From positions 127,324 through 191,323 of the forward strand of contig CAWHIX010000008.1 in assembly GCA_963829545.1 (NCBI GenBank): DNA of 64,000 bases, read 5' to 3'. Below are positions 1-64,000 of the stretch, piece by piece (the stretch's first letter is position 1; the number at the start of each line of letters is the position of its first letter). The notes under the pieces were generated by a model. It made no database searches. It saw only the letters and a program-made list of their open reading frames with translations, and was not told the DNA's origin. This DNA is from an uncultured Actinomycetes bacterium. Its GTDB lineage: Bacteria > Actinomycetota > Thermoleophilia > RBG-16-64-13. Both the position numbers and the translations under genes were made by a program.

Positions 1-1988
1 GCGAGAACCCCGACCGCGGCCTGTTCCAGGGCAACGGTGCCTTCGGCGGCGGCGTGGTCCAGCCCAGCGGCGACGTGCTCAGGCTGGGCTTCAACCACGT
101 CATCGGCCTGGCCAAGGCCGAGATGGAGAAGATGAAGACCGAAGGGTTCGGGGAAATGCGCGCGAGCACCAATGCGCTGCGCAAGTGGTACCTGCTCAAG
201 TCCATCGTCATCATGTTCGAGGCCCTCATAACCTTCGCCAAGCGGCATGCCGCGCTGGCGCGCGAGCTGGCCGAGAAGACGACCGATCCGGTCCGCAAGG
301 CCGAACTCCTCAAGATCGCCGACGTGTGCGAGCGCGTACCGGCCGAGCCGCCGCGCGATTTCTGGGAGGCCGTCCAGTCGGTGCGCTTCATGCATCTGTC
401 GGCCTGGAAAGAAAGCTCCGACCGCGCCGAGGTTCCAGTCGGTCGTATCGACCAGTTCTGGTATCCCTACTACAAGGCCGACATCGAGAGCGGCAAGATC
501 ACGCGCGCCCAGGCCGCCGAACTGATCGGGGCGATGTGGCTCAAGATCCGCGAGGTCGAGAACCTGGTCACCATCAAGCGCGAGCACCGCGCCGCCCCGG
601 GCAGCCAGTTGCCGAACGTCACGCTGTGCGGGCGCGACAAAGACGGCAACGATCTCACCAACGAGCTTTCCTGGATCGTCCTCGAGGTCATGGCTCAGAT
701 CCACTTGTCCGAGCCGGCCGTCTACGTGCGCTACCACGAGGATCAGGACGAGGACTTCATCGTCCATGCCCTCAAGTGCAACCGTGAGTTCGGCGGCGGC
801 AACCCCGCGTTCCTCAACGACGAGCTGGGCACTCGGCGCTACCTCGATCGCGGCGTACCCATAGAGGACGCCTGCAACTGGAACGCCAGTGGCTGCCTCG
901 GCTACCACATGGAGTGCGCGGAGCACATGGCCGGCGCGTTCAACTTGGTGCAGACCAAGGTCATGGAGGTGACCCTGCACGATGGTTTCGACCCGCGCAC
1001 CGGCAAGCAGATCGGCCTGCATACGGGCGACCCGAGGAACTTCACCTCCATCGAGCAACTCCACGAAGCCTTCCTCAAGCAGGAGGACTACTTCGCGGAG
1101 AAGATGCGCGAGCACTACTTCATCTGGTGGACCACCGAGGCCGCCAACAGCCCCATGAGCGGGCTGCGTGCCGGCATGCTGTTCCGCGACTGCATCCCCG
1201 CCGGTATCGCCTCACGCGAGGGCGGCTGCCGCTATCCCGTGGGGAAGGCCTCGTGGGTGGGCGACAAGGGCATCTGTGACTGCGCCGACTACATGGCCGA
1301 CATCCAGTACCTGGTCTTTGACGAGAAGAAAGTCACCATGGCGCAACTGCTCGAGGCCATGGACGCCAACTGGGAAGGCCACGAGGACATCCGCCAGATG
1401 TGCCTGAAAGCTCCCAAGTACGGCAACGACGACGACTACGTCGACGACTGGTATGTCCGTCTGTCGCGGGACACCCAGGCGATCCTGCAGAGCCGTCCCG
1501 ACCCCATCACCGGTGAGAAGCCCATGCTGTTCAAGGGTGCCGCAGCCGGTCATGTGACCCAGGGCAAAGCCGTGGGCGCCATGCCCAACGGCCGCTTCGC
1601 AGGCACTCCCATCTACGACGGCGGCACCTCCGCCATGGCCGGTGGAGACGTCAGCGGCCCGACGGCCCTCATACTGTCCGCCACCAAGTACCCGACCGCC
1701 TACGAATGCGCCGGTGTGGCCCATAACATGAAGTTCTCCAAGGCGGTCCTCAATTCGCCTGAGAAGCTGCGCAAGATGGCGGCGCTCATCAAGACCTTCA
1801 ACAAGCGCGACGGATGGCACATCCAGTTCAACATCCACAGTGCCGCCGAGCTCATGGAGGCCCGCGAGAAGCCCGAGGCCCACAAAGACCTGCTCGTCCG
1901 TGTGGGCGGCTACAGTGCGTACTTCGTCGATCTGCCGCCCGAACTCCAGGAGGAGATCGTAGAGCGCACCATGCACGAAGTCGGGTAA
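1..1988 (+). CDS. Glycyl radical enzyme (GRE), C-terminal about 650 aa; the 5' end lies upstream of the window. It belongs to the PFL2 / eliminase-decarboxylase-like clade and the substrate is unknown.
   Basis: The reading frame is open back to base 1 (E-N-P-D-R-G...). The C-terminus RVGGYSAYFVDLPPELQEEIVERTMHEV carries the conserved glycyl-radical motif RVxGYSA(F/Y)F and the downstream ...Q.(D/E)II.RT.HE pattern of non-PFL GREs. A cognate activase gene follows immediately. Confidence 0.85.
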   Translation, partial: ENPDRGLFQGNGAFGGGVVQPSGDVLRLGFNHVIGLAKAEMEKMKTEGFGEMRASTNALRKWYLLKSIVIMFEALITFAKRHAALARELAEKTTDPVRKAELLKIADVCERVPAEPPRDFWEAVQSVRFMHLSAWKESSDRAEVPVGRIDQFWYPYYKADIESGKITRAQAAELIGAMWLKIREVENLVTIKREHRAAPGSQLPNVTLCGRDKDGNDLTNELSWIVLEVMAQIHLSEPAVYVRYHEDQDEDFIVHALKCNREFGGGNPAFLNDELGTRRYLDRGVPIEDACNWNASGCLGYHMECAEHMAGAFNLVQTKVMEVTLHDGFDPRTGKQIGLHTGDPRNFTSIEQLHEAFLKQEDYFAEKMREHYFIWWTTEAANSPMSGLRAGMLFRDCIPAGIASREGGCRYPVGKASWVGDKGICDCADYMADIQYLVFDEKKVTMAQLLEAMDANWEGHEDIRQMCLKAPKYGNDDDYVDDWYVRLSRDTQAILQSRPDPITGEKPMLFKGAAAGHVTQGKAVGAMPNGRFAGTPIYDGGTSAMAGGDVSGPTALILSATKYPTAYECAGVAHNMKFSKAVLNSPEKLRKMAALIKTFNKRDGWHIQFNIHSAAELMEAREKPEAHKDLLVRVGGYSAYFVDLPPELQEEIVERTMHEVG

Positions 1989-2076
1989 GCAAGACCGTTC
2001 ATCCCTGGGGCGCCGCCGCCGAAGGCGGCGGCGCCCCGAAGGGTTCTCTCATGATTCGAGCGAGGAGTGATCGGCA

Positions 2077-2988
2077 GTGACCAGCGTTACTGGGACCGTT
2101 TTCAATATCCAAAGGTACAGCATCGACGATGGTCCGGGCATCCGCACTACCGTCTTCTTCAAGGGTTGCCCGCTGAGTTGCGTGTGGTGCTCCAACCCGG
2201 AGTCTCAGAGCCCGGAGCCGGAACTCATGCATCGCGAATCCCTCTGCAAGCGCTGCTACCGCTGTGTGGAGGCCTGCTCCGTCGGTGCGGTCAGCATCGG
2301 CCCTGACGGTGTCGTCATCGACCGAGACCTCTGCACCGTCTGCGGGGATTGCGTTGAGGCTTGTCCGCACGACGCCATGCGCATCACAGGCAAACAGATG
2401 TCGGTGGATGAGGTGATCGCGGTGGCGGAGCGCGACCTGGACTTCTACCGCGACTCGGGTGGCGGCGTCACCCTTTCCGGGGGTGAGGTGCTGCTTCAGC
2501 CGGAGTTCGCCCTGGAGATCCTCAAGCGCCTGCACGACGCCGGCCTCCATACCTGCCTGGATACCTCTGGGCTGGGAGACACGGAAGGGCTGCGCAAGCT
2601 CCTTCCCTTCGTCGACCTCGTCTACTTCGACATCAAACACATCGACCCGAAGATCCACAAGGCCCAAGCCGGCCGTACGAACGAGGCCATCCTGCGCAAC
2701 TTTGGCGAGGTGGCCGCGAGCGGCGTCGAACTGGTGGTGAGGGTGCCCGTCGTCCCCTATTTCAACGATTCAAGCGACGCCATCTCCGACATCGCCGAGT
2801 TGGTCGCCGTGCATGCGCCGGGCGCGACCGTCCATCTGCTGCCCTATCATCGCTACGGACAGCAGAAGTACGGGATGCTCGGTCTGGACTACGAGCTGGC
2901 GGCGGCCGAATCTCCGTCACAGGACTTCATGAAGGCGGCCTGCAAGATCCTGCAGACCCGTGGGCTTACCTGCGAGGTGGCCGTCTAG
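2077..2988 (+). CDS. Glycyl-radical-enzyme activating enzyme (radical SAM) with two extra ferredoxin-like [4Fe-4S] motifs.
   Basis: N-terminus VFNIQRYSIDDGPGIRTTVFFKGCPLSCVWCSNPES is the PFL-activase radical-SAM CxxxCxxC signature. Two CxxCxxCxxxCP motifs lie between residues 50 and 100. It sits directly 3' of the GRE gene. Confidence 0.9.
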   Translation: MTSVTGTVFNIQRYSIDDGPGIRTTVFFKGCPLSCVWCSNPESQSPEPELMHRESLCKRCYRCVEACSVGAVSIGPDGVVIDRDLCTVCGDCVEACPHDAMRITGKQMSVDEVIAVAERDLDFYRDSGGGVTLSGGEVLLQPEFALEILKRLHDAGLHTCLDTSGLGDTEGLRKLLPFVDLVYFDIKHIDPKIHKAQAGRTNEAILRNFGEVAASGVELVVRVPVVPYFNDSSDAISDIAELVAVHAPGATVHLLPYHRYGQQKYGMLGLDYELAAAESPSQDFMKAACKILQTRGLTCEVAV

Positions 2989-3021
2989 CGTCGGCCGCCG
3001 ACTATCAGAGAGAGGGGACTG

Positions 3022-3456
3022 ATGGAGGACCATCTGGGCACTGTCATCACAGGGACCATCGGCGTCGACGCCCATGTGATAGGCACGAAGGTCATATCGA
3101 GGGCTCTGCGCGAAGCCGGCTTCAAAGTCGTAGAACTGGGCGCCCAGACACCGGCCGAGGAGTTCATCATGGCCGCCCAGGAGACTGCGGCGGACGCCAT
3201 GATGATCAGTTCTCTGTACGGCATGGCCGAGATGGATCTCGAGGGTTTCAGGGACAAGTGCACCGAGGCGGGTCTGGAAGATATCCTGCTCTACGTGGGC
3301 GGCATCCTGGGCGTGTCGCGGCGCAACTTCGCCGAGGACGAAGCCAAGTTCAAGGGGATGGGGTTCGATCGCGTATATCCGCCGGAGACCGATATCCGTG
3401 AGGGTATCGCCGATCTCAAGGCCGACCTCAGCCTTAAGCTTGCCGAGCGCCCCTAA
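3022..3456 (+). CDS. Glutamate mutase S (sigma) subunit-like B12-binding protein (MutS/GlmS type, 144 aa).
   Basis: DxHxxG motif (GVDAHVIGTKV). The conserved blocks SSLYGMAEMDLEGFRDKCTEAGL and FKGMGFDRVYPP match, from memory, the Clostridium glutamate mutase S protein ([23 protein letters not shown] / FKAMGFDRVYPP). Confidence 0.8.
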   Translation: MEDHLGTVITGTIGVDAHVIGTKVISRALREAGFKVVELGAQTPAEEFIMAAQETAADAMMISSLYGMAEMDLEGFRDKCTEAGLEDILLYVGGILGVSRRNFAEDEAKFKGMGFDRVYPPETDIREGIADLKADLSLKLAERP

Positions 3457-3494
3457 GGTCCGGCGGGCGGATCTTCACGGGTAGGTCGGTCTTC

Positions 3495-4937
3495 GTGAGC
3501 GACATCCGGCTCTTCGTCGATTTCGGCAGTACCTTCACCAAGCTGGTGGCCTTCGACCTGGAGGCCGAGGAACTTCTGGGCCGGGTACAGGTGCCGTCAA
3601 CGGTCGATCGAGATATCACCGTCGGCCTCGAAGAAGCCTTCTCTCTCCTGGCTGAGACGGTCCCCATCGGAGAGGCCGAGCGCCGGCGCACGGTGGCCTG
3701 CAGCAGCGCCGCCGGCGGGCTCAGAGTCGTGTGTGTCGGCCTGGTGCCGGAGTACACCACCGAAGCGGGTCGGAGGGCGGCTCTGGGGGCCGGAGCCAAG
3801 ATCGTCGGCTCCTACTCCTTCGAGTTGACCGAGGCCGAGCTGCGCGAGATCGGGGAGATAGCTCCGGATATCGTCCTGCTCACAGGGGGGACCGACGGCG
3901 GCAATCAGAAGGTGATCACGCACAACGCCGCCATGCTGGCACGGTCGGGGCCCGGCGTGACGAACATCATCGTGGCGGGTAACAAGTCGGCCTACGACGC
4001 CGTCGAGGCGCTGTTCTCCGGCTCCGGCAAGAACGTCATCTACACCTCCAACGTCATGCCCGAGATCGGCGTGCTCGAGGTCGATGCGGCCAACGGCAAG
4101 ATTCGCGACCTGTTCATCGCCCGCATCACCGAGGCCAAGGGCATCGGCCGGGCTCGGAGCATGATCGCCGACGTGATCATGCCCACGCCGGCGGCCGTCC
4201 TCGAGGCTGCGAAGCTGCTCGCCGACGGCACCGCCGGGCAGCCGGGTCTGGGCGAGTTGCTGCTGGTAGATGTCGGCGGGGCCACGACGGATGTGTACTC
4301 CGTCGCCAAAGGAACACCCGCAAACGGCTCGGTCCACGTCGTCGGCCTGCCCGAACCCTACGCGAAGCGAACGGTCGAGGGCGATCTCGGCCTGTTCCAC
4401 AATCTGGATACCTTGCAGGAGACCGTGGAACCGGACAACATGCCTCCGGGCTTCCCCGAGGCGGTTGCAGCCATGCGTGCCGAGAACAGCGTGCCCTCGG
4501 GAGTGGAGCAGGTCGCCTGCCACCTCTTGCTGACCAAGGCGGCCGTCCGCTCGGCGGTGAACCGTCACGCGGGTTCGCTCAAGTCTGTGGCGACTCCCAA
4601 CGGAGAGGTATGGCTGCAGCGGGGCAAGGACCTCACTGAGGTCGGCTGGCTGGTGGGCGCCGGGGGTCCCGTCTGCTTCTCGGCCGATCCCGTCCAGGTG
4701 CTCGAGGGCGCAGTGTTCGAGCCCGGCTTCCCCATGTTGCTCAAGCCCAAGGCGCCGCAGATGCTCCTCGACGCACACTACATTCTCTTTGCCCTGGGCC
4801 TCCTCGCCCAGAGCGAACCCTTGAAGGCCCTGGCGCTGATGCGGAGGTACGTGACGCCTCTGCAGTCTCCACGATCGCCGGCTCACGAGGAACGCACGAC
4901 CAGCCAGGAAAGGACGGAGGAACATGTCGGGGTCTGA
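3495..4937 (+). CDS. GlmL/MutL-like ATPase (glutamate mutase accessory protein family; actin/ASKHA fold).
   Basis: GTG start. N-terminus RLFVDFGSTFTKLVAFD is the phosphate-1 motif of the GlmL family. The protein is 480 aa and sits directly after the glmS-like gene, as in clostridial glmS-glmL-glmE operons. No glmE follows. Confidence 0.7.
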   Translation: MSDIRLFVDFGSTFTKLVAFDLEAEELLGRVQVPSTVDRDITVGLEEAFSLLAETVPIGEAERRRTVACSSAAGGLRVVCVGLVPEYTTEAGRRAALGAGAKIVGSYSFELTEAELREIGEIAPDIVLLTGGTDGGNQKVITHNAAMLARSGPGVTNIIVAGNKSAYDAVEALFSGSGKNVIYTSNVMPEIGVLEVDAANGKIRDLFIARITEAKGIGRARSMIADVIMPTPAAVLEAAKLLADGTAGQPGLGELLLVDVGGATTDVYSVAKGTPANGSVHVVGLPEPYAKRTVEGDLGLFHNLDTLQETVEPDNMPPGFPEAVAAMRAENSVPSGVEQVACHLLLTKAAVRSAVNRHAGSLKSVATPNGEVWLQRGKDLTEVGWLVGAGGPVCFSADPVQVLEGAVFEPGFPMLLKPKAPQMLLDAHYILFALGLLAQSEPLKALALMRRYVTPLQSPRSPAHEERTTSQERTEEHVGV

Positions 4938-5397
4938 TGCGCAGAAGTACTTTGTTAGTAGACCGGCCTACGAGATCGTCCCGGCCGTCGAGGTGGCGGG
5001 TCGCATACCCGCCATGACCCTGCTGAGCAACAACCTTATCCCCGGCGCCGACAACTACGTGGAGGCCGGCTGGATACTGGCCATGCCCGATCCGCCGACC
5101 CACATCTTCGAGCACGTGCACGACTACGACGAGATCGTCATGCACATCGGCACCGATCCCAACGATCCGGAGGATCTGGGGGCCGAGATCGAGTTCGTTG
5201 TGGACGGAGAGCCGCTCATACTCACCAAGACCTCTTCCGTGTTCGTGCCCAAGGGTGTGAAGCATGGTCCCTTGACTTGGAAGTCGTTCAGCAAGCCCCA
5301 CTTGGAGATGACGGTCATGCTCGGCGCCGGCAGTCTGGCCGAAGCCGATCCCGGTGGCCACATGGAGAAGATGGAACAGGGCGGTGTGGAGAAGTGA
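4924..5397 (+). CDS. Small metal-binding cupin, 157 aa, function unknown (family A, copy 1).
   Basis: Cupin motif 1 HVHDYDEIVMHIG (HxHxxxE) and motif 2 VPKGVKHGP (PxGxxH). It overlaps the end of the GlmL-like gene. Confidence 0.6.
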   Translation: MSGSDAQKYFVSRPAYEIVPAVEVAGRIPAMTLLSNNLIPGADNYVEAGWILAMPDPPTHIFEHVHDYDEIVMHIGTDPNDPEDLGAEIEFVVDGEPLILTKTSSVFVPKGVKHGPLTWKSFSKPHLEMTVMLGAGSLAEADPGGHMEKMEQGGVEK

Positions 5398-5876
5398 GCG
5401 AGTCGAAGTACGGCAAGTACATCCTCACCGAGGACCGCATGCCGCCCATGCCCGAGGCGATGGTCAAGGCCATGGATGATCAGGCGAAAGAGGGCAAGAC
5501 ACTCGACCGGACGATGCTGCTGGGCATCATGGACTCCATCGTGCCCGGGTGCTCGCTCTTCGCGGGCTGCGAGATCCTGTGGGGACTCCCCGGGGGCCAA
5601 CCGGTCGACATCGAGATACCTCACAGCCACGATTTCGACGAGATCATTGGGTTCGGCGGGACGAACCGGAACTACCCCCGGGAACTGGGCGGCGAGATCG
5701 AGTTCCACATGGGGGGCGAGACGCACACCATCACCAAGACCTGCCTCATCTTCGTGCCCAAGGGCGTGGAACACTGTCCGGTCACCCTCAAGCGTATCGA
5801 TACCCCCATCTTCATGTTCGAAGCGGCCAACGACCCCGACTACGTGAAGCAGTTCCAGCCTGAGACCGTAGAATGA
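5395..5876 (+). CDS. Small metal-binding cupin, paralogue of the preceding gene (family A, copy 2).
   Basis: GTG start overlapping the stop of the previous gene (GTGA). Motifs HSHDFDEIIGFGG and VPKGVEHCP. It aligns along its whole length with 4924..5397. Confidence 0.6.
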
Positions 5877-5886
5877 GGAGAGACTC

Positions 5887-6381
5887 ATGGCGATGACCTA
5901 CGACGAGTTCGCTGCCTGGATAGACGAGTACTTCGAGGCCTTCAACCTTTATGGCCAGGACCCGGCTGAGATCCACCGCATGGACAAGTACTTCTCCAAG
6001 GATGTGGTGTACAACCCCTACATCGCCTACGTGGGCAAGGTGACCGGCCGGGACAACTGGTACAAGGTACTCACGTCACACCCCTCCGGCATCGAGCGGT
6101 TGACCCCCGAGCACTTGGTCATCGATGAAGGGCGGCAGGTCTTCGTCGCCCAGATAAGGACCGACATAATCGACCGCGACACCCAAGAGCTACTGCTCAC
6201 CAAGCGCTATCTGTGCCGCTATCCCCTGGTGGAAGAGGACGGTGTCATGAAGATCGAGCGCCTCGACTTCTTCTGGGAGATCCTGCCGGCGGGCGCCCTG
6301 GAGATCGACGATGTCTTCGAACGTGACTGGAAACAGAACGCCGACGGACCGCAGCGCATGCTCGGAGGAGGAACAGAATGA
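5887..6381 (+). CDS. NTF2/SnoaL-like (ketosteroid-isomerase-fold) protein, copy 1.
   Basis: 164 aa. N-terminal pattern (D/E)xxxWxDEYFEAFN and overall hydrophobic patterning are typical of the SnoaL/NTF2-like superfamily. It is paralogous to the following ORF. Confidence 0.55.
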   Translation: MAMTYDEFAAWIDEYFEAFNLYGQDPAEIHRMDKYFSKDVVYNPYIAYVGKVTGRDNWYKVLTSHPSGIERLTPEHLVIDEGRQVFVAQIRTDIIDRDTQELLLTKRYLCRYPLVEEDGVMKIERLDFFWEILPAGALEIDDVFERDWKQNADGPQRMLGGGTE

Positions 6382-6839
6382 AACCGACGCGCGACGACAT
6401 CGTGAAGTGGATGAACGACTATTTCGCCGAGTACAACGCCAGCGCGCAGGACGCTGAGACCGTTCACGCCATGGACACGTACTTCGCCCCCGACCTCACC
6501 TTCATACCTTATATGAGCGCCTTCGGCGGGCCGGGAGCGGCGATCACCGGCAGTGAGAATTTCTACCGTACGCTGACCACTCATCCCGACGACTACGAGA
6601 GGTTCGAAGTACTCGACATCTTCGTCGACGAGGAGCGCCTGGTGTCGGTCGCGTTTCTGATCGCGCGGATCTTCAGTACGAAGACCGACGAACTGCTGGT
6701 GCAGAAGCACTACCTGCCTCTCTATGAACTGGCCATCAACGACGACGGCGAGCTGAAGATCAAGACCATCCGGTTCTTCTGGGAAGCCTCTCCCCCGGAG
6801 GTCGACGCAAACTACTCAGGCGCGGCGAAGGGACGATAG
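6378..6839 (+). CDS. NTF2/SnoaL-like protein, copy 2 (tandem paralogue).
   Basis: 153 aa. IVKWMNDYFAEYNA corresponds to FAAWIDEYFEAFNL in copy 1. The ATGA overlap indicates translational coupling. Confidence 0.55.
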   Translation: MKPTRDDIVKWMNDYFAEYNASAQDAETVHAMDTYFAPDLTFIPYMSAFGGPGAAITGSENFYRTLTTHPDDYERFEVLDIFVDEERLVSVAFLIARIFSTKTDELLVQKHYLPLYELAINDDGELKIKTIRFFWEASPPEVDANYSGAAKGR

Positions 6840-6843
6840 CAAG

Positions 6844-8937
6844 ATGACGTCTAAGTACGAGAAGCTCCTTGAGCCCGGCCGCATCGGGCCCGTGACCACC
6901 CGCAACCGCATCCTCAAAACCGGTGCGGGCATGCTCATGTGGCACGAGGACGACGTCCACATGCGGCCGGAGATGCTGGCCTTCTACGAGCGCATGGCGC
7001 GCGGGGGCACCGGTCTCATAATCGTCGAGTCGCCCACCATCGACTACCCCGCCGGGGCGCGCTGGCGCCAGCGCTACCGTATCGACGACGACCGCTTCAT
7101 CGAGGGGATGAAGGAACTGGTAGACGTCATGCACAAGCATGGCTGCCCGACCTTCATGCAGATGAACCACGATGGTCCCTGGCAGGTCAATCTGTCCCAC
7201 ATCGAGCCCAACCAGGTGTTCGCGGGGCCGCCCTTGGGCGCCTCGCCGGTCTCGGTGCCCTGCGTAGCCGATTTCCACAACGAGGTCCCGCGCGAGATCA
7301 CCATCGCGGAGATCGAAGGCCTGGTGGACAAGTTCGCCGCGGCGGCGGAGCGGGCCAAGAAGGCGGGCTTCGACGGCGTCGACGTCAACGCCGCCAGCAG
7401 CCATCTGCTCCACAACTTCCTGTCCCCGTTCTGGAATCGCCGCACCGATATCTACGGCGGCTCGAGCGAGAACCGCTCCCGCTTTCCCGGCCAGGTGATC
7501 ACCGAGATCAAGCGCCGCTGCGGCAAGGACTTCGCCTGCACCGTCATCATCAACGGGCTCGAGGTCGGCCAGGTCCTGGGCTTCGAAGACAGCCAGATGC
7601 TCACCCCGCAGATCGCTCGCGAGAACGCGCGTTGGCTCGAGAAGGCCGGGGCCGACGCCATCATGGTGAGAAGCCACTGGCTCGGCTACCACGTTCCCGG
7701 GTATCTCACCGACCTGCTCTTCTACCCCGAGCCGCCCATCCCGCTGGAGGACTTCCCCAAGGAGTACTACGCCAAGGAACTGGGGGCAGGTGCCAATACC
7801 CTGCTTGCCGCCGGTATCAAGAAAGAGGTCTCCATCCCGGTCACGGTCGTGGGCAGGCTCGACGCCGACATGGGCGAGAGGGTTCTTGAAGCGGGCATGG
7901 CCGACTTCATCGGCATGACCAGACGCCTCCACGCCGATCCGGACTACGTGAACAAGTTGCGCGAAGGCCGTCTGGACGACATCGCCCCGTGCACCGGCTG
8001 CGACAATTGCCTGGGTACCAAGCGTTGCAGGATCAACGCTCTGCTGGGCACGCCCTACACCGACATCGAGAAGGCCGACAAGAAGAAGAAGGTTCTCGTG
8101 ATCGGCGGCGGTCCGGGCGGTATGGAAGCCGCCCGTGTCTCGGCCCTTCGCGGCCACGACGTGACCCTGTACGAGAAGGCCCCCAAGCTCGGCGGGCTGC
8201 TTCCCATCGCCGCCATCGTCAAGGGTCCTCATCCCGAGGACGTGCCCCTGATCGCCGAATACCTCGAGGGCCAGATTCGCAAGCTGGGTGTGAAGGTGGT
8301 CACAGGCAAAGAGGCCGGCATGGCCACGGTCGAGCAGATCAAGCCGGACGTGGTCTTCATGGCCACCGGCGCCACGGCGACCATCCCGGCCATCAAGGGG
8401 ATCGACCGGTCGAACGTGGTGAGCGGCGCGGCCTTGCACAAGAAGCTCAAGATGGCCACACGCTTCGTGTCGCCCTACAGGCTTCGCTACCTTACGAAGT
8501 TCTACATGCCCATGGGCAAGAAGGTCGTCGTGATCGGCGGCGCGCTTCAGGGTTGCGAGCTGGCCGAGTTCTTGGTCAAGCGCGGCCGCACCGTGACCAT
8601 CGTCGAGCAGGCGGAGATGCTGGGCGACGGTATGATCGACGCCGTCCTTGGCAATCTCATGATCTGGTTCGAGAAGAAGGGCGTTCGCATGCTCTCCGGC
8701 GTGAAGGAGTACGTGGAGATCACCGACCGGGGTCTGACGCTGGTGACCGGCGACGGGATGACCGTGACCCTGGAGGCCGACACCTTCGTCTCCGCACTAC
8801 CGCTGACGTCGAACGCGGATCTTCTGCCGGCGCTGAAGGAGAAGGTGGCGGAGGTCTACCCCATCGGTGACGGGAATCAGCCCGGCCTCATCGCCGACGC
8901 CATCGGCACGGGCCTGCGCACGGCTCGGGAAGTGTGA
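6844..8937 (+). CDS. OYE-family NADH:flavin oxidoreductase / enoate reductase with a C-terminal FAD/NAD(P)-binding domain and a [4Fe-4S] motif (2-enoate reductase / 2,4-dienoyl-CoA reductase architecture).
   Basis: 697 aa. N-terminal OYE TIM-barrel segment. CTGCDNCLGTKRC cluster motif. Rossmann dinucleotide fold VLVIGGGPGGMEAAR...LYEK. Confidence 0.85.
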   Translation: MTSKYEKLLEPGRIGPVTTRNRILKTGAGMLMWHEDDVHMRPEMLAFYERMARGGTGLIIVESPTIDYPAGARWRQRYRIDDDRFIEGMKELVDVMHKHGCPTFMQMNHDGPWQVNLSHIEPNQVFAGPPLGASPVSVPCVADFHNEVPREITIAEIEGLVDKFAAAAERAKKAGFDGVDVNAASSHLLHNFLSPFWNRRTDIYGGSSENRSRFPGQVITEIKRRCGKDFACTVIINGLEVGQVLGFEDSQMLTPQIARENARWLEKAGADAIMVRSHWLGYHVPGYLTDLLFYPEPPIPLEDFPKEYYAKELGAGANTLLAAGIKKEVSIPVTVVGRLDADMGERVLEAGMADFIGMTRRLHADPDYVNKLREGRLDDIAPCTGCDNCLGTKRCRINALLGTPYTDIEKADKKKKVLVIGGGPGGMEAARVSALRGHDVTLYEKAPKLGGLLPIAAIVKGPHPEDVPLIAEYLEGQIRKLGVKVVTGKEAGMATVEQIKPDVVFMATGATATIPAIKGIDRSNVVSGAALHKKLKMATRFVSPYRLRYLTKFYMPMGKKVVVIGGALQGCELAEFLVKRGRTVTIVEQAEMLGDGMIDAVLGNLMIWFEKKGVRMLSGVKEYVEITDRGLTLVTGDGMTVTLEADTFVSALPLTSNADLLPALKEKVAEVYPIGDGNQPGLIADAIGTGLRTAREV

Positions 8938-8996
8938 GCATGGTCCACGCGGGCGATACCACGAGCGGAAGCGGCGCCAGGGCGCGGCACGGCTAC

Positions 8997-10859
8997 ATGG
9001 GGAAGCTGCTGTTCGTCGACCTGACGAACAGGACGTTTCACGAAGAGGAGCTGTCGGAGGATACGGCGCGCCACTTCGTGGGCGGCTACGGCATCGGCGC
9101 TCGCATAATCATGGAGCGCACCAAGCCGGGGATCGACCCCCTGGGCCCGGAGAACATCTTCGGGATCGGGACCGGTCCGCTCACCCTTTCCGGTGTCTAC
9201 TCCACCTGCCGCTTCTCCACGATGGGCAAATCGCCGCTGACCGGCTACTGGGGCGATGCCAACTGTGGGGGCGATTTCGCCAATGCCTTCAAGGCCTCCG
9301 GCTACGATCTCGTCTTCTTCTCGGGGAAGGCCCCGTATCCCGTCTATCTGCTCATCACCGATGGGAAGGTGGAGCTGAAGGACGCCCGTCACCTGTGGGG
9401 CAAGGACACCACGGTCACCGAGGAGCTCATCAGGCAGGAGAACGTCAACAAGAAGCTCAAGGTGGCCGTCATCGGCCAGGCGGGCGAACGTCTCAGCCGG
9501 ATCGCGGCCGTGATGAACGACCGGGGACGGGCCGCCGCGCGCTCGGGGCTGGGAGCGGTCATGGGCTCGAAGAACCTCAAAGCCGTGGCCTGTACGGGCA
9601 GCGTGCGGCCTGAGCTGGTGGACAAGCCCCGCATCCAGGCCCTCATGAAGGAGATGATCAGACAGACGAAGGAGACCCCCTCGGGCATGTTCTATGGCCT
9701 CAGCCACGGGGGTACGCCAGGCGCCATGGTAATGCACATGCACGACCACGACGTGCCCATCAAGAACTGGAGCGGCAACACCGTCGACGACTTCCCCGAG
9801 TCCAGGTGGGGCTCGGTCGCGCTCGACGGCATGCTCAAGTACATCAAGAAGAGCTACGCCTGCACGGGCTGCCCGGTGGCCTGCGGCTCGGAGCTCACGG
9901 TCGAGGAGGGCAAGTACCCGGTCCGCGACTCGCACAAGCCCGAGTACGAGACCCTGGCCGCCTTTGGGCCCATGTGTCTGAACGACAACATGGAATCGCT
10001 GATCTACCTGAACGAACTGTGCAACCTGCACGGCATGGACACCATCTCGGCGGGCGCCACTCTGGCCTTCGCCATCGACTGTTACGAGAACGGCATCCTC
10101 TCCAAAGCAGACACCGACGGCCTCGAGCTGACCTGGGGCAACAGCGACGCCCATGTGGCGGTGCTGGAGAAGATGTGCCGACGCGAGGGCATCGGCGACA
10201 TCTTGGCCGACGGGGCCAAATGGGCCGCGGAGAAGATCGGCGGGGGCTCGGAAAGCCTGGCCATGCACGCCGGCGGAGAGATGCTCGCCATGCACGATCC
10301 CCGCTGCTTCCCCGGCTGGGGGGCCACCTACATCTCCGATGCCACCCCGGGCAGACATACACGGGGAGGAACGGCCTTTCCCGAGCACGGCGGCGTGAAC
10401 GAGATCGTGTATGCGGGCCTGGGCGTGCCCTTCAAACTGGACCCCTACGATTCGACCGACAAGGGGAAGTACCATGCCCTGCTTGCCGGATGGCAGCATT
10501 GGGTGAACACTTCGGGTGCCTGTCTCTTCGGCGTCGACAGTATGCCTCTCGACTTCGTGGGCTGCATGCGCGCCATAACCGGTTGGGACCTCGACTACGA
10601 CGAGATCATCGAGACCGGTAACCGCATCACCACGCTCCTCCACGCCTTCAACCTACGGGAGGGCTTTCAGCCGGGCGACTTCAGGCTTCCGGAGAGGGCG
10701 AGGGGCAATCCTCCGCTGGAAGCAGGCGGTCTTGAGGGCGTGACCGTGGATTCCGAGGGTCTCAAGCGGCAGTTCTACGAAGCCATGGGTTTCGACCCGG
10801 CGACGGGGGCCATCGCTCCCGAGCGGATCGTCGCCCTGGGACTGGATGATGTGCTGTAG
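8997..10859 (+). CDS. Tungsten-type aldehyde:ferredoxin oxidoreductase (AOR family), copy 1.
   Basis: N-terminus YMGKLLFVDLTNRTF and internal AVMGSKNLKAV are typical of the AOR N-terminal domain. About 620 aa. Alternative starts GTG 8934 or ATG 8940 overlap the OYE stop. Confidence 0.85.
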   Translation: MGKLLFVDLTNRTFHEEELSEDTARHFVGGYGIGARIIMERTKPGIDPLGPENIFGIGTGPLTLSGVYSTCRFSTMGKSPLTGYWGDANCGGDFANAFKASGYDLVFFSGKAPYPVYLLITDGKVELKDARHLWGKDTTVTEELIRQENVNKKLKVAVIGQAGERLSRIAAVMNDRGRAAARSGLGAVMGSKNLKAVACTGSVRPELVDKPRIQALMKEMIRQTKETPSGMFYGLSHGGTPGAMVMHMHDHDVPIKNWSGNTVDDFPESRWGSVALDGMLKYIKKSYACTGCPVACGSELTVEEGKYPVRDSHKPEYETLAAFGPMCLNDNMESLIYLNELCNLHGMDTISAGATLAFAIDCYENGILSKADTDGLELTWGNSDAHVAVLEKMCRREGIGDILADGAKWAAEKIGGGSESLAMHAGGEMLAMHDPRCFPGWGATYISDATPGRHTRGGTAFPEHGGVNEIVYAGLGVPFKLDPYDSTDKGKYHALLAGWQHWVNTSGACLFGVDSMPLDFVGCMRAITGWDLDYDEIIETGNRITTLLHAFNLREGFQPGDFRLPERARGNPPLEAGGLEGVTVDSEGLKRQFYEAMGFDPATGAIAPERIVALGLDDVL

Positions 10860-10890
10860 TGCATACAACTCGACCATACGGAGCCGACTG

Positions 10891-11721
10891 ATGTATCTCG
10901 AGAACAGAGTGGCGATAGTGACCGGCGGAGCCAAGGGCATGGGCAGAGGCATCGCCCTCAAGTTCGCCGAGGAGGGAGCGGACGTGGTGGTCTGCGACCT
11001 GGACCTGCCGGGCGCGCAGAGCGTGGCCCGGGAGATCGAGGCCTTGGGCCGAAAAGGCCTGGCCTTCAGGACCGACATCACGAACAGCTCGGAGATCAAG
11101 GAGATGGTGGCCGGCACCCTCGAGGGGCTGGGTACCATCGATGTGCTGATCAACTGCGCCGGCGGGGTGGGGGGAACCCACGGTTCGGGCGCAACTGGGA
11201 CCATGAGCGAGGAAGAATGGGACAGGGTGCTCGCGATCAACCTCAAAGGCCCCTGGCTGGTGACCGAAGCCGTGCTGCCCACCATGAAAGAGAAGAAGTA
11301 CGGCAAGATAGTCTTCATCTCCTCTACGGGGGCCGTGTCCCCGGTGGTGTCGGTGCTTCACTACCATGCCGCCAAAGCCGGCGTGATCGGCCTCGCTCTG
11401 AACCTCGCTTTTGAGCTGGCACCACAGAACATTTGCGTGAACACGATCGTCCCGGGGCCGGTCGAGACTCCCTTCTGGGATGCGCTCATGCCTGCCGGCC
11501 CGGAGCGCGACACTTTCTTCGCGGCCGTCTCGAAGCACGAGGTACCGCTGGGCAGGATGGGACAACCGAAGGACATCGCCGGGGCCTGCCTCTTCCTCTC
11601 CTCGGAACTCTCCGACTACGTGACCGGGCAGACCATCTGCGTGGCAGGAGGCCAGCCCATGCTGTCCCAGCAAGCCACCTTCAACATCGAAGCCTATCTG
11701 AAAGATCGAGGCCTACTATGA
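10891..11721 (+). CDS. Short-chain dehydrogenase/reductase (SDR).
   Basis: RVAIVTGGAKGMGRGIA glycine-rich NAD(P) motif, YxxxK present, about 276 aa. Confidence 0.85.
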   Translation: MYLENRVAIVTGGAKGMGRGIALKFAEEGADVVVCDLDLPGAQSVAREIEALGRKGLAFRTDITNSSEIKEMVAGTLEGLGTIDVLINCAGGVGGTHGSGATGTMSEEEWDRVLAINLKGPWLVTEAVLPTMKEKKYGKIVFISSTGAVSPVVSVLHYHAAKAGVIGLALNLAFELAPQNICVNTIVPGPVETPFWDALMPAGPERDTFFAAVSKHEVPLGRMGQPKDIAGACLFLSSELSDYVTGQTICVAGGQPMLSQQATFNIEAYLKDRGLL

Positions 11722-12597
11722 GCGACCTACAGGGAAAAGTCGCCCTGGTCACAGGAGCGGCGGCCAAGAGGAGCATGGGTCGCGCCATCGCCGCGCAACT
11801 GGCCAAGGACGGGGCCGACGTGGCCGTGGCGGACAAGTTCTCTGCTCCCGCCAGCATCTGGCCCGGCGATGAGGGCTGGACTGGGCTCGACGCGGTGGTG
11901 GAGGAGATCGAGGCGCAAGGTCGGAAGGGTCTGGCCATCGCCGGTGACGTCAGCGCGAGCGCCGACGTCGACGCCATGGTGGCTCGGACGCTGGAGAAGT
12001 TCGGGAAGATAGATATCCTGGTCCATTGCGTGGGCGTCCGCGGTCCCGTACCGGTGCCCATCGTCGAACTGGACGAATCCACGTGGAGGATGCTCCTCGA
12101 CGTCAACCTGACGGGCGCCTTCCTGATCTCCAAAGCGGTGGCCAAGAACATGATCCCGGACGCAGCGCCGGGGGCGCCCCCGGCTTCCGCCGAGGGCAAG
12201 AAGATCAGTCCTCATCTCTTCCATGGCCGGGGTGGGGCCCTATCCCGGCGGGGCCGGCTACTGCGCCTCCAAGCATGGGGTGCTGGGACTCATGAAGACC
12301 CTGGCCCGAGAGCTGGCGCCCTACAAGATCAACGTCAACGCCATCAACCCCGGGGGCTTCGACACCAACTTCCGGGACGACAGTCTCATCAAGCAGGCGG
12401 AGCAGCGGGGCATCAGCGTGGAGGAATCGCTCAAGACCCCGCCGGCCGGACCCACCGGGAACGCCGGCCCGCCGCCCATCCCCTTGGGTCGCCTGGGTAC
12501 CCCGCAGGATGTCGCCGATCTGGTGTCGTTCCTCGTGTCAGACCGTGCCAAGTACATCACCGGCGAAGACGTCAACCTGGCCGGGGGCGCCAGCTGA
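11718..12597 (+). CDS. SDR with one apparent frameshift near position 12170-12210.
   Basis: N-terminal part (KVALVTGAAAKRSMGRAIA...) is in frame 0 up to about 12200. C-terminal part (ISSMAGVGPYPGGAGYCASKHGV..., ORF 12223..12597) is in frame +1. The break is at a G/C-rich run. Confidence 0.7.
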
Positions 12598-12637
12598 GAC
12601 CGACGGTCTCGCCGAGCTGGAGAAGGAGGTATCTCGC

Positions 12638-14474
12638 ATGCCACAAGAGCCATATACGCTGCGCATCATCCGCGTCGATCTGAGCACCGGGGAAGTCAGC
12701 GAAGAACTGATCGACGGCGAAACGACCCGGCAGTACGTGGGGGGCACGGGCCTGGCCACCAAATACCTGTGGGAAGAAGTCCCGGCCGGTGTGGAATGGT
12801 CGGATCCCGAGAACCTGCTCACCTTCTTCACCGGCCCTCTGGCGGGAACCAGGGTCTCGGGCTCGGGGACCTTCTCGGTGACTACCCTGGGAGCGTGCAC
12901 GGGTATGTGCGGCACCGCACAGGCCAACGGGTTCCTCGGCGCCTTCATGCGCCAGAACGGCATCGACGGCGTGCTCGTGCAGGGCGCGGCGGAGAAGTGG
13001 ACCCGCCTTCACATCGAGGATGGCACGGTCCATCTTCTCGATGCGGAGCATCTGCTCGGGCAAGGACACCTGGGAGACCGAGGATGCCGTGAAGGAGGAG
13101 ACCGAAGGCCGGTGCAGCGTCTTCAGCATCGGGCCGGCTGGCGAGAACCTGGTCCGCTTCGCGGCCATCGTCGGCGACCGGGGCCACGTGGCGGCCCACA
13201 ACGGAGTGGGCGCCGTCATGGGCTCCAAGAAGCTCAAGTGCATCTCGGCCGTGAAGGGCGATCTGAAGCCTCGGGTGGACGACCCCGAGCGTCTCCTCGA
13301 GAACGCCAAGAAGCTGGGCGCGTTCACCAAGGAGGTCGACCAGGGCCTCGTCAACTTCGGCACCAACGCCGGGCTGGCGCCACTGGCTGCCATGGGCGCC
13401 GTGCCCATGCGGAACTACACCACCAACGTCTTTCCCGAGGACAACAAGTACGTGCCTGAGTACATGCGGGCGCATTTCAAAGCCAAGCCCTCGTCCTGCT
13501 GGGCCTGCGTCGTGGCGCACTGCCGCATCATGGAGGTCACCGAAGGCAGGTACGCCGGCTTTGTCGGTGAGGAACCTGAATACGAGGGGACGGCCGAGAT
13601 GGGTCCCCTCATCGGGATGACCGAGCCGGGCGAGACTGTCTACTTGTGCAACATGGTGGACCGGCTGGGCTTCGACATCAACGAGTCCGGATACCTGATC
13701 GCGTGGCTCATGGAATGCTACGAGAAGGGATACGTGACCAAAGACGATCTGGATGGCGTGGAGCTGAGGTGGGGCGACTCGGAAGCGGTCGACGTCATGC
13801 TGAAGAAGATCGCCTACCGCGAAGGCTGCGGGGACCTCTTCGCCGAGGGCACGAAACGGTCGGCCGAGAGGGTGGGGGGTCCAGCCCAGGACTGTTGTGT
13901 CTACACGCTCAAAGGGGCTACGCCCCGCGGCCATGACCACCGTGGCCACTGGATGGAGTTCATCGACACCTGCCTCTCCAACACGGGCACCATCGAGACC
14001 AGCGGCCACCTCTTCACGCCCCCCAACCTGGGCCTGGAACGGGTGAAGGATCGCTTCGACCCCATCGCCATGTCCACCATGAACGCCCTGCTCAACGGGG
14101 GCAGGAACGTGGAGGATTCGCTGGGCATCTGCCGCCTCTGTACGCCCAATCTGGCCCTCACCCTGGAATGCATCAACGCGGTCACGGGGTGGGACTGGAC
14201 GGTGGAGGACGCCAAGGAGATGGGGCTCCGCATCGTCAACCTCATGCGCATGTTCAACTTCCGGCACGGGCTGACCAAAGAGATGGAGGCGCCGTCGGTG
14301 CGCTACAGCTCCACGCCCGTCGATGGGCCGGCGGCGGGCATCGGCATCCGCGAGCACTGGGATGCCATCCGGGACAACTACTACGAACAGATGGGCTGGG
14401 ATGTGCGAGACGGGCCGTCCCCTGCCCGAGACGCTGCAGAAGTACGGCTTGGAAAAACTTTGTGTACCAAAATG
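12638..14474 (+). CDS. AOR-family aldehyde:ferredoxin oxidoreductase, copy 2, with two apparent frameshifts.
   Basis: Good GGAGG ribosome-binding site before the ATG at 12638. The frame switches at about 13060 (..HLLG | KDTWETEDAVKEETEG..) within a ggg run, and again at about 14410. The C-terminus in the shifted frame reads PETLQKYGLEKL, the canonical AOR ending. Confidence 0.75.
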
Positions 14475-14563
14475 ATTCTATGTGCTGAAATATAGTTTGC
14501 CGATGACCAACGACGAGCGACGGCAGCCGGCAGGCGGCCGTCGCCCATCCAGGGGGTGAACGT

Positions 14564-17173
14564 ATGTCGCAAGAGGCGAAGGATGGACAAGGGGAAAGGA
14601 CTGTCTACCGCGGGCTGAGTTTCATAGGCATCGCGGCCGATGCGAACAGCGTGCGCGTGGAGTGCAAGGATGGCAGGATCATCCGCATCCGGCCTCTTCA
14701 ATACGACGAGAAGTATCCCGGCCTGGAGCCGTGGAAGCTGGAGGCTCGGGGCAAGAGCTTCTCCCCCAAGATGCTGTCGGCCGTTCCGCCGCTCAGCCTC
14801 GGCTACAAGAACCGGGTCTATTCCCCCAACCGGGTGCTGTATCCGCTGAAGAGGGTGGATTGGGACCCGACGGGCGCCCCCGGGTCCACCGGCCCCGGCG
14901 GGCGCAACCCGCAGAACCGCGGTCTCAGCAAGTACGAGCGCATCTCCTGGGATGAAGCTCTCGACATCGTGGTGGCCGAGATCGAGAGGGTCAAAGAGAA
15001 GTACGGCATGGAGGCCATCCTCTCCCAGTCCGACGGGCACGCCGAGACGAAGACCATCCATTCCGCTCACGGCTGTCACCGCCGTCTCCTCAGGATGCTG
15101 GGCGGCTACACGCTCCAGACCCGCAACACCGACAGTTGGGAGGGCTGGTACTGGGGCGCCAAACACGTGTGGGGTTGCGAGCTCCTGGGACAGATGGTGC
15201 CGGTCGCCAACGTCATGTCGGACGTCTCCAACAACTGCGACGGCATCCTCTTCTGGGGCTGTGACCCTGAGACCACTCCCTGGGGCTTCAACGGGCAAAC
15301 GGCCAGTCGGCTGAGCTACTGGTGGACCGAGTTGGGCATCAAGCAGATCTACATCGCTCCCGACTGCAACTACGGCAACGCCGTCCACGCCGACAAATGG
15401 ATCCCGGTGCTGCCCAACACCGACGCCGCCCTCTACCTTGCCATCGCTCACGTGTGGTTGACTGAGGGCACCTACGATCAGGAGTACGTCGAGACCCATG
15501 CCGTGGGCTTCGAGAAGTTCCGGGCCTACGTCCTGGGCGAAGAGGACGGCGTTCCCAAGAACCCCAAGTGGGCCGCGCCCATCACGGGCGTGCCTTCCTA
15601 CACCATCAGGGCCCTGGCCCGCTACTGGGGCAAGAAGACCGTCTCCATAGCCATCGGCAACGGTGGCCCGGGCATCAGGGGCCCGTACTCCACCGAGCCG
15701 GCCCGCCTGCAGGTATTGCTTCTGGCCATGCAGGGCGTCGGCAAACCCGGGGTGCACCAGTTCAAGATGATGGAGTGGGGGCTCTACAACAAGAAGTCCA
15801 ACAACCCCCTGCCCCCGCCCAAGTACATACCCCTCATGATGGGGGCCAACCGCGGCTGGCTCTACACGGACACACCGCCGCAGTTCATCCCCAAGGACCT
15901 CATCCCCGACGCCATCCTCAAGCCGCCCCTGAGTTGGTACGGCACCACGCTCTCCCGGGACTCGGTCGATCAGCAGTTCATCAAATACACCTATCCGCGT
16001 GAGGGCGGCACCGAGATCCACATGATCTGGACCGACAGCCCCTCCTGGATGACGTGCTGGAACGACACCAATTCGTTCGTCCGGGCTGCGCGCGACCCCA
16101 AGATCGAGTTCGTGCTCGCTCAGCACCCCTGGATGGAGAACGACTGCCAGCTCGCCGACCTGGTGTTGCCCTCGCTCACCATGATGGAGGTCGACGACAT
16201 CGGCTGTGATTCGCTGAGCGCCATCTTCTACGTCGTGTTCCATGAGCCCCGGGCCATCGAACCCAGGGGCGAATCGAAGAGCGACTACGAGATCGTCTGC
16301 GCTATCGCCGAGCGCTTCGGGATATTGGAGGAGTACACAGGCGGCAACAGTGTCGACGACTGGATCAAGGTCGGATACGAGACCTGCGGCGTGGCCGGCG
16401 ACATCAGCTTCGAAGAGCTGAAGGAGAAGGGGTACTTCGTAGTCCCGCACGATACCGAAGTGCCGAACGACGGCAAGGCCGGCCTGCTCGACTTCTACGA
16501 GGACCCGGAGGGCCATCCTCTGACCACGCCCAGCGGCAAGATCGAGTTCTACTCCGAGCGGCTGGCCACGCACTTCCCCGACGATAACGAGCGGCCGCCC
16601 ATGCCGCGTTGGATCCCGGAGGGAGAGTCGCACCAGGAGAGTCGGGACGGGGAGCGGGGCAAGAAGTATCCGCTGCTCGTCATCAGCAACCATCCCAGGT
16701 GGCGCGTGCACTCCCAGCACGACGACATGACCTGGCTGCGCGAGATCCGTACCTGCAAGGTCAAGGGTCCGGACGGATACCAGTACGAGCCGCTCTGGAT
16801 CCACCCCTCCGACGCCGAGGCGCGTGGCATCGCCGACGGCGAGGTGGTCACCATCTACAACGAGAGAGGCGCGGTGCTGGCCGGGGCCTGGGTCACGGAG
16901 AGGATCAGGCCGGGAGCGGTCTACATCGATCACGGGGCCCGCTGGGACCCCATCGTGCCCGGGGAGTTGGACCGTGGCGGTGCCATCAACACCATCACTC
17001 CCCACAACATCACCTCCAAGAACGCCACGGGCATGGTGTGCAGCGGCTTCCTGGTGGAGGTGGAACGGGCCGATCTGGATGCTCTGAGGAGGGCGTATCC
17101 GGAAGCGTTCAAACGGCCGTACCGCGCCGACGCCGGTCTCCGCTTGGAGCGCGTGCTGGAAGGGGGTCGGTGA
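14564..17173 (+). CDS. Pyrogallol-phloroglucinol transhydroxylase-like molybdopterin enzyme, large (alpha) subunit, module 1 (DMSO-reductase superfamily, cytoplasmic).
   Basis: 869 aa with no Tat signal. Blocks WKLEARGKSFSP, YPLKRVDWDP, YERISWDEALDIVVAEIERVKEKYG and DSWEGWYWG match the Pelobacter AthL sequence as I recall it (KIEARGKTFTPP, YERISWDEATDIVVAEINRIKHAYG, DSWEGWHWG). Confidence 0.85.
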   Translation: MSQEAKDGQGERTVYRGLSFIGIAADANSVRVECKDGRIIRIRPLQYDEKYPGLEPWKLEARGKSFSPKMLSAVPPLSLGYKNRVYSPNRVLYPLKRVDWDPTGAPGSTGPGGRNPQNRGLSKYERISWDEALDIVVAEIERVKEKYGMEAILSQSDGHAETKTIHSAHGCHRRLLRMLGGYTLQTRNTDSWEGWYWGAKHVWGCELLGQMVPVANVMSDVSNNCDGILFWGCDPETTPWGFNGQTASRLSYWWTELGIKQIYIAPDCNYGNAVHADKWIPVLPNTDAALYLAIAHVWLTEGTYDQEYVETHAVGFEKFRAYVLGEEDGVPKNPKWAAPITGVPSYTIRALARYWGKKTVSIAIGNGGPGIRGPYSTEPARLQVLLLAMQGVGKPGVHQFKMMEWGLYNKKSNNPLPPPKYIPLMMGANRGWLYTDTPPQFIPKDLIPDAILKPPLSWYGTTLSRDSVDQQFIKYTYPREGGTEIHMIWTDSPSWMTCWNDTNSFVRAARDPKIEFVLAQHPWMENDCQLADLVLPSLTMMEVDDIGCDSLSAIFYVVFHEPRAIEPRGESKSDYEIVCAIAERFGILEEYTGGNSVDDWIKVGYETCGVAGDISFEELKEKGYFVVPHDTEVPNDGKAGLLDFYEDPEGHPLTTPSGKIEFYSERLATHFPDDNERPPMPRWIPEGESHQESRDGERGKKYPLLVISNHPRWRVHSQHDDMTWLREIRTCKVKGPDGYQYEPLWIHPSDAEARGIADGEVVTIYNERGAVLAGAWVTERIRPGAVYIDHGARWDPIVPGELDRGGAINTITPHNITSKNATGMVCSGFLVEVERADLDALRRAYPEAFKRPYRADAGLRLERVLEGGR

Positions 17174-17174
17174 C

Positions 17175-18006
17175 ATGGGCAAGGTGATGGTCATAGACAT
17201 CACGAAGTGCAACGGCTGCTACAACTGCCAGATAGCCTGCAAGGACGAGCACTGCGGCAACGACTGGTCGCCTATCGCCAAACCGCAGCCGCTCAGCGGC
17301 CAGTTCTGGCACAAGGTCACCGACCGGGTGCGCGGCCAGGTACCCAAGGTCAAGGTGGCCTACGAGCACACCATCTGCCAACACTGCGCCGATGCGCCAT
17401 GCATGACGGCCTGTCCCGAGAAGGCCATCTACAGGCGCTCTGACGGAGCCGTGGTCATCGATCCGCAGGTCTGCAAGGGCAACCACAGTTGCGTGGAGAG
17501 CCTGCCCCTACGAGGGCGTGGTGTACTTCAACGAGGACCTCAAGATCGCGCAGAAGTGCACGTTCTGCGCGCATCTCCTCGACAAGGGATGGACCCAGAC
17601 CCGCTGCTCGGAGGCCTGTCCCACCGGGGCCATCTCCTTCGGGGAAGAAGAGGAACTTGCAGAACTGATCGCCGGAGCGGAACTGCTCCGTCCCGATCTG
17701 GATACAGGTCCGCGCGTGTACTACATCGGCTTGCCCAAGACCTTCATCGGGGCGACCGTCTATGACCCCGAAGCAGACGAGGTGGTGGAGCAGGCCCTGG
17801 TGACTCTGGAGCGGCTGGGAGACGAGGCGCCGGTGACGGCGCATACCGACGAGTTCGGCGACTTCTGGGTCGACGGCCTGCAGACCGGCGTCTACAACGT
17901 ATCCGTGGCGAAGGATGGCTACGTCACCATCGACATGGCGGCGGTGACGGTCGACAAGGACCTGAATCTCGGCGACCTTCCCATGCAGCAAGAGCGGAGG
18001 CGGTGA
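17175..18006 (+). CDS. Transhydroxylase-like small (beta, ferredoxin-type) subunit, module 1, with one apparent frameshift near 17505.
   Basis: MVIDITKCNGCYNCQIACKDEH corresponds to BthL MVIDVAKCQDCNNCFMGCMDEH. The C-terminal part is in the second ORF (17518..18006) with KPRVYY...GDFW...DLNLGDL. Restoring ..VESCPYEGVVYF requires a 1-nt indel in a cc run. Confidence 0.8.
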
Positions 18007-18302
18007 ACGTGAGAGCCATAGTGAACATGATGTCCGGCAAGGTGGGCGGCGTTGTGGGCTGGCGTGCCCGTGAGATCCGCGTGGACAAGCCTACCGTGAC
18101 CGTTGAGGACATCTTCCGGTCGGTGACCCTGAAGGATAGCGACACGACCCTGTACGACCTGATCTGCGAGGAGCAGGGGCTCAAGCCGGAGTATGCGGTG
18201 TTCATCGGCGGCGAGTTCATGCGGGGCGCCTACGACTGGCAGCGCCCCATCATCGACTCCGAGCAGATCCACGTGGCCGACTGGCCAATGAGCGACTCCT
18301 AG
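18003..18302 (+). CDS. Small hypothetical protein (99 aa) between transhydroxylase modules. Possible MoaD/ThiS-like beta-grasp fold without the terminal Gly-Gly.
   Basis: GTG start overlapping the stop of the previous gene. The C-terminal segment YAVFIGGEFMRGAYDWQRPIIDSEQIHVADWPMSDS resembles the MoaD pattern VAVNGEFV...L.DGDEV.I.PPVSGG but ends in DS. The fold assignment is inferred. Confidence 0.45.
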   Translation: MNVRAIVNMMSGKVGGVVGWRAREIRVDKPTVTVEDIFRSVTLKDSDTTLYDLICEEQGLKPEYAVFIGGEFMRGAYDWQRPIIDSEQIHVADWPMSDS

Positions 18303-18318
18303 ACAAGGGGCGGACACG

Positions 18319-20907
18319 GTGGAAAAGACGGTATTGAAGGCCCTGGGTCAGTGCTCTTTCACCCGGAACGGAGATCCGGCGTCCATCGACGTGAAGGACG
18401 GCAGGATACTGCGCATCCGGCCCCTCCACTTCGAGGACAAATACACCAAGAAAGAGCTCAAGCCGTGGAGACTCGAGAAGGACGGAAAGGTACTCGATCT
18501 CGCGCTCAAGAGCTACCTGGCCCCCTACATGCTCGGCTACAAGAAGCGCGTCTACTCGCCCAACCGGATCCTCTATCCCCTCATCAGAGAAGACTGGGAT
18601 CCAAACGGGGAGCGCAACGTCGAGAACCGGGGCAAGAGCAAGTACAGGCGCATCTCCTGGGACGAGGCGACCACCCTCATCGCCGGCGAGATCAAGCGGG
18701 TACGCGAGACCTACGGACCCTATGCCGTTCTCTGCCACGGTGACGGCCACGGCGAGACCAAGTGCGTGCACGGTCCCCATTCGTGCCAGATGCTGCTGAT
18801 GGAGAAGGTGGGCGGCTATACGCAGGCCGTGCGCAACGCCGACAGCTGGGAGGGCTGGTACTGGGGCGCCGAGCACGTGTGGGGAGAGGGCATCCAGGGT
18901 CACCCCATGCCGGCCGACAACCTGCTCAACGACATCACCCAGCACACGCAGATGCTGGTCGCCATCGGCTGCGACTTGGAGACCACGCCTTGGGGCTTCG
19001 GCGGCCAGTTCCCCAGCAACGTCTGCTACTTCTGGTCCGATCTGGGGATCAAGCAGATCTCCATCGCCCCCGACCTCAACTACTACGCCGGCGTCCACGC
19101 CGACAAGTGGATCCCCATCCTGCCCAACACCGACGCCGCCCTGCAACTCGCCATCGCCTACACCTGGATCAAGGAGGGCATCTACGACAAGGAGTACGTC
19201 GCCACCCACGTGGTCGGTTTCGAGACCTTCCGCGCGTACGTCATGGGCGAAGAAGACGGCGTGCCGAAGTCGCCGGAATGGGCGGCCGAGAAGACGGGCG
19301 TCTCCGAATGGACCATCAAGGCGCTGGCCCGCCAGTGGGCGGAACAGATCACCTCGACGCTGCACTACTACGGCGGCTCGTACATCCGCGGCCCCTTCGC
19401 GCACGAGCCGGCGCGGCTGGAGTGCGTCCTCATGGGCATGCAGGGACTGGGCAAGCCGGGTCGCCACGTCTACGCCAAGATGGGCGACGGACTGTCCCAG
19501 GGCGACCTACCCAGGCCGACCGTCGCGCTCCAGCTGGGCATCATCCGCAGCCAGGTGTGGAGCGGTCGTGCCCTGCTCGAACTCACGCCCCAGATCATCC
19601 CCAAGACCCAGCTTCACCAGGCCATCCTCGACGGTTCGGTGAGCTCCTGGGGGAGCACGTCGCTCTACGCGCACATCGAAGATCAGTTCAAGAAGTACAC
19701 CTACCCCATCCCCGAGGAAGAGGGCGGGAGCGAGGTGCACATGATGTGGATGGACAACCCCTGCCGGACCACCTGCTGGAACAACAGCATGGAGTCCATC
19801 CAGGCCTACCGCAGCCCCAAGCTGGAGTGCATCGTCGTGCAGCACCCCTGGCTGGAGAACGACACCGTCTTCGCCGACATCATCCTGCCCATCAACACCA
19901 AGTTCGAAGAGGAAGACTTCGCCCAGATCTCGAGCGCGTCCCCGCTCAAGGGCATTGCCTACGAGAAGAAGGCCATCGAGCCTCTCGGCGAATCGCTGAG
20001 CGACTACGAGGCCGTCGGTGAGGTGGCCAAGAAGATGGGTCTCTACGAGGAGTACACCTCCGGCATGACCGTGCCTGAGAAGATCAAGTGGGCCTACGAG
20101 GTGTGCGGACTCAAGGACAACCTCACCTGGGAGGAGTTCCAGGACAAGGAGTACTACTACATACCCACCGAGGACGACTGGGAGAAGTACCCGGCCGGCA
20201 TGCGGCTCTTCTACGAGGATCCCGAGGCCAATCCGCTGATCACTCCCAGCGGCAAGCTCGAGTTCTACTCGCAGCGTCTGGCCGACCACTTCCCCGACGA
20301 CGAGGAACGTCCTCCCTATCCCAAGTGGATCGAGAAGGGGCCCAGCCACGACGAGCGCCTGTCCAGCGAGAGGGCTGAGAAGTACCCCTTCCTCTTGGTC
20401 AGCAACCACGCCCGCTGGAGGACCCACGCCGAGAACGACGACATCACCTGGCAGAGGGAGATCCGCACCTGCAAGATCAGGGGTTACGACGGCTACCAGT
20501 ACGAACCGGTCTGGATCCATCCGGAAGACGCGGCCTCCAGAGGTATCAAGGACGGGGATCTCGTCAAGCTCTTGAACGAGCGGGGCACGGTGTTGGGTGC
20601 CGCTCTGGTGTGGGAACGCATCATGCCCGGCGTGGTCTACCAGGACCACGGGGCTCGGGCGGATCTCATCAGCACCGAGGCCGGCAAGTCCATCGATCGG
20701 GGTGGGGCCAACAACCTCATCTCCCCGGCCAACGGCACCTCCCAGAACTGCTGGGGCATGGCCACGAGCGGCTTCCTGGTAGACGTGCAGAAGGTCAGCA
20801 TGGCCGAGATGGAGGAGTGGCGTCAGAAGTATCCCGATGCCTTCACGCGGGAGTACTCGCCGGCCGCGGGTCTGCGCTTCACGAGCTGGATCAAGGGAGA
20901 GGAGTAG
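18319..20907 (+). CDS. Pyrogallol-phloroglucinol transhydroxylase-like molybdoenzyme large subunit, module 2 (intact).
   Basis: 862 aa, paralogous to 14564..17173 (ELKPWRLEKDGK, YRRISWDEATTLIAGEIKRVRETYG, DSWEGWYWG). Confidence 0.85.
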   Translation: MEKTVLKALGQCSFTRNGDPASIDVKDGRILRIRPLHFEDKYTKKELKPWRLEKDGKVLDLALKSYLAPYMLGYKKRVYSPNRILYPLIREDWDPNGERNVENRGKSKYRRISWDEATTLIAGEIKRVRETYGPYAVLCHGDGHGETKCVHGPHSCQMLLMEKVGGYTQAVRNADSWEGWYWGAEHVWGEGIQGHPMPADNLLNDITQHTQMLVAIGCDLETTPWGFGGQFPSNVCYFWSDLGIKQISIAPDLNYYAGVHADKWIPILPNTDAALQLAIAYTWIKEGIYDKEYVATHVVGFETFRAYVMGEEDGVPKSPEWAAEKTGVSEWTIKALARQWAEQITSTLHYYGGSYIRGPFAHEPARLECVLMGMQGLGKPGRHVYAKMGDGLSQGDLPRPTVALQLGIIRSQVWSGRALLELTPQIIPKTQLHQAILDGSVSSWGSTSLYAHIEDQFKKYTYPIPEEEGGSEVHMMWMDNPCRTTCWNNSMESIQAYRSPKLECIVVQHPWLENDTVFADIILPINTKFEEEDFAQISSASPLKGIAYEKKAIEPLGESLSDYEAVGEVAKKMGLYEEYTSGMTVPEKIKWAYEVCGLKDNLTWEEFQDKEYYYIPTEDDWEKYPAGMRLFYEDPEANPLITPSGKLEFYSQRLADHFPDDEERPPYPKWIEKGPSHDERLSSERAEKYPFLLVSNHARWRTHAENDDITWQREIRTCKIRGYDGYQYEPVWIHPEDAASRGIKDGDLVKLLNERGTVLGAALVWERIMPGVVYQDHGARADLISTEAGKSIDRGGANNLISPANGTSQNCWGMATSGFLVDVQKVSMAEMEEWRQKYPDAFTREYSPAAGLRFTSWIKGEE

Positions 20908-20909
20908 CC

Positions 20910-21737
20910 GTGGCCGGGAAGGTGTTTGTCATCGATATAGCCCGCTGCAACGGTTGCTACTGCTGCCAGCTTTCCTGCAAAGACGAGCACGTGGGCAACG
21001 ACTGGACGCCCTATGCCAAGCCGCAGCCCGACACCGGGCAGTTTTGGCTCAAGCTGAACGAGTTCGTGCGGGGCACGGTACCCAAGGTGAAGCTCCACTA
21101 TATGGGCGTGCCCTGCCAGCACTGCGACCAGGCTCCCTGCCTGGAGTCCTGCCCTGTCGAGGGCGCCATCTACAAGCGCGACGACGGCCTGGTCATCATC
21201 GACCCGCAGAAATGTACCGGCTGCAGAGAGTGCCTGCTCTCCTGCCCGTACGACGCCCTGTTCTTCAACGACGACCTGAACATCGCCCAGAAGTGCACCG
21301 GTTGCGCCCATCTGCTCGACAAGGACTGGAAGGTCCCCCGCTGCGTGGATTCCTGCCCGACAGGGGCGATGAAGTTCGGGGACGAAGCGGAGTTCGCCGA
21401 AGAGATCGCCAGAGCCACTCTGCTCGGGCCCGCCGGCGAGACCAAGCCTCGCGTCTACTACCTCAACGTCCCCAAGCGCTTCGTCGGAGGGCTCGTGTAC
21501 GACCCGGTGGAGAAGGAGATCGTGCGGGGGGCCCGCTGCACTCTGGTGGACGCGGAGACCGGCGAGCAGCGGATCGTGGAGACCGATGGCTTCGGCGACT
21601 TCTGGTTCAAGGATCTGGAGGAGAGGACGTACTCGCTCACTATCGAAGCGGAGGGCTTCGCTCCCGTGCAGTACCCGTCGCTGGACACCAGCGACGACAT
21701 CAACCTGGGTGAGATCGCCCTCAGCCGCCCGACATGA
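20910..21737 (+). CDS. Transhydroxylase-like small ferredoxin-type subunit, module 2 (intact).
   Basis: GTG start 3 nt after the stop of the large subunit. VFVIDIARCNGCYCCQLSCKDEH and further CxxCxxC(x)3CP motifs. C-terminal beta-sandwich region (GDFWFKDL...DINLGEIAL). Confidence 0.85.
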   Translation: MAGKVFVIDIARCNGCYCCQLSCKDEHVGNDWTPYAKPQPDTGQFWLKLNEFVRGTVPKVKLHYMGVPCQHCDQAPCLESCPVEGAIYKRDDGLVIIDPQKCTGCRECLLSCPYDALFFNDDLNIAQKCTGCAHLLDKDWKVPRCVDSCPTGAMKFGDEAEFAEEIARATLLGPAGETKPRVYYLNVPKRFVGGLVYDPVEKEIVRGARCTLVDAETGEQRIVETDGFGDFWFKDLEERTYSLTIEAEGFAPVQYPSLDTSDDINLGEIALSRPT

Positions 21738-21954
21738 ACGGGATGACCATCACGTGGTCGCCGTCCTGCAGACGATGGTGAAGCCGGACGTAGACCCCGT
21801 TGACGAGGATCGCTTCGGTGTCGCCGGGAACGTGGAGGATCTCGAGCAGATCGTCCAGGGTCATGCCGTCTACGAGCGGCACGCAAACAGTCGGACGACC
21901 CTCCCTGGCCGGGAAGGTCTCCACGGTGACCGTGCTCTGTCTTTCGGCGTTCAT
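21721..21954 (-). CDS. MoaD/ThiS-family beta-grasp sulfur-carrier-like protein (about 77 aa) on the opposite strand.
   Basis: Ends ...LQDGDHVMVIPFMSGG (canonical C-terminal Gly-Gly). It overlaps the 3' end of the preceding small-subunit gene by 17 nt. The longer ORF (93 aa, start 22002) is the alternative. Confidence 0.6.
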   Translation of the reverse strand: MNAERQSTVTVETFPAREGRPTVCVPLVDGMTLDDLLEILHVPGDTEAILVNGVYVRLHHRLQDGDHVMVIPFMSGG

Positions 21955-22025
21955 GCCTGCCAGTTTACTCGCTGTGGGCCGTGCATGTGGCAAAGAGTCC
22001 ACGTCTAGTGGAGGGTTAGACTAAC

Positions 22026-24311
22026 ATGGGCGTCGAAGAGAAGAAGATCGTCTGCTGGGCGTCGCCGGGCTGCATCCATCAGTGCGGACTCATCGCCACC
22101 GTGAAGGACGGCGAACTGGTCGGCCTACGGGGCAACCCGGACTATCCCACCCCCAATCACGGCTGCGGCGACCGCATGCCTCACCACGCCAAGTGGCTGT
22201 ATAGCTCGGAGCAGCTTCTCTATCCGCTGAAGAGAAAGGGCGAGAGGGGCGAGAACCAATGGGAACGCGTCTCCTGGGATCAGGCCCTGGATGAGATAGC
22301 GACTAAGCTCGTCGACCTCAAGCAGGAGTACGGCGCCGAGACCCTCGCCGTCCAGGAGGGGACCTATCGCAACGATCACTACGGCCTGCGCGCCCGCTTC
22401 CTGCATCTCTTCGAAAACCCCATGAACATCGGCTGCGCCGGCACCATCTGCCGCTGCAACACTATCGCCCTCAACTACGCGCTCCTGGGCATGACCAACT
22501 CCAGACCGAAGCTGCCCAACCTCAAGTGTCTGGTCATCGAGGGCTGCAACCTCAGCGACACGGCCCCGCTCGATTTCCAGCGGCTCAAGAAACGCATGGC
22601 GGAAGGCGACCTCAAGCTCATCGTCATCGATCCCCGGCGCACCGAGGCGGGCAGGCTCGCCGACATCTGGGTGCAGTTGCGTCCGGGCACCGACACGGCT
22701 CTCTTCATGGCCTGGATCAATGTGATCATCGAGGAGGGTCTGTACGACAGGTCTTTCGTCGAGCAGTGGACCTTCGGCTTCGACGAGTTGCGCGCCCGGG
22801 CCGCCGAGTACACCCCCGAGAGGGTCGCGGAGATCACCTGGGTCTCCGCGGATGTCATCCGGGAATCGGCGCGCATGTACGCTACCAATTGGCCGGCGGG
22901 CTTCCACTGGGGAAGCGCCACCGACATGCTGGGGCGCAACTCCATCAGGGTCGAGCAGGCAAGGATCTGCCTGCGGGCCATCACGGGCAACCTGGCCATC
23001 GGCGGCGGGGAGGTGATCGTCGGGCCCGGGCCCATCATCGGCGGCACCATCGGCGTGCGCGATTCCATGCTCGCCCTGCCCGAGAAGGTCAGCCCCGAGC
23101 AGCGGAAGAAACAGCTCGGCGCCGATAGGTTCAAGCTTCTCGGGTGGCCGGGCTACGAGGCCATGGGCAAGTATCACGAGGAGACCTACGGCGTGCCCTT
23201 CCCCACGGCGGCCCACAACTTCGTGGCGGTGCAGCCTCTCATCTGGAAGGCGGTCCTCGAGGAAGACCCCTATCCGGTGAAGGCCATGATCACCTGGGGC
23301 AGCAACGTGCTCCTCAACGGGGGAGACGTCAAGACCATCTACAAGGCGCTCAAGAGTCCCAACCTGGAGTTGCACGTGGTGCTGGAGCACTTCATGACGC
23401 CCACGGCACTCCTGGCCGATTACGTGCTTCCCATAGCGAGCAAGCTCGAAAAGCCCATGTGCGCCACCCACGAGGACTTCGCACCCAACATCGCCTGCGG
23501 CGAGGCGGCGGTGGAGCCGCGGGGCGAGCGCCGCGGCGACTTCTTCGTGTGGAAGGGGCTTGCCGACCGCCTGGGCTTCGGCGAGTACTTTCCCTGGGCG
23601 ACGGAGGAGGAGTTGGCCGACTATCGCCTGGCTCCTCTGGGCCGGACTTTCAAGGAAGTCGCCACCCAGGAGTACTTCGTGCGTAGCGACGAGCCCTGGA
23701 CCTACGACACCATCAACCCCAGGACGGGCAAGCGGACCGGGTTCGCCACTCCGTCGGGCAAGGTGGAACTCTACTCCAACGTGCTGGAGCAGCTGGGCTA
23801 CGACCCCCTGCCCTTCTACGAGGAACCCCCGGAGAGCCCCATCAGCACCCCGGAGGTGGCCGTGGAGTACCCGTACATACTCATCACGGGCGGCAACTTC
23901 CGGCCCATGTTCCACTCCGAGAACCGGCAACTGGGTGTCGGCACCCGCGAGCAGTACCCCGACCCCATCATGGACATCCACCCGGACACCGCCCGAGAGC
24001 ACGGCATCGAGGAGGGCGACTGGGTGTTCGTCGAGACCCGCAAAGGCGTGATCCGGCAGCGGGCCAAGCTCACGGACGAGATCGACCCACGGGTGGTCAA
24101 CGTGCAGAGCCACTGGTGGTTCCCGGAGCAGCCGGCTCGAGAGCCGTGGCTGCATGGTCTTTGGGAGTCGAACTGCAACGTGCTCACTGCCGCGGACGAC
24201 CCGGATACCTTCGACCCGGTGACCGGCGGTTGGCCGCTGCGTGCGCTCCTGTGCAAGGTCTACAAGGCGGAGACCGTCGGTGGGCGGACTCCATCGCCCC
24301 GAAGTACGTGA
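22026..24311 (+). CDS. Cytoplasmic molybdo/tungstopterin oxidoreductase of the DMSO-reductase superfamily, acetylene-hydratase-like clade (tentative).
   Basis: 761 aa. N-terminal Cys motif VCWASPGCIHQCG...HGCGD ([4Fe-4S]) and no Tat signal. Blocks YPLKRKGERGENQWERVSWDQALDEIA, LKSPNLELHVVLEHFMTPTALLADYVLP and the C-terminus PLRALLCKVYKAE resemble what I remember of acetylene hydratase. Confidence 0.8.
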   Translation: MGVEEKKIVCWASPGCIHQCGLIATVKDGELVGLRGNPDYPTPNHGCGDRMPHHAKWLYSSEQLLYPLKRKGERGENQWERVSWDQALDEIATKLVDLKQEYGAETLAVQEGTYRNDHYGLRARFLHLFENPMNIGCAGTICRCNTIALNYALLGMTNSRPKLPNLKCLVIEGCNLSDTAPLDFQRLKKRMAEGDLKLIVIDPRRTEAGRLADIWVQLRPGTDTALFMAWINVIIEEGLYDRSFVEQWTFGFDELRARAAEYTPERVAEITWVSADVIRESARMYATNWPAGFHWGSATDMLGRNSIRVEQARICLRAITGNLAIGGGEVIVGPGPIIGGTIGVRDSMLALPEKVSPEQRKKQLGADRFKLLGWPGYEAMGKYHEETYGVPFPTAAHNFVAVQPLIWKAVLEEDPYPVKAMITWGSNVLLNGGDVKTIYKALKSPNLELHVVLEHFMTPTALLADYVLPIASKLEKPMCATHEDFAPNIACGEAAVEPRGERRGDFFVWKGLADRLGFGEYFPWATEEELADYRLAPLGRTFKEVATQEYFVRSDEPWTYDTINPRTGKRTGFATPSGKVELYSNVLEQLGYDPLPFYEEPPESPISTPEVAVEYPYILITGGNFRPMFHSENRQLGVGTREQYPDPIMDIHPDTAREHGIEEGDWVFVETRKGVIRQRAKLTDEIDPRVVNVQSHWWFPEQPAREPWLHGLWESNCNVLTAADDPDTFDPVTGGWPLRALLCKVYKAETVGGRTPSPRST

Positions 24312-24352
24312 AGCGTTCTGGGGGCGAGAGCGCCGCAGAGAAGGAGAGGCTC

Positions 24353-27257
24353 ATGTCGAGTGACGGACTTCGTGGCATCGAGCCGGCGGGTGGTCGGGGA
24401 GAGCAGTCGTTCGTTCACCACCCGCTTATCCCGTACGACCCGAATGTCGCCCTGTATTTCGCCGCCGGCCCCGTGCTGCTCCCCTTCGAGTACACCGGGT
24501 GGCAGGACGAAGTGATGTCGTACAAGCAGTCCTGTTACATCAGAGGTTCTGGCCATGAGCGTGAAGGACCGAGGCTCGACATCGGGGCCGAGCGGCAGGT
24601 CATCCGCGGAACCGGTCTACTCGGGCCCGGAGACTCGGGACCGCCGGCCCTCGTGCACGTCAAGGAAGACAGGATCACGAGGATCAGGCCCCTGAACTAC
24701 GAGCTCGAGTACGACAAGAAGGACTTCAATCTCTGGAAGATGGAGGCGAGGGGAAAGACCTTCGCACCTCCCCTGCGTGCAGTCCTAGGTCCCATCGGTC
24801 AGGCCTACAAGAAGCGCGTGTACTCCAAGAACCGAGTGCGTTATCCGCTCAAGCGGGTGGACTGGGACCCCGAGGGCGCTTCGGGGTCCGACGGTCCCGG
24901 CGGGCGCAACACCCAGAACCGGGGGCGGAGCAAGTACGTGCGCATCGGCTGGGACGAGGCCGCCGAGTTGGTGGCGGCGGAACTGAAGAGGATGAAGGAG
25001 ACCTACGGTCCCGAGGCCGTGCTCTCCCAGTCCGACATGCATGGCGAGACGAAGCACCTCAGTCCCAGCCATGGCTGTGCCAACCGCCTCCTCTCCCTGT
25101 TGGGTGGCTACACCGTCCAGATGCGCAACCTGGACAGCTGGGAAGGGCAGAACTGGGGCGCCAAGCACGTGTGGGGTTGCGAGCCGGTAGGGGAGATGGG
25201 GCCGACGGCCAACCTCTACCCCGACATCGCCGAGCACGGGGAACTGCTCCTCTTCTGGGGTTGCGACCCGGAGACCACCGCCCATCCCATCCAGGGCATG
25301 CTGGCCAGCCGGCTCTGCTACTGGCTCTCGGACGTCGGTCTGAAGTCCGTCTACGTCTGTCCCGACCTCAACTACGGCGCCGCCGTGCATGCGGATAAGT
25401 GGATCCCCGTCCTGCCCAACACCGATGCCGCGCTGCAGCTGGCCATCGCTTACGTGTGGATCACCGAAGGCACCTACGACAAGGACGTACATCGCCACCC
25501 ATTCCTACGGCTTCGACAAGTTCGAGGACTACGTCCTGGGCAAAGAGGACGGCGTGCCCAAGACGCCGGCGTGGGCGTCTGAGAAATGCGGCGTACCGGA
25601 CTTCACCATCAAGGCGCTCGCTCGCGACTGGGCCGATAAGATCACCAGCCTCATCCACGGCAATGCCGGCCCGGGCATAAGAGGCCCTTACTCCACTGAG
25701 CCGGCCCGCCTGGAGGCCATGCTCCTGGGCATGAGCGGACTGGGCAAGCCCGGCGTCCACCAGGCCAAGATGATCGAGTGGTTCCTGTGGCACAAGTGGC
25801 TGCCCTTGCCGTATCAGGGCAAAGTCACGCCCGCCCTGCCCCTGTTCGCCGAGCAGGTGCGCCCGGCAGGAGCAATGACCTTCAAGGACGGCATGATGGG
25901 CACCTACGCGGGTACTCACCCCGAAATGCGGGCCCTGACCGCACCCGCGGCCAATCCGCCTCTCCAAGTCATCCCCAAGTGCCTCATCCACGACGCCATC
26001 CTCGACCCGCCCATCAGCTGGTGGGGCCTGCACGGTTTTCTCGAACCGGTCGCGGAGCAGTTCAAGGAGCACACCTATCCGGCTCCGGGATGCTCGGAGG
26101 TGCACATGATCTGGACCGACTCCCCCTGCTGGATCACCTGCTGGAACGACTCCAACAGCTACATCAAGGCTCTCCAGTCGCCCTCCGTCGAGTGCATCGT
26201 GGCCCAGCATCCCTGGCTGGAGAACGACTGCCTCATGGCGGACATCATCCTGCCGGTAGGGACCCGCTACGAGATGCTCGACATCGGTGAGGACGTGGGT
26301 AGCGGTGTCGTCATGTCCATCTATCTGCAGGATCACTGCGTGAACCCAGTGGGGGAATCGCTGTCCGACTTCGACGTGGTGGCGAAGATCGCCGAGAAGC
26401 TGGGTCTGCTGGAGGATTACACACAGGGCAAGACCATGGAGGAGAAGCAGAGACTGGCCTTCGACGGCTCCGGCGTGGAAGACCTCATCTCCTGGGAGGA
26501 TCTAAGGAGAAGCAATACTTCGTCATCCCCTGCAGCGACGACGTGAAGGACCAGCCGCCCGGCCTGCGCGATTTCGCCGACGACCCGGCAAGGCCAGCCC
26601 TCTGAGCACCCCCACCGGTCTGCTGGAGTACTCGTCGAGCGCTCTGGAGGAGCACTTCCCCGACGACCCGGAGCGGCCGCCGGTGGCGCACTGGATCGAG
26701 AAGGGCGAGAGTCACGACGAGCGGCGCAGCAGCGAGCGGGCTGCGGAGTATCCGCTGCTCTGCATGTCGAACCACCCTCGCTGGCGCATGCACGCCCAGG
26801 GCGACGACATCACCTGGACCCGCGAAATACCGACGATGAAGATCACGGGAGCGGACGGTTATCAGTACGAGCCGGTGTGGCTCAACACCGCCGAGGCGGA
26901 GCTGCGGGGCATCGCTCAGGGCGATATCGTCAAGATCTACAACGAACGGGGCATCGTCCTGGGCGGCGCCTTCGTCACCGAACGGCTCATGCCCGGCGTG
27001 GCCTACATGGACCACGGAGCCAGGTGGGACCCCATCATCCCCGGCAAGCTGGACCGGGGGGAGCCATCAACACCATCACGCCGCACAAGGTCACCTCCAA
27101 GAGGGCGACCGGCATGGTGGTGAGCGGGTTCCTGGTCGAGGTGGCCAAGGTGAGCGACGAGGAGATGGCCGGCTGGCGCCGGGACTACCCGGAGGCCTTC
27201 GACAGAGACTACGACGCTCGTGACGGGCGTGTCCCTGTCCGGCTGGCTTCAGGAATA
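24353..27257 (+). pseudogene. Transhydroxylase-like large subunit, module 3. It has an unusual N-terminal extension of about 75 aa and at least 4 apparent frameshifts.
   Basis: Ribosome-binding site AAGGAGAGG before the ATG. After the extension the protein aligns with modules 1 and 2 (LDIGAERQVIRGTG.., WKMEARGKTF, VRIGWDEAAELVAAELKRMKETYG). The frame breaks at about 25490, about 26510, about 27060 and about 27200. The true end is probably ..SGWLQE* at 27257. Confidence 0.7.
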
Positions 27258-27267
27258 AGGAGGAGAG

Positions 27268-28084
27268 ATGGCCAAGAGCATTCGTCATAGACGTGGGACG
27301 CTGCTGCGGCTGCTACAACTGCCAGCTCGCCTGCAAGGACGAGCACGTCGACAACGACTGGACTCCCTACGCCAAGCCGCAGCCGGACACGGGGCAGTTC
27401 TGGCTGAAGATAGAAGAGAACGTGTGCGGCACCGTCCCCAAGGTGCGGATGCATTACATCCCCCGGCTCTGCAACCACTGCGCGAACGCACCCTGCATCG
27501 ACTCGTGCCGGGATGCTGCTATCACGCGGCGCGATGACGGGCTGGTGATCATCGAACCGGAGAAGTGCACGGGGTGTGAGGCCTGCGTGACGGCTTGCCC
27601 GTACGAAGCCATCTATTTCAACGACGAACTCGCCCTCGCGCAGAAGTGCACAGGCTGCGCGCATTTGCTGGACAACGGCTTCAAACTGCCCCGTTGTGTC
27701 GAATCCTGCCCCACGGATGCTATACGCTTTGGCGAGGAAGAAGACCTGCAGGAGCTCATCGCCGGTGCCGTCGTCCTCAAGCCGGAGACGGGCAGCCGGC
27801 CGCGCGTCTACTACCGGAACATACCCGGCAAGTTCATCAGCGGCACGGTGTTCGACCCGGTCGAGCGGGAGGTCGTCATCGGAGGGCGCTGCCTGCTGAC
27901 CTCGGGTGGCAAGGTGGTCGAGACCTTCACCGATGCCTACGGCGACTTCTGGTTCAACGACCTGGCGGTGGGCAGGTACGACGTGAGTATCGAGGCCGAC
28001 GGGTTCACGCCCAGGTACTTCTCCGCTCTCGATACCGCCAAGGACGTCAACCTGGGCGAGATACCGCTCACTCGGAAATCCTGA
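27268..28084 (+). CDS. Transhydroxylase-like small ferredoxin-type subunit, module 3 (frameshift right after the start codon, or GTG start at 27293).
   Basis: Ribosome-binding site AAGGAGGAGAG then ATG. MAKS.. is followed in the +1 frame by AFVIDVGRCCGCYNCQLACKDEH... The rest of the gene is intact (263 aa ORF from 27293) with four Cys clusters and C-terminal GDFWFNDL..DVNLGEIPL. Confidence 0.75.
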
Positions 28085-28104
28085 GGGGCTGGGGAGCAGC
28101 TCAC

Positions 28105-30862
28105 ATGGACATCGGCGCGGACAAGCAGGTCATCCGGGGCTCGGGCCTCATCGGATCGGGAGATTCCGGTCCCCCCACCCTCGTGGACGTCAAGGACGGC
28201 AGGATCACGAGGATCAGGCCCCTCGACTACGAGTCGAAGTACGACAAGAAGGACTTCAACGCCTGGAAGATGGAGGCGAAGGGAAAGACGCTCGATCCTC
28301 CCCTGCGCGCCTCGCTGGGTCCCATCGGCCAGGCCTACAAGAAGCGGGTCTACTCCAAGAACCGGGTGCGCTATCCGCTCAAGCGCGTGGACTGGGACCC
28401 GGGAGGGGCGCCGGGGTCCGTCGGCCCCGGCGGGCGAAACACCCAGAACCGGGGCACGAGCAAGTACGTGCGCATCTCCTGGGACGAGGCCGCCGAGTTG
28501 GTGGCGGCCGAGTTGCGGCGCATGAAGCAAGACCTACGGTCCCGAGGCCGTGCTCTCCCAGGCCGACATGCACGGAGAGACGCAAGCACCTCAGCCCCAG
28601 CCACGGCTGCGCCAACCGGCTGCTCTCGCTGCTGGGCGGCTACACCATCCAGATGCGCAACCTGGACAGCTGGGAAGGCCAGAACTGGGGCGCCAAGCAC
28701 GTGTGGGGCTGCGAGCCGGTGGGGGAGATGATGCCGGCCGCCAACCTCTACCCCGACATCGCCGAGAACGGGGAGCTGTTGCTGTTCTGGGGCTGCGACC
28801 CAGAGACCACGTCCGCACGCCATCCAGGGCCAGTTCGCGAGCAACCTGTGCTACTGGCTCTCCGAGGTCGGCCTCAAGTCCGTCTACGTCTGCCCCGACC
28901 TCAACTACGGCGCCGCGGTTCATGCCGACAAGTGGATCCCCATCCTTCCCAACACCGACGCCGCGCTGCAGCTCGCCATCGCTTACGTGTGGATCACCGA
29001 AGGCACCTACGACAAGGAGTACATCGCCACCCACTCCTACGGCTTCGACAAGTTCGAGGACTACGTCCTCGGCAAAGAGGACGGCGTGCCCAAGACGCCC
29101 GCGTGGGCCTCGGAGAAGTGCGGCGTCCCCGACTTCACCATCAAGGCGCTGGCCCGCGACTGGGCGAAGAAGACCACCAGCCTCATCCACGGCAACGGCG
29201 GGCCCGGCATCAGAGGGCCGTTCTCCTCCGAGCCGGCCCGGCTCGAAGCCATGCTCCTGGGCATGCAGCGGCCTGGGCAAACCCGGCGTCCACCAGGCCA
29301 AGATGCTCGAATGGTGGATCTGGGGCGAGTGGTTTCCCATCCCCTATCAGGGCAAGATCAGGCCCAACCTGGCCGGCTTCTCCGAGCAGTGCCGCCCGGT
29401 CGACTGCATGGACCCGACGCGGATGATCCCGCCCCTCTACTTGGGCGCCCATCCGGAGATGCTGGAACTGACCAAGCTCACCGACCAGCCTCCACTCGCA
29501 GGCCATCCCCAAGTGCCTGATCCACGACGCCATCCTCAACCCGCCCATCAGCTGGTGGGGCCTGCACGGCTTCCATGGAGCCGGCAGAGGAGCAGTTCAC
29601 GCAGCACACCTATCCGGCCCCGGGGCTGCTCGGAGATCCACATGATCTGGACCGACTCGCCCTGCTGGATCACCTGCTGGAACGACTCCAACACCTACAT
29701 CCAGGCCCTGCAAAGTCCCTCGATCGAGTGCATCGTGGCCCAGCATCCCTGGCTGGAGAACGACTGCCTCATGGCCGACATCATCCTTCCGGTCAGCACG
29801 AGGTTCGAGATGCTGGACATCGGCAACGACCTGGGCAGCGGCGTGCTTCACCTCCGTCTTCCTGGAGGAGCCACTGCATCGACCCCGTGGGCGAGTCGCT
29901 CTGCGACTTCGACGTCGTGGCCAAGATCGCCGAGAAGCTGGGGCTGTGGGAGGAGTATACTCAGCGGCAAGACCATGGAGGAGAAGCAGAAGCTCGCCTT
30001 CGATGCCTCGGGCATGGACGAGCTGGTCATCCTGGGAGGAGCTGCAAGAAGAAGCAGTACTTCGTCATGCCCTGCAGCGACGAGGTCAAGGACCAGCCGC
30101 CCGGCCTCAGCCCGTTCGCGCAACGACCCGAAGAACAATCCGCTGACCACGCCCACCGGCCTCCTCGAGTATTCCTCGAGCGCCCTGGAGAAGCACTTCC
30201 CCGACGATCCCGAGCGACCGCCTGTGGCTCACTGGATCGAGAAGAGCGAGAGCCACGACGAGCGCCTGAGCAGCGAGCGGACCGAGCAGTATCCGCTCCT
30301 CTGCATGTCGAACCATCCGCGGTGGCGCATGCACGCCCAGGGCGACGACATCACCTGGACGCAGAGAGGTTCCCGACCATGAAGGTCAAGGGTCCCGACG
30401 GCTATCTCTACGAACCGGTGTGGCTCAACCCCGCGGAGGCGGACTCCCGGGGCATCGCGCACGGCGACATCGTGAAGATCTTCAACGAGCGGGGCATCGT
30501 GCTGGGCGGCGCCTACGTCACGGAGCGGCTCATGCCCGGGTGGCCTACATGGATCACGGGGCCAGGTGGGACCCGATCATCCCCGGCAAGCTGGACCGCG
30601 GGGGGGCGATCAACACCATCACACCGCACAAGGTCACGTCCAAGAACGCCACGGGCATGGTCGTGAGCGGGTTCCTGGTCGAGGTGGCAGAAGGTCGACC
30701 GACGAGGAGATGGCCGGCTGGCGCCGGGACTACCCGGAGGCGTTCAGCCGGGACTACGACCTGGCGACGGGCGTGTCGCTGTCGGGCTGGCTGGAGCAAT
30801 CAGGCGCGGCGCTGCCCAGGCGGACCCGCAGAAGGAGTGAGACACCACATGTACACGTGTAA
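28105..30862 (+). pseudogene. Transhydroxylase-like large subunit, module 4. It is a recent duplicate of module 3, heavily disrupted with at least 7 apparent frameshifts.
   Basis: MDIGADKQVIRGSGLIGSGDSGPPTLVDVKDGRITRIRPL... is about 90% identical at the nucleotide level to module 3. An example stretch is gtcctgcccaacaccgatgccgcgctgcagctggccatcgcttacgtgtggatcaccgaaggcacctacgacaag, which occurs in both copies. The reading frame jumps between at least six partial ORFs (27595.., 28550.., 28653.., 28987.., 29575.., 30420..). Confidence 0.7.
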
Positions 30863-32897
30863 ATACCCGCATCTCTTCGCGCCCATCCGCCTGGGCGGAG
30901 CCGTCTTCGCCAACCGTCTCTTCTCCGCTCCCATGGGCTACGAGTACCTGTCGTCCAGGAACTACCCCCTGGACGAGACCATCGCCTTCTACGAGCGCCG
31001 CGCGGTGGGGGGCGCGGGCGCAGTGAGTGTGGGCTCTGCAGTGGCGGACAGCAGACGGGGTTGCATCGGGCTCAGCAACACCTATCTCGACGACCCGACC
31101 GCGCTGCCCCCTATCTACCGTCTGGCGTCGGCCATCAACCGGCACGGAGCCGTGGCCGCGATCGAGCTGCAGCACTCCGGGGCCAACTCCTATCATTCGG
31201 CGGCGCAGGGCAACCAGATCTACGGGGCCGTCGACGGGGAGAACGCTCTGGGCCAGTTCGTCCCGGCCATGCCGGCCGAGATCATCGAAGAGACCATCGA
31301 GGCCTACGGCGACGCGGCGGCCTTCGCCAAGTTCTGCGGCTTCGGCCTGGTGACCGTTCACGCCGGTCACGGCTGGTTGCTCAACCAGTTCCTCGACCCC
31401 AACGTGAACGATCGCAAGGACGAGTGGGGTGGCGGCCGAGAGAACCGCTGCCGCTTCCTGCTCCGTATCGTGGAGCGCATCAAGCAGAAATGTGGTTGCG
31501 GATTCCCCGTCGACGTCCGCATGAGTGGGTCGATGTGCCACGAAAGCGGATACGGCATCGACGAGGGCATCGCTATCGCCAAGCAACTCGACGGTAAGGT
31601 GGACCTCATCCACGTGTCGGCGGGCAGCCACGAGATCCCCGAGGTCTTCACGGTCACGCATCCCAGCATGTTCATGCCGGATGGGCCCAATGTGGTGTTC
31701 GCGGCTGAGATCAAGAAGCACGTCCAGACTCCGGTGGCGGCCGTGGGTGCCCTTGGCGACCCCGAACTCATGGAGGAGATCATCGCCTCCGGCCAGGCGG
31801 ACGTGGTGTACGCCGCCCGAGCCCTCATGGCCGACCCCGACCTGCCCCGGAAGGCCCGCGCCGGGCAGGATGAAGAGATCAGGCCCTGCATCCGTTGCTT
31901 CGAGTGCTTCGCCGGCATCACGACCAAGCGCCAGTACCGGTGCGCTGTGAACCCGGAAATAGGTTTCGAAGAGGAAAGCCGGCACGCTCTGCCGACGGCG
32001 AAGCCGAAGCGGGTCCTGGTCGTGGGTGGGGGAGTGGCCGGGCATGCAGGCCGCCCTCACCGCTGCCGAGCGGGGGCATGAGGTGATCCTGTGCGAGAAG
32101 TCCGACCGCCTGGGCGGTGTGCTCCGGTGCGAGGAGAAGGTGCCGTTCAAGAGGCTTCTGTCCCAGTATCTGGACCAGCAGGCGGGGATGATCAGGCGGG
32201 CGCCCATCGACGTCCGGCTCGGCACCTCAGTCACGCCCGAACTGGCGGAAGCCGTCGAGGCCGACGTCGTCCTGGCAGCCCTGGGCGCCCGTCCCTGCGT
32301 TCCCGGAATCCCGGGGATCCACGGCCCCAACGTCCTCGGGGCTGAAGAGGCCTACCTGTCGCCGGAGCGGACCGGCGATGGGGGCGACAGCGTCGTCGTC
32401 CTGGGCGGAGGACTGGTGGGCATCGAGTTGGCCGTCTTCCTCGCCGGTCTGGGGCGCGACGTGACCATCATGGAGATGATGGAGACTCTCAGCGACGGAG
32501 GCAACCCCGTTCAAGGCCTCGCCCTGATGAAGGAGATCAAGCGCTTGGGAATCAAGGTCTCCACCTCTACCAGAGCTTCAGAAGTCGACGAAGAAGGGTG
32601 TCATAGGGGAGTACGTGGGGAGCGCCTATACGCTGCCGCCATGCCGCACGGTGCAACAGGCGGTGCTGCAGTCGAACAGCTTCGGCAGGGCCGTGCGCGC
32701 CGACATCGAGGTGGGGAGCAAGACGCTGTTCGCCGCCGATACCGTCGTCTACGCGACGGGGCAACAGCCGCTCCAGGACGAAGCGGACGCGTCTGCGCTT
32801 CTGCGCACCCGAGTTCTATCAGATCGGGGACTGCTGGAGACCGAGGAACATGGTGGAGGCCACGCGCATGGCCTTTGCCGTCGCGCGCGACCTGTGA
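30849..32897 (+). pseudogene. Second OYE-family enoate reductase with FAD/NAD(P) domain, with at least 3 apparent frameshifts.
   Basis: MYTCKYPHLFAPIRLGGAVFANRLFSAPMGYE... is the OYE N-terminus. HAGHGWLLNQFLDP is the active-site region. CIRCFECFAG is a Cys cluster. The dinucleotide fold VLVVGGG[P]AGMQAALTAAERGHEVILCEK is broken by a 1-nt indel near 32040. Further breaks lie at about 32600 and 32820. It ends ..MAFAVARDL* at about 32897. Confidence 0.7.
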
Positions 32898-32924
32898 GCG
32901 ACCAAGGAGGAGGGGAGGATGTCA

Positions 32925-33872
32925 TGAGTTCGTCAGAATATGAGAGGTTCGCGGTTCGCTGGCCGGAGCCGCAGGACGGGTCTCTCGGGGTCGGGACGGG
33001 GCAGGGATCCGCCGTCACCCTTCTGAGTGACGCGCAGGTGCCGGGGGCCGGCCATCACGTCCGCCTCGCCTGGATCCGTGGCATCCCGGAGGCCGGGCCC
33101 GGGCAGGTCGAGCAGGTTCTCGACCACGACCAACTGCTCCTGCACGTGGGCATGGACCATACGACGCCGCAGGATCTGGGCGCCACCGTCCGCCTCTACC
33201 TCGGCGGTCAGCCCGTGGTGTTCAACACCACGACCGCGGTCTTCATCCCCAAGGGCACCCCCTACGGCCCCTTCACTTGGGAGGAGTTCCGCCGGCCGTA
33301 CGTGCAGCTCTCGCTGGTGTTCGGGTCCGGGGAGAGCCCGGCTCCGAAGGCCGCCGAAGATGCCGCTGCTGGCCGTGATGGCGCCATCCCACGCAAGAGG
33401 GAGGTCTTCGACTACGAGCAGTACGTGGTCCGCAGCCCCATGCGAGAGGCGGGACCGGAGTTCGTGGAGGGCCGGCAGAACCCCACCATGACCTACCTCA
33501 GCCGCACCCAGGTCAATGCCGTGAACAACTATCTCGAGTTTGGCTGGATATGGGACGTGCCCCGGCCATCCATCCCCAAGATGCGCCACGACAACTTCGA
33601 CGAGATCGTGCTCCACATCGGCAGCGACCCCGACCATCCCGAAGACCTGGGCGGGATACTCCAGTTCGGCATCGGTGACGAGCTGCTCGAGTTCGACACC
33701 ACCCATTGCGCCTACATCCCCAGGCGGGTGGATCACGGTCCCCTCATCTGGAAAGAAGTGCGCCGGCCCCTCATCGAGATGGCTCTCATGCTGGGCGCCG
33801 GCGATCTATGCCGAGGGATGGGAGAACAGCTTCTTCGACCTCCCCGATGGAGAGCGCCGCGGCGCCAGGTAA
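32925..33872 (+). CDS. Tandem double-cupin protein (two family-A cupin domains fused), with a possible frameshift near 33800.
   Basis: The first half (..VFIPKGTPYGPFTWEEF..) is a degenerate cupin lacking the His ligands. The second half (MRHDNFDEIVLHIGSDPDHPEDLGG...IPRRVDHGPLIWKE..MLGAG) aligns with 4924..5397. The end is ambiguous between 33872 and 33946. Confidence 0.5.
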
Positions 33873-33887
33873 CCACCCGCAGGAAGG

Positions 33888-34371
33888 ATGTCCACCATGC
33901 CCGAATCCGATCACAGCAAGTACATCATCACCGAGCGCAGACGTGACTCCCGCGACGCGGTCATGCCGCCCGGGGTCGATCCGGCCTCGATCACCGACAC
34001 CAAGTCTCATTTCAAGCTGATGAGCCTGGACGACCACGTGCTCAAGGGTTCCCTCTACACCGAGGTGGTGTGGATGTGGCCCGGCGGGAGCGACGTCTAC
34101 CCGGAGACGGCCGAACCCGCGCCCCACGCCCACGAGTACGACGAAGTGCTGGGCTTCTTCGGGAGCGACTTCGACGCCCCCTACGATCTGGGCGGCGAGA
34201 TCGAGTTCTGGTTGGAGGACGAGAAGTTCCTTGCTCACCAAGAGCTGCCTCATCTTCGTCCCCAAGGGCATGTACCACTGCCCTCTGGTGATCCGGGAGG
34301 TAAGAAGGCCCATCTTCCACTTCTCATCCGGCCCGGGAGGCACCTACGTGCAGGAGACGGCAGAGGCGTGA
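33888..34371 (+). CDS. Family-A cupin, fourth locus copy, with one apparent frameshift near 34235.
   Basis: HAHEYDEVLGFFGSDFDAPYDLGGEIEFWLEDEKF is followed in the +1 frame by LLTKSCLIFVPKGMYHCPLVIREVRRPIFHFSSGPGG..*. Both cupin motifs are present. Confidence 0.5.
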
Positions 34372-34422
34372 GCGAACACGGCCCGGAAGCCGGGCGCCCG
34401 AGCGACGCCGGCAGGGAGCCGA

Positions 34423-35226
34423 TGAGCAGGCCCATCACCGACCTTGCGCGGGTGATGGACGTCTCGGGTCGCAAGGTGATCGTCACGGGCGGGAGCCGCG
34501 GTATCGGGTGGGGTATCTGCCAGGCATTTGCGCAGCGGGGCGCCGACGTGGCCATCCTGGACATCGACGTGGCGGCCGGTGAGGCTGCCGCCCAGGAGCT
34601 TCGCGAGAGCGGGGGCGACCACGTGTTCGTGGAGTGCGACGTCACCGACAGGGGCATGGTCGAACGTGCCGTCGGCAGCGGTCGGCCGCCCGTTTCGGCC
34701 ACATCGACGTGCTGGTGAACAACGCCGGCATCGCCGCCATCAAGCCCTTCCTCGACATGGACGACGACCTTCCCGAGTATCACCGGGTGATCGCCGTGAA
34801 CCTGCACGGCACCGTGTACATGACGCATGCCGTCGCCCGGGTCATGCGCGCCGCCGAGCGGGGGCGGCCTCGATCATCAACATCTCGTCCATCGGCGGAG
34901 CTCGTTGCTCCGGATCGAAGGATCTGCCCCAGGTGGGCTACGTGGCCTCGAAGGCGGCGGTGAACCACCTGACGGCGTTCCTGGGCCATCGAGTTCGCCG
35001 AGCACGACATCCGCGTGAACTGCATCATGCCCGGACCGACGCGCTCCAAGCTGGACGAGCAACTGACGCCGGAGTGCCGGGCGAGGATGATGCAGGGCCT
35101 CCTCGACCGGCGCTACGGCGAGCCGCTCGAGATCGGTGCGCTCTGCGTGTTCTTCGCCTCAGCGGAGGGGGCCCATCTGAACGGCGTGGTCATGCCGCAC
35201 GACGGCGGTTTCCTATGCATCAACTA
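34423..35226 (+). pseudogene. SDR-family oxidoreductase split across 3 or 4 reading frames.
   Basis: KVIVTGGSRGIGWGI (frame a); IDVLVNNAGIA...NLHGTVYMTHA (frame b); IINISSIGG...YVASKAAVNHLT (frame c); IRVNCIMPGPT...NGVVMPHDGGFL* (frame d). Confidence 0.6.
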
Positions 35227-35347
35227 GGCAGTTCGATCGGACCAGGATCGAGCGGACGCGAGGTTCCTGGGTGTACGTGTACAGTAGGCGGCATCGAAGC
35301 GAAGGCGACAGCAGGCAACATCGAGCAAAGCGGGGGTCGACATCCAC

Positions 35348-36731
35348 ATGAGCACCAACACCAGCAATGATTCAAAGCCCGGGATCCCACAGGATCCGAT
35401 GTTCTCCGGGTGGGAGCAGCTGGACTGGAAGGAACGCCGCGAGCGCCGCTTCGAGCGCTGGAAGAGTGCCCCGGACGTCCAGTTTGCGAGCGAGTCGGTC
35501 AAGCGCGACTACCAAGAGCGCGCCCAGAACCTCATCGATGCCATCACCCTCAAGAAGCCGGCCCGCGTGCCGACCACTGCCTCGGTCGGCTACTACGTGG
35601 GCAAGTACAGCGGGCTCAGCAAGAAGGAGTCCATGTACGATTACGAGAAGTCGGCGGCGGCTCTCGTCAAGTATCACGAGGACTTTCGCCCCGATTTCCA
35701 GACCTCGGCGGTGGCTCCGGCCAAGGTCTTCGAGAAGCTCGGCCTCGAGCTCGTCGACTGGCCGGGCAGGGGCCTGGCGGACGACACGCCCTGGCAGTAT
35801 CTCGAGACGGAGTACATGCGTGAGGACGAGTACGACGCCCTCATCGCCGATCCGGAGGTCTACTTCCGGCGCAGCCTGCTGCCCCGCTTCGGGTCGGCTT
35901 TCGCTCCCCTGGCCGGGCCGGCGCCCTTTACCGACATGATGGAAGCCACCACCATGCTCTTCAGCATCCTGCCCTTCGCCGATCCGGCGGTGGTTGAGGG
36001 AGTGCAGAGGCTGGCCGACGCCGCTCGGGAGTGCCTTGCCTACCTGACAGCCATGGGGGCCGCCGGCGCGGATGCGGCCGGGCGATTGGGCATCCCGTCT
36101 TCGTTCGGGGGTCTCGCCAAAGCTCCCTACGACATCCTGGCCGACACCCTGCGGGGCACGAAGGGCATAATGGTCGACCGCTTCCGCCGGCCGGAGAAGA
36201 TCCTCGAAGCCTCCGAGCGGCTGGTGCCCATCGTGGTCGAGTGGTGCACCCGCCAAGCCTCGCGGCCGGGTGGACCGCTCATCATCTTCGTTCTGCACAA
36301 GGGCGCCGACAGCTTCATGTCCGATGCCGACTTCCGCACCTTCTACTGGCCGACGCTGAAGGCGGTCATGAAAGGCGTCATCGAACAGGGCATCGTGCCC
36401 ACCATGTTCGCGGAGGGGGGCTACAACAAGAGGCTGGAAGTGATCGCCGACCCCGAACTGCCCACCGGCAGCGTGCTGTGGCTGTTCGACCAGACCGACA
36501 TGGCGCGCGGCCAAGCGGGCGCTGGGCGGCCACTCCTGCATCGCCGGCAACGTCCCCACGGCGCTACTGGCCTTGAGCACCGTCGACGAGGTGAAGGCCT
36601 ACACCACCGACCTGCTCGACACCTGCGCCAGGGACGGCGGCTTCATGCTCGAGAACGGTGCCGTCCTGGACGATGCGAAGCCCGAGAACCTCAAGGCCAT
36701 GCTGGAGACGGGTCAGAACTGGCGCGGCTGA
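35348..36731 (+). CDS. Uroporphyrinogen-decarboxylase (UroD/MtaA/CmuA)-fold family protein, one apparent frameshift near 36515.
   Basis: About 460 aa. The C-terminal region in the shifted frame (GGHSCIAGNVPTALL..GT.DEVKAYTTDLLDTCARDGGFMLENG..ENLKAML) is the typical UroD-like ending. This fold is used by corrinoid-dependent methyltransferases and decarboxylases. Confidence 0.55.
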
Positions 36732-36829
36732 TGACCTGCGAACTCAGGCGCGGTTTCTTCGGCCGCGGTTTCTGTTGATCGACAACAAACTAGCGCGCAT
36801 CGGCGCCCTGGTGAGAACGGAGGCACGAC

Positions 36830-37939
36830 ATGAGTGACATACCCAAGACCTGCAAGGCGGCGGTGCTGGTGGAGTACGGCCGGCCTCTCGAGATCCAGGA
36901 GGTGGCTATCCCCGAACTCGAGAGCGGGGCCATCTTGGTGAAGGTGGAGATGGCCGGCATCTGCGGCACCGACGTCCACCAGCAGAAGGGCGAACTGACC
37001 ATCAAGAGCCCCCTGCCCAACATCCAGGGTCACGAGACCATCGGTCGGATCGTCAAGATGAGTGAGGGACGGGTCATCGACGCCGCGGGTGAGCCGATCA
37101 AGGTCGGCGATCGCATCATGTGGGCCCACGCCGACTGCGGCGAATGCTACTGGTGCCAGATCGAGCGGGACCCCGTCCTCTGCGCGAAGAGATCCGGGTA
37201 CGGCTGGGCGCCGCCCGTCGCGCTCCGGGGTGGTTTCGCCGAGTACGAATACGTCACGCCCAAGACCAACGTCGTGAGAGTGCCCGACGAACTGACCGAA
37301 GAGGAGTCGGTCGGGGTCGGTTGTGCCTTCCGGAGCGTCATCGCTGGATACGACCGCTTTGGCAAAGTGGGACTCATGGAGGACTTCGTCATCCAGGGTT
37401 GCGGTCCGATCGGGCTCTACTCCACGGTGGTCGCGCGCGAGAGCGGTGCCCGCAACATCATAGTGGTGGGAGCCCCTCAGAATCGTCTGGAACTTGCCAA
37501 GCGCTGGGGAGCCGACCACGTTATCAACATCGACGAGGTCAAGACTCCCGAAGAACGGAAAGAGATCATCCTCGGTCTCACGAAGGGCAGGGGCCCGGAG
37601 AATGTGGTCGAAGCGGCCGGCGTGCCTGCAACGGTAGCCGAAGGTCTGGACATGATCCAGAAGGGCGGGAAGTACCTCATCCTGGGTCAGACTTCGGCCG
37701 CTGCGACACCCATCATCGTCAGCCGCATCAATGAGAAGGGGCTCACCATCGTGGGGAGCGTCTCGGCCCACGTCGTCCACTTCTACAGAGCCCTGCAGTT
37801 CATCAAGACACATCGCAGCAGGTATCCCTTCGGCGAGATCGTGACCGGCAAGTACCGACTCGAGGACATCAACGAGGCCCTCGCCAACATGGCGGCCGGC
37901 AAGGACATCAAGCCGGTCATCGACAATCGCGGCCGGTAG
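36830..37939 (+). CDS. Zinc-dependent medium-chain alcohol dehydrogenase (MDR family).
   Basis: GICGTDVH, GHETIGRIV, structural-zinc Cys cluster CGECYWCQ, Rossmann GCGPIGL. 369 aa, intact. Confidence 0.85.
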   Translation: MSDIPKTCKAAVLVEYGRPLEIQEVAIPELESGAILVKVEMAGICGTDVHQQKGELTIKSPLPNIQGHETIGRIVKMSEGRVIDAAGEPIKVGDRIMWAHADCGECYWCQIERDPVLCAKRSGYGWAPPVALRGGFAEYEYVTPKTNVVRVPDELTEEESVGVGCAFRSVIAGYDRFGKVGLMEDFVIQGCGPIGLYSTVVARESGARNIIVVGAPQNRLELAKRWGADHVINIDEVKTPEERKEIILGLTKGRGPENVVEAAGVPATVAEGLDMIQKGGKYLILGQTSAAATPIIVSRINEKGLTIVGSVSAHVVHFYRALQFIKTHRSRYPFGEIVTGKYRLEDINEALANMAAGKDIKPVIDNRGR

Positions 37940-37951
37940 GAGGCACGAGAA

Positions 37952-38761
37952 ATGACCTTCAAACCCTTCCTTCGACCCAACAAGGTCCTAGCGGCCCTGG
38001 AGGCGGGCGAGACCCCCTTGGGCATGCAGATGTACACGCACGACCCGGACCTGGTGGAGATCGTCGGCTACGCCGGTTTCGATTTCGTGATGCTCGACAT
38101 GGAGCACAACCGCACCAACCCGGAGACCATGGTGAGCCTCATCCGGGCGGCGGAAGTGTCCGGGCTCACGCCGCTGGTCAGGGTCGGGGCGAACGACACC
38201 TTCCTCATCCGTTCGGCGGTGGAATCGGGCGCTCAGGGTATTGTCGTCCCCCACGTGAAGAGTGCCCAGGAAGCCGAAGCTGCTATGGCGGCCTCGCACT
38301 ATCCGCCTGAGGGTAAGTGCGGCATCTGCCCCGCCATCCGCGCATCGGGCTACTCCCAGGAGAACTGGGAGGAGTACATGGCTGCGGCGAACCGTCAGAT
38401 CATGTTCATACCCCTGCTGGAGGACGTGGAGGCCATCGACAACGCCGAAGAGATCATCGGGCTGCTGAAGCCGGGCCGCGACGCCGTGGGAGTGGGAGGA
38501 GCGGACATCGCCAACGCCCTGCTGACGGAGCCCGGGGAGAAGGTGCAGTGGGCGCACCCCTATCTGCGGGAAGCCAATCTGAAGGTGAAGGCGATCTGCG
38601 AAGACAAAGGCATCCCCAGCATGGGCATGGCCTTTCCCACCTCAGATCGAGCCGGTGTGGAGGCAGCGAAAGCCAACGGGACGAAGATCGTCATCTTCTA
38701 TCCCGACAGCCACATCTGGATGGAAGCGTGCCGGAAGATCATCAAAGACGTCCGGGGCTGA
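37952..38761 (+). CDS. HpcH/HpaI-family 2-keto-3-deoxy-acid aldolase.
   Basis: 269 aa. The sequence FVMLDMEHN...PLVRVGAND..GAQGIVVPHV matches the family pattern. Confidence 0.8.
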   Translation: MTFKPFLRPNKVLAALEAGETPLGMQMYTHDPDLVEIVGYAGFDFVMLDMEHNRTNPETMVSLIRAAEVSGLTPLVRVGANDTFLIRSAVESGAQGIVVPHVKSAQEAEAAMAASHYPPEGKCGICPAIRASGYSQENWEEYMAAANRQIMFIPLLEDVEAIDNAEEIIGLLKPGRDAVGVGGADIANALLTEPGEKVQWAHPYLREANLKVKAICEDKGIPSMGMAFPTSDRAGVEAAKANGTKIVIFYPDSHIWMEACRKIIKDVRG

Positions 38762-38807
38762 TCGCGGTGCCCGGTCGGTTGTTGCAGCCCGAGGATGGTG
38801 AAGCCGG

Positions 38808-39551
38808 ATGAAGCTCTTCGTCTTGGACGGGGGCCGCGCGCACCTGCCCGACATGAACCACCTGACGCCGGACCGCAACGTGGGCAAGCCCATCACCATC
38901 CCCATCGTGATGTTCCTGATCGACCATCCCAAGGGACTGGTGGTGTTCGACACGGGTGTGGATACCGACGATAAGGACGATCCCTTCCTCGACGCCGAGC
39001 CCGGGCAGCGCATCGACAGGCAGATCGAACGTTTGGGCTACAAGACGAGCGATGTCAAGTATGTGGTCGTATCTCACCTGCACATCGACCACATCGGGGG
39101 CATGGTCTTCTTCCCCGATGCCACCTTCATCGTCCGGCGCCAGGAACTGCGGGCCGCCTGGTGGCCGGACGCTTCCGAGCGGGGCTACGACTTCGAGAGG
39201 CTTCTGCCCACCCGCGGTCTCAGATATCTGCAGCCCGCCGAGGGGGAGACCGTGGACGTGTTCCAAGACGGCTCTCTGTTGTGCATCGACACCAAGGGGC
39301 ACACGGAGGGCCACCAGTCGCTTGTCGTTCGGCTGCCCGAATCGGGCACGAGTGGTCCTCGCCGGTGACGCGGTCCAGGTGGCCGAGAACCTGGACGCTG
39401 TCGTGCCTCCCGGCCCGTGCTGGAGCAACCGCTGGGCGGTCCAGCAGATCGAGATGCTGCAGCACATGCGGGCCGAGGGGGCGCTGGTCATACTGGGGCA
39501 CGAACTGGCCCAGCTGGATACTTTGAAGCTGGCGCCCGCTTACTACGACTG
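38808..39551 (+). CDS. Metallo-beta-lactamase-fold hydrolase (N-acyl-homoserine-lactonase-like), one apparent frameshift near 39350.
   Basis: HLHIDHIGG (HxHxDH) motif. C-terminal part in ORF 38956..39552 (..VVLAGDAVQVAENLDAVV..ILGHELAQL..). Confidence 0.65.
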
Positions 39552-39629
39552 ACCAAAACAGAGGCCGGGCGCCCCGAGGCGCCCGGCCGCGTCGACACGC
39601 TGGCGCTGTGGCTCTCGCCGTCCCTCCCG

Positions 39630-40376
39630 CTACTTCAGCCCCGCGATGATGTCGGCCAGCCCGTTGGCGGCCGCGCCGAGGCAACTCTTCGTGATCGTGG
39701 CGACCACGGTGTTGTAGCCCTTCGACTTGTAGGTCGTGTACAAAGTCCGGTAGTAGGGATGGGACAACACGGCAGCTGCCACCGTCTTCGCATAGGCGGC
39801 TTCGGCGTCGGCGATCGGTTCAAGGCTGTCCAGAACAGCCCATCCGGAGTTGGTGGTCGCCGACCTGGTCAGCGTGTCCACCTTCAGCTCATATCTGTTG
39901 TGCGTGAAGCCCTCCGTGTAGTAGTTGTCGGTATGCAGGGGATTGCACACGTCCGCGTAGTAGTGGGCCAGAATGCCCAAGGCTTTGCTTGCAGCGGACT
40001 TGTTGCCGGCGGCTACGTACGTCTTCACCTGCGCGTAGTAGAGCTTCACCTGGTCCGGGGCGGTGCCGTAGGTGGCAGGCACCGGGGTGGTGTCCGGCGC
40101 TAGCACCGCCGGGTGGTAGTTGTGATTGGCGTCAGGGGTACCGGTGTAGTCGGGATCGTCGCAGGCTGCCAGGGCGGTGCTCATCACCAGCCAGGGGACG
40201 GCGCTGGTGCCGCCCGCCAGTCTGACTGCTTGGGATACGATCCAGTCGTGGCCGCCGTAGGAACTCAGGTTTCCTTCGCCGTTCGCCCATCCCTGCGCGG
40301 CGGTTGCCGGCGCCAGCAAGGCGACCAAAATCATGATGAAGAAGAGAACGTAGAGAAGTGGATGCCGGCGTGTCAT
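39630..40376 (-). CDS. Secreted zinc-dependent phospholipase C / P1-nuclease superfamily protein.
   Basis: N-terminal signal peptide MTRRHPLLYVLFFIMILVALLAPATAA. HDWIVSQAV and HYYADVCNPLHTDNY correspond to Bacillus cereus PLC HLWIVNRAI / HYLGDVNQPMH, as I recall it. Confidence 0.6.
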   Translation of the reverse strand: MTRRHPLLYVLFFIMILVALLAPATAAQGWANGEGNLSSYGGHDWIVSQAVRLAGGTSAVPWLVMSTALAACDDPDYTGTPDANHNYHPAVLAPDTTPVPATYGTAPDQVKLYYAQVKTYVAAGNKSAASKALGILAHYYADVCNPLHTDNYYTEGFTHNRYELKVDTLTRSATTNSGWAVLDSLEPIADAEAAYAKTVAAAVLSHPYYRTLYTTYKSKGYNTVVATITKSCLGAAANGLADIIAGLK

Positions 40377-40502
40377 GACGCGTACCTCCTCGCGACACTT
40401 GGATGCGAACGGCTCTCTGGATAATCTCAGTATAGGCCGCGCCGTAGGCCGGTCAATCACCCCTTCTGCCCTCGTGGCGGGCGACGCCGCCCGCGGGCCT
40501 AG

Positions 40503-40549
40503 CTAGGTCGGCTTGACCCAGCGGGCTCTAGGTCGGCTTGACCCAGCGG
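40503..40549. repeat. 25-bp tandem duplication at the 3' end of the methyltransferase gene (22-bp unit ctaggtcggcttgacccagcgg x2 with a 3-nt spacer).
   Basis: Direct repeat read from the sequence. It alters and extends the methyltransferase C-terminus (..AAAGSSRPRARWVKPT*). Confidence 0.5.
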
Positions 40550-41210
40550 CTGCCACAAAGGCCCCCGTCTCCAGGTGGTGCGCGCGTCCGGCCTCCTCGA
40601 CCCGCAGGACCTGCTCGGGGGGATCGTCCTTCTGGAAATGGACTACCGTCTCGGTGTGTCCGGGGACGGAGGTCAGAGCCAGCAGTTCGTCGGGCGATCG
40701 GAAGTAGGCCTTCTCCAGGACGTGCTCCTGACCGCGCTCCGTCTTGGCCCGGCGCCGGGCCGCCCAGGGGCTGAGGCTGTTGAGGGTTCCGACCACGATA
40801 AGTCCGCCGGGTTTCGTGACCCGAAAGAGCTCGGCCACCGCCCCGGTGCCGTCCTCGATGAACTCGAGAGCAGTCACCGACACGGCCTTGTCGAACGACC
40901 CGTCGGCGAAAGGCAGCTGCGCCATGTCGCCGCTCACTGCCCGGAAGGGATAGCCTGCCGCCTTGCGGGTGGCCGCGTCCAGCATCGGTTGGGAGATGTC
41001 CAGCCCCACCACCTCAGCTCCCGCAGCCAGATAGTCGATGGTGAACACGCCCGTCCCACAGCCGGCGTCGAGTATCCTGTCATCCCCGCTCGGGCGCAAC
41101 ATCTCCAGTATCAGCCGGCCCTCGACCTCTCTAACGAGGTGTCCGATGGGCGTGGCGAACCAGGCGTCGTAGCGCTCGGGCCAATCGTCGAACAGTTCTT
41201 TCTCGGTCAT
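40503..41210 (-). CDS. Class I SAM-dependent methyltransferase.
   Basis: ILDAGCGTGVFT (motif I) and VGLDISQPML. The C-terminus is altered by a 25-bp tandem duplication at the 3' end. Confidence 0.75.
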   Translation of the reverse strand: MTEKELFDDWPERYDAWFATPIGHLVREVEGRLILEMLRPSGDDRILDAGCGTGVFTIDYLAAGAEVVGLDISQPMLDAATRKAAGYPFRAVSGDMAQLPFADGSFDKAVSVTALEFIEDGTGAVAELFRVTKPGGLIVVGTLNSLSPWAARRRAKTERGQEHVLEKAYFRSPDELLALTSVPGHTETVVHFQKDDPPEQVLRVEEAGRAHHLETGAFVAAAGSSRPRARWVKPT

Positions 41211-41337
41211 GCCGACCTCTTCTCGATCTCTCAGGCAGTGCCCCAGCTTAGCCCCCCTCCGGCTGGGATGGAAACGAACGGATGCTGTAGTGGTGTAGGC
41301 TGGTCGTGGATATCCCTTTCCGTCCTCTGGGGGGAAC

Positions 41338-41865
41338 ATGGATCTGAGTCGGTTCGAAGAGATGGACGCCGCCGAACTCCGCGAGTACCTGGAGTTCCTC
41401 CTGTGGCACTACCGAGTGGTCGATAGCTTCTGGTTCATCTATGTGGAAGAGGGGCGGGGCAGGGCCGAGGCCGAGAGGTTGAACGAGCGCGTGTGGGAGA
41501 GGGTCTCGGGGCTGGCGGCGCGTGATCTGGTGTCGAGGTTCGGCATCACCGAGGGGGGTCTGAAGGGCTTTGTCAGACTTCTTCGCCTCTATCCCTGGGC
41601 CACGCTACTCGGTTACGAGTTCGAAGAGTCACCGGACGAGGTGGTGCTCACCGTACCCGTCTGCGCCACCCAGGAAGCACGCCGGCGCCGCGGCCTGCCC
41701 GAGTACGAATGCTGCGAGATGCATCGCCAGGAGTTCGTCGAGTTGGCCAAGGTGGTCGACCCTCGCCTGCGCGTATCGTGCGATTTCGCCCCGCCGGGCC
41801 CGCGGCCGGCCGGGGTAGACTGCCGCTGGCGGTACACGCTGGAGTCGGACGCGGCAGACACGTGA
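41338..41865 (+). CDS. Hypothetical protein (175 aa), no family recognised.
   Basis: Intact ORF with balanced composition. Start coincides with the end of the divergent methyltransferase region. Confidence 0.4.
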   Translation: MDLSRFEEMDAAELREYLEFLLWHYRVVDSFWFIYVEEGRGRAEAERLNERVWERVSGLAARDLVSRFGITEGGLKGFVRLLRLYPWATLLGYEFEESPDEVVLTVPVCATQEARRRRGLPEYECCEMHRQEFVELAKVVDPRLRVSCDFAPPGPRPAGVDCRWRYTLESDAADT

Positions 41866-41896
41866 TTCCCGCTCGCTGAACGGCCGTCATTCCCAC

Positions 41897-42406
41897 CGTT
41901 CGTAGCAGACGATCTCGCCGAGGGGCTTGCGCTGCTTGGGCCGGGGAGGCGGCGTCGGCCGCGGGGTAGCCAAGGGTCATGAGTTCGATCACTTTGGCCG
42001 ACTCCGGGATCCCCAGAACCTCCCGGACGGGGTCCTGATCGAAGGCTCCGATCCAGCATGTTCCGAGGCCCTCGGCCGCAGCGGCCAACGCCAGATGCTC
42101 CATGGCGATGGCGAGGTCGACCGCATCCCCCGGCACTCCGCAACGCATCACGCGGTCGGGCATCAGGCCCACGCCGGCGACGACCACCGGGGCCTCGGCG
42201 ACGTGCCGCTGGTTGGCGCAGGCCACGGATAGGCGGGCACGGATCTCGCCGTCACGTACCACCACGAACCTCCACGGCTGGCGATTGGAGCCCGAGGGGG
42301 CCAGGCGGACGGCCTCGAGCACCCGCTCCAGCTTCTCCTGCTCGACAGGTCGGGGTTCGTACGAGCGGACCGAATGACGCGCGCTCACAAGCTCCAGAAA
42401 GTCCAT
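41897..42406 (-). CDS. Nitroreductase-family protein, one apparent frameshift near 41955.
   Basis: ARHSVRSYEPRPVE...SGSNRQPWRFVVV. After a 1-nt shift in a ccccggccc run the C-terminus reads PKQRKPLGEIVCYERWE*, the canonical nitroreductase ending. Confidence 0.75.
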
Positions 42407-42481
42407 GGTTATCTCCGTTCATAGCCCGTGGCTTGCGGGGCGCGCGGGTAGCTCTGCTTCCCGCAGGCTGCGGGAGGTCTC

Positions 42482-42751
42482 TCAGCCGCCGCCGATGGGA
42501 GGCATGATGCGGATCTCGTCTCCCTCCGCGAGGGGGGTGTCCAGCCCTCCGGCCTGACGGACGTTCCTTCCGTTGAGGAACACGCCCACCCACACGGTGC
42601 CGTCCTCGCGAAACACTCTGCTACGCAGCCGTGGTTCCTTGTCCACGCAGTCTGCGAGGGCCTCTCCGACCGTGGCCCCCCGGCATTCGAGGCGAGAGGT
42701 CCCGGCCGCGCCGACGAGGCCGGGCGGCAACTTGATGTAGGCGAGAGGCAT
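42482..42751 (-). CDS. MoaD/ThiS-family beta-grasp protein (89 aa).
   Basis: Ends ...LAEGDEIRIMPPIGGG. It lies between the ferredoxin gene and the nitroreductase gene of the AOR unit. Confidence 0.7.
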   Translation of the reverse strand: MPLAYIKLPPGLVGAAGTSRLECRGATVGEALADCVDKEPRLRSRVFREDGTVWVGVFLNGRNVRQAGGLDTPLAEGDEIRIMPPIGGG

Positions 42752-42766
42752 CGCCGGCCGGCGCGG

Positions 42767-43243
42767 TCAGACTACCGTCAGGGCGCGGTCGGCCTTGCTC
42801 GTCTTGACCTCGACCGCAAGGACGTGTGGGTTCTGGCAGAAGGCGACGCACTGCGGCTCGCCGTCGCACAGGTCGCACTTGAAGGCCACGTGGCGCTCAG
42901 GATGCTCGAAGATCACGCCATGCGGGCACACTTCATAGCATTCCCCGCAGTTGGTGCAGAGCGTCTCGTCCACCCGCAGCACGTAGCCGGAGACGGCGTC
43001 GCCACCCGTGGGGTGCACCACGATCTCGTGCCGCTGGATGGCCTGCGCGGGGCAGACCTCCTCGCATTTGGCGCAGGCCGTCTGCAGGCAGGTGCGCCCT
43101 TTCACGACTATGACCGTCGGGTCCACGTCCACGCGCAGCCGGGAGACCGAGGGCCGATAGGCGCCCTCGTGCCAGGCCGAGCAGGCGAGCTCGCACATGT
43201 GGCAGCCGGTACACTTCTTGTTGCTGATCATGACGTGTGGCAT
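42767..43243 (-). CDS. Poly-[4Fe-4S] ferredoxin (AOR electron-transfer subunit type).
   Basis: 158 aa with four CxxCxxCxxxCP-type motifs (CTGCHMCELAC, CAKCEEVCP, CTNCGECYEVCP, CDLCDGEPQCVAFC). The ATG corresponds to 'cat' at 43241-43243. The rest of the 533-aa ORF is antisense to the AOR gene. Confidence 0.8.
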   Translation of the reverse strand: MPHVMISNKKCTGCHMCELACSAWHEGAYRPSVSRLRVDVDPTVIVVKGRTCLQTACAKCEEVCPAQAIQRHEIVVHPTGGDAVSGYVLRVDETLCTNCGECYEVCPHGVIFEHPERHVAFKCDLCDGEPQCVAFCQNPHVLAVEVKTSKADRALTVV

Positions 43244-43269
43244 GGGATCGCCTTTCCTCGCGCCTGGGA

Positions 43270-45069
43270 TCAGAGACGCACGTCGACGCCGACCTCGGCC
43301 AGCTTGGCCTCGGTCGGCACCCCGTTCTCGTCCCATCCCCGCAGCCGATAGTATTCTCTTAGGCCCTCCGCGAACGCCTCCCGGCCTATGGCCTTGCCGG
43401 CCGCTGGGCCTTCGGAGAAGGCGTCGCCGAGCTCGACGAGCTTCGCAGGAACCGCGTCGGCCTCGACTCCTTCGCGCAGGTTGAAGAGCCGGCCCAGGTT
43501 CCAGATGCGCTCCCCGAGGCGCATGACGTCGTCCTCGGTCCACTCCTTGTGCCACACGTGGCGCAGCATCTGCGAAAGCTGGTCGGGGTCGACGCCCCAG
43601 AAGTCGCACCAGATGCCGCTGAACTTGGCCGAGCTGAAGTTCTGGCCGATGAAGCCGTCGGCCACGCGGCCGCCGATGACTTGGGCCGCCTTGCCCTCCA
43701 GGCTGTCGGGCGGACGCGAACCCTCCAGGATCTCGTCGGCTACCGGATAGGTGCGCATGTGACAGCCACCCCGGTCGGAAGTGGCGTAGGCCAGGCTCAT
43801 GCCGAAGGTGCCCCGGGGATCGTAGCCGGGCAGTTCGAGGTTCTTGACCTCCATGGCCAGCTCGGGCACGCCATACTTGGCCGCCAGAGCCCGCGCGCCG
43901 AGCGCCAGCTCCGCTCCTGCGTCCCGACGAGCGGCGATGAGCTCGGGCATGCGCAGGTAGCCCTCCGGTTCGCCGAAGCGGACGCCGAAGTCGGCCACGC
44001 CTCGCTCGGTCATGTCCATGGCCAGGGCCACGACCGAGCCGGTGGAGATGGTGTCGAGCCCCCACTCGTCGCACTCGCGGTTGAAGCGCATGAGGGCTTC
44101 GATGTCGCCCATGCCGCAGTTGGTGCCGCACAGGGCGATGGTCTCGAACTCCGGGCCCTCGGACTTCACATCCCCGATCTCGTGCACCTGCCGGCAGGAC
44201 AGGGAGCACTGATAGCAGCCCCGATTGCCGACCTTGATCTTCTGAAAGGCCTCGGAGTTGATGTTGCCCACCTCTTCGAAGCTGCCGGCGGACCAGTTGC
44301 GCGTGGGGATGGCACCCGCCCCGTCCACGGGGTCGACGAGGATGGGCGTGCCCTCCTCGTTGGCCCACAGGTTGGCGTCGGTGAGCACGTACTCCTTGTG
44401 CATGCGGACCATGTCGGCCAGGAAGGCCCGCGCGTCGCCCACGGACACCGACCCGGTGCCGCGAACGGCTACGGCCTTCAGGTTCTTGGCGCCGAAGAGG
44501 GCGCCGTGGCCGCCCCGTCCGGCCTTGTGGAACTGGTCGGTGCTGAGGCAGGCCCAGGGTAGGCGGTTCTCGCCTCCGGGTCCGATGGAAAGCACCTTCG
44601 CCTGGGGGTCGAGATCACGCCGCAGCGCCGCTTCGACCTCGGAGGTCTTCAGACCCCAATACTCCTCGGCGGGCAGGAACTCCACCTTGCCGTCCGCGAT
44701 CCAGACCACCGTGGGGGAGGAGGCGGCGCCACTGATGATGACGATGTCGTAGCCCGCGAACTTCAACTCCGGGGCGAAGGAGCCGCCCACATAGCTGTCG
44801 TCGAGGATGCCGGTGGTGGGGCTCTTGGCTCCCACGACCAGGCGGGAAGCGGTGCTGACGTTGGTGCCCGCGAAGGGGCCGGTGACCAGGAAGACCGGGT
44901 TGTCCGGCGACCAGGGGTCGACTCCCGGTGGGACGTACTCCCACATGTAGCGGAGGAGGAGCCCTTTGCCTCCCAGATACAGCTCCGCCCAGTCCATGTT
45001 GAGCGGCTCGGTCGTCGCCGTGAGACTGGTGAGATCGACGCGAAGGACGCGTCCCTGGTAGAAGTCCAC
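43270..45069 (-). CDS. Tungsten-type aldehyde:ferredoxin oxidoreductase (AOR), copy 3, intact.
   Basis: 599 aa. MDFYQGRVLRVDLT.., LFGAKNLKAVAV, ..GREAF..YRLRGWDENGVPT..L.E.G are the AOR N-terminal and C-terminal signatures. Confidence 0.9.
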   Translation of the reverse strand: MDFYQGRVLRVDLTSLTATTEPLNMDWAELYLGGKGLLLRYMWEYVPPGVDPWSPDNPVFLVTGPFAGTNVSTASRLVVGAKSPTTGILDDSYVGGSFAPELKFAGYDIVIISGAASSPTVVWIADGKVEFLPAEEYWGLKTSEVEAALRRDLDPQAKVLSIGPGGENRLPWACLSTDQFHKAGRGGHGALFGAKNLKAVAVRGTGSVSVGDARAFLADMVRMHKEYVLTDANLWANEEGTPILVDPVDGAGAIPTRNWSAGSFEEVGNINSEAFQKIKVGNRGCYQCSLSCRQVHEIGDVKSEGPEFETIALCGTNCGMGDIEALMRFNRECDEWGLDTISTGSVVALAMDMTERGVADFGVRFGEPEGYLRMPELIAARRDAGAELALGARALAAKYGVPELAMEVKNLELPGYDPRGTFGMSLAYATSDRGGCHMRTYPVADEILEGSRPPDSLEGKAAQVIGGRVADGFIGQNFSSAKFSGIWCDFWGVDPDQLSQMLRHVWHKEWTEDDVMRLGERIWNLGRLFNLREGVEADAVPAKLVELGDAFSEGPAAGKAIGREAFAEGLREYYRLRGWDENGVPTEAKLAEVGVDVRL

Positions 45070-45406
45070 TTTGCCCCCTTACCGGCACGTGAGGGTGATC
45101 CGAATCTGCCTCGAGGATCGTGCCCGCGCCTGGCGGACGCCGTCGCCGCCATTGTACTCGCGGCCCCTATCGACAGCAATGTATATGCTGTTGCTTTATG
45201 CACCCTCTCTGTGAGATGTTGGGGGCGGTGACGTTCTCCGCGCCACGCTTCAAAGTGCGACGGTCGCCTCCCCTGTGCCGCGGCATTTCGCTTGAAGCAT
45301 GGCCGCACTCACTGGCGTTGCTCGTGAGGGCCCACGGCGCGGGGGGAGAATCCGTAGGGCGCCTGTTAGACCGGCCGTAAAGGAGGGCACCACGTGGCTG
45401 CAGATG

Positions 45407-46755
45407 ACGAACGCCCGGTGAAGTTGGACGTCGGCGAACACGGGCTCAAACAGCACGACCTTCGAGTCTGCGACCGTCATCTTCATGGTCTTCTCCCTCG
45501 TGGCGGCGGGCGCCTACGGCATCGAGGAGATGATCCCTGCGTCGGGTCGCGGGCCTGACGCTGGTCATGCTCATGGTGCTGCCCTTCTTGTGGGGATTGC
45601 CGTTCGGTCTGGTGGCCTCAGAACTCGGCTCCGTGAGGCCTCAAGAGGGCGGCTACTACAAGTGGGTGCAGGAAGCGCTGGGCGAGTTCTGGGGCTTTCA
45701 GGCCGGCTGGTGGAGGACCATCTCCGTCTATATCGACAACACCCTCTACGTGATCCTCGCAGGCGGCTATCTCGCATCTCAGTGGAACTTCAACGGCTAC
45801 GAGGAGTTCGCGATCAAAGCCGCCATGATCCTCATCTTCACGTACATCAACATCCGCGGCGTCAGGGATGTCGGCTTCATCACCACGATACTGTCCGTCC
45901 TCGTCATCGCCGCGTTCGCCATCGTCGCGATCGCCGGCTTTCTCAACTGGGACATGAACCCGTTCGTAGCCCTTCACGTCGCACGGCGAGATCCTGGGCG
46001 TGGCGGGCATCTCCTTCGCCGAGTGGATCATGTTCATCGGCGCGGGCCTGGCCATCGGCATGTGGATGTACTCCGGCTATGAGTCCATGTCCACCCTTGC
46101 CGGAGAGCTCAAGAACCCGCAGGTCATCCCCAAGGCCACCCTCTCACCATTCCCCTGATCATGGCCGTCTACATACTGCCGACGATGGCAGGCCTTGCCT
46201 CCATAGGCCAGTGGGATAGCTGGGGTACGACTGCCGACAGTGTCGGGTACGCGGATGTCGTCACTACCTTCTGGGGGGCCGGATTCGGCATCTTCTTCGT
46301 CATCGTCGCGGTCCTGGCTCAGTGTTCGATCTACAACACGTACATCGCCTCGGGATCACGAGGGTTCTTCGCGCTGGCCGATGACCATCTGGCGCCGAAG
46401 ATCCTGGTCAAGGTCGACAAGAAGCACGGCGTGCCGTACGTCGCGGTCATGTCTGTGGCGCATCGTCAACCTGATACTGTGCAACTTCGCTTTCACGACG
46501 GTCGTCATCGTGGACGTGTTCCTGCTGATCTCGTCGTACATCCTGGTCTACATCTCGGCGATGATCCTCAGGAAGAGGATCCCCGAGGAGGAGTACAAGT
46601 TCAAGATCCCGGGCGGGTACCCCTTTCTCGTGTTGCTCTGCGTCGTTCCCATCATCATCGGAGTGGTGTCGTTCTTCATCAACGGCACCGACTTCTTCAT
46701 AGGCGGCCTGATCGGCATTGTCACAGGGCCGATCATGTACGTCATCTGGAAGTGA
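45407..46755 (+). pseudogene. APC-family amino acid/polyamine permease with about 5 apparent frameshifts.
   Basis: Transmembrane segments are distributed over at least 5 frames (VIFMVFSLVAAGAYGIEEMIPASG | LTLVMLMVLPFLWGLPFGLVASELGS...NPFV | GISFAEWIMFIGAGLAIGMWMYSGYE.. | IPLIMAVYILPTMAGLA... | IVNLILCNFAFTTVVIVDVFLLISSYILVYISAMILRK..*). Confidence 0.6.
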
Positions 46756-46840
46756 TGTACGGCGGTCTTGCCAAGAAGGATCCGGTCGAACTACCCGCTC
46801 AATCCCACGGACGCGTCTGGGCGTCGGCGACCTGAAGCGG

Positions 46841-47146
46841 ATGGCCGGCGTCTTCTTCGGTTTCGCGGTCGTGGGTTTCGTGGCCGTTCCGTGGCTGAGA
46901 TGGTTCGAGGGAGACTGGGCGGAGGAGTACTACCGCGAGACCTACGGTCTCCTGGTCTCCGGGTTCTTGGGCAGCTTCGACAGCATGTTGACCGCCATCC
47001 TCGTCATCGCGGGGATCTTCTGTGGCGATAGCCATCGCCTGTACTATCGCCGCAATCAAGCTCGAGCCGAAGAAGGGTGCGGTGCCGCCGTCGTCCGTGG
47101 ACTCGGACTAGTACCTGCAACACACGGCATAGCGAGGTCCAGATGA
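46841..47146 (+). CDS. Possible small membrane protein (2 transmembrane helices). It may be a spurious GC-frame ORF.
   Basis: ORF only. MAGVFFGFAVVGFVAVPWL and ILVIAGIF are hydrophobic stretches. No family recognised. Confidence 0.2.
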   Translation: MAGVFFGFAVVGFVAVPWLRWFEGDWAEEYYRETYGLLVSGFLGSFDSMLTAILVIAGIFCGDSHRLYYRRNQARAEEGCGAAVVRGLGLVPATHGIARSR

Positions 47147-48357
47147 AGGTTCTGCTGGTGGGCGTAGGAGGCGTGGGCGAGGCCATCGCCGTTCTGACCA
47201 AGGACAAGCCCTGGGTGGAGAAGCTGGTGCTGTGCCGACTACAACGTCGACCGGGCCAAGGAGGTCTACGCCAAGGTGGGCTCGCCCGCCAAGATGCCGG
47301 TGGAGTTCATCGACGCGAGCGACCAGAAGCAGATAGAGGCGCTGGCCCGCAAGCACGAGGTCGACCTGATCCACAACGCGGTCGACCCGGTGTTCAACGA
47401 GGCCATCTTCGACGCCGCCTACGAGGTGGGCTGCAACTACATGGACATGGCCATGACCCTGTCCACGCCGCATCCGAAGACCCCTACAACGACCTGCGGC
47501 GTCAAGCTGGGCGACTACCAGTTCGAGCGGGCGGAGAAGTGGGAGAAGAAGGGCCTGCTCGCCTTCGTGGGTATGGGCGTCGAGCCCGGCATGGCCGACG
47601 TCTTCGCCAAGTACGCCGAGAAGAACCTCTTCGACGAGATCGAAGAGATCGGCGTGCGCGACGGCGCCAACCTGGAGGTGCGGGGCTACGAGTTCGCCCC
47701 CAACTTCTCCATCTGGACCACCATCGAGGAGTGCCTCAACCCGCCGGTGGTCTGGGAGAAGGACAAGGGCTGGTGCACCACCGAGCCGTTCTCCGAGCCC
47801 GAGGTCTTCGAGTTCCCCGAGGGCATCGGGCCGGTGGAGTGCGTCAACGTGGAGCACGAAGAGGTGCTGCTGGTGCCGCGCTGGGTCAAGTGCAAGCGGG
47901 TGACCTTCAAGTACGGCCTGGGCGACGAGTTCATCGGCGTGCTCAAGACCATCAAGATGCTCGGCCTCGACAACCGCTTCCCCATCGACGTCAAGGGCGT
48001 CAAGGTGGCGCCGCGCGATGTGGTGGCGGCCTGCCTGCCCGACCCGGCCCACCTGGGCGACCAGATGTTCGGCAAGACCTGCGCCGGCACCTGGGTCAAG
48101 GGCACCAAGGACGGCAAGCCGCGTCAGGTCTATCTCTACCAGGTGGCCGACAACGAGACCTGCATGAAGAACTACGGCGTGCAGGCCGTCGTGTGGCAGA
48201 CGGCGGTCAACCCGGTCATCGCCTGGGAACTGCTGGAGACGCGGAGTGTGGAAGGGCGAGGGCGTGCTCGGGTCCGGAGGCGTTCGACCCCGATCCGTTC
48301 ATGGAGCTGATGCCGAAGTACGACTTCCCCTGCGGCCTCAAGGAGATGAAGGCCTGA
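47143..48357 (+). CDS. Saccharopine-dehydrogenase-family NAD(P) oxidoreductase, with about 3 apparent frameshifts.
   Basis: MKVLLVGVGGVGEAIA Rossmann start. The main body is in ORF 47276..48310. The C-terminal tail ..DPFMELMPKYDFPCGLKEMKA* is in the original frame. Confidence 0.6.
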   Translation: MKVLLVGVGGVGEAIAVLTKDKPWVEKLVLCRLQRRPGQGGLRQGGLARQDAGGVHRRERPEADRGAGPQARGRPDPQRGRPGVQRGHLRRRLRGGLQLHGHGHDPVHAASEDPYNDLRRQAGRLPVRAGGEVGEEGPARLRGYGRRARHGRRLRQVRREEPLRRDRRDRRARRRQPGGAGLRVRPQLLHLDHHRGVPQPAGGLGEGQGLVHHRAVLRARGLRVPRGHRAGGVRQRGARRGAAGAALGQVQAGDLQVRPGRRVHRRAQDHQDARPRQPLPHRRQGRQGGAARCGGGLPARPGPPGRPDVRQDLRRHLGQGHQGRQAASGLSLPGGRQRDLHEELRRAGRRVADGGQPGHRLGTAGDAECGRARACSGPEAFDPDPFMELMPKYDFPCGLKEMKA

Positions 48358-48496
48358 GAGCGAGTGGTCGACGACGTGAAGAAAGCGCCCTAGCGCACCC
48401 CGCTCCGACGGAGTGCGCAAGCTGGCGTGTCAAGGGCGGTGATAGCTCCCGGTGACCTGGCCGCGGTGCTCGTCGCAATAAAGGAGCTGTGAAGCA

Positions 48497-49892
48497 ATGA
48501 CCGCATCGCATGCTACGATCGACCGCAAGCTCGTCGCCGAACTGACGGAGCGCGAGGAGAAGCGCCTGGAGGACGAGACCCCCAAGTCATACGAGATGTT
48601 CAAGCGGGCGTCCAAGATCGCTGGTCAACGGGGTCTCGTCCACCTACCAGGTGCGCGACCCCTACCCGATCTACTTCACGCCACGGCAAGGGCATCGAAG
48701 ATCTACTCGGTGGACGGCCAGCGAGATCAGCGACTTTCACAACGGCTTCGGCTGCATGGTGCAGGGCCACGCCCATCCGGCCATCGTCGAGACCATCAAG
48801 AAGCGCTGCGAGCTCGGCACGCAGTTCGCCCTGCCCACCGAGGACTCCATCATCGTGGCCGAGCATCTGGCCAAGAACTTCCGTCTGCCCAAGTGGCGCT
48901 TCGTGAACTCGGGCTCCGAGGCCACCATGGACGCCATCCGCATCGCCCGCGCCTACACCGGCCGCGACGTGATCATCAAGATCTTCGGCTCCTACCACGG
49001 CCACCACGACTACGTGATGGTGAGCCTGGGTGTCGCCGATTTCGGGAGACATCGGGCCCCGCGACAACTACAAGTCGATCTCCTACGGCGCGCGGCATCC
49101 CGCAGTCGTCCATCGACATGACCGTGGCGGTGCCCTTCAACGACGCCGAGAGCATGGGAAGCCCGCATCGAGCGGCTGATCGCCGAGGGGCGCAAGCCGG
49201 CCTGCGTCATCATGGAAGCGGCCATGATGAACCTGGGCGTGGTCCTGCCCGAGCCGGGCTACCTGGAGGCAGTGCGCGACATCACCAAGAAGCACGGCAT
49301 CGTGCTCATCTTCGACGAGGTCAAGACCGGCATCTGCACGGCTCCCGGCGGCGCGGTGGAGCGCTTCGGCGTGGTGCCCGACATGGTCACCCTGGCCAAG
49401 GCCCTGGCCGGCGGGCATGCCCTCGGGCGCCATCGGCGGCAGCGAAGAGGTCATGGACGGTGGTCGCCGAGCGGCAAGGTCTACCAGGTGGGCACCTACA
49501 GCGGCAACCCCCTGGCCATGGCCGGCGCCCGCACCAGCCTGGAGGAGGTCATGACCCCGGACGCCTACAAGCACCTCAACTACCTGAACGACCGGCTCAT
49601 CAGCGAGTGCGACGCCATCGGCGCCAAGTACGACTTCCCCGGCTACACCGTGGGCATCTCGTCCAAGGGCTGCGTCAACTTCGCCACCGGCAAGATCACC
49701 GACTACGAGTCGTTCATCAAGTACCAGGACGTGGAGCTGTGCACACTGGCCTGGCTCTACAACATGAACCGAGGCGTGATCATCGCGCCGGGGCGCGAAG
49801 AAGAATGGACCCTCTCCGTGCAGCACACCGACGAGGACATCGACCGCTACGTGAACGCCTTCGAGGAGATGGTGAAGGAAGTGACGAGGTAA
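48497..49892 (+). pseudogene. Class-III (PLP) aminotransferase (glutamate-1-semialdehyde aminomutase-like), with at least 4 apparent frameshifts.
   Basis: Fragments SGSEATMDAIRIARAYTG, IFDEVKTGI, TLAKALAGG and QVGTYSGNPLAMAG are spread over at least 4 frames. Ends ..NAFEEMVKEVTR*. Confidence 0.6.
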
Positions 49893-51218
49893 TGAGCGAG
49901 ATGAGGGACACCGAGCAACTTCTCGGCGCTGCGGAACCAGAACGTTCCCCGCGGGGTGACGCAGTACAATCCCATCTTCGCCGACCACGCCAAGAACTCC
50001 ATCATCACCACCGTCGACGGGCGTGAGTACATCGACTTCGCCGGGGGCATCGGGGTCATGAACGTCGGTCACTGCCCATCCCAAGGTGGTTGCGGCCGTA
50101 CAGGGCCAGGTGGAGAAGTTCTCGCACACCTCGTTCAACGTGGTCATGTACGAGTCGTACCTGCGCCTGGCCGAGAAGCTCAACCAGTCCACGCCCGGTG
50201 ACTTCCCAAGAAGACCATGTTCGTGAACTCGGGCGCCGAAGCGGTAGAGAACGGCATCAAGATCGCCCGCTACTTCACAGGCCGCCAAGCCGTCATCGCC
50301 TTCGAAGGGGCCTTCCACGGGCGGACGCTCATGGGCATGACCCTGACCTCCAAGGTGCTCCCCTACAAGACGGGCTTCGGGCCCTTCGCCCCGGAGATCT
50401 ACCGCATCCCCTACGCCTACTGCTACCGTTGCCCGCTGTCGCTCTCCTATCCGGAGTGCGGGGTCCGCTGCGCGGAGCTTCTGACCCAGGCCTTCCAGCA
50501 ATACGTGGAAGCCGAGACGGTGGCGGCGGTGATCGTCGAGCCGGTCCTTGGCGAGGGCGGGTTCGTGGCGCCCCCGCCGGAATACCTGCGGCGGCTGAAG
50601 GAGATCTGTGAGGACAACGGCACCGTCTTCATCTGCGACGAGATCCAGACGGGGATGGGTCGCACGGGGAGCCTGTTCGCCATCGAGCGCAGCGGCGTGG
50701 TGCCCGATATCCTCCTGACCGCCAAGTCGCTGGGTGCGGGCTATCCTCTGGCCGGCATCACCGGGCGCGCCGACATCATGGATGCTCCCCCGCCAGGGTC
50801 GATAGGGGGGACGTACGGGGGTAATCCCGCGGCCTGCGAGGCCGCTCTGGCGGTGTTCGACATCATGGAGGAAGAGGGCCTGCCGGCGCGGGCGGAGGCC
50901 ATCGGCAGGCGTACGCGGGAGCGCTTCGAGGCGCTGCAGCAACGCTTTCCGGTAGTCGGTGACGTGCGTGGCGCGGGCGCCATGATGGCCATGGAGCTGG
51001 TCGAAGACCGCCAGACGAAGGCGCCTGCGGCTGCGCTTGCCAAGGAGGTGCGCCTGGAGCTGTTCGAGCGCGGGGTCCTCTGTCTGCTGGCGGGAGTGGG
51101 CGACAACGTGGTCAGGCTGCTCGTGCCTTTGACCATCGAAGACGAGGTCCTCGACCGGGGCCTGGATATGATCGAGGCCGGCCTGGAGGCCGCGCTAGCG
51201 AAACGGAGCGCCGGCTAG
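49893..51218 (+). CDS. Class-III aminotransferase, 4-aminobutyrate aminotransferase-like, with about 3 apparent frameshifts in the first 350 nt.
   Basis: After the shifts it reads ..VPRGVTQYNPIFADHAKNS..DFAGGIGVMNVGH..HPKVVAAVQGQVEKFSHT.. and is then intact from about 50217 (GAEAVENGIKIAR.. ICDEIQTGMGRTG .. TAKSLGAGYPL ..). Confidence 0.65.
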
Positions 51219-51255
51219 AAGCTCTTTGGAGGGCCCGGGCAGTCAGCGGCCGGCG

Positions 51256-52566
51256 CTAACCCGCCGTCGCGAATGCCCTTTCCAGGAGCCTCAGCGCCTC
51301 GTCCACCTCGGCCGCCGAGACGATCAGCGGCGGCGTGAGGCGGATGACGTTGCCGTAGAGTCCACCCTTGCCGATGAGCAGGCCCAGGCGGCGCGTCTCC
51401 TCGAATATGCGCAGCACCTTCTTGGGGTCGGGTGCCTTGCCGTCGGGTGAGGCCGGATCGATGATCTCCAGGGCCTGCATGAGGCCCATGCCTCGGACGT
51501 CTCCGATGCTGGGATATTTCTCCTGCAAGGCTTCCAGTCCCTCACGCAGTCGGCGGCCTTGTACCTCGGCGTTGTCGGGCAGGCGGTTCTGTTCGATGAA
51601 GTCGATGGTCGCCAGCGCGGCGCGACAGCTGACCGGGTTGCCGCCGAAGGTGGCGATGGAGAGACCGCTGAAGGTGTCGGCTACCGCCGCCGTGGCCGTG
51701 GTGGCCCCCATGGGGATGCCGTTGGCGATGCCCTTCGCAAAGGTCATGATGTCCGGTTGCACGCCCCAGTGCTCGATCCCGCACCAGGCGGTGCCGGTGC
51801 GCCCCCAGCCCGTCTGCACCTCGTCGCAGATGAACAGGCCTCCGTACTTGCGGGCGATGGCAAGGACTTCCTGGAAGTACTCCTTGGGTGGGGTGATGAA
51901 GCCGCCCACGCCCTGGATGGGCTCGGCCATGAACGCGGCGATCTCTCCCGTGGTCGTCGTCTGGATGAGTTCCTCCACGTCGCGCGCGCAGCGCAGTTCG
52001 CAGGAGGGGTAGGTGAGTCCCAGGCTGCAGCGGTAGCAGTAGGGGTTGTGGGCGTGCTTGATATAGGGGATGGCACTGGGCATGGTCCGCCAAGGGGCGT
52101 GCGCGGTGATGTTGAGAGTCACCTCGCTGCGTCCGGAATAGGCGTGCCGCAGGGCGACGATGTCGGAGCGTCCGGTGGCGTGACGGGCCAGAAACACGGC
52201 GGTCTCATTGGCCTCGGTGCCCGAGGAGGTGAAGAAGCTCTTCTGAAGGGCGCCCGGGGTGATCTCGGCGATCTTCTCGGCCAGCTTGACCTGGGGCGCG
52301 GTGAGGTACAGGGTCGAGGTGTGCTGCAGGGTCTCGTTCTGGTCGATGATGGCCCGGTTCACCTCGTCGTTGCAGTGGCCCACGCTGACCGTGAGGATGC
52401 CACCGAAGAAGTCCAGGTAGTCCGTGCCCTGGTCGTCGGTGAGGTACATGCCCTTGCCGCGGACCAGGGTGAGGGGCTGTTCGTAGTACGTGCCTACGCA
52501 GGGAAAGAGGTATTCGCCCTGCAGACGCTCGATCTCGGCTCCCATGCGACCCTCGCTTGTCATCAC
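51256..52566 (-). CDS. Class-III (PLP) aminotransferase, intact (436 aa).
   Basis: SGTEANETAVFLAR, ICDEVQTGWGRTG, TFAKGIANGIPMGA (Schiff-base lysine region). Confidence 0.9.
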   Translation of the reverse strand: MMTSEGRMGAEIERLQGEYLFPCVGTYYEQPLTLVRGKGMYLTDDQGTDYLDFFGGILTVSVGHCNDEVNRAIIDQNETLQHTSTLYLTAPQVKLAEKIAEITPGALQKSFFTSSGTEANETAVFLARHATGRSDIVALRHAYSGRSEVTLNITAHAPWRTMPSAIPYIKHAHNPYCYRCSLGLTYPSCELRCARDVEELIQTTTTGEIAAFMAEPIQGVGGFITPPKEYFQEVLAIARKYGGLFICDEVQTGWGRTGTAWCGIEHWGVQPDIMTFAKGIANGIPMGATTATAAVADTFSGLSIATFGGNPVSCRAALATIDFIEQNRLPDNAEVQGRRLREGLEALQEKYPSIGDVRGMGLMQALEIIDPASPDGKAPDPKKVLRIFEETRRLGLLIGKGGLYGNVIRLTPPLIVSAAEVDEALRLLERAFATAG

Positions 52567-52738
52567 GCATCCTCCTCCAGTTGCAGCGGCACGTTCTCAC
52601 TTATAGCCAATGTCCGCGCCCGTGTCAAAGCGGTGACTCGGGGCGCTCTGAGGGCCTGCTGCTCGAGCCGGGAACCGACAACGACCCGTGCCGTCTGGTA
52701 TCTTGTAGCGTCCCCTCGAATCAGGAGCATGACTTTTC

Positions 52739-54616
52739 TTGGCTACGAAGAAGGCTGCCCACAAGCGTAAGCGCTCTCACAAGAGACGGCGCATCCTCCT
52801 AGCTGCTGGGATCGTCATCCTGGTTCTAGTGCTCGGGTTCCTCATCGACTCTGCCCTCTACTACAACAAGGTGCACGCGGGTGTGACAGTGTCCGGGCAG
52901 GATTTCGGCGGACTTACCCGCGACGAAGCCACTGTGGCCCTCCGCGACCTGGTGGAGGAGGCCGCGGAGAAACCCGTCACCCTGACGAGCGGCAATCGCA
53001 CATGGCCCGTCATGCCGGACGATGTGGGTACCAAGATCGACGTCGTGGGAGCAGTCCTGCAGGCCATGGGCGTCTCCCGGGACAGCAATCTGCTGGTAGA
53101 CGGCTTCGAGCGCATACTCCTTCATTTTCGGACCACCGACGTGCCTCTGGTAGGCAAGGTGGACGAGCAGAAGATGGACCAACTCCTGGCCGGGATCGCC
53201 AAGGAGATCGAGGTGCCCCCGGTGAATCCTGGTCTGGCCATCTCTGGGACGCAGATCAAGCCGGTGGAGGGACGCAAGGGGCGGATGGTCGACGAGGAGA
53301 CGCTGCGCTCCGAGCTGAAGGCTCTGCTGTTGACGCTCCATTCCACCGAACTCGACATTCCCATGGTTATCAAGGAGCCGACACTGCAGGCGGAGGACAC
53401 TGTCCAGGCTGTCGCGCAGGCGAAGACCATGATCGGCGCGCCGATCACTCTCACGCAGGGCGACAACTCCTGGAAACTCACCGCGGAGCAGGTCGGTGCC
53501 TACATGGACTTCACGACCGAGGATCGGAACGGTGTGGCCACGCTGGTCCCCTTCCTCTCGGCCCAGAAGATGGAGCCCTTCTTCGCGGAGATCGCCGACG
53601 CGGTCTACCGGAAGCCGGTCAATGCCACCTTCAAGGGCGACGGCACGCAGGCCTGGGTGGTGCCTGCGGTGGAAGGACACAAGCTCGACCCGGAGAAGAC
53701 GGCCGCCGCGCTGACGGCGGCGGCGCTGAAGCGGGAAGGGCGCGCCGCCAAGGTGGCGCTGACCGTCACCCAGCCCGACCGCACGACCGAAGAGGCTGAG
53801 GCGATGGGCGTCCATGACAAGCTGGCTGCCTTCACCACCACGTGGGAGGGGACCAAGGACCGGCAGACCAACGTCCGCATCACGACGAAGTACGCAAACA
53901 ATGTTCTCCTGGCTCCCGGCGACGTCTTCAATTTCGACGAGCAGATCGGCCCGCGCACGGAAGAGCGGGGCTACAAGATGGCGCCGGGTATCACGGCCGG
54001 CCAGCTGGAGGACCAGTTGGGGGGCGGGATCTGCCAGGTGTCCACCACCCTGTTCAACGCCGCCTTCTTCGCCGGCCTGGACATCCTGGAACGCAAGAAC
54101 CACTCCATCTACATCGATCACTATCCCAAGGGCCGCGACGCCACGGTGAGCGGCGGGAGTCCGAACATGCGCTTCCGTAACGACACCGGCAACTACATCC
54201 TGGTCCGTGGGGCGTCCGACGGTGTCACGACGACCTTCGTGATCTACGGCACTAAGACCGGTCGCAAGGTCGAGTACACCACCAGCGAGTTCTACGACGT
54301 CGTCCCCATGGAGAAGGTGGAGTACAACAAGTCGGCACTGAGCCCCGGCAAGACGGAGATCAAGACGGCCGGGCAGGATGGCAAGTCGATCAAGGTGGTG
54401 CGGGTGGTCAAGTCGTCCAGCGGCGAGGTGATCCACAAGGACACCTTCATCAGCATCTGGAAGATGATGCCGCGTGAGACTTATGTGGGCGTCGGCTCGA
54501 CGACCACCACCAAGGGCGAGTCGACGACCACCACGAAGAAGCCGGCGACGACTACCACTGTCACCGAGCCGACGACGACTACGGTGCCCGCGGAGCCGGA
54601 GGAAGGCACCGGCTAG
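52739..54616 (+). CDS. VanW-family protein with N-terminal membrane anchor and C-terminal Thr-rich tail.
   Basis: KRKRSHKRRRILLAAGIVILVLVLGFLI is the anchor. Central VanW-domain pattern (..YKMAPGITAGQLEDQLGGGICQVSTTLFNAAFFAGLDI..RKNHS.YI.HYP.G.DATV). 625 aa. Confidence 0.8.
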   Translation: MATKKAAHKRKRSHKRRRILLAAGIVILVLVLGFLIDSALYYNKVHAGVTVSGQDFGGLTRDEATVALRDLVEEAAEKPVTLTSGNRTWPVMPDDVGTKIDVVGAVLQAMGVSRDSNLLVDGFERILLHFRTTDVPLVGKVDEQKMDQLLAGIAKEIEVPPVNPGLAISGTQIKPVEGRKGRMVDEETLRSELKALLLTLHSTELDIPMVIKEPTLQAEDTVQAVAQAKTMIGAPITLTQGDNSWKLTAEQVGAYMDFTTEDRNGVATLVPFLSAQKMEPFFAEIADAVYRKPVNATFKGDGTQAWVVPAVEGHKLDPEKTAAALTAAALKREGRAAKVALTVTQPDRTTEEAEAMGVHDKLAAFTTTWEGTKDRQTNVRITTKYANNVLLAPGDVFNFDEQIGPRTEERGYKMAPGITAGQLEDQLGGGICQVSTTLFNAAFFAGLDILERKNHSIYIDHYPKGRDATVSGGSPNMRFRNDTGNYILVRGASDGVTTTFVIYGTKTGRKVEYTTSEFYDVVPMEKVEYNKSALSPGKTEIKTAGQDGKSIKVVRVVKSSSGEVIHKDTFISIWKMMPRETYVGVGSTTTTKGESTTTTKKPATTTTVTEPTTTTVPAEPEEGTG

Positions 54617-54723
54617 GGCCTGCTGCGTCGGGACGCCCCGGTTCGAGGCAGGTGCGCGCAGGGCCGGGCGCATGCGGAGCGGGGGGCGCGCGGGCGGGGC
54701 GCTGCGGGCCAGACAGACAGCGA

Positions 54724-54760
54724 AACGGGGCGCAGACCCATTCTGGGTCTGCGCCCCGTT
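54724..54760. terminator. Bidirectional intrinsic-terminator-like hairpin between the convergent VanW and repeat-protein genes.
   Basis: Perfect 17-bp inverted repeat aacggggcgcagaccca-ttc-tgggtctgcgccccgtt. Confidence 0.55.
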
Positions 54761-54797
54761 CACTAGAGAGTCCTTCTCGGGAGAGTTCCTCTAGGCG

Positions 54798-55545
54798 TCA
54801 GTCCTGGTTGGGGCAGTCACCGGTGCCGTCGCCGGCTCCGTTCGGGCCTCCAGGACCATTGGCGCCGGCGCCGCCGGCCTGAGAGCCGCCCGCGGGCACG
54901 CCGGTGCCGTCACAGTCGCCGTCCTGCAGCCGCTGCCGATCCTGAGTCTGATCACCGGCAGCCGTTCCTGCGCCGGTATCGTCGCACGTGCCATCACAGT
55001 CCTGCGCCTGCTCCTGCGTCTGCTGCCGGACCTGCGCTGCCGTTGTGGTGGCCTGGGCGGTCTGCGCAGCGGTCTGCTGCTGCGCCTGGGTGCGGACCGT
55101 GGCCTGCGCGCGGGCCGTGGTCGTGGTGCCGGCCGGGTCGCCTGCCTGCACCGCGGCGGCGGTCATCACGGCCGCGGTCACGCCGGCGGGGGCCACACTC
55201 GCGCCAGCTACGGTGGTCGCCGTAGCGCGCGGTCTGGGTCTGGTCGCCGTCGCAAGTGCCGTCGCAGTCGCCATTGCACGCGCCGGCGCCTTCGCCGTCA
55301 CACGTACCGTCACACTCGCCATCGCAGGTTCCGTCACAGTTCTCGCCTGTGCCGTCGCGCATCTGCAGTTGGTCGGCGCCGTCGAGACAGGTCGTGTTGG
55401 GACTGGCGAGGTTCTGATACTGGTTCGCCGCGCCGTTGGGCGCCTTGTCCGGACCCCCAGCGCCGGCCGCCAAGGCCGAGCCGCCGACGGCAAGCACCAG
55501 AGCGGCCACGACCGCGAGGGTCACCCACATCTTGCGTGTTCTCAT
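54798..55545 (-). CDS. Secreted Cys/Asp/Gly-rich repeat protein (CDGT-type repeats), with 1 or 2 apparent frameshifts.
   Basis: Signal peptide MRTRKMWVTLAVVAALVLAVGGSALAAG. Repeats DGTGENCDGTCDGECDGTCDGEGAGACNGDCDGTCDG are encoded by the gccgtcgca/gccgtcaca periodicity at 55200-55330. The second half lies in an overlapping frame (54798..55493). Confidence 0.45.
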
Positions 55546-55682
55546 CGAATACCTCCTGATCGACTTCGGGGTTTCAGCCCCGGGCGGTCACTTGAACCGC
55601 CTGTCATCAGTCTGAGGCCTCTCCCTAAGTGGACCATTAGACGCAGATGAGACATTCCTTATCGAGCTAGAATACTTCGATC

Positions 55683-56749
55683 ATGGGAAACATCGATCGC
55701 AGGACGTTTCTCCTAGTCTCGGGGCGCTGGTTGCTGTTGGCGGGGCTTACGCCGCTCGTGTCCGGCTGCGGCCGGGTGCTCAGCTGGTCGGAGTCTCAAG
55801 GGGGTTCCCCGGAGCCATACGGCGCCATTTCTGAGACCGTTTCCTCTACGAGCGTCTCCGTGTCCGATGCCGTCCCCCCCTCTACTACTACGGCTCCCGG
55901 CTTCGACTCGACCACTTCGTCCACGTCCCAACCGACGCCTGGGGCCGCGCCTGATCTGGTGGTCGTCAGCGGCGAAGCGCCCGACCAGAACGTGCGCGCC
56001 GCTATCTCGCGGCTGGGGGGTATGGAGCGGTTCGTAAGGCGGGACGCGAAGGTGGTCATCAAGCCCAACGTCCTCACGGGTAGACCACCTGAGTACGCGA
56101 CTACCACCAACCCTTTGGTCGTTTCGGCGCTCATCCGCATGTGCCTCGAGGCAGGGGCGGCGGAGGTCACCGTACTCGACTATCCCACCAGCAGTCCGCG
56201 CGCGGCGTTCAAGGAGTCAGGGATCGCGCAGGCGACCGAGGAGGCGGGAGGCAGGCTGAAGTATCTGGAGGACCGCCATTTCGAGCGGATGGAGATCCCC
56301 GAAGGCCGCTCCATTACTCCTGGCCGTTCGTGACCGATGTCTTTGAGGCCGACACTTTCATCAACGTCCCCATCGGCAAGACACACGGCATGGCCGGCCT
56401 CACCCTGGCCATGAAGAACCTCATGGGCGTGATGGGCGACCCGAGGGGTCGCATCCACACCGACTTCCCCCAGAAGATCACGGACGTGAACACGCTCATC
56501 AAACCGCACCTGGTGGTCCTCGACGCATACCGTATCCTCGTACGCAACGGTCCAACAGGCGGGGATCTGGATGACGTGGAGATGCCCAAGACGGTGGTGG
56601 TGGGGACGAGCCAGACGGCGGTGGATGCATATGGTGCCACCATCATGGGCTGGAAGCCGACCGATCTGCCCTCGCTTGTGGAGGCGGCCGAGCGGGGACT
56701 GGGGGAGATCGATCTATCCAAGCTCCGCATCGAACAGGCGACTGCGTGA
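55683..56749 (+). CDS. DUF362-domain protein with Tat signal / lipobox, one apparent frameshift near 56300.
   Basis: MGNIDRRTFLLVSG...LVSGC (twin-arginine plus lipobox). The DUF362 core spans the two frames (..VVIKPNV.. | ..FINVPIGKTHGMAGLTLAMKNLMG..). Confidence 0.6.
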
Positions 56750-58314
56750 CGGCAAGCGATACAGCCGCAGTGCGCCGCCGGGGACTCCATCGCTACAGAC
56801 GCGTCTTCCAGATCTTCTTCCTTCTTCTGTTCCTTGCACTGTTGACTCTCACCGTGTGGCCGGTGGCTACCCTTGTCTTCAGCGGCTTCCTGCTTGCCGA
56901 CCCTCTAATCGCCATCAACTCCCTGGTCAACGGGGTGCTCGAGTGGGAGTTTCTGCTGGCCGTACCCGTATTGCTGAGTCCGCTGTTCATCGGAAGAGCC
57001 TTCTGCGGCTATGTGTGTCCCACCGGGTTCCTGATCGAACTGTTCGGGCCGAAGCGCGAGCGCCATCCGGGGCCGCGGGCGCGCAGCGTGCTGAGAAGGG
57101 TCCCGCTCTTCGTGCTGGTGGGCGTCCTCGGGCTCATCCTCTTTGGTAGCGCGCTCTTTCTGGTCTTCGACCCCCTTTCTCTTCTCACCCGCGGCGCGAC
57201 CACTCTTCTCTACCCGGCTATAGACCGGGGTCTCGGCCTGGCCGGCGACGTCCTCTATCTGGTCCCACCGCTCCAAGGCGGGGTCGACCGGGTGGGTGAG
57301 GTGCTGACGGGCCGTCTGATCTTCTCCAACGGCCTCGTCTACAGGATGCAACTCTTCATGCTGGTGATGCTCGTGGGGATCGTCGCCGTCTCGTACTGGG
57401 AACGGCGACTCTGGTGCCGTCACCTCTGCCCGCTGGGGGCGTTGCTCGGTCTGGTGGGGAGGGCGGCGCTCTTCGGGCGCGTGGTCGATCGCCAGGCCTG
57501 CACCTCTTGCGGGGCCTGCACGGCCTCTTGTCCCATGGACGCTGTGCGCGACGAAGGCGCTTCCACCGACTGCTCCCGCTGCGAGATGGGATTGGAGTGC
57601 GCCGACACGTGTCCGCAAGGGGCCATACGCTGGGGCCGCAGACCCTTGAAGCAGTACGAGTACGACCCTAGCCGGCGCGCGTTGCTCAAGGCGGGAGGCC
57701 TGGCTGTGGTCGGGGGCTTCTTCCTCTACACGGGGCTCGGCAGAATCCAGCGCTCTCCCGGTCTCATCCGTCCTCCGGGCGCTCGTGCCGAACTCGACTT
57801 TATGGCCACCTGCGCCCGGTGCGCTCAATGCATGAAGGCCTGCCCGACCAACGTCATCCAGCCGGCGGTCTTCGACGCCGGCTGGGAGGGGTTTCTGACT
57901 CCGCAGATGGACTACCGGCGTGGCTACTGCGACTGGAGTTGCAACGAGTGCGGACAGGTGTGCCCTAGCCAGGCCATCCGCACACTACCCTTGGAGGAGA
58001 AGCGGCTCAAGGTGATAGGACGGGCTGTCATCGACCGTAACACCTGCATCCCTTGGGCGGAGGGGAGGGAGTGCCTCGTCTGCCAGGAGTTGTGCCCCAT
58101 CCCCGAGAAAGCCATCGTCTTGAGGGCAGGCGAAGCGGGAACTGAGGGCGCCTCGAGTTCGGGCACGAGGGGGTCTCACGCCGGCGTCAAGCTGCCGGTG
58201 GTGGTACCGGAACGCTGCATCGGGTGCGGTATATGCGAGTACAACTGCCCCGTAGGGGTCCTATCCGCCATCCGCGTGCGTGCTGTGCAGCAGACGGGCC
58301 TGTTCTCGAAGTAG
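56746..58314 (+). CDS. Membrane-bound polyferredoxin (NapH/MauN-like 4Fe-4S protein).
   Basis: N-terminal transmembrane helices with the CGYVCPTG motif. Multiple CxxCxxCxxxCP motifs in the C-terminal half. Start overlaps the stop of the DUF362 gene. Confidence 0.8.
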   Translation: MTASDTAAVRRRGLHRYRRVFQIFFLLLFLALLTLTVWPVATLVFSGFLLADPLIAINSLVNGVLEWEFLLAVPVLLSPLFIGRAFCGYVCPTGFLIELFGPKRERHPGPRARSVLRRVPLFVLVGVLGLILFGSALFLVFDPLSLLTRGATTLLYPAIDRGLGLAGDVLYLVPPLQGGVDRVGEVLTGRLIFSNGLVYRMQLFMLVMLVGIVAVSYWERRLWCRHLCPLGALLGLVGRAALFGRVVDRQACTSCGACTASCPMDAVRDEGASTDCSRCEMGLECADTCPQGAIRWGRRPLKQYEYDPSRRALLKAGGLAVVGGFFLYTGLGRIQRSPGLIRPPGARAELDFMATCARCAQCMKACPTNVIQPAVFDAGWEGFLTPQMDYRRGYCDWSCNECGQVCPSQAIRTLPLEEKRLKVIGRAVIDRNTCIPWAEGRECLVCQELCPIPEKAIVLRAGEAGTEGASSSGTRGSHAGVKLPVVVPERCIGCGICEYNCPVGVLSAIRVRAVQQTGLFSK

Positions 58315-58330
58315 CGGTCACGCATGCGGT

Positions 58331-59314
58331 CTACAGCATGCCCTGGCGGCGGAACCAGCGGAGCGTGTCGTCCAACGTCTCGGTCAGTGGGCGGGGCGCG
58401 AAGCCCAGTTCGTGCTCGGCCTTTCCCCGATCCATGCAGTGGTTGGAGTTGATCACGTCGACTGAATAGGTGGTGAACAGCGGTCGCTGTCTTCGCAACC
58501 GGTAGTAGGCGGGGGCGACGACGCCCGCCGCCCGCGCCACTTTCACGGGGAAGCGCAGCCGGGGTGCGGGGACGCCGGAAAGGCGCTCCAGTTCCTTGAG
58601 GAGGTCGATCACGCTTATCACGTGTCCGGCCAGGATGTACCCCTCGCCGGACCGGCCCTGGTCGGCGGCGGCGATCAGCCCTTGGGCGACGTCTCGGACA
58701 TCGACGAAGTCGTAGGCGCCGTCTACATACGCCCACAGGCGGCGATGGAAGCAGTCCAGGACCAACTGACCCGTATGCGAGACCTTGTAGTCGTGGGGTC
58801 CGATGATCCCCGATGGATAGGCCACAACGGCGTCGAACCCCTGCTGTGCCGCTTGGAGCACGAGCAGGGTGGCCTCGGCCTTGGTCTTCGCGTATGGGTC
58901 GGGTGACCGAGCAGGGTCGATGGGGGTGTCCTCCGTGGTGCACGCGCCGGCGGGGGGTTCGACGAAGGCATGGACCGAACTGGTATAGACGAGGCGCCCG
59001 ACGCCACTCGCGCGGCAGGCGGCAATCACGTTGCGCGTGCCCTCCACGTTAGCCCGGCGCAACCGTTTCAGCCCGCTGTTGGTTATGGAGACCACACCGG
59101 CGGTGTGGAAGACGACTTCCGCACCCCGGAAGGCCGCGGCCAGGGACGCTGGGTCGAGCACGTCACCGGAGACGATCTCAACCTCAAGCTCAGCCAGAGC
59201 TGCGCTGTTCCCGCCCCGGCGGACCATCGCCCGCACGGGGCCGCGATGCGCGGCCAACAGGGAACGTACCAGCACGTTCCCCACGTGCCCGGCGGCTCCG
59301 GTGACGACGATCAT
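58331..59314 (-). CDS. NAD-dependent epimerase/dehydratase (extended SDR).
   Basis: MIVVTGAAGHVGNVLV glycine-rich motif. 327 aa. Confidence 0.85.
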   Translation of the reverse strand: MIVVTGAAGHVGNVLVRSLLAAHRGPVRAMVRRGGNSAALAELEVEIVSGDVLDPASLAAAFRGAEVVFHTAGVVSITNSGLKRLRRANVEGTRNVIAACRASGVGRLVYTSSVHAFVEPPAGACTTEDTPIDPARSPDPYAKTKAEATLLVLQAAQQGFDAVVAYPSGIIGPHDYKVSHTGQLVLDCFHRRLWAYVDGAYDFVDVRDVAQGLIAAADQGRSGEGYILAGHVISVIDLLKELERLSGVPAPRLRFPVKVARAAGVVAPAYYRLRRQRPLFTTYSVDVINSNHCMDRGKAEHELGFAPRPLTETLDDTLRWFRRQGML

Positions 59315-59330
59315 ATGGTCCCCCGTCTCG

Positions 59331-59717
59331 TTAGTGGTGGTTCTTAACGCTCTCGGCCGTACGATATTGGACCATGCGACGGATCAGGTCCAGCGGCATA
59401 GGCCGATCGAGGGGGAACTGCACGGAGCCCTTGCCTCGCTTGTAAGGTGCGAGTTCTGAAGCGAAGGCCTCGGAGGCGCCGGTGGTGACCGGGTAGAAGC
59501 CGATGTGGTGGGCGTAGCCCGCGAAATGCACGAGGTGGCGTCCGCCGAGATCGAAGGTGGGGATTGCGTAACTCATTGTCTCCACGGCCTCCGGTGCGGC
59601 CGCGTGTATGGTCGCCCGCACCTCGTCGAGCACCTCCTGGACCTCGGGCGGGAACTCGGCTATGTACTCGTCGATAGAACGGGCAGCCGACCTCTTCTGT
59701 GTCGCTCTCTCTTCCAT
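59331..59717 (-). CDS. DUF1801 (YdhG-like) domain protein.
   Basis: About 128 aa from MEERATQKRS. The pattern ..IDEYIAEFPPEVQEVLDEVRATIHAAAPEAVE..MSYAIPTF.. is typical of DUF1801. Confidence 0.55.
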   Translation of the reverse strand: MEERATQKRSAARSIDEYIAEFPPEVQEVLDEVRATIHAAAPEAVETMSYAIPTFDLGGRHLVHFAGYAHHIGFYPVTTGASEAFASELAPYKRGKGSVQFPLDRPMPLDLIRRMVQYRTAESVKNHH

Positions 59718-59926
59718 GCCATCGTCCCCTTCCCTTGGCCTCGGCGCGCGTCTCACAATCCGGCTGGGCGAAAACCTGCATCGGAACCCCATCGGGTGGT
59801 CGCATGTGTCCCGTCCCGTCTTTTCCCGCCCCTTGGCCTCCCAAACGCGCCTGAGTCCCGCTGGACCTCAGCCCGCGACTGACGTACTCTACCTCTCAGT
59901 CACGAGCGACCGCAGGAGGACCTGGG

Positions 59927-60748
59927 ATGAGACTGGAAGGCAAGACCGCTCTGATCACCGGTGGGGGCGCCGGGATCGGCTGTTCCATAGCGGAAGTGTT
60001 CGCCGCTGAGGGTGCGAACGTGTGTATCACCGGCCGGCGGCAGAGTGCGCTTGACGAGACGGCGGGGACATTGCCCTCCGATTGCGTGCTCACCTGCGCC
60101 GGAGACGTCTCGAAACAGGAAGATGCCGAGCGCATGGTGCAGACGGCGCTCGGCTTCAACGGTAAGCTCGACATCCTCGTCAACAACGCCGCCATCGATC
60201 CGGCAGGCTCGGTGGTGGATATCGACGTGGATCTGTGGCGGCAGGTAATCGAGATCAACCTGACCGGTCCGTTCCTGATGATGAAGCACGCCATCCCCCG
60301 CATGATCGCAGGTGGCGGCGGATCCATCGTCAACATCGCCTCTCTGGCGGGCATCCGTTGCCTACCGGGCATGCCGGCGTATTGCTCGTCGAAAGCAGGG
60401 CTCATCATGCTGACCAAGCAGGTGGCGCTCGACTACGGGCCCGAGGGCGTCCGCTGCAACGTCGTGTGCCCGGGGGGGACGCGGACGGAGATGCTGGAGA
60501 ACTCGCTGGCTCCCGCCGCCAAGGCGCTTGATACCGACCTCGACGGCGTCTTCGCGAGGATGTCGGCCAAGAGCCCCCTGCGCAGGATGGCGACGCCCGA
60601 AGAGATCGCGCGCATCTGCCTTTGCTTGGCCGGCGACGATTTCTCCTTCGTCACCGGGGCCGAGATTGTGGCCGATGGCGGTGCGCATATCGTCGACGTC
60701 AACGGCACCTGGCTCAGCGACGCGGGTCTCAAGTGGGGCGAAGCCTGA
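59927..60748 (+). CDS. SDR-family oxidoreductase (3-oxoacyl-ACP-reductase-like).
   Basis: KTALITGGGAGIGCSIA; NIASLAG...YCSSKAG; 273 aa, intact. Confidence 0.85.
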   Translation: MRLEGKTALITGGGAGIGCSIAEVFAAEGANVCITGRRQSALDETAGTLPSDCVLTCAGDVSKQEDAERMVQTALGFNGKLDILVNNAAIDPAGSVVDIDVDLWRQVIEINLTGPFLMMKHAIPRMIAGGGGSIVNIASLAGIRCLPGMPAYCSSKAGLIMLTKQVALDYGPEGVRCNVVCPGGTRTEMLENSLAPAAKALDTDLDGVFARMSAKSPLRRMATPEEIARICLCLAGDDFSFVTGAEIVADGGAHIVDVNGTWLSDAGLKWGEA

Positions 60749-60813
60749 GCCGCCGCAGCTGTCTGCGGATGGGCACGGCGCCCGCGCCGCGGGCATGACG
60801 CCCAGCGACCAGT

Positions 60814-62487
60814 ATGCGTAGCGACCAACTCACGAACGGGCCCGCCCGGGCTCCTCATCGCTCGCTTCTGCGCGCCCTGGGTATCGGCCGCGCCGACGCC
60901 GGCCGTCCGCTCATCGGGGTGGCGAACTCGTTCAACGAACTAATCCCCGGACACATGCACCTGCGCTCCATCGCCGAGCAGGTGAAGTACGGCGTGTACC
61001 AGGGGGGCGGCATCCCGGTGGAGTTCGACGTCATCGGGGTGTGCGACGGGCTGGCCATGAACCACGAGGGCATGAACTACTCGCTGGTCAGCCGCGAGGT
61101 GATAGCCGACTCAGTGGAGATCATGGCCCGGGCGCACGCGTTGGACGGCCTGGTGCTCATCCCCAACTGCGACAAGGTGGTGCCGGGCATGGTCATGGCC
61201 GCCGCCCGCCTGGACATCCCCGCCGTGATCGTCTCCGGCGGGCCGATGCTGGCCGGTTTCCATCAGGGCCGCAGGATCGAGAACAAGGACGTGCTGGAGG
61301 GAGTGGGCGCCTACTTCCGCGGGAGGATGACCGCCGACGAGTTGTGTGCGTTGGAGGACGCTGCCTGTCCCACCTGCGGCTCCTGCGCGGGCCTGTTCAC
61401 GGCCAACTCCATGAGCTGTCTGACCGAGTGTCTGGGGCTGAGCCTTCCGGGTGACGGCACCATACCCGCTGTCTACTCTGCCCGTCTTTCCCTGGCGAGA
61501 GCGACCGGGGCCCGGGCGGTGGAAGCCGTGCGGCGCGCGTGGAACGCCCGCCGCTACCTGTCCTCTGCAAGCCTGTCGAACGCTCTGGTGCTCGACGCGG
61601 CCCTGGGCTGTTCCACCAACACGGTGCTCCACCTGGTGGCCATCGCCAAAGAGGTGGGCCTCGATCTTCCCCTGCGGACCTTCAACGAGGTCTCCGCCCA
61701 GACGCCTCACCTGGTCAAGCTCTCCCCGGCCGGTTCCTGGTACATGGAAGACTTTCACCGGGCGGGTGGCGTCATGGCCGCACTCCACCGCCTTGGAGAG
61801 GCCGGGCTCGTAGACGGTGGCGTGCCGACCATTTCGGGGCGCACGCTGAAGGAGCAGTACGAGACGGCCGTCCCCACCGACGCCGAGATCATCAGGCCCC
61901 TCGACCGTCCCTACAACCCCACGGGCGGGCTGGCGATCCTCTTCGGCAACCTGGCTCCCGACGGCGCCGTCGTCAAAGAAGCGGCTGTGCTGCCCCAGAT
62001 GCTCGTCCACCGGGGTCCGGCGCGGGTGTTCGACGACGAGGACTCGGCCGTGGCTGCCATCGCGGCCGACGATATCGAACCGGGATGCGTGGTCGTCATC
62101 CGCTATGTAGGTCCACAGGGGGGGCCGGGTATGCCCGAGATGCTGACGCCGACCTCCACCCTGGCGGGGGCCGGTCTCGACGATCGCGTGGCCCTGGTCA
62201 CCGACGGACGCTTCAGCGGTGTGACGCGGGGGGCGTGCGTGGGCCACGTCGTTCCGGAAGCGGCCGAGGGCGGTCCCATCGCCCTGATCGAGGATGGAGA
62301 CACGATCTCCATCGACATCCCCGGGCGCCGCCTCGCTCTGGAGGTGCCCGAGACGGAGTTGAGCCGCAGGCGGGCCGCGTGGCGGCGCCCCGCGCCTCGG
62401 GCCACCAAGGGAGTCCTGGGTCGCTACGTGAGACTCGTGCAGGGCGCCGACAAGGGCGCCGTCCTGGGCGACGAGCCGCGCGCGTAG
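60814..62487 (+). CDS. IlvD/EDD-family dehydratase (dihydroxy-acid dehydratase-like).
   Basis: Motifs [25 protein letters not shown] and [16 protein letters not shown] ([2Fe-2S]/[4Fe-4S] ligands). 557 aa. Confidence 0.85.
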
Positions 62488-62620
62488 CAGCACCGCCGCT
62501 TCGCCTCGACGCGCCGTCGGTCGGCACCACAGGAGCGCGATTTGCGGGCTCTTTCCGTATACCCGAGCCAGTATTCTGGTATCATTCTCCAAGTCCGTAA
62601 CGTCGACTTAGGAGCACGAC

Positions 62621-63433
62621 ATGCGGCTGCGAGACATACTTACAAGAGCGGGGCTGACGGCGGCGGCCGTGGGCCTCGGCGCCGGGTTGGCAGTGCAGGG
62701 TGTGGGGTGCGGCACCGGCCAGAGCGATCGCGAGTCGGGAATCGCCGAGGGAACCGGTTCGTCGGCTCAGCCGGCCCTTCCGGCACTCGATCTGAACGCA
62801 CCTGCGGAGTTCCAGACCGCCACCTTCGCCTACGGCTGATTCTGGGGCACAGAGGCTCAGTTAGGGAGCCTCCCAGGAGTCATCCGGACGAGAGTGGGAT
62901 ACACGGGAGGGAGTACCGCGGACCCCACCTACTACAACTTGGCCGACCACACCGAGACCGTCCAGCTTGATTTCGATCCGACAAAGGTCGGCTATCAGGA
63001 GCTGGTCGAGGACTTCTTCGCCCTCCACGATGCCACTCGGTCTTCGTCGAAGGCGCAGTACAAGTCGGCCGTCTTCGTCGGCGACGCCGAGCAGGAGCGG
63101 ATCGCCCGGGCGGTGATGGAGCGGGTGCAGGGGCAGACGAAGGGAACGCTCAAGACCGAGATCCTCCCGGCCGGCAAGTTCTACCTGGCCGAGGACTATC
63201 ACCAGAAGTATGCGCTCCAGGGCAACTCCCGTTACTTCGGCGAGTTCCGGGCCATGTATCCGGACTTCTGGGACATCGTGGATTCGCCGGCGGCCACTCG
63301 CGTGAATGCGTATCTATACGGATTCGGCGCAGAAGAGCAGCGGGTTGCGGAACTGGACAGCCTCGGTCTCTCCCAGACGGCCAAGGAATCCCTGGGGAAG
63401 GTGCGCTCGGTCGCGGCCTGTCCGGTCGACTAG
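62621..63433 (+). CDS. msrA: Peptide-methionine (S)-S-oxide reductase MsrA with an N-terminal signal/lipoprotein region. Predicted selenoprotein (in-frame UGA at 62837-62839).
   Basis: ORFs 62621..62839 and 62894..63433 are in the same frame. Read-through gives ..[40 protein letters not shown].., the MsrA G(C)FWG active site with the catalytic Cys position occupied by TGA. Confidence 0.8.
62852..62872 (+). promoter_or_regulatory. Candidate bacterial SECIS hairpin downstream of the msrA UGA.
   Basis: Perfect 7-bp stem GAGGCUC / GAGCCUC with 7-nt loop AGUUAGG, starting 12 nt after the UGA codon. Confidence 0.5.
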
Positions 63434-63470
63434 GGGCCGAGGCGCGATTCTCACGCCGGCCCGGGCCTGC

Positions 63471-64000
63471 TCAGGCCGACGAAGCCCGGCGCGACCGCTG
63501 GTCGCGCCACCAGAGGTAGTAGGCCAGAGGGATCACGATAGCTATGGTCACCAGAGCGATGACCTGCGCCTCCCTGAGCCCGAACACGATCACCTTGTTG
63601 ACACGCAGGAACGACAGGAAGAACCTGCCCAACGAGTAGAGGCCGATGTAGAGCAGGAAGGCCATCCCATCTATCTTGATCCTGGGTATGGCGACGAGCA
63701 GGATACCCACTACGATGAGCAGCCAGATCTGCTCGTAGATAGGATTGGGATGGGTGGCCACGCCCAGCAGGCGGTCGGGGATGAACGACGCCGGGTTGAC
63801 GTAGGTGATCCCCCAGGGAAGGTTCGTAGGATCGCCCCACGTGTCTCCGTTGATAATGTTGGCCGTCTTGCCGATTATCTGCGCCACGGGGAAGGCCAAC
63901 GCGGTGCTGTCGAGGACTTTGAGCAGCGGGAGCTTCTTCCACAGGCAGTAGATGACGAGCCCCGCCAGTCCGCCCCCGATCACTCCGTATATGGCCAGTC
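63471..64000 (-). CDS. lgt: Prolipoprotein diacylglyceryl transferase, 3' part (the 5' end lies beyond the window).
   Basis: Lgt C-terminal region: GDTWGDPTNLPWGITY, HPNPIYEQIWLLIV, LYSLGRFFLSFLR. The ORF continues to the window edge. Confidence 0.8.
   Translation of the reverse strand, partial: LAIYGVIGGGLAGLVIYCLWKKLPLLKVLDSTALAFPVAQIIGKTANIINGDTWGDPTNLPWGITYVNPASFIPDRLLGVATHPNPIYEQIWLLIVVGILLVAIPRIKIDGMAFLLYIGLYSLGRFFLSFLRVNKVIVFGLREAQVIALVTIAIVIPLAYYLWWRDQRSRRASSA

Follow-up and report, generated by a model that had tools for sequence, protein, structure and literature searches.

Does the 761-aa molybdenum or tungsten enzyme that lies among transhydroxylase genes in a 64,000-nucleotide stretch of an uncultured actinobacterium (the window) catalyze a hydration, as its likeness to acetylene hydratase (AH) might suggest, or does it carry out redox chemistry on C-OH bonds? 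A sequence-only reading had described this protein, here called AHL, as a single-subunit cytoplasmic Mo/W enzyme of the DMSO-reductase superfamily with an N-terminal [4Fe-4S] Cys motif, and this was confirmed; the Pfam matches are PF00384 Molybdopterin (E 8e-31) and PF01568 Molydop_binding (E 3e-17).

The AHL gene and its genomic setting

The AHL open reading frame is intact and begins with ATG. More than 4,300 homologues were found, about 120 of which share at least 60% identity at a length of ~760 aa, and these numbers and lengths indicate that the plus-strand frame is a real gene and not a high-GC artefact; a 676-aa ORF on the opposite strand was discarded as spurious. Owing to a frameshift, the final ~10 residues do not match those of P0001, a database protein of 779 aa that is 99% identical to AHL, and since many genes of the window near AHL are frameshifted (Table 1), assembly indels are likely. 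As stated in the sequence-only reading, AHL has no Tat signal: the first cluster Cys already stands at position 10, after only nine residues, and an RR motif is absent.

Table 1. Features of the window around AHL and conserved sites within it.
Feature	Position	Strand	Evidence
Glycyl radical enzyme (GRE), runs off window edge	54-1988	+	Pfam
GRE activase	2077-2988	+	Pfam
MutL-like protein	3495-4937	+	Pfam
OYE/FAD enoate-reductase-type	6844-8937	+	Pfam
AFOR	8934-10859	+	Pfam
SDR	10846-11721	+	Pfam
SDR, frameshifted	~11703-12588	+	Pfam
AFOR, frameshifted	12653-14495	+	Pfam
AthL-like	14564-17173	+	Pfam, ORF reading, tblastn map
BthL-like, frameshifted	17175-17991	+	Pfam, ORF reading, tblastn map
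AthL-like	18319-20907	+	Pfam, ORF reading, tblastn map
BthL-like	20904-21737	+	Pfam, ORF reading, tblastn map
ThiS/MoaD-like small protein, Gly-Gly end, divergent from AHL; likely start ATG 21945	21721..22002	-	PF02597, E 1.8e-10
Shine-Dalgarno GGAGGG, 10 nt 5' of AHL ATG	22010..22015	+	Read from sequence
AHL, AH-related Mo/W bis-MGD enzyme, 761 aa	22026..24311	+	ORF and translation, Pfam, PDB match, AF2 model
N-terminal cluster motif C10-W-A-S-P-G-C16-I-H-Q-C20	22053..22085	+	HMMER alignment to 2e7z, family alignments
Fourth cluster Cys47, then G-D49-R50 (AH: C46-M-K48)	22164..22175	+	Alignments
Cys142, predicted Mo/W ligand (= AH Cys141), then Arg143 (= AH Ile142)	22449..22454	+	Alignment
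Family-specific motif T481-H-E483-D484-F; Glu483 aligns with AH pocket Trp472	23466..23480	+	Alignments
Motif F629-H-S-E-N-R-Q635 (AH: FQSCYHQ)	23910..23930	+	Alignments
AthL-like, downstream of AHL, frameshifted	24590-27227	+	Pfam, tblastn map
BthL-like, downstream of AHL	27275-28084	+	Pfam, tblastn map
AthL-like, downstream of AHL, frameshifted	28120-30686	+	Pfam, tblastn map
URO-D-like protein	35348..36778	+	Pfam, tblastn map

AHL is flanked by four AthL/BthL-like transhydroxylase gene sets, recognized by the Pfam domains AhtL-like_1st, Molybdopterin and Fer4_11. The described placement in a transhydroxylase array thus holds for this window, but it varies among orthologous loci, where AthL/BthL genes occur in some genomes only. 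AthL, the large subunit of pyrogallol-phloroglucinol transhydroxylase, is like AHL a cytoplasmic member of the DMSO-reductase superfamily and shares its gene cluster; however, it carries the AhtL-like_1st domain (PF21423), lacks the FeS Cys motif and has BthL as an obligatory partner, none of which applies to AHL, and at 24% identity (107 bits) AHL and the neighbouring AthL-like proteins are as distinct as had been proposed. The absence of a partner small subunit was likewise upheld: the flanking BthL-like ferredoxins belong to AthL, orthologous loci free of AthL/BthL have no adjoining Fe-S gene, and among 44 loci no Fer4 gene is conserved beside the AHL family.

Neighbours were mapped by reference-based tblastn, single-linkage clustering of six-frame ORFs having been set aside because spurious high-GC ORFs became chained. 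The gene order from 6844 to 14495 belongs to a conserved actinobacterial core, found likewise in L001, L005-L009, L012, L014 and other loci, in which AFOR, the divergent ThiS-like gene, AHL and URO-D/OYE follow each other; the ThiS-like gene keeps its position beside AHL in 15 related loci, and in most related actinobacterial loci the URO-D-like gene lies directly downstream of the AHL orthologue. Counts among the 44 loci were 16 for AFOR, 13 for AthL/BthL (including L037 of Bathyarchaeia), 13 for OYE and 12 for URO-D-like proteins. AFOR is the commonest neighbour across phyla and stands directly upstream in L088. Other loci combine the AHL orthologue with two UbiD, POR and AFOR (L084), or with a TRAP transporter, two CoA ligases and an HcrCAB-like enzyme (L085/L049 and L024); in a PDB search, the HcrA-like subunit of L081/L010 matched 4-hydroxybenzoyl-CoA reductase best. 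The GRE, its activase and the MutL-like protein recur with the AHL family in other phyla (L002/L016, L013, L022, L030, L031). GRE, a PrpD-like protein and TRAP transporters accompany the AHL orthologue as conserved partners in Family XIII, Desulfospira and Chloroflexia. The co-localized GRE is atypical, having a Cys loop without the eliminase Glu; in the PDB search it matched many different GRE classes at ~330-357 bits. The best matches of the PrpD-like neighbour, IRG1/cis-aconitate decarboxylase and IDS epimerase, reach only ~120 bits. Literature searches on GRE, PrpD and molybdopterin together yielded nothing relevant, and those on acetylene hydratase with glycyl radical yielded only irrelevant papers citing AH reviews. 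A Chloroflexi metagenome paper mentions acetylene hydratase-like genes beside pyrogallol hydroxytransferases.

Cofactor sites and active-site pocket

The likeness of AHL to AH that had been noted was confirmed both by sequence and by fold, and AH is its closest characterized relative. The best PDB match of AHL is AH (2e7z; 448 bits, E 5e-133, 38% identity over residues 8-747 in phmmer), followed by PsrA at 212 bits, and the AF2 model (pLDDT 82.9) matches 2e7z with TM-scores of 0.86/0.90 (E 5e-61 in Foldseek). AHL shares with AH (AhyA of Pelobacter/Syntrophotalea acetylenicus) the four-domain bis-MGD fold over its full length, the Cys metal ligand, the N-terminal four-Cys [4Fe-4S] site and the cytoplasmic, partner-free state without Tat signal, and the C-terminal blocks are alike (LRALLCKVYK in AHL, LRGGILAKAYK in AH).

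AHL is predicted to bind Mo- or W-bis(MGD) via Cys142, which is Cys in 120 of 120 family members, together with one N-terminal [4Fe-4S] cluster. The Cys motif noted earlier for this cluster is genuine, with C10, C16, C20 and C47 invariant in a 30-sequence alignment, and its spacing is unusual: a three-residue insertion gives C-x5-C-x3-C as compared to C-x2-C-x3-C in AH, and PF04879 went undetected in the Pfam search. Behind C47, AHL has Gly and then Asp49-Arg50 in the place of AH Lys48, and Arg50 is kept in at least 90% of the family. Between 38 and 51 kb of the window, no Mo/W transport or cofactor genes bearing on the choice of metal were found.

The residues around the metal differ largely from those of AH. 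The hydrophobic pocket of AH reportedly consists of Ile14, Ile113, Ile142, Trp179, Trp293 and Trp472, as Seiffert et al. are said to have described in 2007. Only Trp293 is retained (Trp295 in AHL), whereas five of the six are changed: Ile14 to His18, Ile113 to Tyr114 (Tyr in 96/120 family members), Ile142 to Arg143 at a position that is variable in the family (G/R/A/M/F), Trp179 to Phe184, although 116/120 members have Trp here, and Trp472 to Glu483, which is Glu in 113/120 and is followed by Asp484, invariant in the 30-sequence alignment. The catalytic Asp13 of AH is replaced by Ile17, and the family shows H52/K12/S12/V11/I10 among 120 sequences at this position and never a conserved Asp; Lys48, between cluster and pterin in AH, becomes Asp49. 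True AH-clade sequences, by contrast, retain C-x2-C-D, C-x-K, HSW, P-W and FQ[ST]. Trp179 and Trp472 are active-site neighbours in AH, and Asp13, a residue peculiar to the AH subfamily, is essential, since the D13A exchange abolishes AH activity (PMC12096430). When the Cys ligand and the Asp/Ile pocket of AH were checked, as the sequence-only reading had proposed, the Cys was thus found to be kept and the pocket largely polar, and the loss of Asp13, Lys48 and the hydrophobic lining disfavours AH-type catalysis for AHL. A pocket that is polar or charged (His18, Tyr114, Arg143, Glu483/Asp484) would suit a hydroxylated and/or carboxylated substrate. The FHSENRQ stretch has low confidence in the AF2 model; FHSExRQ is common to catechol dehydroxylases (FHSE[WH]RQ) and most of the superclade and is lost from the AH clade, and being so widespread it is not diagnostic of dehydroxylases.

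Relatives and distribution of the AHL family

Judged by sequence, AHL is a member of a tight, strongly conserved orthologous clade within the radiation that contains AH. In distance-based neighbour-joining (NJ) trees, the only type computed, the AHL family, the AH clade and the Cldh clade were each recovered in 100/100 bootstraps, with the AHL family outside the latter two; it grouped with the AH clade and not with the Gordonibacter catechol dehydroxylases in 99/100 bootstraps, and a grouping with Cldh that left out AH appeared in 1/100. The AHL family and the AH clade lie in one larger radiation with many uncharacterized lineages. Members with at least 59% identity occur in Actinomycetota, Chloroflexota, Bacillota Family XIII, Desulfobacterota and Acidobacteriota, those of Bathyarchaeia share 44-52% identity, and all were found in MAGs, none coming from a cultured organism.

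The Gordonibacter-type catechol dehydroxylases (Cldh, Dodh, Gp Hcdh, Eadh1-3) share a superclade with AHL, and their polyphenol-related context resembles that of AHL. Identity to Cldh/Dodh is 31-33%, that of AH to Cldh being lower (30%). Cldh and Dodh have in common with AHL the W-x-x-P-G-C-x-x-x-C N-terminal insertion and the FHSExRQ motif, but lack the first cluster Cys that AHL possesses. At the Asp13 position, 3/3 Gordonibacter sequences carry His, as do 52/120 of the AHL family, whereas AHL itself has Ile. The catalytic subunit of the Gordonibacter type (Gp Hcdh) is ~770 aa long and without Tat signal, as is AHL, and the characterized catechol dehydroxylases all have a dedicated multi-[4Fe-4S] partner (PMC11585353). 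A literature search for a paper on the active site or EPR of catechol dehydroxylases retrieved none.

Candidate reactions

We tentatively favour the reading that AHL is a soluble stand-alone Mo/W-bis(MGD) enzyme performing C-OH chemistry on a polar, probably aromatic acid, most likely a reductive dehydroxylation; the substrate class, redox as opposed to non-redox chemistry, the electron donor and the metal are what we infer here. The conserved neighbours suggest that a C-OH bond may be made or broken on an acid of plant or lignin origin, either aromatic or with its aromatic ring partly reduced. For an aromatic substrate speak the AthL/BthL, URO-D-like, OYE, AFOR, UbiD, POR and HcrCAB-like neighbours together with the precedent of a DMSOR-type and XO-type dehydroxylase tandem in urolithin formation (bioRxiv 10.1101/2025.01.17.632430), while the GRE, PrpD-like and TRAP partners point to (poly)carboxylates that need not be aromatic. 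Dehydroxylation is supported by the fact that the other characterized members of the superclade are catechol dehydroxylases, which are redox enzymes (PMC7028382), and by the W-x-x-P-G-C insertion and FHSExRQ motif common to Cldh/Dodh. Against it stand the grouping of the AHL family with AH, its lack of a dedicated multi-[4Fe-4S] partner and the adjacency of AFOR, which equally fits an AH-like hydration yielding an aldehyde. If AHL is a dehydroxylase, a catechol- or polyphenol-type substrate would be reductively dehydroxylated with electrons that free ferredoxin may hand over through the N-terminal cluster, this ferredoxin being reduced, for example, by neighbouring AFOR, POR or flavoenzymes.

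The non-redox hydratase considered plausible in the sequence-only reading is not the reading preferred here and is but one possibility, since redox enzymes, namely the catechol dehydroxylases, occur in the wider clade too (PMC7028382) and have both motifs in common with AHL. Such a hydratase or dehydratase, which we regard as possible but rather doubtful, would act in AH-like manner on a polar unsaturated substrate (a substituted alkyne, allene, enol or alkene), with Glu483/Asp484 or His18 as acid/base in place of Asp13, and its carbonyl product might be passed to neighbouring AFOR or SDR enzymes. Kinship with AH, the stand-alone state without electron-transfer partner, the frequency of AFOR across phyla, the conserved acidic pair at AH Trp472/Glu473 and the co-localized GRE and PrpD-like families, whose members as a rule form or consume intermediates with a carbonyl group or an unsaturated bond, would agree with this. 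Nevertheless, the AH-defining Asp13 is missing, the family retains the FHSExRQ that the AH clade has lost, no second Mo/W-bis-MGD hydratase was found among the solved structures and literature searched, and the HcrCAB-like, UbiD and AthL context is at least as compatible with redox chemistry. A genuine acetylene hydratase that would mark acetylenotrophy is hardly credible: the match in sequence and fold, the cytoplasmic monomer, the Cys ligand and the FeS cluster are outweighed by the placement of AHL outside the AH clade, by the exchange of Asp13, of Lys48 and of most of the pocket (five of its six residues) and by the inactivity of D13A, and from the residues at hand AHL is not an acetylene hydratase; its context is aromatic or carboxylate catabolism, whereas that of AH is acetylene fermentation.

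Two further redox alternatives appear less suited than the dehydroxylation that we favour. A water-dependent (oxidative) aromatic-ring hydroxylase or hydroxyl-transferase, analogous to resorcinol hydroxylase or AthL-type transhydroxylases, had also been raised in the earlier reading, and it agrees with the co-localized AthL/BthL sets as well as with the 3,5-dihydroxybenzoate cluster of Thauera, in which an AthL-like hydroxylase is found with an AH/Cdh-type enzyme (PMC7028382). It is nonetheless improbable, given the low identity to AthL and the missing AthL N-terminal domain, the absence of an electron-acceptor partner, the many orthologous loci devoid of AthL/BthL and the apparently strictly anaerobic or fermentative hosts, which would gain more from an electron sink than from an oxidase. 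An inorganic or S/N-oxide reductase (polysulfide/thiosulfate, nitrate, formate and similar) is suggested by source annotations ("thiosulfate reductase / polysulfide reductase chain A", "anaerobic selenocysteine-containing dehydrogenase"), by Fdh-alpha and PhsA as top partial NCBIfam matches and by PsrA/PhsA as next-best solved relative (TM 0.75), which has a Cys ligand and FS0 cluster as well. However, the scores lie far below the cut-offs (Fdh-alpha TIGR01591, 262.7 bits against 666.25 with a good match at residues 16-330 only; PhsA, 242.8 bits against 694), and as none of 24 partial NCBIfam matches comes near its cut-off, no name can be transferred to AHL. Psr is Tat-exported and works with PsrB/PsrC, whereas AHL has neither signal nor such partners, and in the trees a wide distance separates it from Psr-like sequences. 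By scores and trees, AHL does not show the clear placement in a Psr/Phs or Fdh redox clade that would have spoken against the sequence-only reading, and the gene context shows no sulfur or nitrogen metabolism. We therefore consider this role very unlikely.

To our knowledge, only two reaction types are known from the AH/catechol-dehydroxylase radiation. The AHL reaction, once identified, would be a new activity in it and would show whether it is the loss of Asp13 that sets redox enzymes apart from hydratases. With some speculation, and with more doubt than trust, the AHL clade might represent the first polyphenol dehydroxylase that stands alone and depends on ferredoxin, or else a second non-redox Mo/W hydratase with its acid moved from Asp13 to the Glu483/Asp484 loop, and with the atypical GRE, PrpD-like and MutL-like proteins form a hitherto undescribed anaerobic pathway for aromatic or polycarboxylic acids from plants, which would then be located in uncultured bacteria of soil, sediment and termite gut. 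The neighbourhood of AHL suggests a link to the anaerobic turnover of compounds derived from lignin or polyphenols, a side of carbon cycling in soil and peat that is poorly understood. AH homologues are sometimes taken as markers of acetylene use; for the AHL family this label is unsupported, as are the pipeline labels thiosulfate/polysulfide reductase and "selenocysteine-containing dehydrogenase".

An enzyme of the acetylene hydratase radiation

The ORF of the Mo/W enzyme lies in DNA with a G+C content of 64%, in which long spurious ORFs, including an antisense ORF of 676 aa, occur on both strands; its coding strand was settled by homology. The protein matched the Pfam models Molybdopterin (E 8e-31) and Molydop_binding (E 3e-17), and the database search detected more than 4,300 homologues and approximately 120 clusters at an identity of at least 60%, all of about 760 aa. 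The homologue P0001 (779 aa) is 99% identical and diverges only past ...KVYKAETVGGR, which argues that the final ten or so codons of the ORF are probably affected by an indel. The first cluster cysteine comes after only nine residues, and the N-terminus is free of a twin-arginine motif, so that the 761-aa ORF with an N-terminal Cys motif and without Tat signal, as described in the sequence-only reading, was borne out. C10, C16, C20, and C47 are invariant in the family alignment, the spacing being C-x5-C-x3-C instead of the usual C-x2-C-x3-C, and the Pfam Fe4S4 model did not match the sequence. The AlphaFold2 model built with 30 family sequences (pLDDT 82.9, pTM 0.87, low confidence around residues 624-642) superimposed on acetylene hydratase (AH, PDB 2e7z) with TM scores of 0.86/0.90, as compared to 0.75 for the next structure. 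Among all PDB sequences AH was also the best match (448 bits, E 5e-133, residues 8-747, 38% identity in BLASTP), followed by the polysulfide reductase PsrA (212 bits); the AH-like blocks noted earlier, including the C-terminal one, were correctly recognized.

In distance-based NJ trees (56 taxa, 714 columns, 100 bootstraps), support was 100/100 each for the family, the AH clade and the clade of the Gordonibacter catechol dehydroxylases Cldh and Dodh. The family grouped with the AH clade, amid many uncharacterized lineages and without the Cldh clade, in 99/100, and Psr-like sequences from Desulfocapsaceae and cable bacteria fell far outside, which provides the placement among DMSO-reductase clades that had been proposed as a check. 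Identity to Cldh, Dodh and a third Gordonibacter sequence, taken from the alignment deposited with PMC7028382, was 31-33% for the enzyme and 29-31% for AH. The enzyme shares with the Gordonibacter dehydroxylases the motif FHSExRQ, which is widespread in the radiation and lost in the AH clade and which, judged from its distribution, looks ancestral rather than diagnostic; in the cluster loop, the enzyme and the Cldh-type enzymes have a W-x-x-P-G-C insertion in common. An exhaustive HMMER search of 1.84 billion representatives returned 1,607 at E<=1e-30, with approximately 45 scoring above the level of AH; at 50% identity the family collapses to roughly one representative. The analysis shows a stand-alone cytoplasmic bis-MGD/[4Fe-4S] enzyme whose family is a clade of its own within the AH radiation.

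Distribution and gene context of the family

At a cut-off of at least 59% identity, orthologues were found in Actinomycetota (Gaiellales/Thermoleophilia), Chloroflexota (Dehalococcoidia, Chloroflexia), Acidobacteriota, Desulfobacterota (Desulfospira, Desulfuromonadaceae, Desulfobacterales, Syntrophorhabdaceae) and Eubacteriales Family XIII (isolate names Im510, Pcl387, Ncb351, and Nm470, which resemble those of a termite-gut MAG series, an origin that the records do not state); relatives from Bathyarchaeia, at 44-52% identity, fall below it. Close family members in the collections searched came from MAGs only, none from a cultured organism.

Gene context was mapped for 44 loci by tblastn with a limited set of reference proteins, with precomputed Pfam matches for ten. 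In the window, the gene is flanked by four AthL-like transhydroxylase large subunits, two of them frameshift-split, with BthL-like ferredoxin subunits. It shares 24% identity (107 bits) with its AthL neighbor and lacks the N-terminal domain of AthL, hence the difference from the flanking genes noted earlier was confirmed. The described embedding in a transhydroxylase array is recurrent (13 loci, including the Bathyarchaeia locus L037) but not obligatory, since AthL/BthL sets stand before and/or after the gene in some genomes and are absent in others, e.g., L001, L012, and L009. The order conserved in Actinomycetota is MutL-like, cupin-like, unknown, SnoaL-like, OYE/FAD reductase, AFOR (aldehyde:ferredoxin oxidoreductase), SDR, SDR, second AFOR, ThiS-like (opposite strand), the enzyme gene, URO-D-like and OYE; in the window, a glycyl radical enzyme (GRE) and its activase precede the MutL-like gene. 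A ferredoxin-type partner was conserved in none of the mapped loci, in agreement with the absence of a small subunit noticed from the sequence.

Features of the window and of orthologous loci
Feature	Locus	Position	Strand	Details
Enzyme ORF	Window	22026..24311	+	ATG start, 761 codons
Ribosome-binding site	Window	10 nt 5' of ATG	+	GGAGGG
GRE	Window	54-1988		Partial
GRE activase	Window	2077-2988		
MutL-like block	Window	3495-6839		MutL-like PF13941 (E 4e-149), two weak cupin-like ORFs, ORF without Pfam match, SnoaL-like ORF
AFOR family	Window	8934-10859		
AFOR family	Window	12653-14495		
AFOR family	Window	43270-45069	-	
Broken-frame stretches	Window	11433-14495, 17175-17991, 24116-30686, 30420-32943		
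ThiS/MoaD-like protein	Window	21721-22002	-	Ubiquitin fold, ends Gly-Gly; alone between BthL gene and enzyme ORF
Short reading frame	Window	24354-24590	+	3' of enzyme ORF; contains ...PFEYTGWQDEVMSYKQSCYI..., stop inside
GRE	L002	5045-7561		
XO-family enzyme	L085	12285-16088		Desulfobacterota; three subunits directly 3' of orthologue (also L049)
XO-family enzyme	L024			Desulfobacterota; three subunits directly 3' of orthologue
XO-family enzyme	L081	4196-7079		Desulfobacterota/Syntrophorhabdaceae; three subunits directly beside orthologue
Gene order	Family XIII			TRAP permease - orthologue - GRE - activase ... MutL-like - PrpD-like
Gene order	Desulfospira			TRAP - GRE - activase - PrpD-like - orthologue - TetR
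Gene order	Chloroflexia			PrpD-like ... orthologue - flavoprotein - ETF - GRE - activase
Genes present	Syntrophorhabdaceae			URO-D-like, XO-family enzyme, PEP-mutase-like, FmdE, orthologue, Crp, PrpD-like
Genes present	L084 (deltaproteobacterial MAG)			Two UbiD decarboxylases, POR, AFOR, orthologue, ABC transporter

Most neighbors are enzymes typical of the anaerobic conversion of aromatic acids that carry hydroxyl or methoxy groups: AthL/BthL, UbiD, 4-hydroxybenzoyl-CoA reductase (HBCR)-like enzymes, aryl-CoA ligases, URO-D-like putative methyltransferases, enoate-reductase-type OYEs and AFORs, the last being the commonest (16 of the 44 loci, in several phyla). A GRE with its activase recurs beside the family in Actinomycetota, Chloroflexia, Desulfospira and Family XIII; a PrpD-like protein, too, is a recurrent companion of the family. 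In L085/L049, a TRAP transporter and two CoA ligases precede the orthologue and the xanthine oxidase (XO)-family genes. The best solved relative of the XO-family large subunit in L081/L010 is HBCR (236 vs. 190 bits), and the pairing with the orthologue suggests a two-enzyme dehydroxylation module. Many uncharacterized AH/dehydroxylase homologs were already known (PMC7028382), as was an 'AH (?)' family (PMC10100899); added here is a single tight clade that spans phyla, was found in MAGs only and is marked by the C-x5-C-x3-C motif, by the absence of both Asp13 and Lys48, by an invariant acidic pair in a polar pocket, and by a recurrent context without partner subunit.

Candidate reactions

Active-site residues were assigned by alignment to AH (HMMER, a 125-sequence MAFFT and a 72-sequence alignment). 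Of the AH residues that were to be checked, the metal-ligand Cys141 is present as Cys142 (Cys in 120/120 family members), whereas Asp13, Ile14, Ile113, and Ile142 are replaced by Ile17 (H/K/S/V/I in the family, never a conserved Asp), His18, Tyr114 (96/120) and Arg143 (variable). In place of Lys48 stands Asp49, next to which Arg50 is conserved; Trp179 is replaced by Phe184, with Trp at this site in most family members, and Trp472 by Glu483 (113/120) within the family-specific motif T-H-E-D-F, the Asp484 of which is invariant. Of the six AH pocket residues (Ile14, Ile113, Ile142, Trp179, Trp293 and Trp472), Trp293 alone is retained, as Trp295. Sequences branching with AH (Mycobacterium simiae, Solirubrobacterales MAGs, P0142, P0161) retain C-x2-C-D, C-x-K, HSW, P-W, and FQ[ST]. 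According to a 2025 review, Asp13 is peculiar to the AH subfamily, D13E being tolerated and D13A abolishing activity (PMC12096430). On this residue comparison the enzyme fails the defining catalytic features of AH, and its predicted pocket is polar or charged, which fits a substrate with hydroxyl or carboxyl groups and does not fit acetylene; that it is a true acetylene hydratase, despite being closest to AH in the PDB, has next to no likelihood.

We infer that the reaction forms or cleaves a C-OH bond of a hydroxylated or methoxylated aromatic acid-type substrate. Tentatively, we favor ferredoxin-dependent reductive dehydroxylation, because all characterized members of the superclade other than AH are dehydroxylases (PMC7028382), because the family retains the seemingly ancestral motif lost in AH, and because the URO-D and OYE neighbors would fit a route in which O-demethylation and side-chain reduction come before dehydroxylation. 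A fourth reason is that the tandem with an HBCR-like enzyme mirrors the pairing of DMSOR-type and XO-type dehydroxylases in urolithin formation (bioRxiv 10.1101/2025.01.17.632430). The main rival is AH-like redox-neutral hydration, in which Glu483/Asp484 or His18 would act as acid/base and AFOR would take the carbonyl product; the phylogenetic proximity to AH and the absence of an electron-transfer partner speak for it, and we consider it rather unlikely. An oxidative hydroxylase is improbable, and a sulfur or nitrogen oxyanion reductase, given the distant Psr-like sequences, highly improbable.

Accompanying genes in the window

The window GRE has the Cys loop NASGCLGYH and, because Glu at Cys+2 is absent, is by its sequence not a canonical eliminase; its about equal scores of approximately 330-357 bits against many GRE classes make it appear an uncharacterized subtype. 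The second AFOR shares only approximately 31-33% identity with the first and recurs across loci as a separate, conserved paralogue, so its activity may be something other than simple aldehyde oxidoreduction. A ThiS/MoaD-like gene occupies the same place, past the second AFOR and divergent from the enzyme gene, in 15 actinobacterial loci, and its product may serve Mo/W-cofactor sulfur transfer for the pterin enzymes of the cluster. PF13941 includes the glutamate-mutase-associated MutL/GlmL, and B12 mutase genes were absent among the window ORFs scanned; related Actinomycetota, too, have the MutL-like block ahead of the OYE-AFOR core. Many window genes (SDR, second AFOR, BthL, two AthL-like, OYE reductase) are split into overlapping frames, a pattern also seen in the related loci L033, L039, and L042 (MAGs named 'MFD...'), and assembly indels seem more likely than a pseudogene cluster. 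The short reading frame 3' of the enzyme gene, which presumably resembles the N-terminus of GcvT/aminomethyltransferase-type proteins, e.g., aromatic O-demethylases, appears to be a gene remnant or to have undergone a frameshift.

Follow-up and report, generated by a model that had tools for sequence, protein, structure and literature searches.

Gene content of the locus

The window analysed, a stretch of 64,000 nucleotides, includes a conserved and very probably intact block of five genes (M5, L3, S3, L4 and ER2). The block lies within an island for anaerobic aromatic/polyphenol catabolism in an uncultured Actinomycetota MAG. The features are:

22026..24311, plus strand: M5, a different molybdopterin oxidoreductase of 761 aa, intact (Pfam PF00384 and PF01568)
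24353..24554, plus strand: ORF remnant 5' of L3, without a Pfam match and not part of L3
24555..27258, plus strand: L3, AthL-like large-subunit gene with 6 frame breaks (from frameshift-aware alignment and the L085 start codon)
27268..28084, plus strand: S3, BthL-like Fe-S small-subunit gene with one +1 insertion at about 27277
28105..~30803, plus strand: L4, AthL-like large-subunit gene with 17-18 indels
30849..32897, plus strand: ER2, OYE/FAD enoate-reductase-like gene, 681 aa expected, with three +1 frame breaks (Pfam PF00724)
24555..36510, plus strand: stretch rich in frame breaks, with at least 35 frame-breaking indels (the GC3 frame plot included)

M5 is 84% identical to its orthologue in L003, with zero frameshifts, and is the conserved neighbour 5' of the large-subunit (L) genes, as M5-L synteny was identified in L003, L007, L010 and the sister contig L085. 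Comparison with homologues and with L085 places the true start of L3 at ATG 24555 rather than at ATG 24353. The ORF at 24353-24554 is in frame with the first L3 segment by chance. A counterpart was not identified in L4 or in the L genes of L001 and L003; the 5' part is conserved ahead of the L gene in L085. A GcvT/LigM-like N-terminal remnant was considered for this ORF and dropped, as Pfam gives no support.

S3 follows L3, as the initial annotation proposed in pairing large subunit 3 with small subunit 3, and is 82% identical to its L001 orthologue (L001_S). The single +1 insertion throws the S3 ATG out of frame with the remaining ORF. Small-subunit homology was not detected in 30700-31700, and no small-subunit gene lies between L4 and ER2, in agreement with the earlier view that the second unit lacks a small subunit. 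ER2, which lies outside the L3/L4 repeat, does begin with an ATG at 30849, but the reported overlap of this ATG with the L4 stop is a by-product of an extra C at 30801. The extra base destroys the natural TAG, and the ORF then extends to the TAA at 30860-30862; L085 reads CAATAG at this place. ER2 is 81% identical to the L001 gene (three +1 frameshifts, zero stops), an intact orthologue of 681 aa that also has Pyr_redox_2 and FAD domains.

Predicted function of the large and small subunits

L3 and L4 are predicted, from sequence, to be large subunits of AthL/BthL-type, hydroxytransferase-like Mo enzymes. After frame correction, L3 aligns over its full length to PDB 4v4c_A (residues 19-859, E 8e-140), and S3 matches 4v4c_B over 4-264 of 270 residues (E 4e-53). 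The AthL-type domain set (AhtL-like N-terminal, molybdopterin oxidoreductase and MopB dinucleotide-binding domains) is present, in L1 and L2 by direct Pfam match; for frame-broken genes the Pfam scan was run on stop-free ORF pieces. Close homologues of L3 and L4 carry PF21423, PF00384 and PF01568. The NLDSWEG motif of L3 aligns with NPDSWEG of 4v4c_A, and L4 has the same motif as L3; the serine of the D-S-W motif is reported to be the Mo ligand in the 2004 structure. An adjoining small-subunit gene with Fe-S motifs and a C-terminal beta-sandwich is provided by S3 (its orthologue L001_S has Fer4_11 and CarboxypepD_reg domains), and L4 has no such gene of its own. L4 would partner with S3 or with another small subunit.

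The large-then-small gene order is that of AthL/BthL of Pelobacter acidigallici (DMSO-reductase superfamily; PDB 4V4C/4V4D/4V4E), but the sequences of L3 and L4 are clearly diverged from the solved enzyme. Because reference residues ~403-470 are highly variable between the paralogues, the substrate is probably different from that of AthL/BthL. Gene organization also differs, in that one small-subunit gene is flanked by two large-subunit genes and the second of these (L4) is joined in one operon to a gene of enoate-reductase type. ER2 shares PF00724 with the 2-enoate reductase / 2,4-dienoyl-CoA reductase family (OYE plus FAD/NAD(P) domains); unlike in that family at large, it is conserved immediately 3' of an AthL-like gene.

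Age of the duplication and synteny

The initial annotation described a young duplication of a 3.7-kb module, with long near-identical stretches (about 90%) shared by the two units and one small subunit lost. The repeat is in fact limited to the 2.7-kb L ORF (24578-27260 versus 28108-30804; 84.3% identity over 2707 nt, 34 gap positions, E = 0), with similarity running from the start codon to the stop. The two copies diverge from each other (83.6% nt, 82.7-85.3% aa) as much as from the genes of other organisms: nucleotide identities of L3 and L4 to L001 are 82.6% and 83.3%, and amino acid identity between the two is lower than that of either copy to P0001, an intact homologue from another organism. 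Segments in which L3 and L4 reach 0.89-0.94 identity are mostly those most conserved relative to the unrelated contig L001 as well (0.85-0.93), the 3' end being the exception. L3 and L4 were sisters in none of 100 bootstrap NJ trees. Thus, the copies are not each other's closest relatives, nor is the repeated unit an L+S pair from which one S was later deleted, as would be expected of a recent tandem duplication.

Synteny with related genomes, which had been suggested as a check, also argues against recent loss of a small subunit. Among other Actinomycetota MAGs, the order L-S-L-ER is kept in L014 and L-S-L in L006, and L-ER without an intervening S is conserved in L007, L009, L010 and L085. 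Given the 84% identity, the non-sister placement and the conserved gene orders, we conclude that L3 and L4 are ancient paralogues, that the duplication is old and that no small subunit was recently lost after L4. The L4-type gene directly 5' of ER is the conserved core (L007, L009, L010, L014, L085), and the variable unit is L3-S3. L085 lacks both L3-S3 and L2-S2.

Sister strains differ by gain or loss of L-S units, via recombination between paralogues.

Frame breaks and coding integrity

Both large-subunit genes are frame-broken, as originally noted, but the counts given (at least 4 in L3 and at least 7 in L4) were too low. L3 has six breaks (~24573 -1, 25486 +1, 26504 -1, 26588 +2, 27060 -1 and 27216 +1), with 5-6 frameshifts in frameshift-aware alignments to P0001, P0002 and P0007. 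For L4 the DP counts 16 breaks and alignment 17-18, almost all of them +1. Single-base insertions account for 15-16, and the remainder comprises a deletion at 30540 and one or two insertions of 2 bases. Breaks beyond L3 and L4 affect at least nine genes, including S3, ER2, SDR1, SDR2, AOR2, S1 and URO-D. Those of ER2 are at about 31995/32040, 32587-32599 and 32792. Further downstream are breaks in a cupin-like ORF (~34260), in SDR2 (34455-35270, at least three) and in URO-D (36506), and isolated breaks occur upstream in SDR1 (12207), AOR2 (~13060) and S1 (~17497). The density is uneven, with 6 per kb in L4 and zero in L1, L2 and M5 (7.5 kb).

Insertions outnumber deletions about five to one in L3 and L4 (~20:4) and 3:0 in ER2. 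In 17 of 21 cases the extra base in the window is unlike both neighbours and outside base runs. A, C, G and T are inserted about equally often, in a sequence of 65% GC. A GAAG-context motif for the insertions was tried and fails across sites. A long frame-1 tblastn HSP in L4, for which selenocysteine or in-frame stops were considered, crosses shifted segments at 36% identity and was set aside. Blastx against ORFs of the relatives' loci was noisy (antisense ORFs, high-GC DNA) and was used for corroboration only.

After frame correction, neither gene contains a stop codon. L4 has zero codon indels and 86% aa identity to P0001; L3 has at most two codon indels, both N-terminal, and 85% aa identity to P0001, P0002 and P0007. 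The dN/dS of L3 or L4 versus external homologues is 0.10-0.15, compared to 0.08-0.14 for pairs of intact genes, and the L4 terminal branch has dN of ~0.02 and dS of 0.14-0.19. L3 and L4 are under purifying selection, and dN/dS gives no sign of relaxed constraint.

Comparison with sister contigs and other assemblies

The closest relatives are Nanopore-only Microflora Danica assemblies. The L1 protein of the window is identical to P0121, and an exact 63-mer taken from L3 has no match in genome_contigs. L085 is 94.5% identical to the window over L4 and ER2 and lacks nearly all of the window insertions, including the extra ER2 bases at 31995, 32599 and 32792. It has its own frame breaks (13+3) at other positions. 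Only two breaks here coincide, at 29498 (the sole case in L4) and at reference residue 397 of ER2; the S1 break at ~17497 is common to the window and L085 and is not found in L084. In a 13-kb three-way alignment (96-97% identical), private 1-nt insertions number 30 in L085, 16 in L084 and one in the window, and they are patchy and in different places in each. Sixteen of those private to L085 fall within 16.0-18.2 kb of the window. Since a genome with two private insertions per kb would not be viable, these insertions must be errors.

Similar +1 breaks occur in other MFD long-read MAG loci (six in L014, seven in the ER of L006); the loci of the short-read MAGs L009 and L010, and of the long-read L007, are intact. 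The MFD-LR MAGs were produced from Nanopore reads only, with metaFlye and one round of Medaka, and low-coverage errors were reported by the authors (PMC12313526). Near-finished R10.4 consensus requires ~40x coverage (PMC9262707), and frameshifts in long-read assemblies split otherwise conserved genes (PMC9262707, PMC12007338, PMC12313526). The breaks described here are private to one assembly, patchy and missing from the two short-read MAGs examined (L009 and L010). However, the literature stresses homopolymer indels, and the inserted base here is mostly unlike either neighbour.

Origin of the frame breaks

The frame breaks of L3 and L4 are very probably residual consensus errors of a long-read metagenome, mostly spurious single-base insertions, rather than mutations of the organism. 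Indels that are private, spread over unrelated genes and different in sibling assemblies, as observed, are what such errors would produce. The errors would come in patches, of which ~24.5-36.5 kb of the contig would be one, and may result from Nanopore-only metaFlye plus Medaka assembly where coverage was locally low or strains were mixed, the site being structurally polymorphic. Several observations fit this less well. Insertions outside homopolymers differ from the textbook Nanopore error, the best match available for L3 (86% aa) is not a close relative, one break each in L4, ER2 and S1 coincides with L085, and the uneven density would agree equally with a genuinely dead L4 over a low error background.

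The initial annotation offered consensus errors in a collapsed repeat as one of two readings. Errors are supported, but confinement to the repeat is not. Polishing of one paralogue with reads of the other, through L3/L4 collapse or cross-mapping, would explain why the two paralogues are the most heavily affected genes, and L084 ends at window position 24287, just 5' of L3, a sign of assembly trouble there. We consider this unlikely. Copies that differ by 16% are easily separated by long reads, L1 and L2, which are more distant paralogues, have no breaks, and S3, ER2, SDR2 and URO-D are affected without having a paralogue in the repeat. The inserted bases are not those of the other copy and are absent in 7/7 homologues in an 8-sequence nucleotide alignment. 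Collapse alone is not the cause, because breaks also occur in single-copy neighbours to ~36.5 kb and, isolated, at 12-17.5 kb.

The other reading offered was genuine pseudogenisation of redundant paralogues, extended here to an L3-S3-L4-ER2-SDR2 catabolic block that is no longer of use to this strain and is being eroded by real indels. The clustering of the breaks in one contiguous, functionally linked block is in keeping with this, and the structural polymorphism of sister strains (L085 lacks L3-S3 and L2-S2) fits a dispensable accessory pathway. We nevertheless regard it as improbable. Bacterial pseudogenes show deletion bias and indels in slippage contexts, the opposite of the insertion bias and non-repeat context found here. 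Nonsense mutations, deletions of codon size or larger, dN/dS near 1 and a non-synonymous excess on the L4 branch are all missing, and L085 shares almost none of the indels and has a different set. The same signature recurs across sister assemblies, at densities that a viable genome could not carry.

Decay of L4 alone, as a real pseudogene redundant to L3 over a background of assembly error, is more doubtful again. The indel density of L4 is threefold that of its neighbours, but L4 is of the conserved type found before ER, with L3-S3 as the variable unit, its branch dN is 0.02 and L085 lacks all its indels except that at 29498. Comparable local densities are reached in sister contigs, as in L085 over 16.0-18.2 kb of the window.

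We give very little credence to real insertions in a structurally polymorphic catabolic island of a soil actinobacterium under very rapid, insertion-biased, non-slippage mutagenesis, acting independently in each sister strain and leaving no trace in dN/dS. Programmed recoding, by ribosomal frameshifting or transcriptional slippage that restores the frames, has nothing in its favour beyond a corrected path without stop codons and is effectively refuted, as the ~24 sites share no slippery motif and are unconserved in homologues and in the sister strain.

Implications

Paralogues with many frameshifts in long-read MAG contigs should not be counted as pseudogenes. Read literally, the breaks described here would wrongly suggest that an aromatic-degradation pathway is decaying and that the duplication is recent. 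The finding is an ordinary one, with little biological consequence. What is real, and mildly useful, is an island in an uncultured Actinomycetota with up to four AthL-like large subunits and a fifth Mo enzyme, an island architecture (L-S-L-ER or L-ER) that is conserved, and the gain or loss of L-S units at the strain level.

Frame breaks in the large-subunit genes

The window has 64% GC, and the + strand carries most genes of its first 39 kb. Gene order was derived from Pfam and homology. Breaks outside L3 and L4 were checked via intact orthologues on related contigs or split Pfam domains.

Genes of the first 39 kb, with frame breaks outside L3 and L4
3-1985, glycyl-radical enzyme
2071-2985, its activase
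6757-8934, ER1, enoate-reductase-like
8976-10856, AOR1
about 11.7-12.6 kb, SDR1; break at 12207
about 12.6-14.5 kb, AOR2; break at about 13060
14564-17173, L1, AthL-like large subunit; no break
17175-17997, S1, small subunit; break at about 17497
18319-20907, L2, large subunit; no break
20913-21737, S2, small subunit
22026-24311, M5, a different molybdopterin oxidoreductase; no break
24555-27258, L3, large subunit
27268-28084, S3, small subunit; break at 27277
28105-~30802, L4, large subunit
30849-32897, ER2, enoate-reductase-like; 3 breaks
32.9-34.4 kb, cupin-like ORFs; break at about 34260
34455-35270, SDR2; at least 3 breaks
35363-36728, URO-D-like; break at 36506
36815-37936, Zn-ADH
37940-38758, HpcH aldolase

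A custom frameshift-aware protein-to-DNA alignment to the intact homologues P0001, P0002 and P0007 located 5-6 frame breaks in L3 and 16 in L4, and multi-sequence and pairwise nucleotide alignments gave 17-18 events in L4, including an extra C at 30801; both counts exceed the minima of four and seven first proposed. The frame-corrected genes contain no stop codons, and codon-scale indels are absent from L4 and number at most two, N-terminal, in L3. The corrected proteins are 85-86% identical to P0001, and Nei-Gojobori dN/dS against external homologues is 0.10-0.15 (0.08-0.14 for intact-intact pairs). The dN of the L4 terminal branch is about 0.02, whereas at least 16 real indels would imply a neutral period, which should have added several percent non-synonymous change. 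Genuine bacterial pseudogenes show deletion bias and a slippage context. The pattern here is the opposite: +1 insertions overwhelmingly predominate, 17 of 21 window-extra bases are unlike both adjacent bases, and A, C, G and T are inserted about equally in 65% GC sequence.

The 90% cluster of the L1 protein (P0121) led to two sister contigs, both of ENA metagenome assemblies, for strain-level comparison. L084 matches window 4842-24287 at 95-96%; L085 matches 5350-18303 at 97% and L4 plus ER2 at 94.5%. Nearly all window insertions in L4 and ER2 are absent from L085, which has its own breaks at other positions (13 in L, 3 in ER); the two contigs have no more than one L site (29498) and one ER site in common. 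Over the shared 13 kb, a three-way alignment shows private 1-base insertions in L085 (30), L084 (16) and the window (1), and the clusters lie elsewhere in each contig. A density of two breaks per kb, affecting housekeeping as well as catabolic genes, cannot have a biological origin, and the patch at window 24.5-36.5 kb bears the same signature, so that it is most simply the same artefact. We consider it very probable that the frame breaks arose in assembly. Genuine pseudogenisation, one of two readings in the initial annotation, is not supported, in view of the stop-free corrected frames, the low dN/dS, the breaks in other genes and the differing set in L085. The S1 break at about 17497 (AGC[C]TGCCCC), common to the window and L085 and absent in L084, may be either a true frameshift carried by both strains or a systematic error tied to the sequence context.

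The other reading, consensus or indel errors, is supported, except that the effect is not specific to the repeat. A collapsed L3/L4 repeat explains the errors poorly, since single-copy neighbours are hit too and the inserted bases occur in no homologue, the other copy included. From about window 24287 on, reduced effective coverage or mixed-strain pile-ups would account for locally more frequent consensus errors. MFD isolates L014, L006 and L011 show similar +1 breaks at homologous loci; the locus is intact in L009 and L010 (short-read MAGs) and in L007 (long-read). Microflora Danica long-read MAGs are Nanopore-only, built with metaFlye and polished in a single round of Medaka, and the authors describe problems with errors where coverage is low (PMC12313526); near-finished R10.4 consensus requires about 40x coverage (PMC9262707). 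We infer that the window itself is also a Microflora Danica product. Window 28410-32908, and L085 and L084 generally, carry few-kb patches of 1-base insertions that mostly match neither neighbour and are near-uniform in base, a signature unusual for Nanopore consensus.

Within the population the structure of this locus appears to vary, which may be why the error patch lies here. L2-S2 (window 18303-21723) is exactly missing from L085, in which S1 directly precedes a minus-strand ThiS-like gene, with M5 next in order. Its single L gene (15640-18620), compared with window 24340-24600 and 28105-30803, is L3-like upstream and over the first about 45 nt and L4-like in the remainder (94.5%); L085 lacks S3 and the body of L3. 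By sequence, this hybrid looks like a deletion via L3 x L4 recombination, or a strain-level structural variant. The 46.8-kb L084 terminates at window 24287, immediately before L3, which suggests a break of the assembly graph where the polymorphism begins. L-S units seem to come and go as cassettes between 97%-identical strains.

Age and extent of the L3/L4 duplication

L3 and L4 are indeed homologous and frame-broken, with no small subunit after L4; module size, L3 start and the L4/ER2 overlap need revision. Similarity between 24578-27260 and 28108-30804 (84.3% over 2707 nt, 34 gap positions) is bounded by the start and stop codons, so the repeat is the 2.7-kb large-subunit ORF and does not extend to an L+S module of 3.7 kb. 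By homology, L3 starts with the ATG at 24555, with a -1 break directly behind it; the ATG at 24353, previously taken as the start of the unit, belongs to an unrelated upstream ORF remnant. This remnant (24353-24554, between M5 and L3) has 67 codons in frame with the first L3 segment and matches no Pfam family; L085 also keeps the 5' part of it ahead of its L gene. The apparent run of the L4 ORF into the ER2 ATG at 30849 is due to the extra C at 30801, which abolishes the natural TAG stop.

A codon alignment was anchored on P0001, the L protein encoded on L001, a contig from another organism. In it, L3 and L4 are about as far from each other in nucleotides as from the L gene of L001.

Pairwise identities (nucleotide, amino acid)
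L3-L4: 83.6%, 82.7%
L3-L001: 82.6%, 85.5%
L4-L001: 83.3%, 86.3%

The stretches of about 90% identity that had suggested a young duplication exist, but are mostly family-conserved parts, where identity to L001 is just as high; the 3' end is the exception. In a neighbour-joining tree of 20 large subunits, L4 clusters with the second L gene at L014 and L006, which are L-S-L loci, L3 clusters with the L001 gene, and the two are sisters in 0 of 100 bootstraps. By these comparisons the duplication is old.

No small-subunit homology was found 3' of L4. Synteny with related genomes does not support recent loss: L014 is L-S-L-ER like the window (8.3 kb collinear at 80.6%), L006 is L-S-L, and L007, L009 and L010 are M5-UROD-L-ER, with L directly 5' of ER and the small subunit absent. 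Thus, L4-ER2 without its own small subunit is a conserved arrangement.

Predicted functions

The L genes carry PF21423, PF00384 and PF01568 and are AthL-like. Frame-corrected L3 aligns full-length to 4v4c_A, the large subunit of pyrogallol hydroxytransferase (E 8e-140), and S3 aligns to 4v4c_B, the small subunit of this enzyme (E 4e-53). Both L3 and L4 retain the D-S-W-E-G motif, which we take to be the site of the Mo-ligand serine. L3 and S3 would form an AthL/BthL-like heterodimer; the partner of L4 would probably be S3, or else the product of a different small-subunit gene in the vicinity.

Reference residues about 403-470 (window about 25780-25960 and 29310-29490) are hypervariable among the paralogues: nucleotide identity between L3, L4 and L001 is 57-66% here and 80-94% in other parts; frameshift placement is less certain within this segment. 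The segment may be a loop that sets substrate specificity, and its variability is consistent with differing substrates of the paralogues.

The L and ER genes lie at about 9960-12670 and about 12690-14770 in L007, L009 and L010, and the L014 pair at 11205-15961. The recurrence of an AthL-like L directly upstream of an OYE/FAD enoate-reductase-like gene across several Actinomycetota MAGs may reflect a functional pairing.

Window 3-38758 forms a large anaerobic catabolic island, which includes a MutL-type ATPase and cupins. It holds two enoate reductases, two AORs, two SDRs, four AthL-like L genes and three small subunits, along with M5 (another Mo enzyme), the URO-D-like gene, Zn-ADH and the HpcH aldolase. 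The combination of a glycyl-radical enzyme, aldehyde:ferredoxin oxidoreductases, SDRs, cupins, URO-D-type methyltransferase-like genes and an aldolase points to a role in anaerobic transformation of hydroxylated or methoxylated aromatics.

Follow-up and report, generated by a model that had tools for sequence, protein, structure and literature searches.

The window, the whole 64,000-nucleotide stretch of DNA analysed here, comes from an uncultured actinobacterium and carries msrA on its forward strand, with a convergent lgt gene beside it (Table 1). On translation, msrA (62621-63433) opens with ATG at 62621 and spans 271 codons, with one internal stop before the terminal TAG. The sequence-only reading had described this frame as broken only by the TGA at 62837-62839, and that codon is indeed the sole internal stop; the frame has no second stop and no frameshift. 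Gene callers break msrA into a 72-aa ORF and a 179-aa ORF, the latter running from GTG 62894 to 63433 as called by public pipelines. Judged from its sequence, the gene very probably encodes a selenocysteine (Sec)-containing peptide-methionine (S)-S-oxide reductase of the two-domain type found in Clostridium (Alkaliphilus) oremlandii OhILAs (CoMsrA).

Table 1. Features at the msrA locus, in window coordinates.
Feature	Coordinates	Strand	Remarks
Shine-Dalgarno-like AGGAG	62610..62614	+	6 nt 5' of ATG; direct sequence reading
Complete msrA CDS	62621..63433	+	270 residues including predicted Sec73; TAG stop 63431-63433
N-terminal leader, residues 1-29	62621..62707	+	basic n-region R2, R4, R9, then hydrophobic stretch AGLTAAAVGLGAGLAVQGVG
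Cys30 (TGC), candidate lipid-attachment Cys ending the leader (VGC/GTG)	62708..62710	+	lipobox-like
MsrA catalytic (PMSR) domain	62816..63235	+	residues 66-205, PF01625
UGA predicted to be read as selenocysteine, Sec73, in G-U-F-W-G	62837..62839	+	TGA at the same codon in 86/89 related loci
SECIS-like hairpin	62852..62872	+	7-bp stem, 62852-58 with 62866-72; 7-nt loop, 62859-65
G24-U25-U26, apical loop, presumed SelB contact	62860..62862	+	invariant in 83/83 distinct Sec-form sequences
Predicted C-terminal helical domain	63224..63418	+	about residues 202-266, counterpart of CoMsrA 145-209
Cys267 (TGT), tail AACPVD, candidate resolving Cys	63419..63421	+	recurrent CP[VLIMT] motif
lgt, prolipoprotein diacylglyceryl transferase, convergent neighbour	63471..64000	-	cut by window end; Pfam LGT on the orthologue in L006

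The catalytic domain is recognised by PF01625 (PMSR) over profile positions 1-151 of 153 (E=1.9e-41) and by TIGR00401 (117.1 bits; cut-off, 108.1). When the stop is replaced by C, the PF01625 match runs straight across the TGA, which places this codon at the position of the catalytic Cys. The codon stands in the context FAYG-TGA-FWG, and motif and profile alignment thus agree with the earlier assignment of the TGA to the nucleophilic Cys of G-C-F-W-G. The GUFWG motif is a hallmark of bacterial Sec-MsrA (PMC13188914).

The sequence-only reading had proposed an alignment to known Sec-MsrA; among solved structures, the best match is CoMsrA (PDB 4LWJ, 4LWK, 4LWL, 4LWM, 4U66). With phmmer, the best PDB match is 4U66, aligned gap-free over 190 residues (query 63-252, chain 6-195, E=5.5e-44), and the alignment takes in residues 145-195 of the helical domain. 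The active-site residues of CoMsrA, Y47, E55, Q89, Y90, H137 and Y140 (PMC4333827), all have counterparts in the window protein (Y104, E112, Q146, Y147, H194 and Y197), which are invariant in alignment A1. The tail of the window protein scores 15 bits with PF20939 ('Selenoprotein MsrA helical domain'; E=0.021), below the threshold of 23.7 bits, which two homologues, P0008 and P0050, pass. The closest full-length homologue, P0006, was modelled in place of the window protein; its model, with a low-confidence C-terminal tail, superposes on 4LWJ with a TM score of 0.86 over 198 columns, and on Cys-type MsrA structures with scores of about 0.6-0.78 over ~150 columns. The window protein is thus predicted to share the build of CoMsrA, namely a PMSR domain followed by a C-terminal helical domain, with Sec in GUFWG. 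The helical domain is essential for the activity of CoMsrA (PMC4333827). The two proteins differ in their hosts, a Clostridium for CoMsrA and an uncultured anaerobic actinobacterium here, and in their termini. CoMsrA is a 209-aa cytoplasmic enzyme without a leader, and the alignment begins at its residue 6. In the window protein, 62 further N-terminal residues form a leader and linker that include Cys30, and Cys267 lies in a CPV motif.

Recoding is supported by the recurrence of the TGA. Among 89 related msrA loci from Actinomycetota MAGs and many metagenomes, the catalytic codon is TGA in 86 and TGY in three, and the TGA is kept across loci that are 39-98% identical at the protein level. This recurrence is beyond explanation by chance. 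Both halves of msrA are under purifying selection. Relative to an independent assembly of the same species (L006, 96.5% nucleotide identity), dN/dS is 0.13 upstream of the TGA (three synonymous changes and one nonsynonymous) and 0.03 downstream (10 and one); relative to L001, omega is 0.17. Values on both sides of the TGA range from 0.03 to 0.27. It could be argued that a nonsense mutation at the catalytic codon has inactivated msrA and that the hairpin is incidental, given that callers split the gene in two and that other genes in the assembly are disrupted. However, the same 'mutation' in 86 of 89 loci diverged to 39% identity, the low dN/dS on either side, the otherwise intact frame and the association of the hairpin with the TGA make a pseudogene exceedingly unlikely, and we regard this explanation as effectively refuted.

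The base-level quality of the assembly is imperfect, with indel errors elsewhere that disrupt other genes, and several database entries show W at the catalytic position. One could therefore suppose that TGC or TGT was misread as TGA in sequencing or assembly, or that this organism decodes TGA as sense (Trp or Gly). The errors seen elsewhere are indels, however, and not substitutions, and the same break in msrA is present in L006 and in five cluster members. TGA is the commonest stop codon in the window, ending 28 of 50 heuristically called genes, and is thus not reassigned. A catalytic Trp or Gly would mean a dead enzyme, and the W entries are TGA codons translated by gene callers. An error or an altered code is accordingly most improbable.

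Public pipelines favor a different product, the 179-aa ORF, and database homologues are mostly 176-190 aa long. If this ORF were the real product, it would be an N-terminally truncated MsrA-like protein, and the upstream 72-codon ORF would be a separate small lipoprotein or leader peptide. In such a protein, neither the first beta-strand nor the GxFWG motif with its nucleophile would be present. Across the family, the codons from the TGA to GTG 62894 show in-frame conservation at the protein level, and the truncated calls differ in where they start (155, 176, 179 and 190 aa), as artefacts would. We therefore give very little credence to a separate short product and favor the full-length Sec-containing reading frame.

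Downstream of the UGA lies the hairpin that the sequence-only reading had described, and it is found as stated: arms GAGGCUC (62852-62858) and GAGCCUC form seven perfect Watson-Crick pairs, beginning 12 nt 3' of the UGA and enclosing the loop AGUUAGG at +23 to +29, numbered from the U of UGA. Its placement is that of a bacterial SECIS, inside the ORF, with a start ~11 nt 3' of the UGA and an apical loop 16-37 nt away. Generic folding energy is unremarkable. A 67-nt region scores z -0.88 against dinucleotide shuffles, and the hairpin region scores z -0.38 in MFE against synonymous recodings; neither value is significant. No Rfam family matches in the window. In a position-specific test, which scores a gap-free helix with nucleotides +24 to +26 in the apical loop against 400 synonymous recodings, the window hairpin scores -12.1 kcal/mol and beats 98.5% of the recodings (p=0.015). 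The family as a whole has a mean z of -3.4 in this test, with p<0.05 in 77% of members. The hairpin is thus kept beyond what the protein sequence requires.

The family hairpin covaries. We counted 42 double-change cells, whereas shuffles gave 15.5 +/- 2.9 and none of 500 reached the observed value. The covariation score also lies above that of every slid control, and among the covarying pairs is G23-C27 to A23-U27, which involves a synonymous Phe site. The window helix has a minority register (columns 16-22 with 30-36) that, taken alone, shows no covariation across the family. Between clades the helix register shifts by 1-2 nt, and most family members have a loop of 3-5 nt, compared with 7 nt in the window clade. 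Because of these register differences, RNAalifold gave only a weak, meaningless structure for the 83-sequence alignment, and the family hairpin was assessed with explicit structures in its place. The structure is conserved while its sequence drifts, and a hairpin occurs at the same position in 93% of Sec forms. It is absent or weak in five of six Cys forms (Mann-Whitney p=0.002), and position 24 is T or C in three of these six subfamily members. The earlier claim of a Sec-MsrA rather than a pseudogene is therefore supported by a covarying, TGA-associated hairpin and by the CoMsrA structural match, together with TGA conservation across divergent loci, low dN/dS on either side and the normal use of TGA as a stop elsewhere in the window.

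The element resembles known bacterial SECIS structures with some differences. In E. coli fdhF, the minimal SECIS helix begins 11 nt after the UGA and presents G23-U24 in its loop. Relative to SECIS elements of the fdhF/fdnG type, the window stem starts at 12 nt rather than 11 nt (fdhF), the G-U lies at +24/+25 rather than +23/+24 (fdhF), and the bulged U is missing; binding of SelB is presumed here. As in the CoMsrA gene, the element lies inside the coding sequence, just 3' of the UGA. Following the established bacterial SECIS mechanism, translation would initiate at ATG 62621 and, at the UGA, the hairpin would offer G24-U25 in its apical loop and recruit SelB.GTP.Sec-tRNA(Sec), so that Sec73 would be inserted and termination avoided.

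The residue inserted at codon 73 is predicted here from sequence, and Cys is a conceivable occupant. UGA could be decoded as Cys by a tRNA-Cys(UCA) that mimics tRNA-Sec, in a manner dependent on SECIS- and SelB-like elements, or the Sec pathway itself could insert Cys under selenium shortage. There is precedent in delta-proteobacteria, where genes for selC* tRNA-Cys(UCA) occur with a second selB copy and the tRNA 'may function as opal suppressor' (PMC5389517). Moreover, the same subfamily has Cys forms that are presumably active. The selC* system is reported for Syntrophobacterales and Desulfobacterales, however, and not for Actinomycetota (PMC5389517), and a plain TGY codon would give the same result without recoding. 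TGA in 86 of 89 loci argues instead for a Sec-specific benefit, and the Sec version of CoMsrA has 20-fold higher activity than its Cys version (PMC4333827). Cys at this position is therefore very unlikely, and we favor Sec.

A Sec-msrA marks its host as Sec-decoding and would predict selA, selB, selC and selD elsewhere in the genome. Neither the 64-kb window nor ~100 kb of relatives' flanks contains selA, selB, selD or tRNA-Sec: a Pfam search found no sel genes among ~40 window genes, the SelD (GxGCGxK) and SelB (GHVDHGK) motifs gave no match, and ARAGORN found no tRNA genes in the window and no tRNA-Sec in 60 loci. The window and the flanks examined also held no Sec formate dehydrogenase. Split molybdopterin genes in L006 and L094 were considered as candidates and rejected, as they are broken by frameshifts and not by in-frame TGAs. 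No convincing candidate for another selenoprotein gene emerged among the TGA-bridged ORFs of the window that carry redox motifs; one such match, at 49119, is a frameshifted aminotransferase. Across the family, Pfam recognised 132 families in 114 ORFs flanking msrA, with no conserved operon partner or reductant gene among them, and no glutaredoxin or thioredoxin gene lies near the window msrA. In L007, a candidate DsbA-like selenoprotein (UPFC) is encoded next to msrA. LGT occurs in only two of the 114 flanking ORFs, so the adjacency of msrA and lgt is not conserved.

The termini of the window protein set it apart from CoMsrA. Its leader has a best 14-residue Kyte-Doolittle mean of 1.92 and is probably an export signal or membrane anchor; a hydrophobic N-terminal segment is present in 70 of 74 complete N-termini in the family. 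The leader has a basic n-region and a hydrophobic h-region, as a lipoprotein would, and Cys30 falls within the position range of 15-35 used with the lipobox pattern [LVI][ASTVI][GAS]C. The window lipobox, Q-G-V-G-C, is non-canonical and fails this PROSITE-style pattern owing to Q at -4. The pattern is matched in 34 of 74 relatives, including L002, L003, L004, L010 and L012, and nine of the 34 also have a twin-arginine motif. At the other end, Cys267 is a putative resolving Cys. A CP[VLIMT] motif lies within the last 16 residues in 14 of 83 Sec forms, and a Cys lies within the last 14 residues in 23 of 83.

CoMsrA contains no Cys at all and is a 1-Cys type enzyme, recycled by (seleno)glutaredoxin and not by thioredoxin (PMC4333827). 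The window protein, with Cys30 and Cys267 besides the catalytic Sec, falls outside the 1-Cys type. In this respect it recalls Cys-type MsrA (E. coli, with Cys51, Cys198 and Cys206; bovine; M. tuberculosis), which shares its catalytic domain and chemistry and likewise has a flexible C-terminal tail whose Cys could reach the active site by folding back. Cys-type enzymes differ from the window protein in having Cys in place of its predicted Sec and no helical domain, and thioredoxin recycles them. In the window enzyme, the Sec73 selenolate would attack methionine-S-sulfoxide to give a selenenic acid. This intermediate could then react with Cys267 to form a selenenylsulfide, or an external thiol reductant could resolve it directly. 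The leader would probably direct export or membrane anchoring, possibly with lipidation of Cys30. Together, leader and C-terminal Cys suggest that this variant is surface-exposed and is recycled by a different chemistry from that of the sole characterised enzyme.

We tentatively extend this proposal, though the odds are somewhat against it: the window enzyme and about half or more of the family may be extracytoplasmic, membrane- or lipid-anchored proteins, with the window clade using its CPV Cys as a resolving residue in a selenenylsulfide cycle. If so, an exported two-residue Sec/Cys MsrA would repair oxidised methionines on the cell surface of an anaerobe and be recycled by some extracytoplasmic reductant. 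The literature searched held no description of such an enzyme. Methionine sulfoxide reductases outside the cytoplasmic membrane have precedents in S. pneumoniae MsrAB2 (with Etrx1/2 and CcdA), Neisseria PilB and H. influenzae MsrAB, which a signal peptide or anchor places there (PMC3914529, PMC9404787). These enzymes use Cys, are joined to MsrB in one protein and are encoded together with thioredoxin-fold lipoproteins and electron shuttles of their own; the window msrA is a stand-alone gene with no conserved neighbor and a predicted Sec.

The records of Sec-MsrA extend to Syntrophobacter and to ocean metagenomes (PMC1794560, PMC2398784). The enzymes of Syntrophobacter fumaroxidans, the ocean metagenomes (GOS) and Chlamydomonas, likened here by their published descriptions, belong to the same selenoprotein family and have a catalytic Sec (PMC1794560, PMC2398784). 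Chlamydomonas has a eukaryotic SECIS in the 3'-UTR, whereas the window hairpin lies within the ORF. The msrA product is a new actinobacterial member of this known family, and the two-domain Sec-MsrA is thus also present in uncultured anaerobic Actinomycetota; we regard the window variant as an increment within the family and not as a new principle. The sequence-only reading was correct that Sec-MsrA is known, but its description as rare, from a few Clostridia and algae, understated the distribution. In the two-domain subfamily, 78 of the 80 best metagenome loci have TGA at the catalytic codon, and further Cys forms are found in L089-L092. On this count, the subfamily in environmental metagenomes is mainly a selenoprotein and much commoner than 'rare' implies. 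Callers routinely cut such genes in two. Public data mis-annotate Sec-msrA nearly everywhere, as a 5'-truncated 'MsrA' of 176-190 aa or with Trp at the active site, and selenoproteome surveys based on annotated proteins therefore miss the gene.

The sequence-only reading had proposed that a single TGA breaks the msrA frame at the nucleophilic Cys of its GCFWG motif, that a SECIS-like hairpin follows, and that the gene encodes a selenocysteine (Sec)-containing MsrA and is not a pseudogene. Our analysis confirms what was observed in the sequence and supports the interpretation, through recurrence of the TGA, purifying selection and conservation of the hairpin. The frame is otherwise open from ATG to TAG, and the peptide around its sole internal stop reads FAYG*FWG. 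With Cys replacing the stop, residues 66-205 align to positions 1-151 of the 153-position Pfam profile PMSR (E=1.9e-41), and the protein scores above the cut-off of NCBIfam TIGR00401 (msrA). The Pfam match runs across the TGA and so places it precisely on the nucleophile of the motif.

Coordinates of msrA, its neighbours and related features
Feature	Source	Position	Strand	Remarks
msrA	window	62621-63433	+	ATG 62621, TAG 63431-63433
Shine-Dalgarno-like AGGAG	window	6 nt 5' of msrA ATG	+	read in sequence
TGA in msrA	window	62837-62839
Hairpin arm GAGGCUC	window	62852-58
Hairpin arm GAGCCUC	window	62866-72
Cys267	window MsrA	tail AACPVD		directly 3' of helical domain
lgt	window	63471-64000	-	convergent, immediately 3' of msrA
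Anaerobic catabolic island	window	54-27123; 43270-45069		PFL-like glycyl-radical enzyme and activase; B12-binding protein and MutL-like partner; three aldehyde:ferredoxin oxidoreductases; at least four pyrogallol-hydroxytransferase-like molybdoenzymes
Class-III aminotransferase	window	48497-49892	+	frame switches at least twice
Intact aminotransferase paralogues	window	50217-51218; 51256-52566		3' of 48497-49892
Split molybdopterin oxidoreductases	window	24116-27123
	L006	13037-15371
	L094	6952-9900
DsbA/FrnE-like gene	L007	9088-9687		in-frame TGA 9124-9126
	L008	8180-8779
Cys-form locus, TGC	L013	429-490
Cys-form locus, TGT	L063	3057-3117

The TGA recurs across the family. A genome scan recovered four Actinomycetota MAG loci (L001-L004), each with TGA at the catalytic codon, and a metagenome scan keyed to two subfamily motifs yielded 567 confirmed relatives; the codon is TGA in 78 and TGY in two of the 80 that were kept. 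In all, 86 of the first 89 loci fetched have TGA at this codon; their proteins are 39-98% identical to that of the window. Recurrence in independent assemblies rules out a base-call error, and the errors visible in the window assembly are indels. Decay to a pseudogene is rejected since both halves of the gene are under purifying selection. Specifically, comparison with a conspecific locus (L006, 96.5% nucleotide identity) gives three synonymous and one nonsynonymous changes in the 72 codons 5' of the TGA (omega 0.13), and ten and one in the 190 codons 3' of it (omega 0.03); against the related loci L001, L009, L002 and L007, omega 3' of the TGA is 0.15-0.27. Reassignment of TGA to a sense codon is rejected as well, because 28/50 window genes, called heuristically, terminate with it.

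This subfamily, typified by the characterised Clostridium oremlandii selenoprotein MsrA (CoMsrA), turns up in environmental data much more often than the few examples in the literature imply, and current annotation breaks its Sec-msrA genes systematically. The nearest database proteins are mostly 176-190 residues long, the signature of gene callers restarting 3' of the stop. Several public entries of the MsrA subfamily carry Trp at the catalytic position (P0006, P0056, P0059, P0061, P0072, P0073, P0086, P0093, P0098, P0099 and P0109), and one carries Arg (P0115). The Trp entries most likely arose when the gene caller applied genetic code 4 to the TGA.

The hairpin begins 12 nt 3' of the UGA and has seven Watson-Crick pairs and an AGUUAGG loop. 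Its spacing is near that of the E. coli fdhF SECIS, in which the helix starts 11 nt after the UGA and the G-U lies at positions 23-24, counted from the U of UGA; the window has G-U at +24/+25. Generic fold energy is not significant (z=-0.88; z=-0.38 against synonymous recoding), and such statistics are uninformative for this sequence, which is 65% G+C. A gap-free alignment of 60 nt from the UGA in 83 distinct Sec-form sequences shows G24, U25, U26, G28 and G29 to be invariant. In the family majority, columns 16-23 pair with 27-34 (consensus GACUCCCG-GUU-CGGGAGUC). This helix covaries, with 42 double-substitution cells against 15.5 +/- 2.9 after shuffling (0/500 shuffles reach 42) and a score of 0.219, above all slid controls; in one covarying pair, G23-C27 to A23-U27, an Arg/Gln change goes together with a silent change in a Phe codon. 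Another register, 16-22 with 30-36, is found in the window and its nearest relatives; it is in the minority and has no covariation of its own across the family. A hairpin centred on G24-U26 is retained while its register shifts by 1-2 nt between clades. In a position-specific test, each gene was recoded synonymously 400 times according to its own codon usage, and the strongest gap-free helix that holds nt 24-26 in its loop was compared with those of the recodings. For the window this helix reaches -12.1 kcal/mol (z=-2.8, p=0.015), and the family has a mean z of -3.4, with p<0.05 in 77% of members and p<0.01 in 57%. The Sec-form median is -9.2 kcal/mol, whereas six Cys-form members score -10.9, 0, -6.1, -3.6, 0 and 0 kcal/mol (Mann-Whitney p=0.002) and do not conserve G24. 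Two Cys forms lie among the Sec forms. L013 keeps the full hairpin (-10.9 kcal/mol) despite its TGC, which suggests a recent Sec-to-Cys conversion; L063 has lost both hairpin and G24.

We infer that the residue at the msrA UGA is Sec. In a much less likely alternative, a selC*-type tRNA-Cys(UCA), as described in delta-proteobacteria (PMC5389517), would insert Cys there in a SECIS-dependent manner. Genes for the Sec-insertion machinery are absent from the window and from ~100 kb of flanking DNA in relatives. A related MAG gives independent, if indirect, support for Sec decoding in this lineage: its 3.56-Mb contig L007 encodes an MsrA with 66% identity to that of the window. Immediately 5' of Sec-msrA in L007, as in L008, lies a DsbA/FrnE-like gene; in L007 its in-frame TGA replaces the first Cys of CxxC (MSFKVRAFSDYI*PFCYIG, read as UPFC). 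With Cys substituted, the product matches Pfam DSBA (E=1.6e-22). DsbA-like proteins form an established family of selenoproteins (PMC5029168), and by sequence this gene is a candidate second selenoprotein. Its product may be a dedicated MsrA reductant, and the pair resembles the Sec-glutaredoxin and Sec-MsrA pairing of C. oremlandii.

Structural comparison supports assignment of the msrA product to the CoMsrA two-domain type, an actinobacterial addition to a known selenoprotein family. MsrA with a GUFWG motif is established as such a family in bacteria (PMC13188914), with Sec forms known from C. oremlandii, Syntrophobacter fumaroxidans and ocean metagenomes (PMC1794560, PMC2398784). The top solved-structure match is CoMsrA itself (4U66, 4LWJ and related entries). 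The AlphaFold model of P0006, the closest full-length homologue (mean pLDDT 87), superposes on 4LWJ over 198 columns with TM 0.86; only ~150 columns align with one-domain MsrAs. The window tail matches PF20939 ('Selenoprotein MsrA helical domain') below threshold (E=0.021), and the match is significant for homologues. The CoMsrA active-site residues Y47, E55, Q89, Y90, H137 and Y140 (PMC4333827) correspond to Y104, E112, Q146, Y147, H194 and Y197, which are all retained and do not vary across the alignment.

CoMsrA has 209 residues and no Cys, and glutaredoxin, not thioredoxin, regenerates it (PMC4333827). Unlike CoMsrA, the window protein has a tail Cys267 and a 62-residue N-terminal extension comprising a basic n-region, a hydrophobic stretch, Cys30 and a Gly/Ser/Pro-rich linker. 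This extension is probably an export leader, and the positive-inside rule predicts the catalytic domain to lie outside the membrane. Of the 74 family members whose 5' end is complete, at most 70 have a hydrophobic N-terminal segment, an upper bound because the most upstream start was taken, and 34 match a PROSITE-style lipobox. Nine also carry a twin-arginine motif (e.g. SRRSLMKL...ISAC); the pattern [SNHP]RR[SNF][LVF][MIF][KI] followed by a lipobox occurs in L027, L035, L046, L050, L058, L059, L065 and L072. Such members would be selenoprotein lipoproteins that leave the cell folded, through the Tat pathway. The window's own lipobox, QGVGC, departs from the strict pattern at -4, so lipidation of this protein is probable rather than firm. 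In view of the tail cysteines in E. coli MsrA, we propose Cys267 as a candidate resolving Cys; CP[VLIMT] occurs within the last 16 residues of 14/83 Sec forms, and the tail of the P0006 model is of low confidence. Together, the probable leader and candidate resolving Cys would make this variant of biochemical interest.

The gene is flanked by ilvD and lgt; the lgt product is the enzyme by which a lipobox Cys would be lipidated. Adjacency to lgt is confined to close relatives of the window (LGT in 2/114 flanking ORFs) and is probably coincidental. Across the family, msrA has no conserved neighbour (132 Pfam families over 114 flanking ORFs), and the 64-kb window contains no thioredoxin, CcdA/DsbD or sel genes. 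The window island is catabolic and its host an anaerobe; each pyrogallol-hydroxytransferase-like molybdoenzyme has Fer4/CarboxypepD_reg partner subunits, and the gene content of the island points to anaerobic breakdown of aromatics or phenolics. The window further encodes FMN oxidoreductases and class-III aminotransferases. The split molybdopterin oxidoreductases are not Sec formate dehydrogenases, since they contain frameshifts rather than in-frame TGA; they are consistent with indel errors in MAG assemblies. In the disrupted aminotransferase, stretches of good protein sequence fall by turns in two frames. The cause is a pseudogene or indel errors from long reads, and the apparent in-frame TGA at 49119 is produced by this switching.
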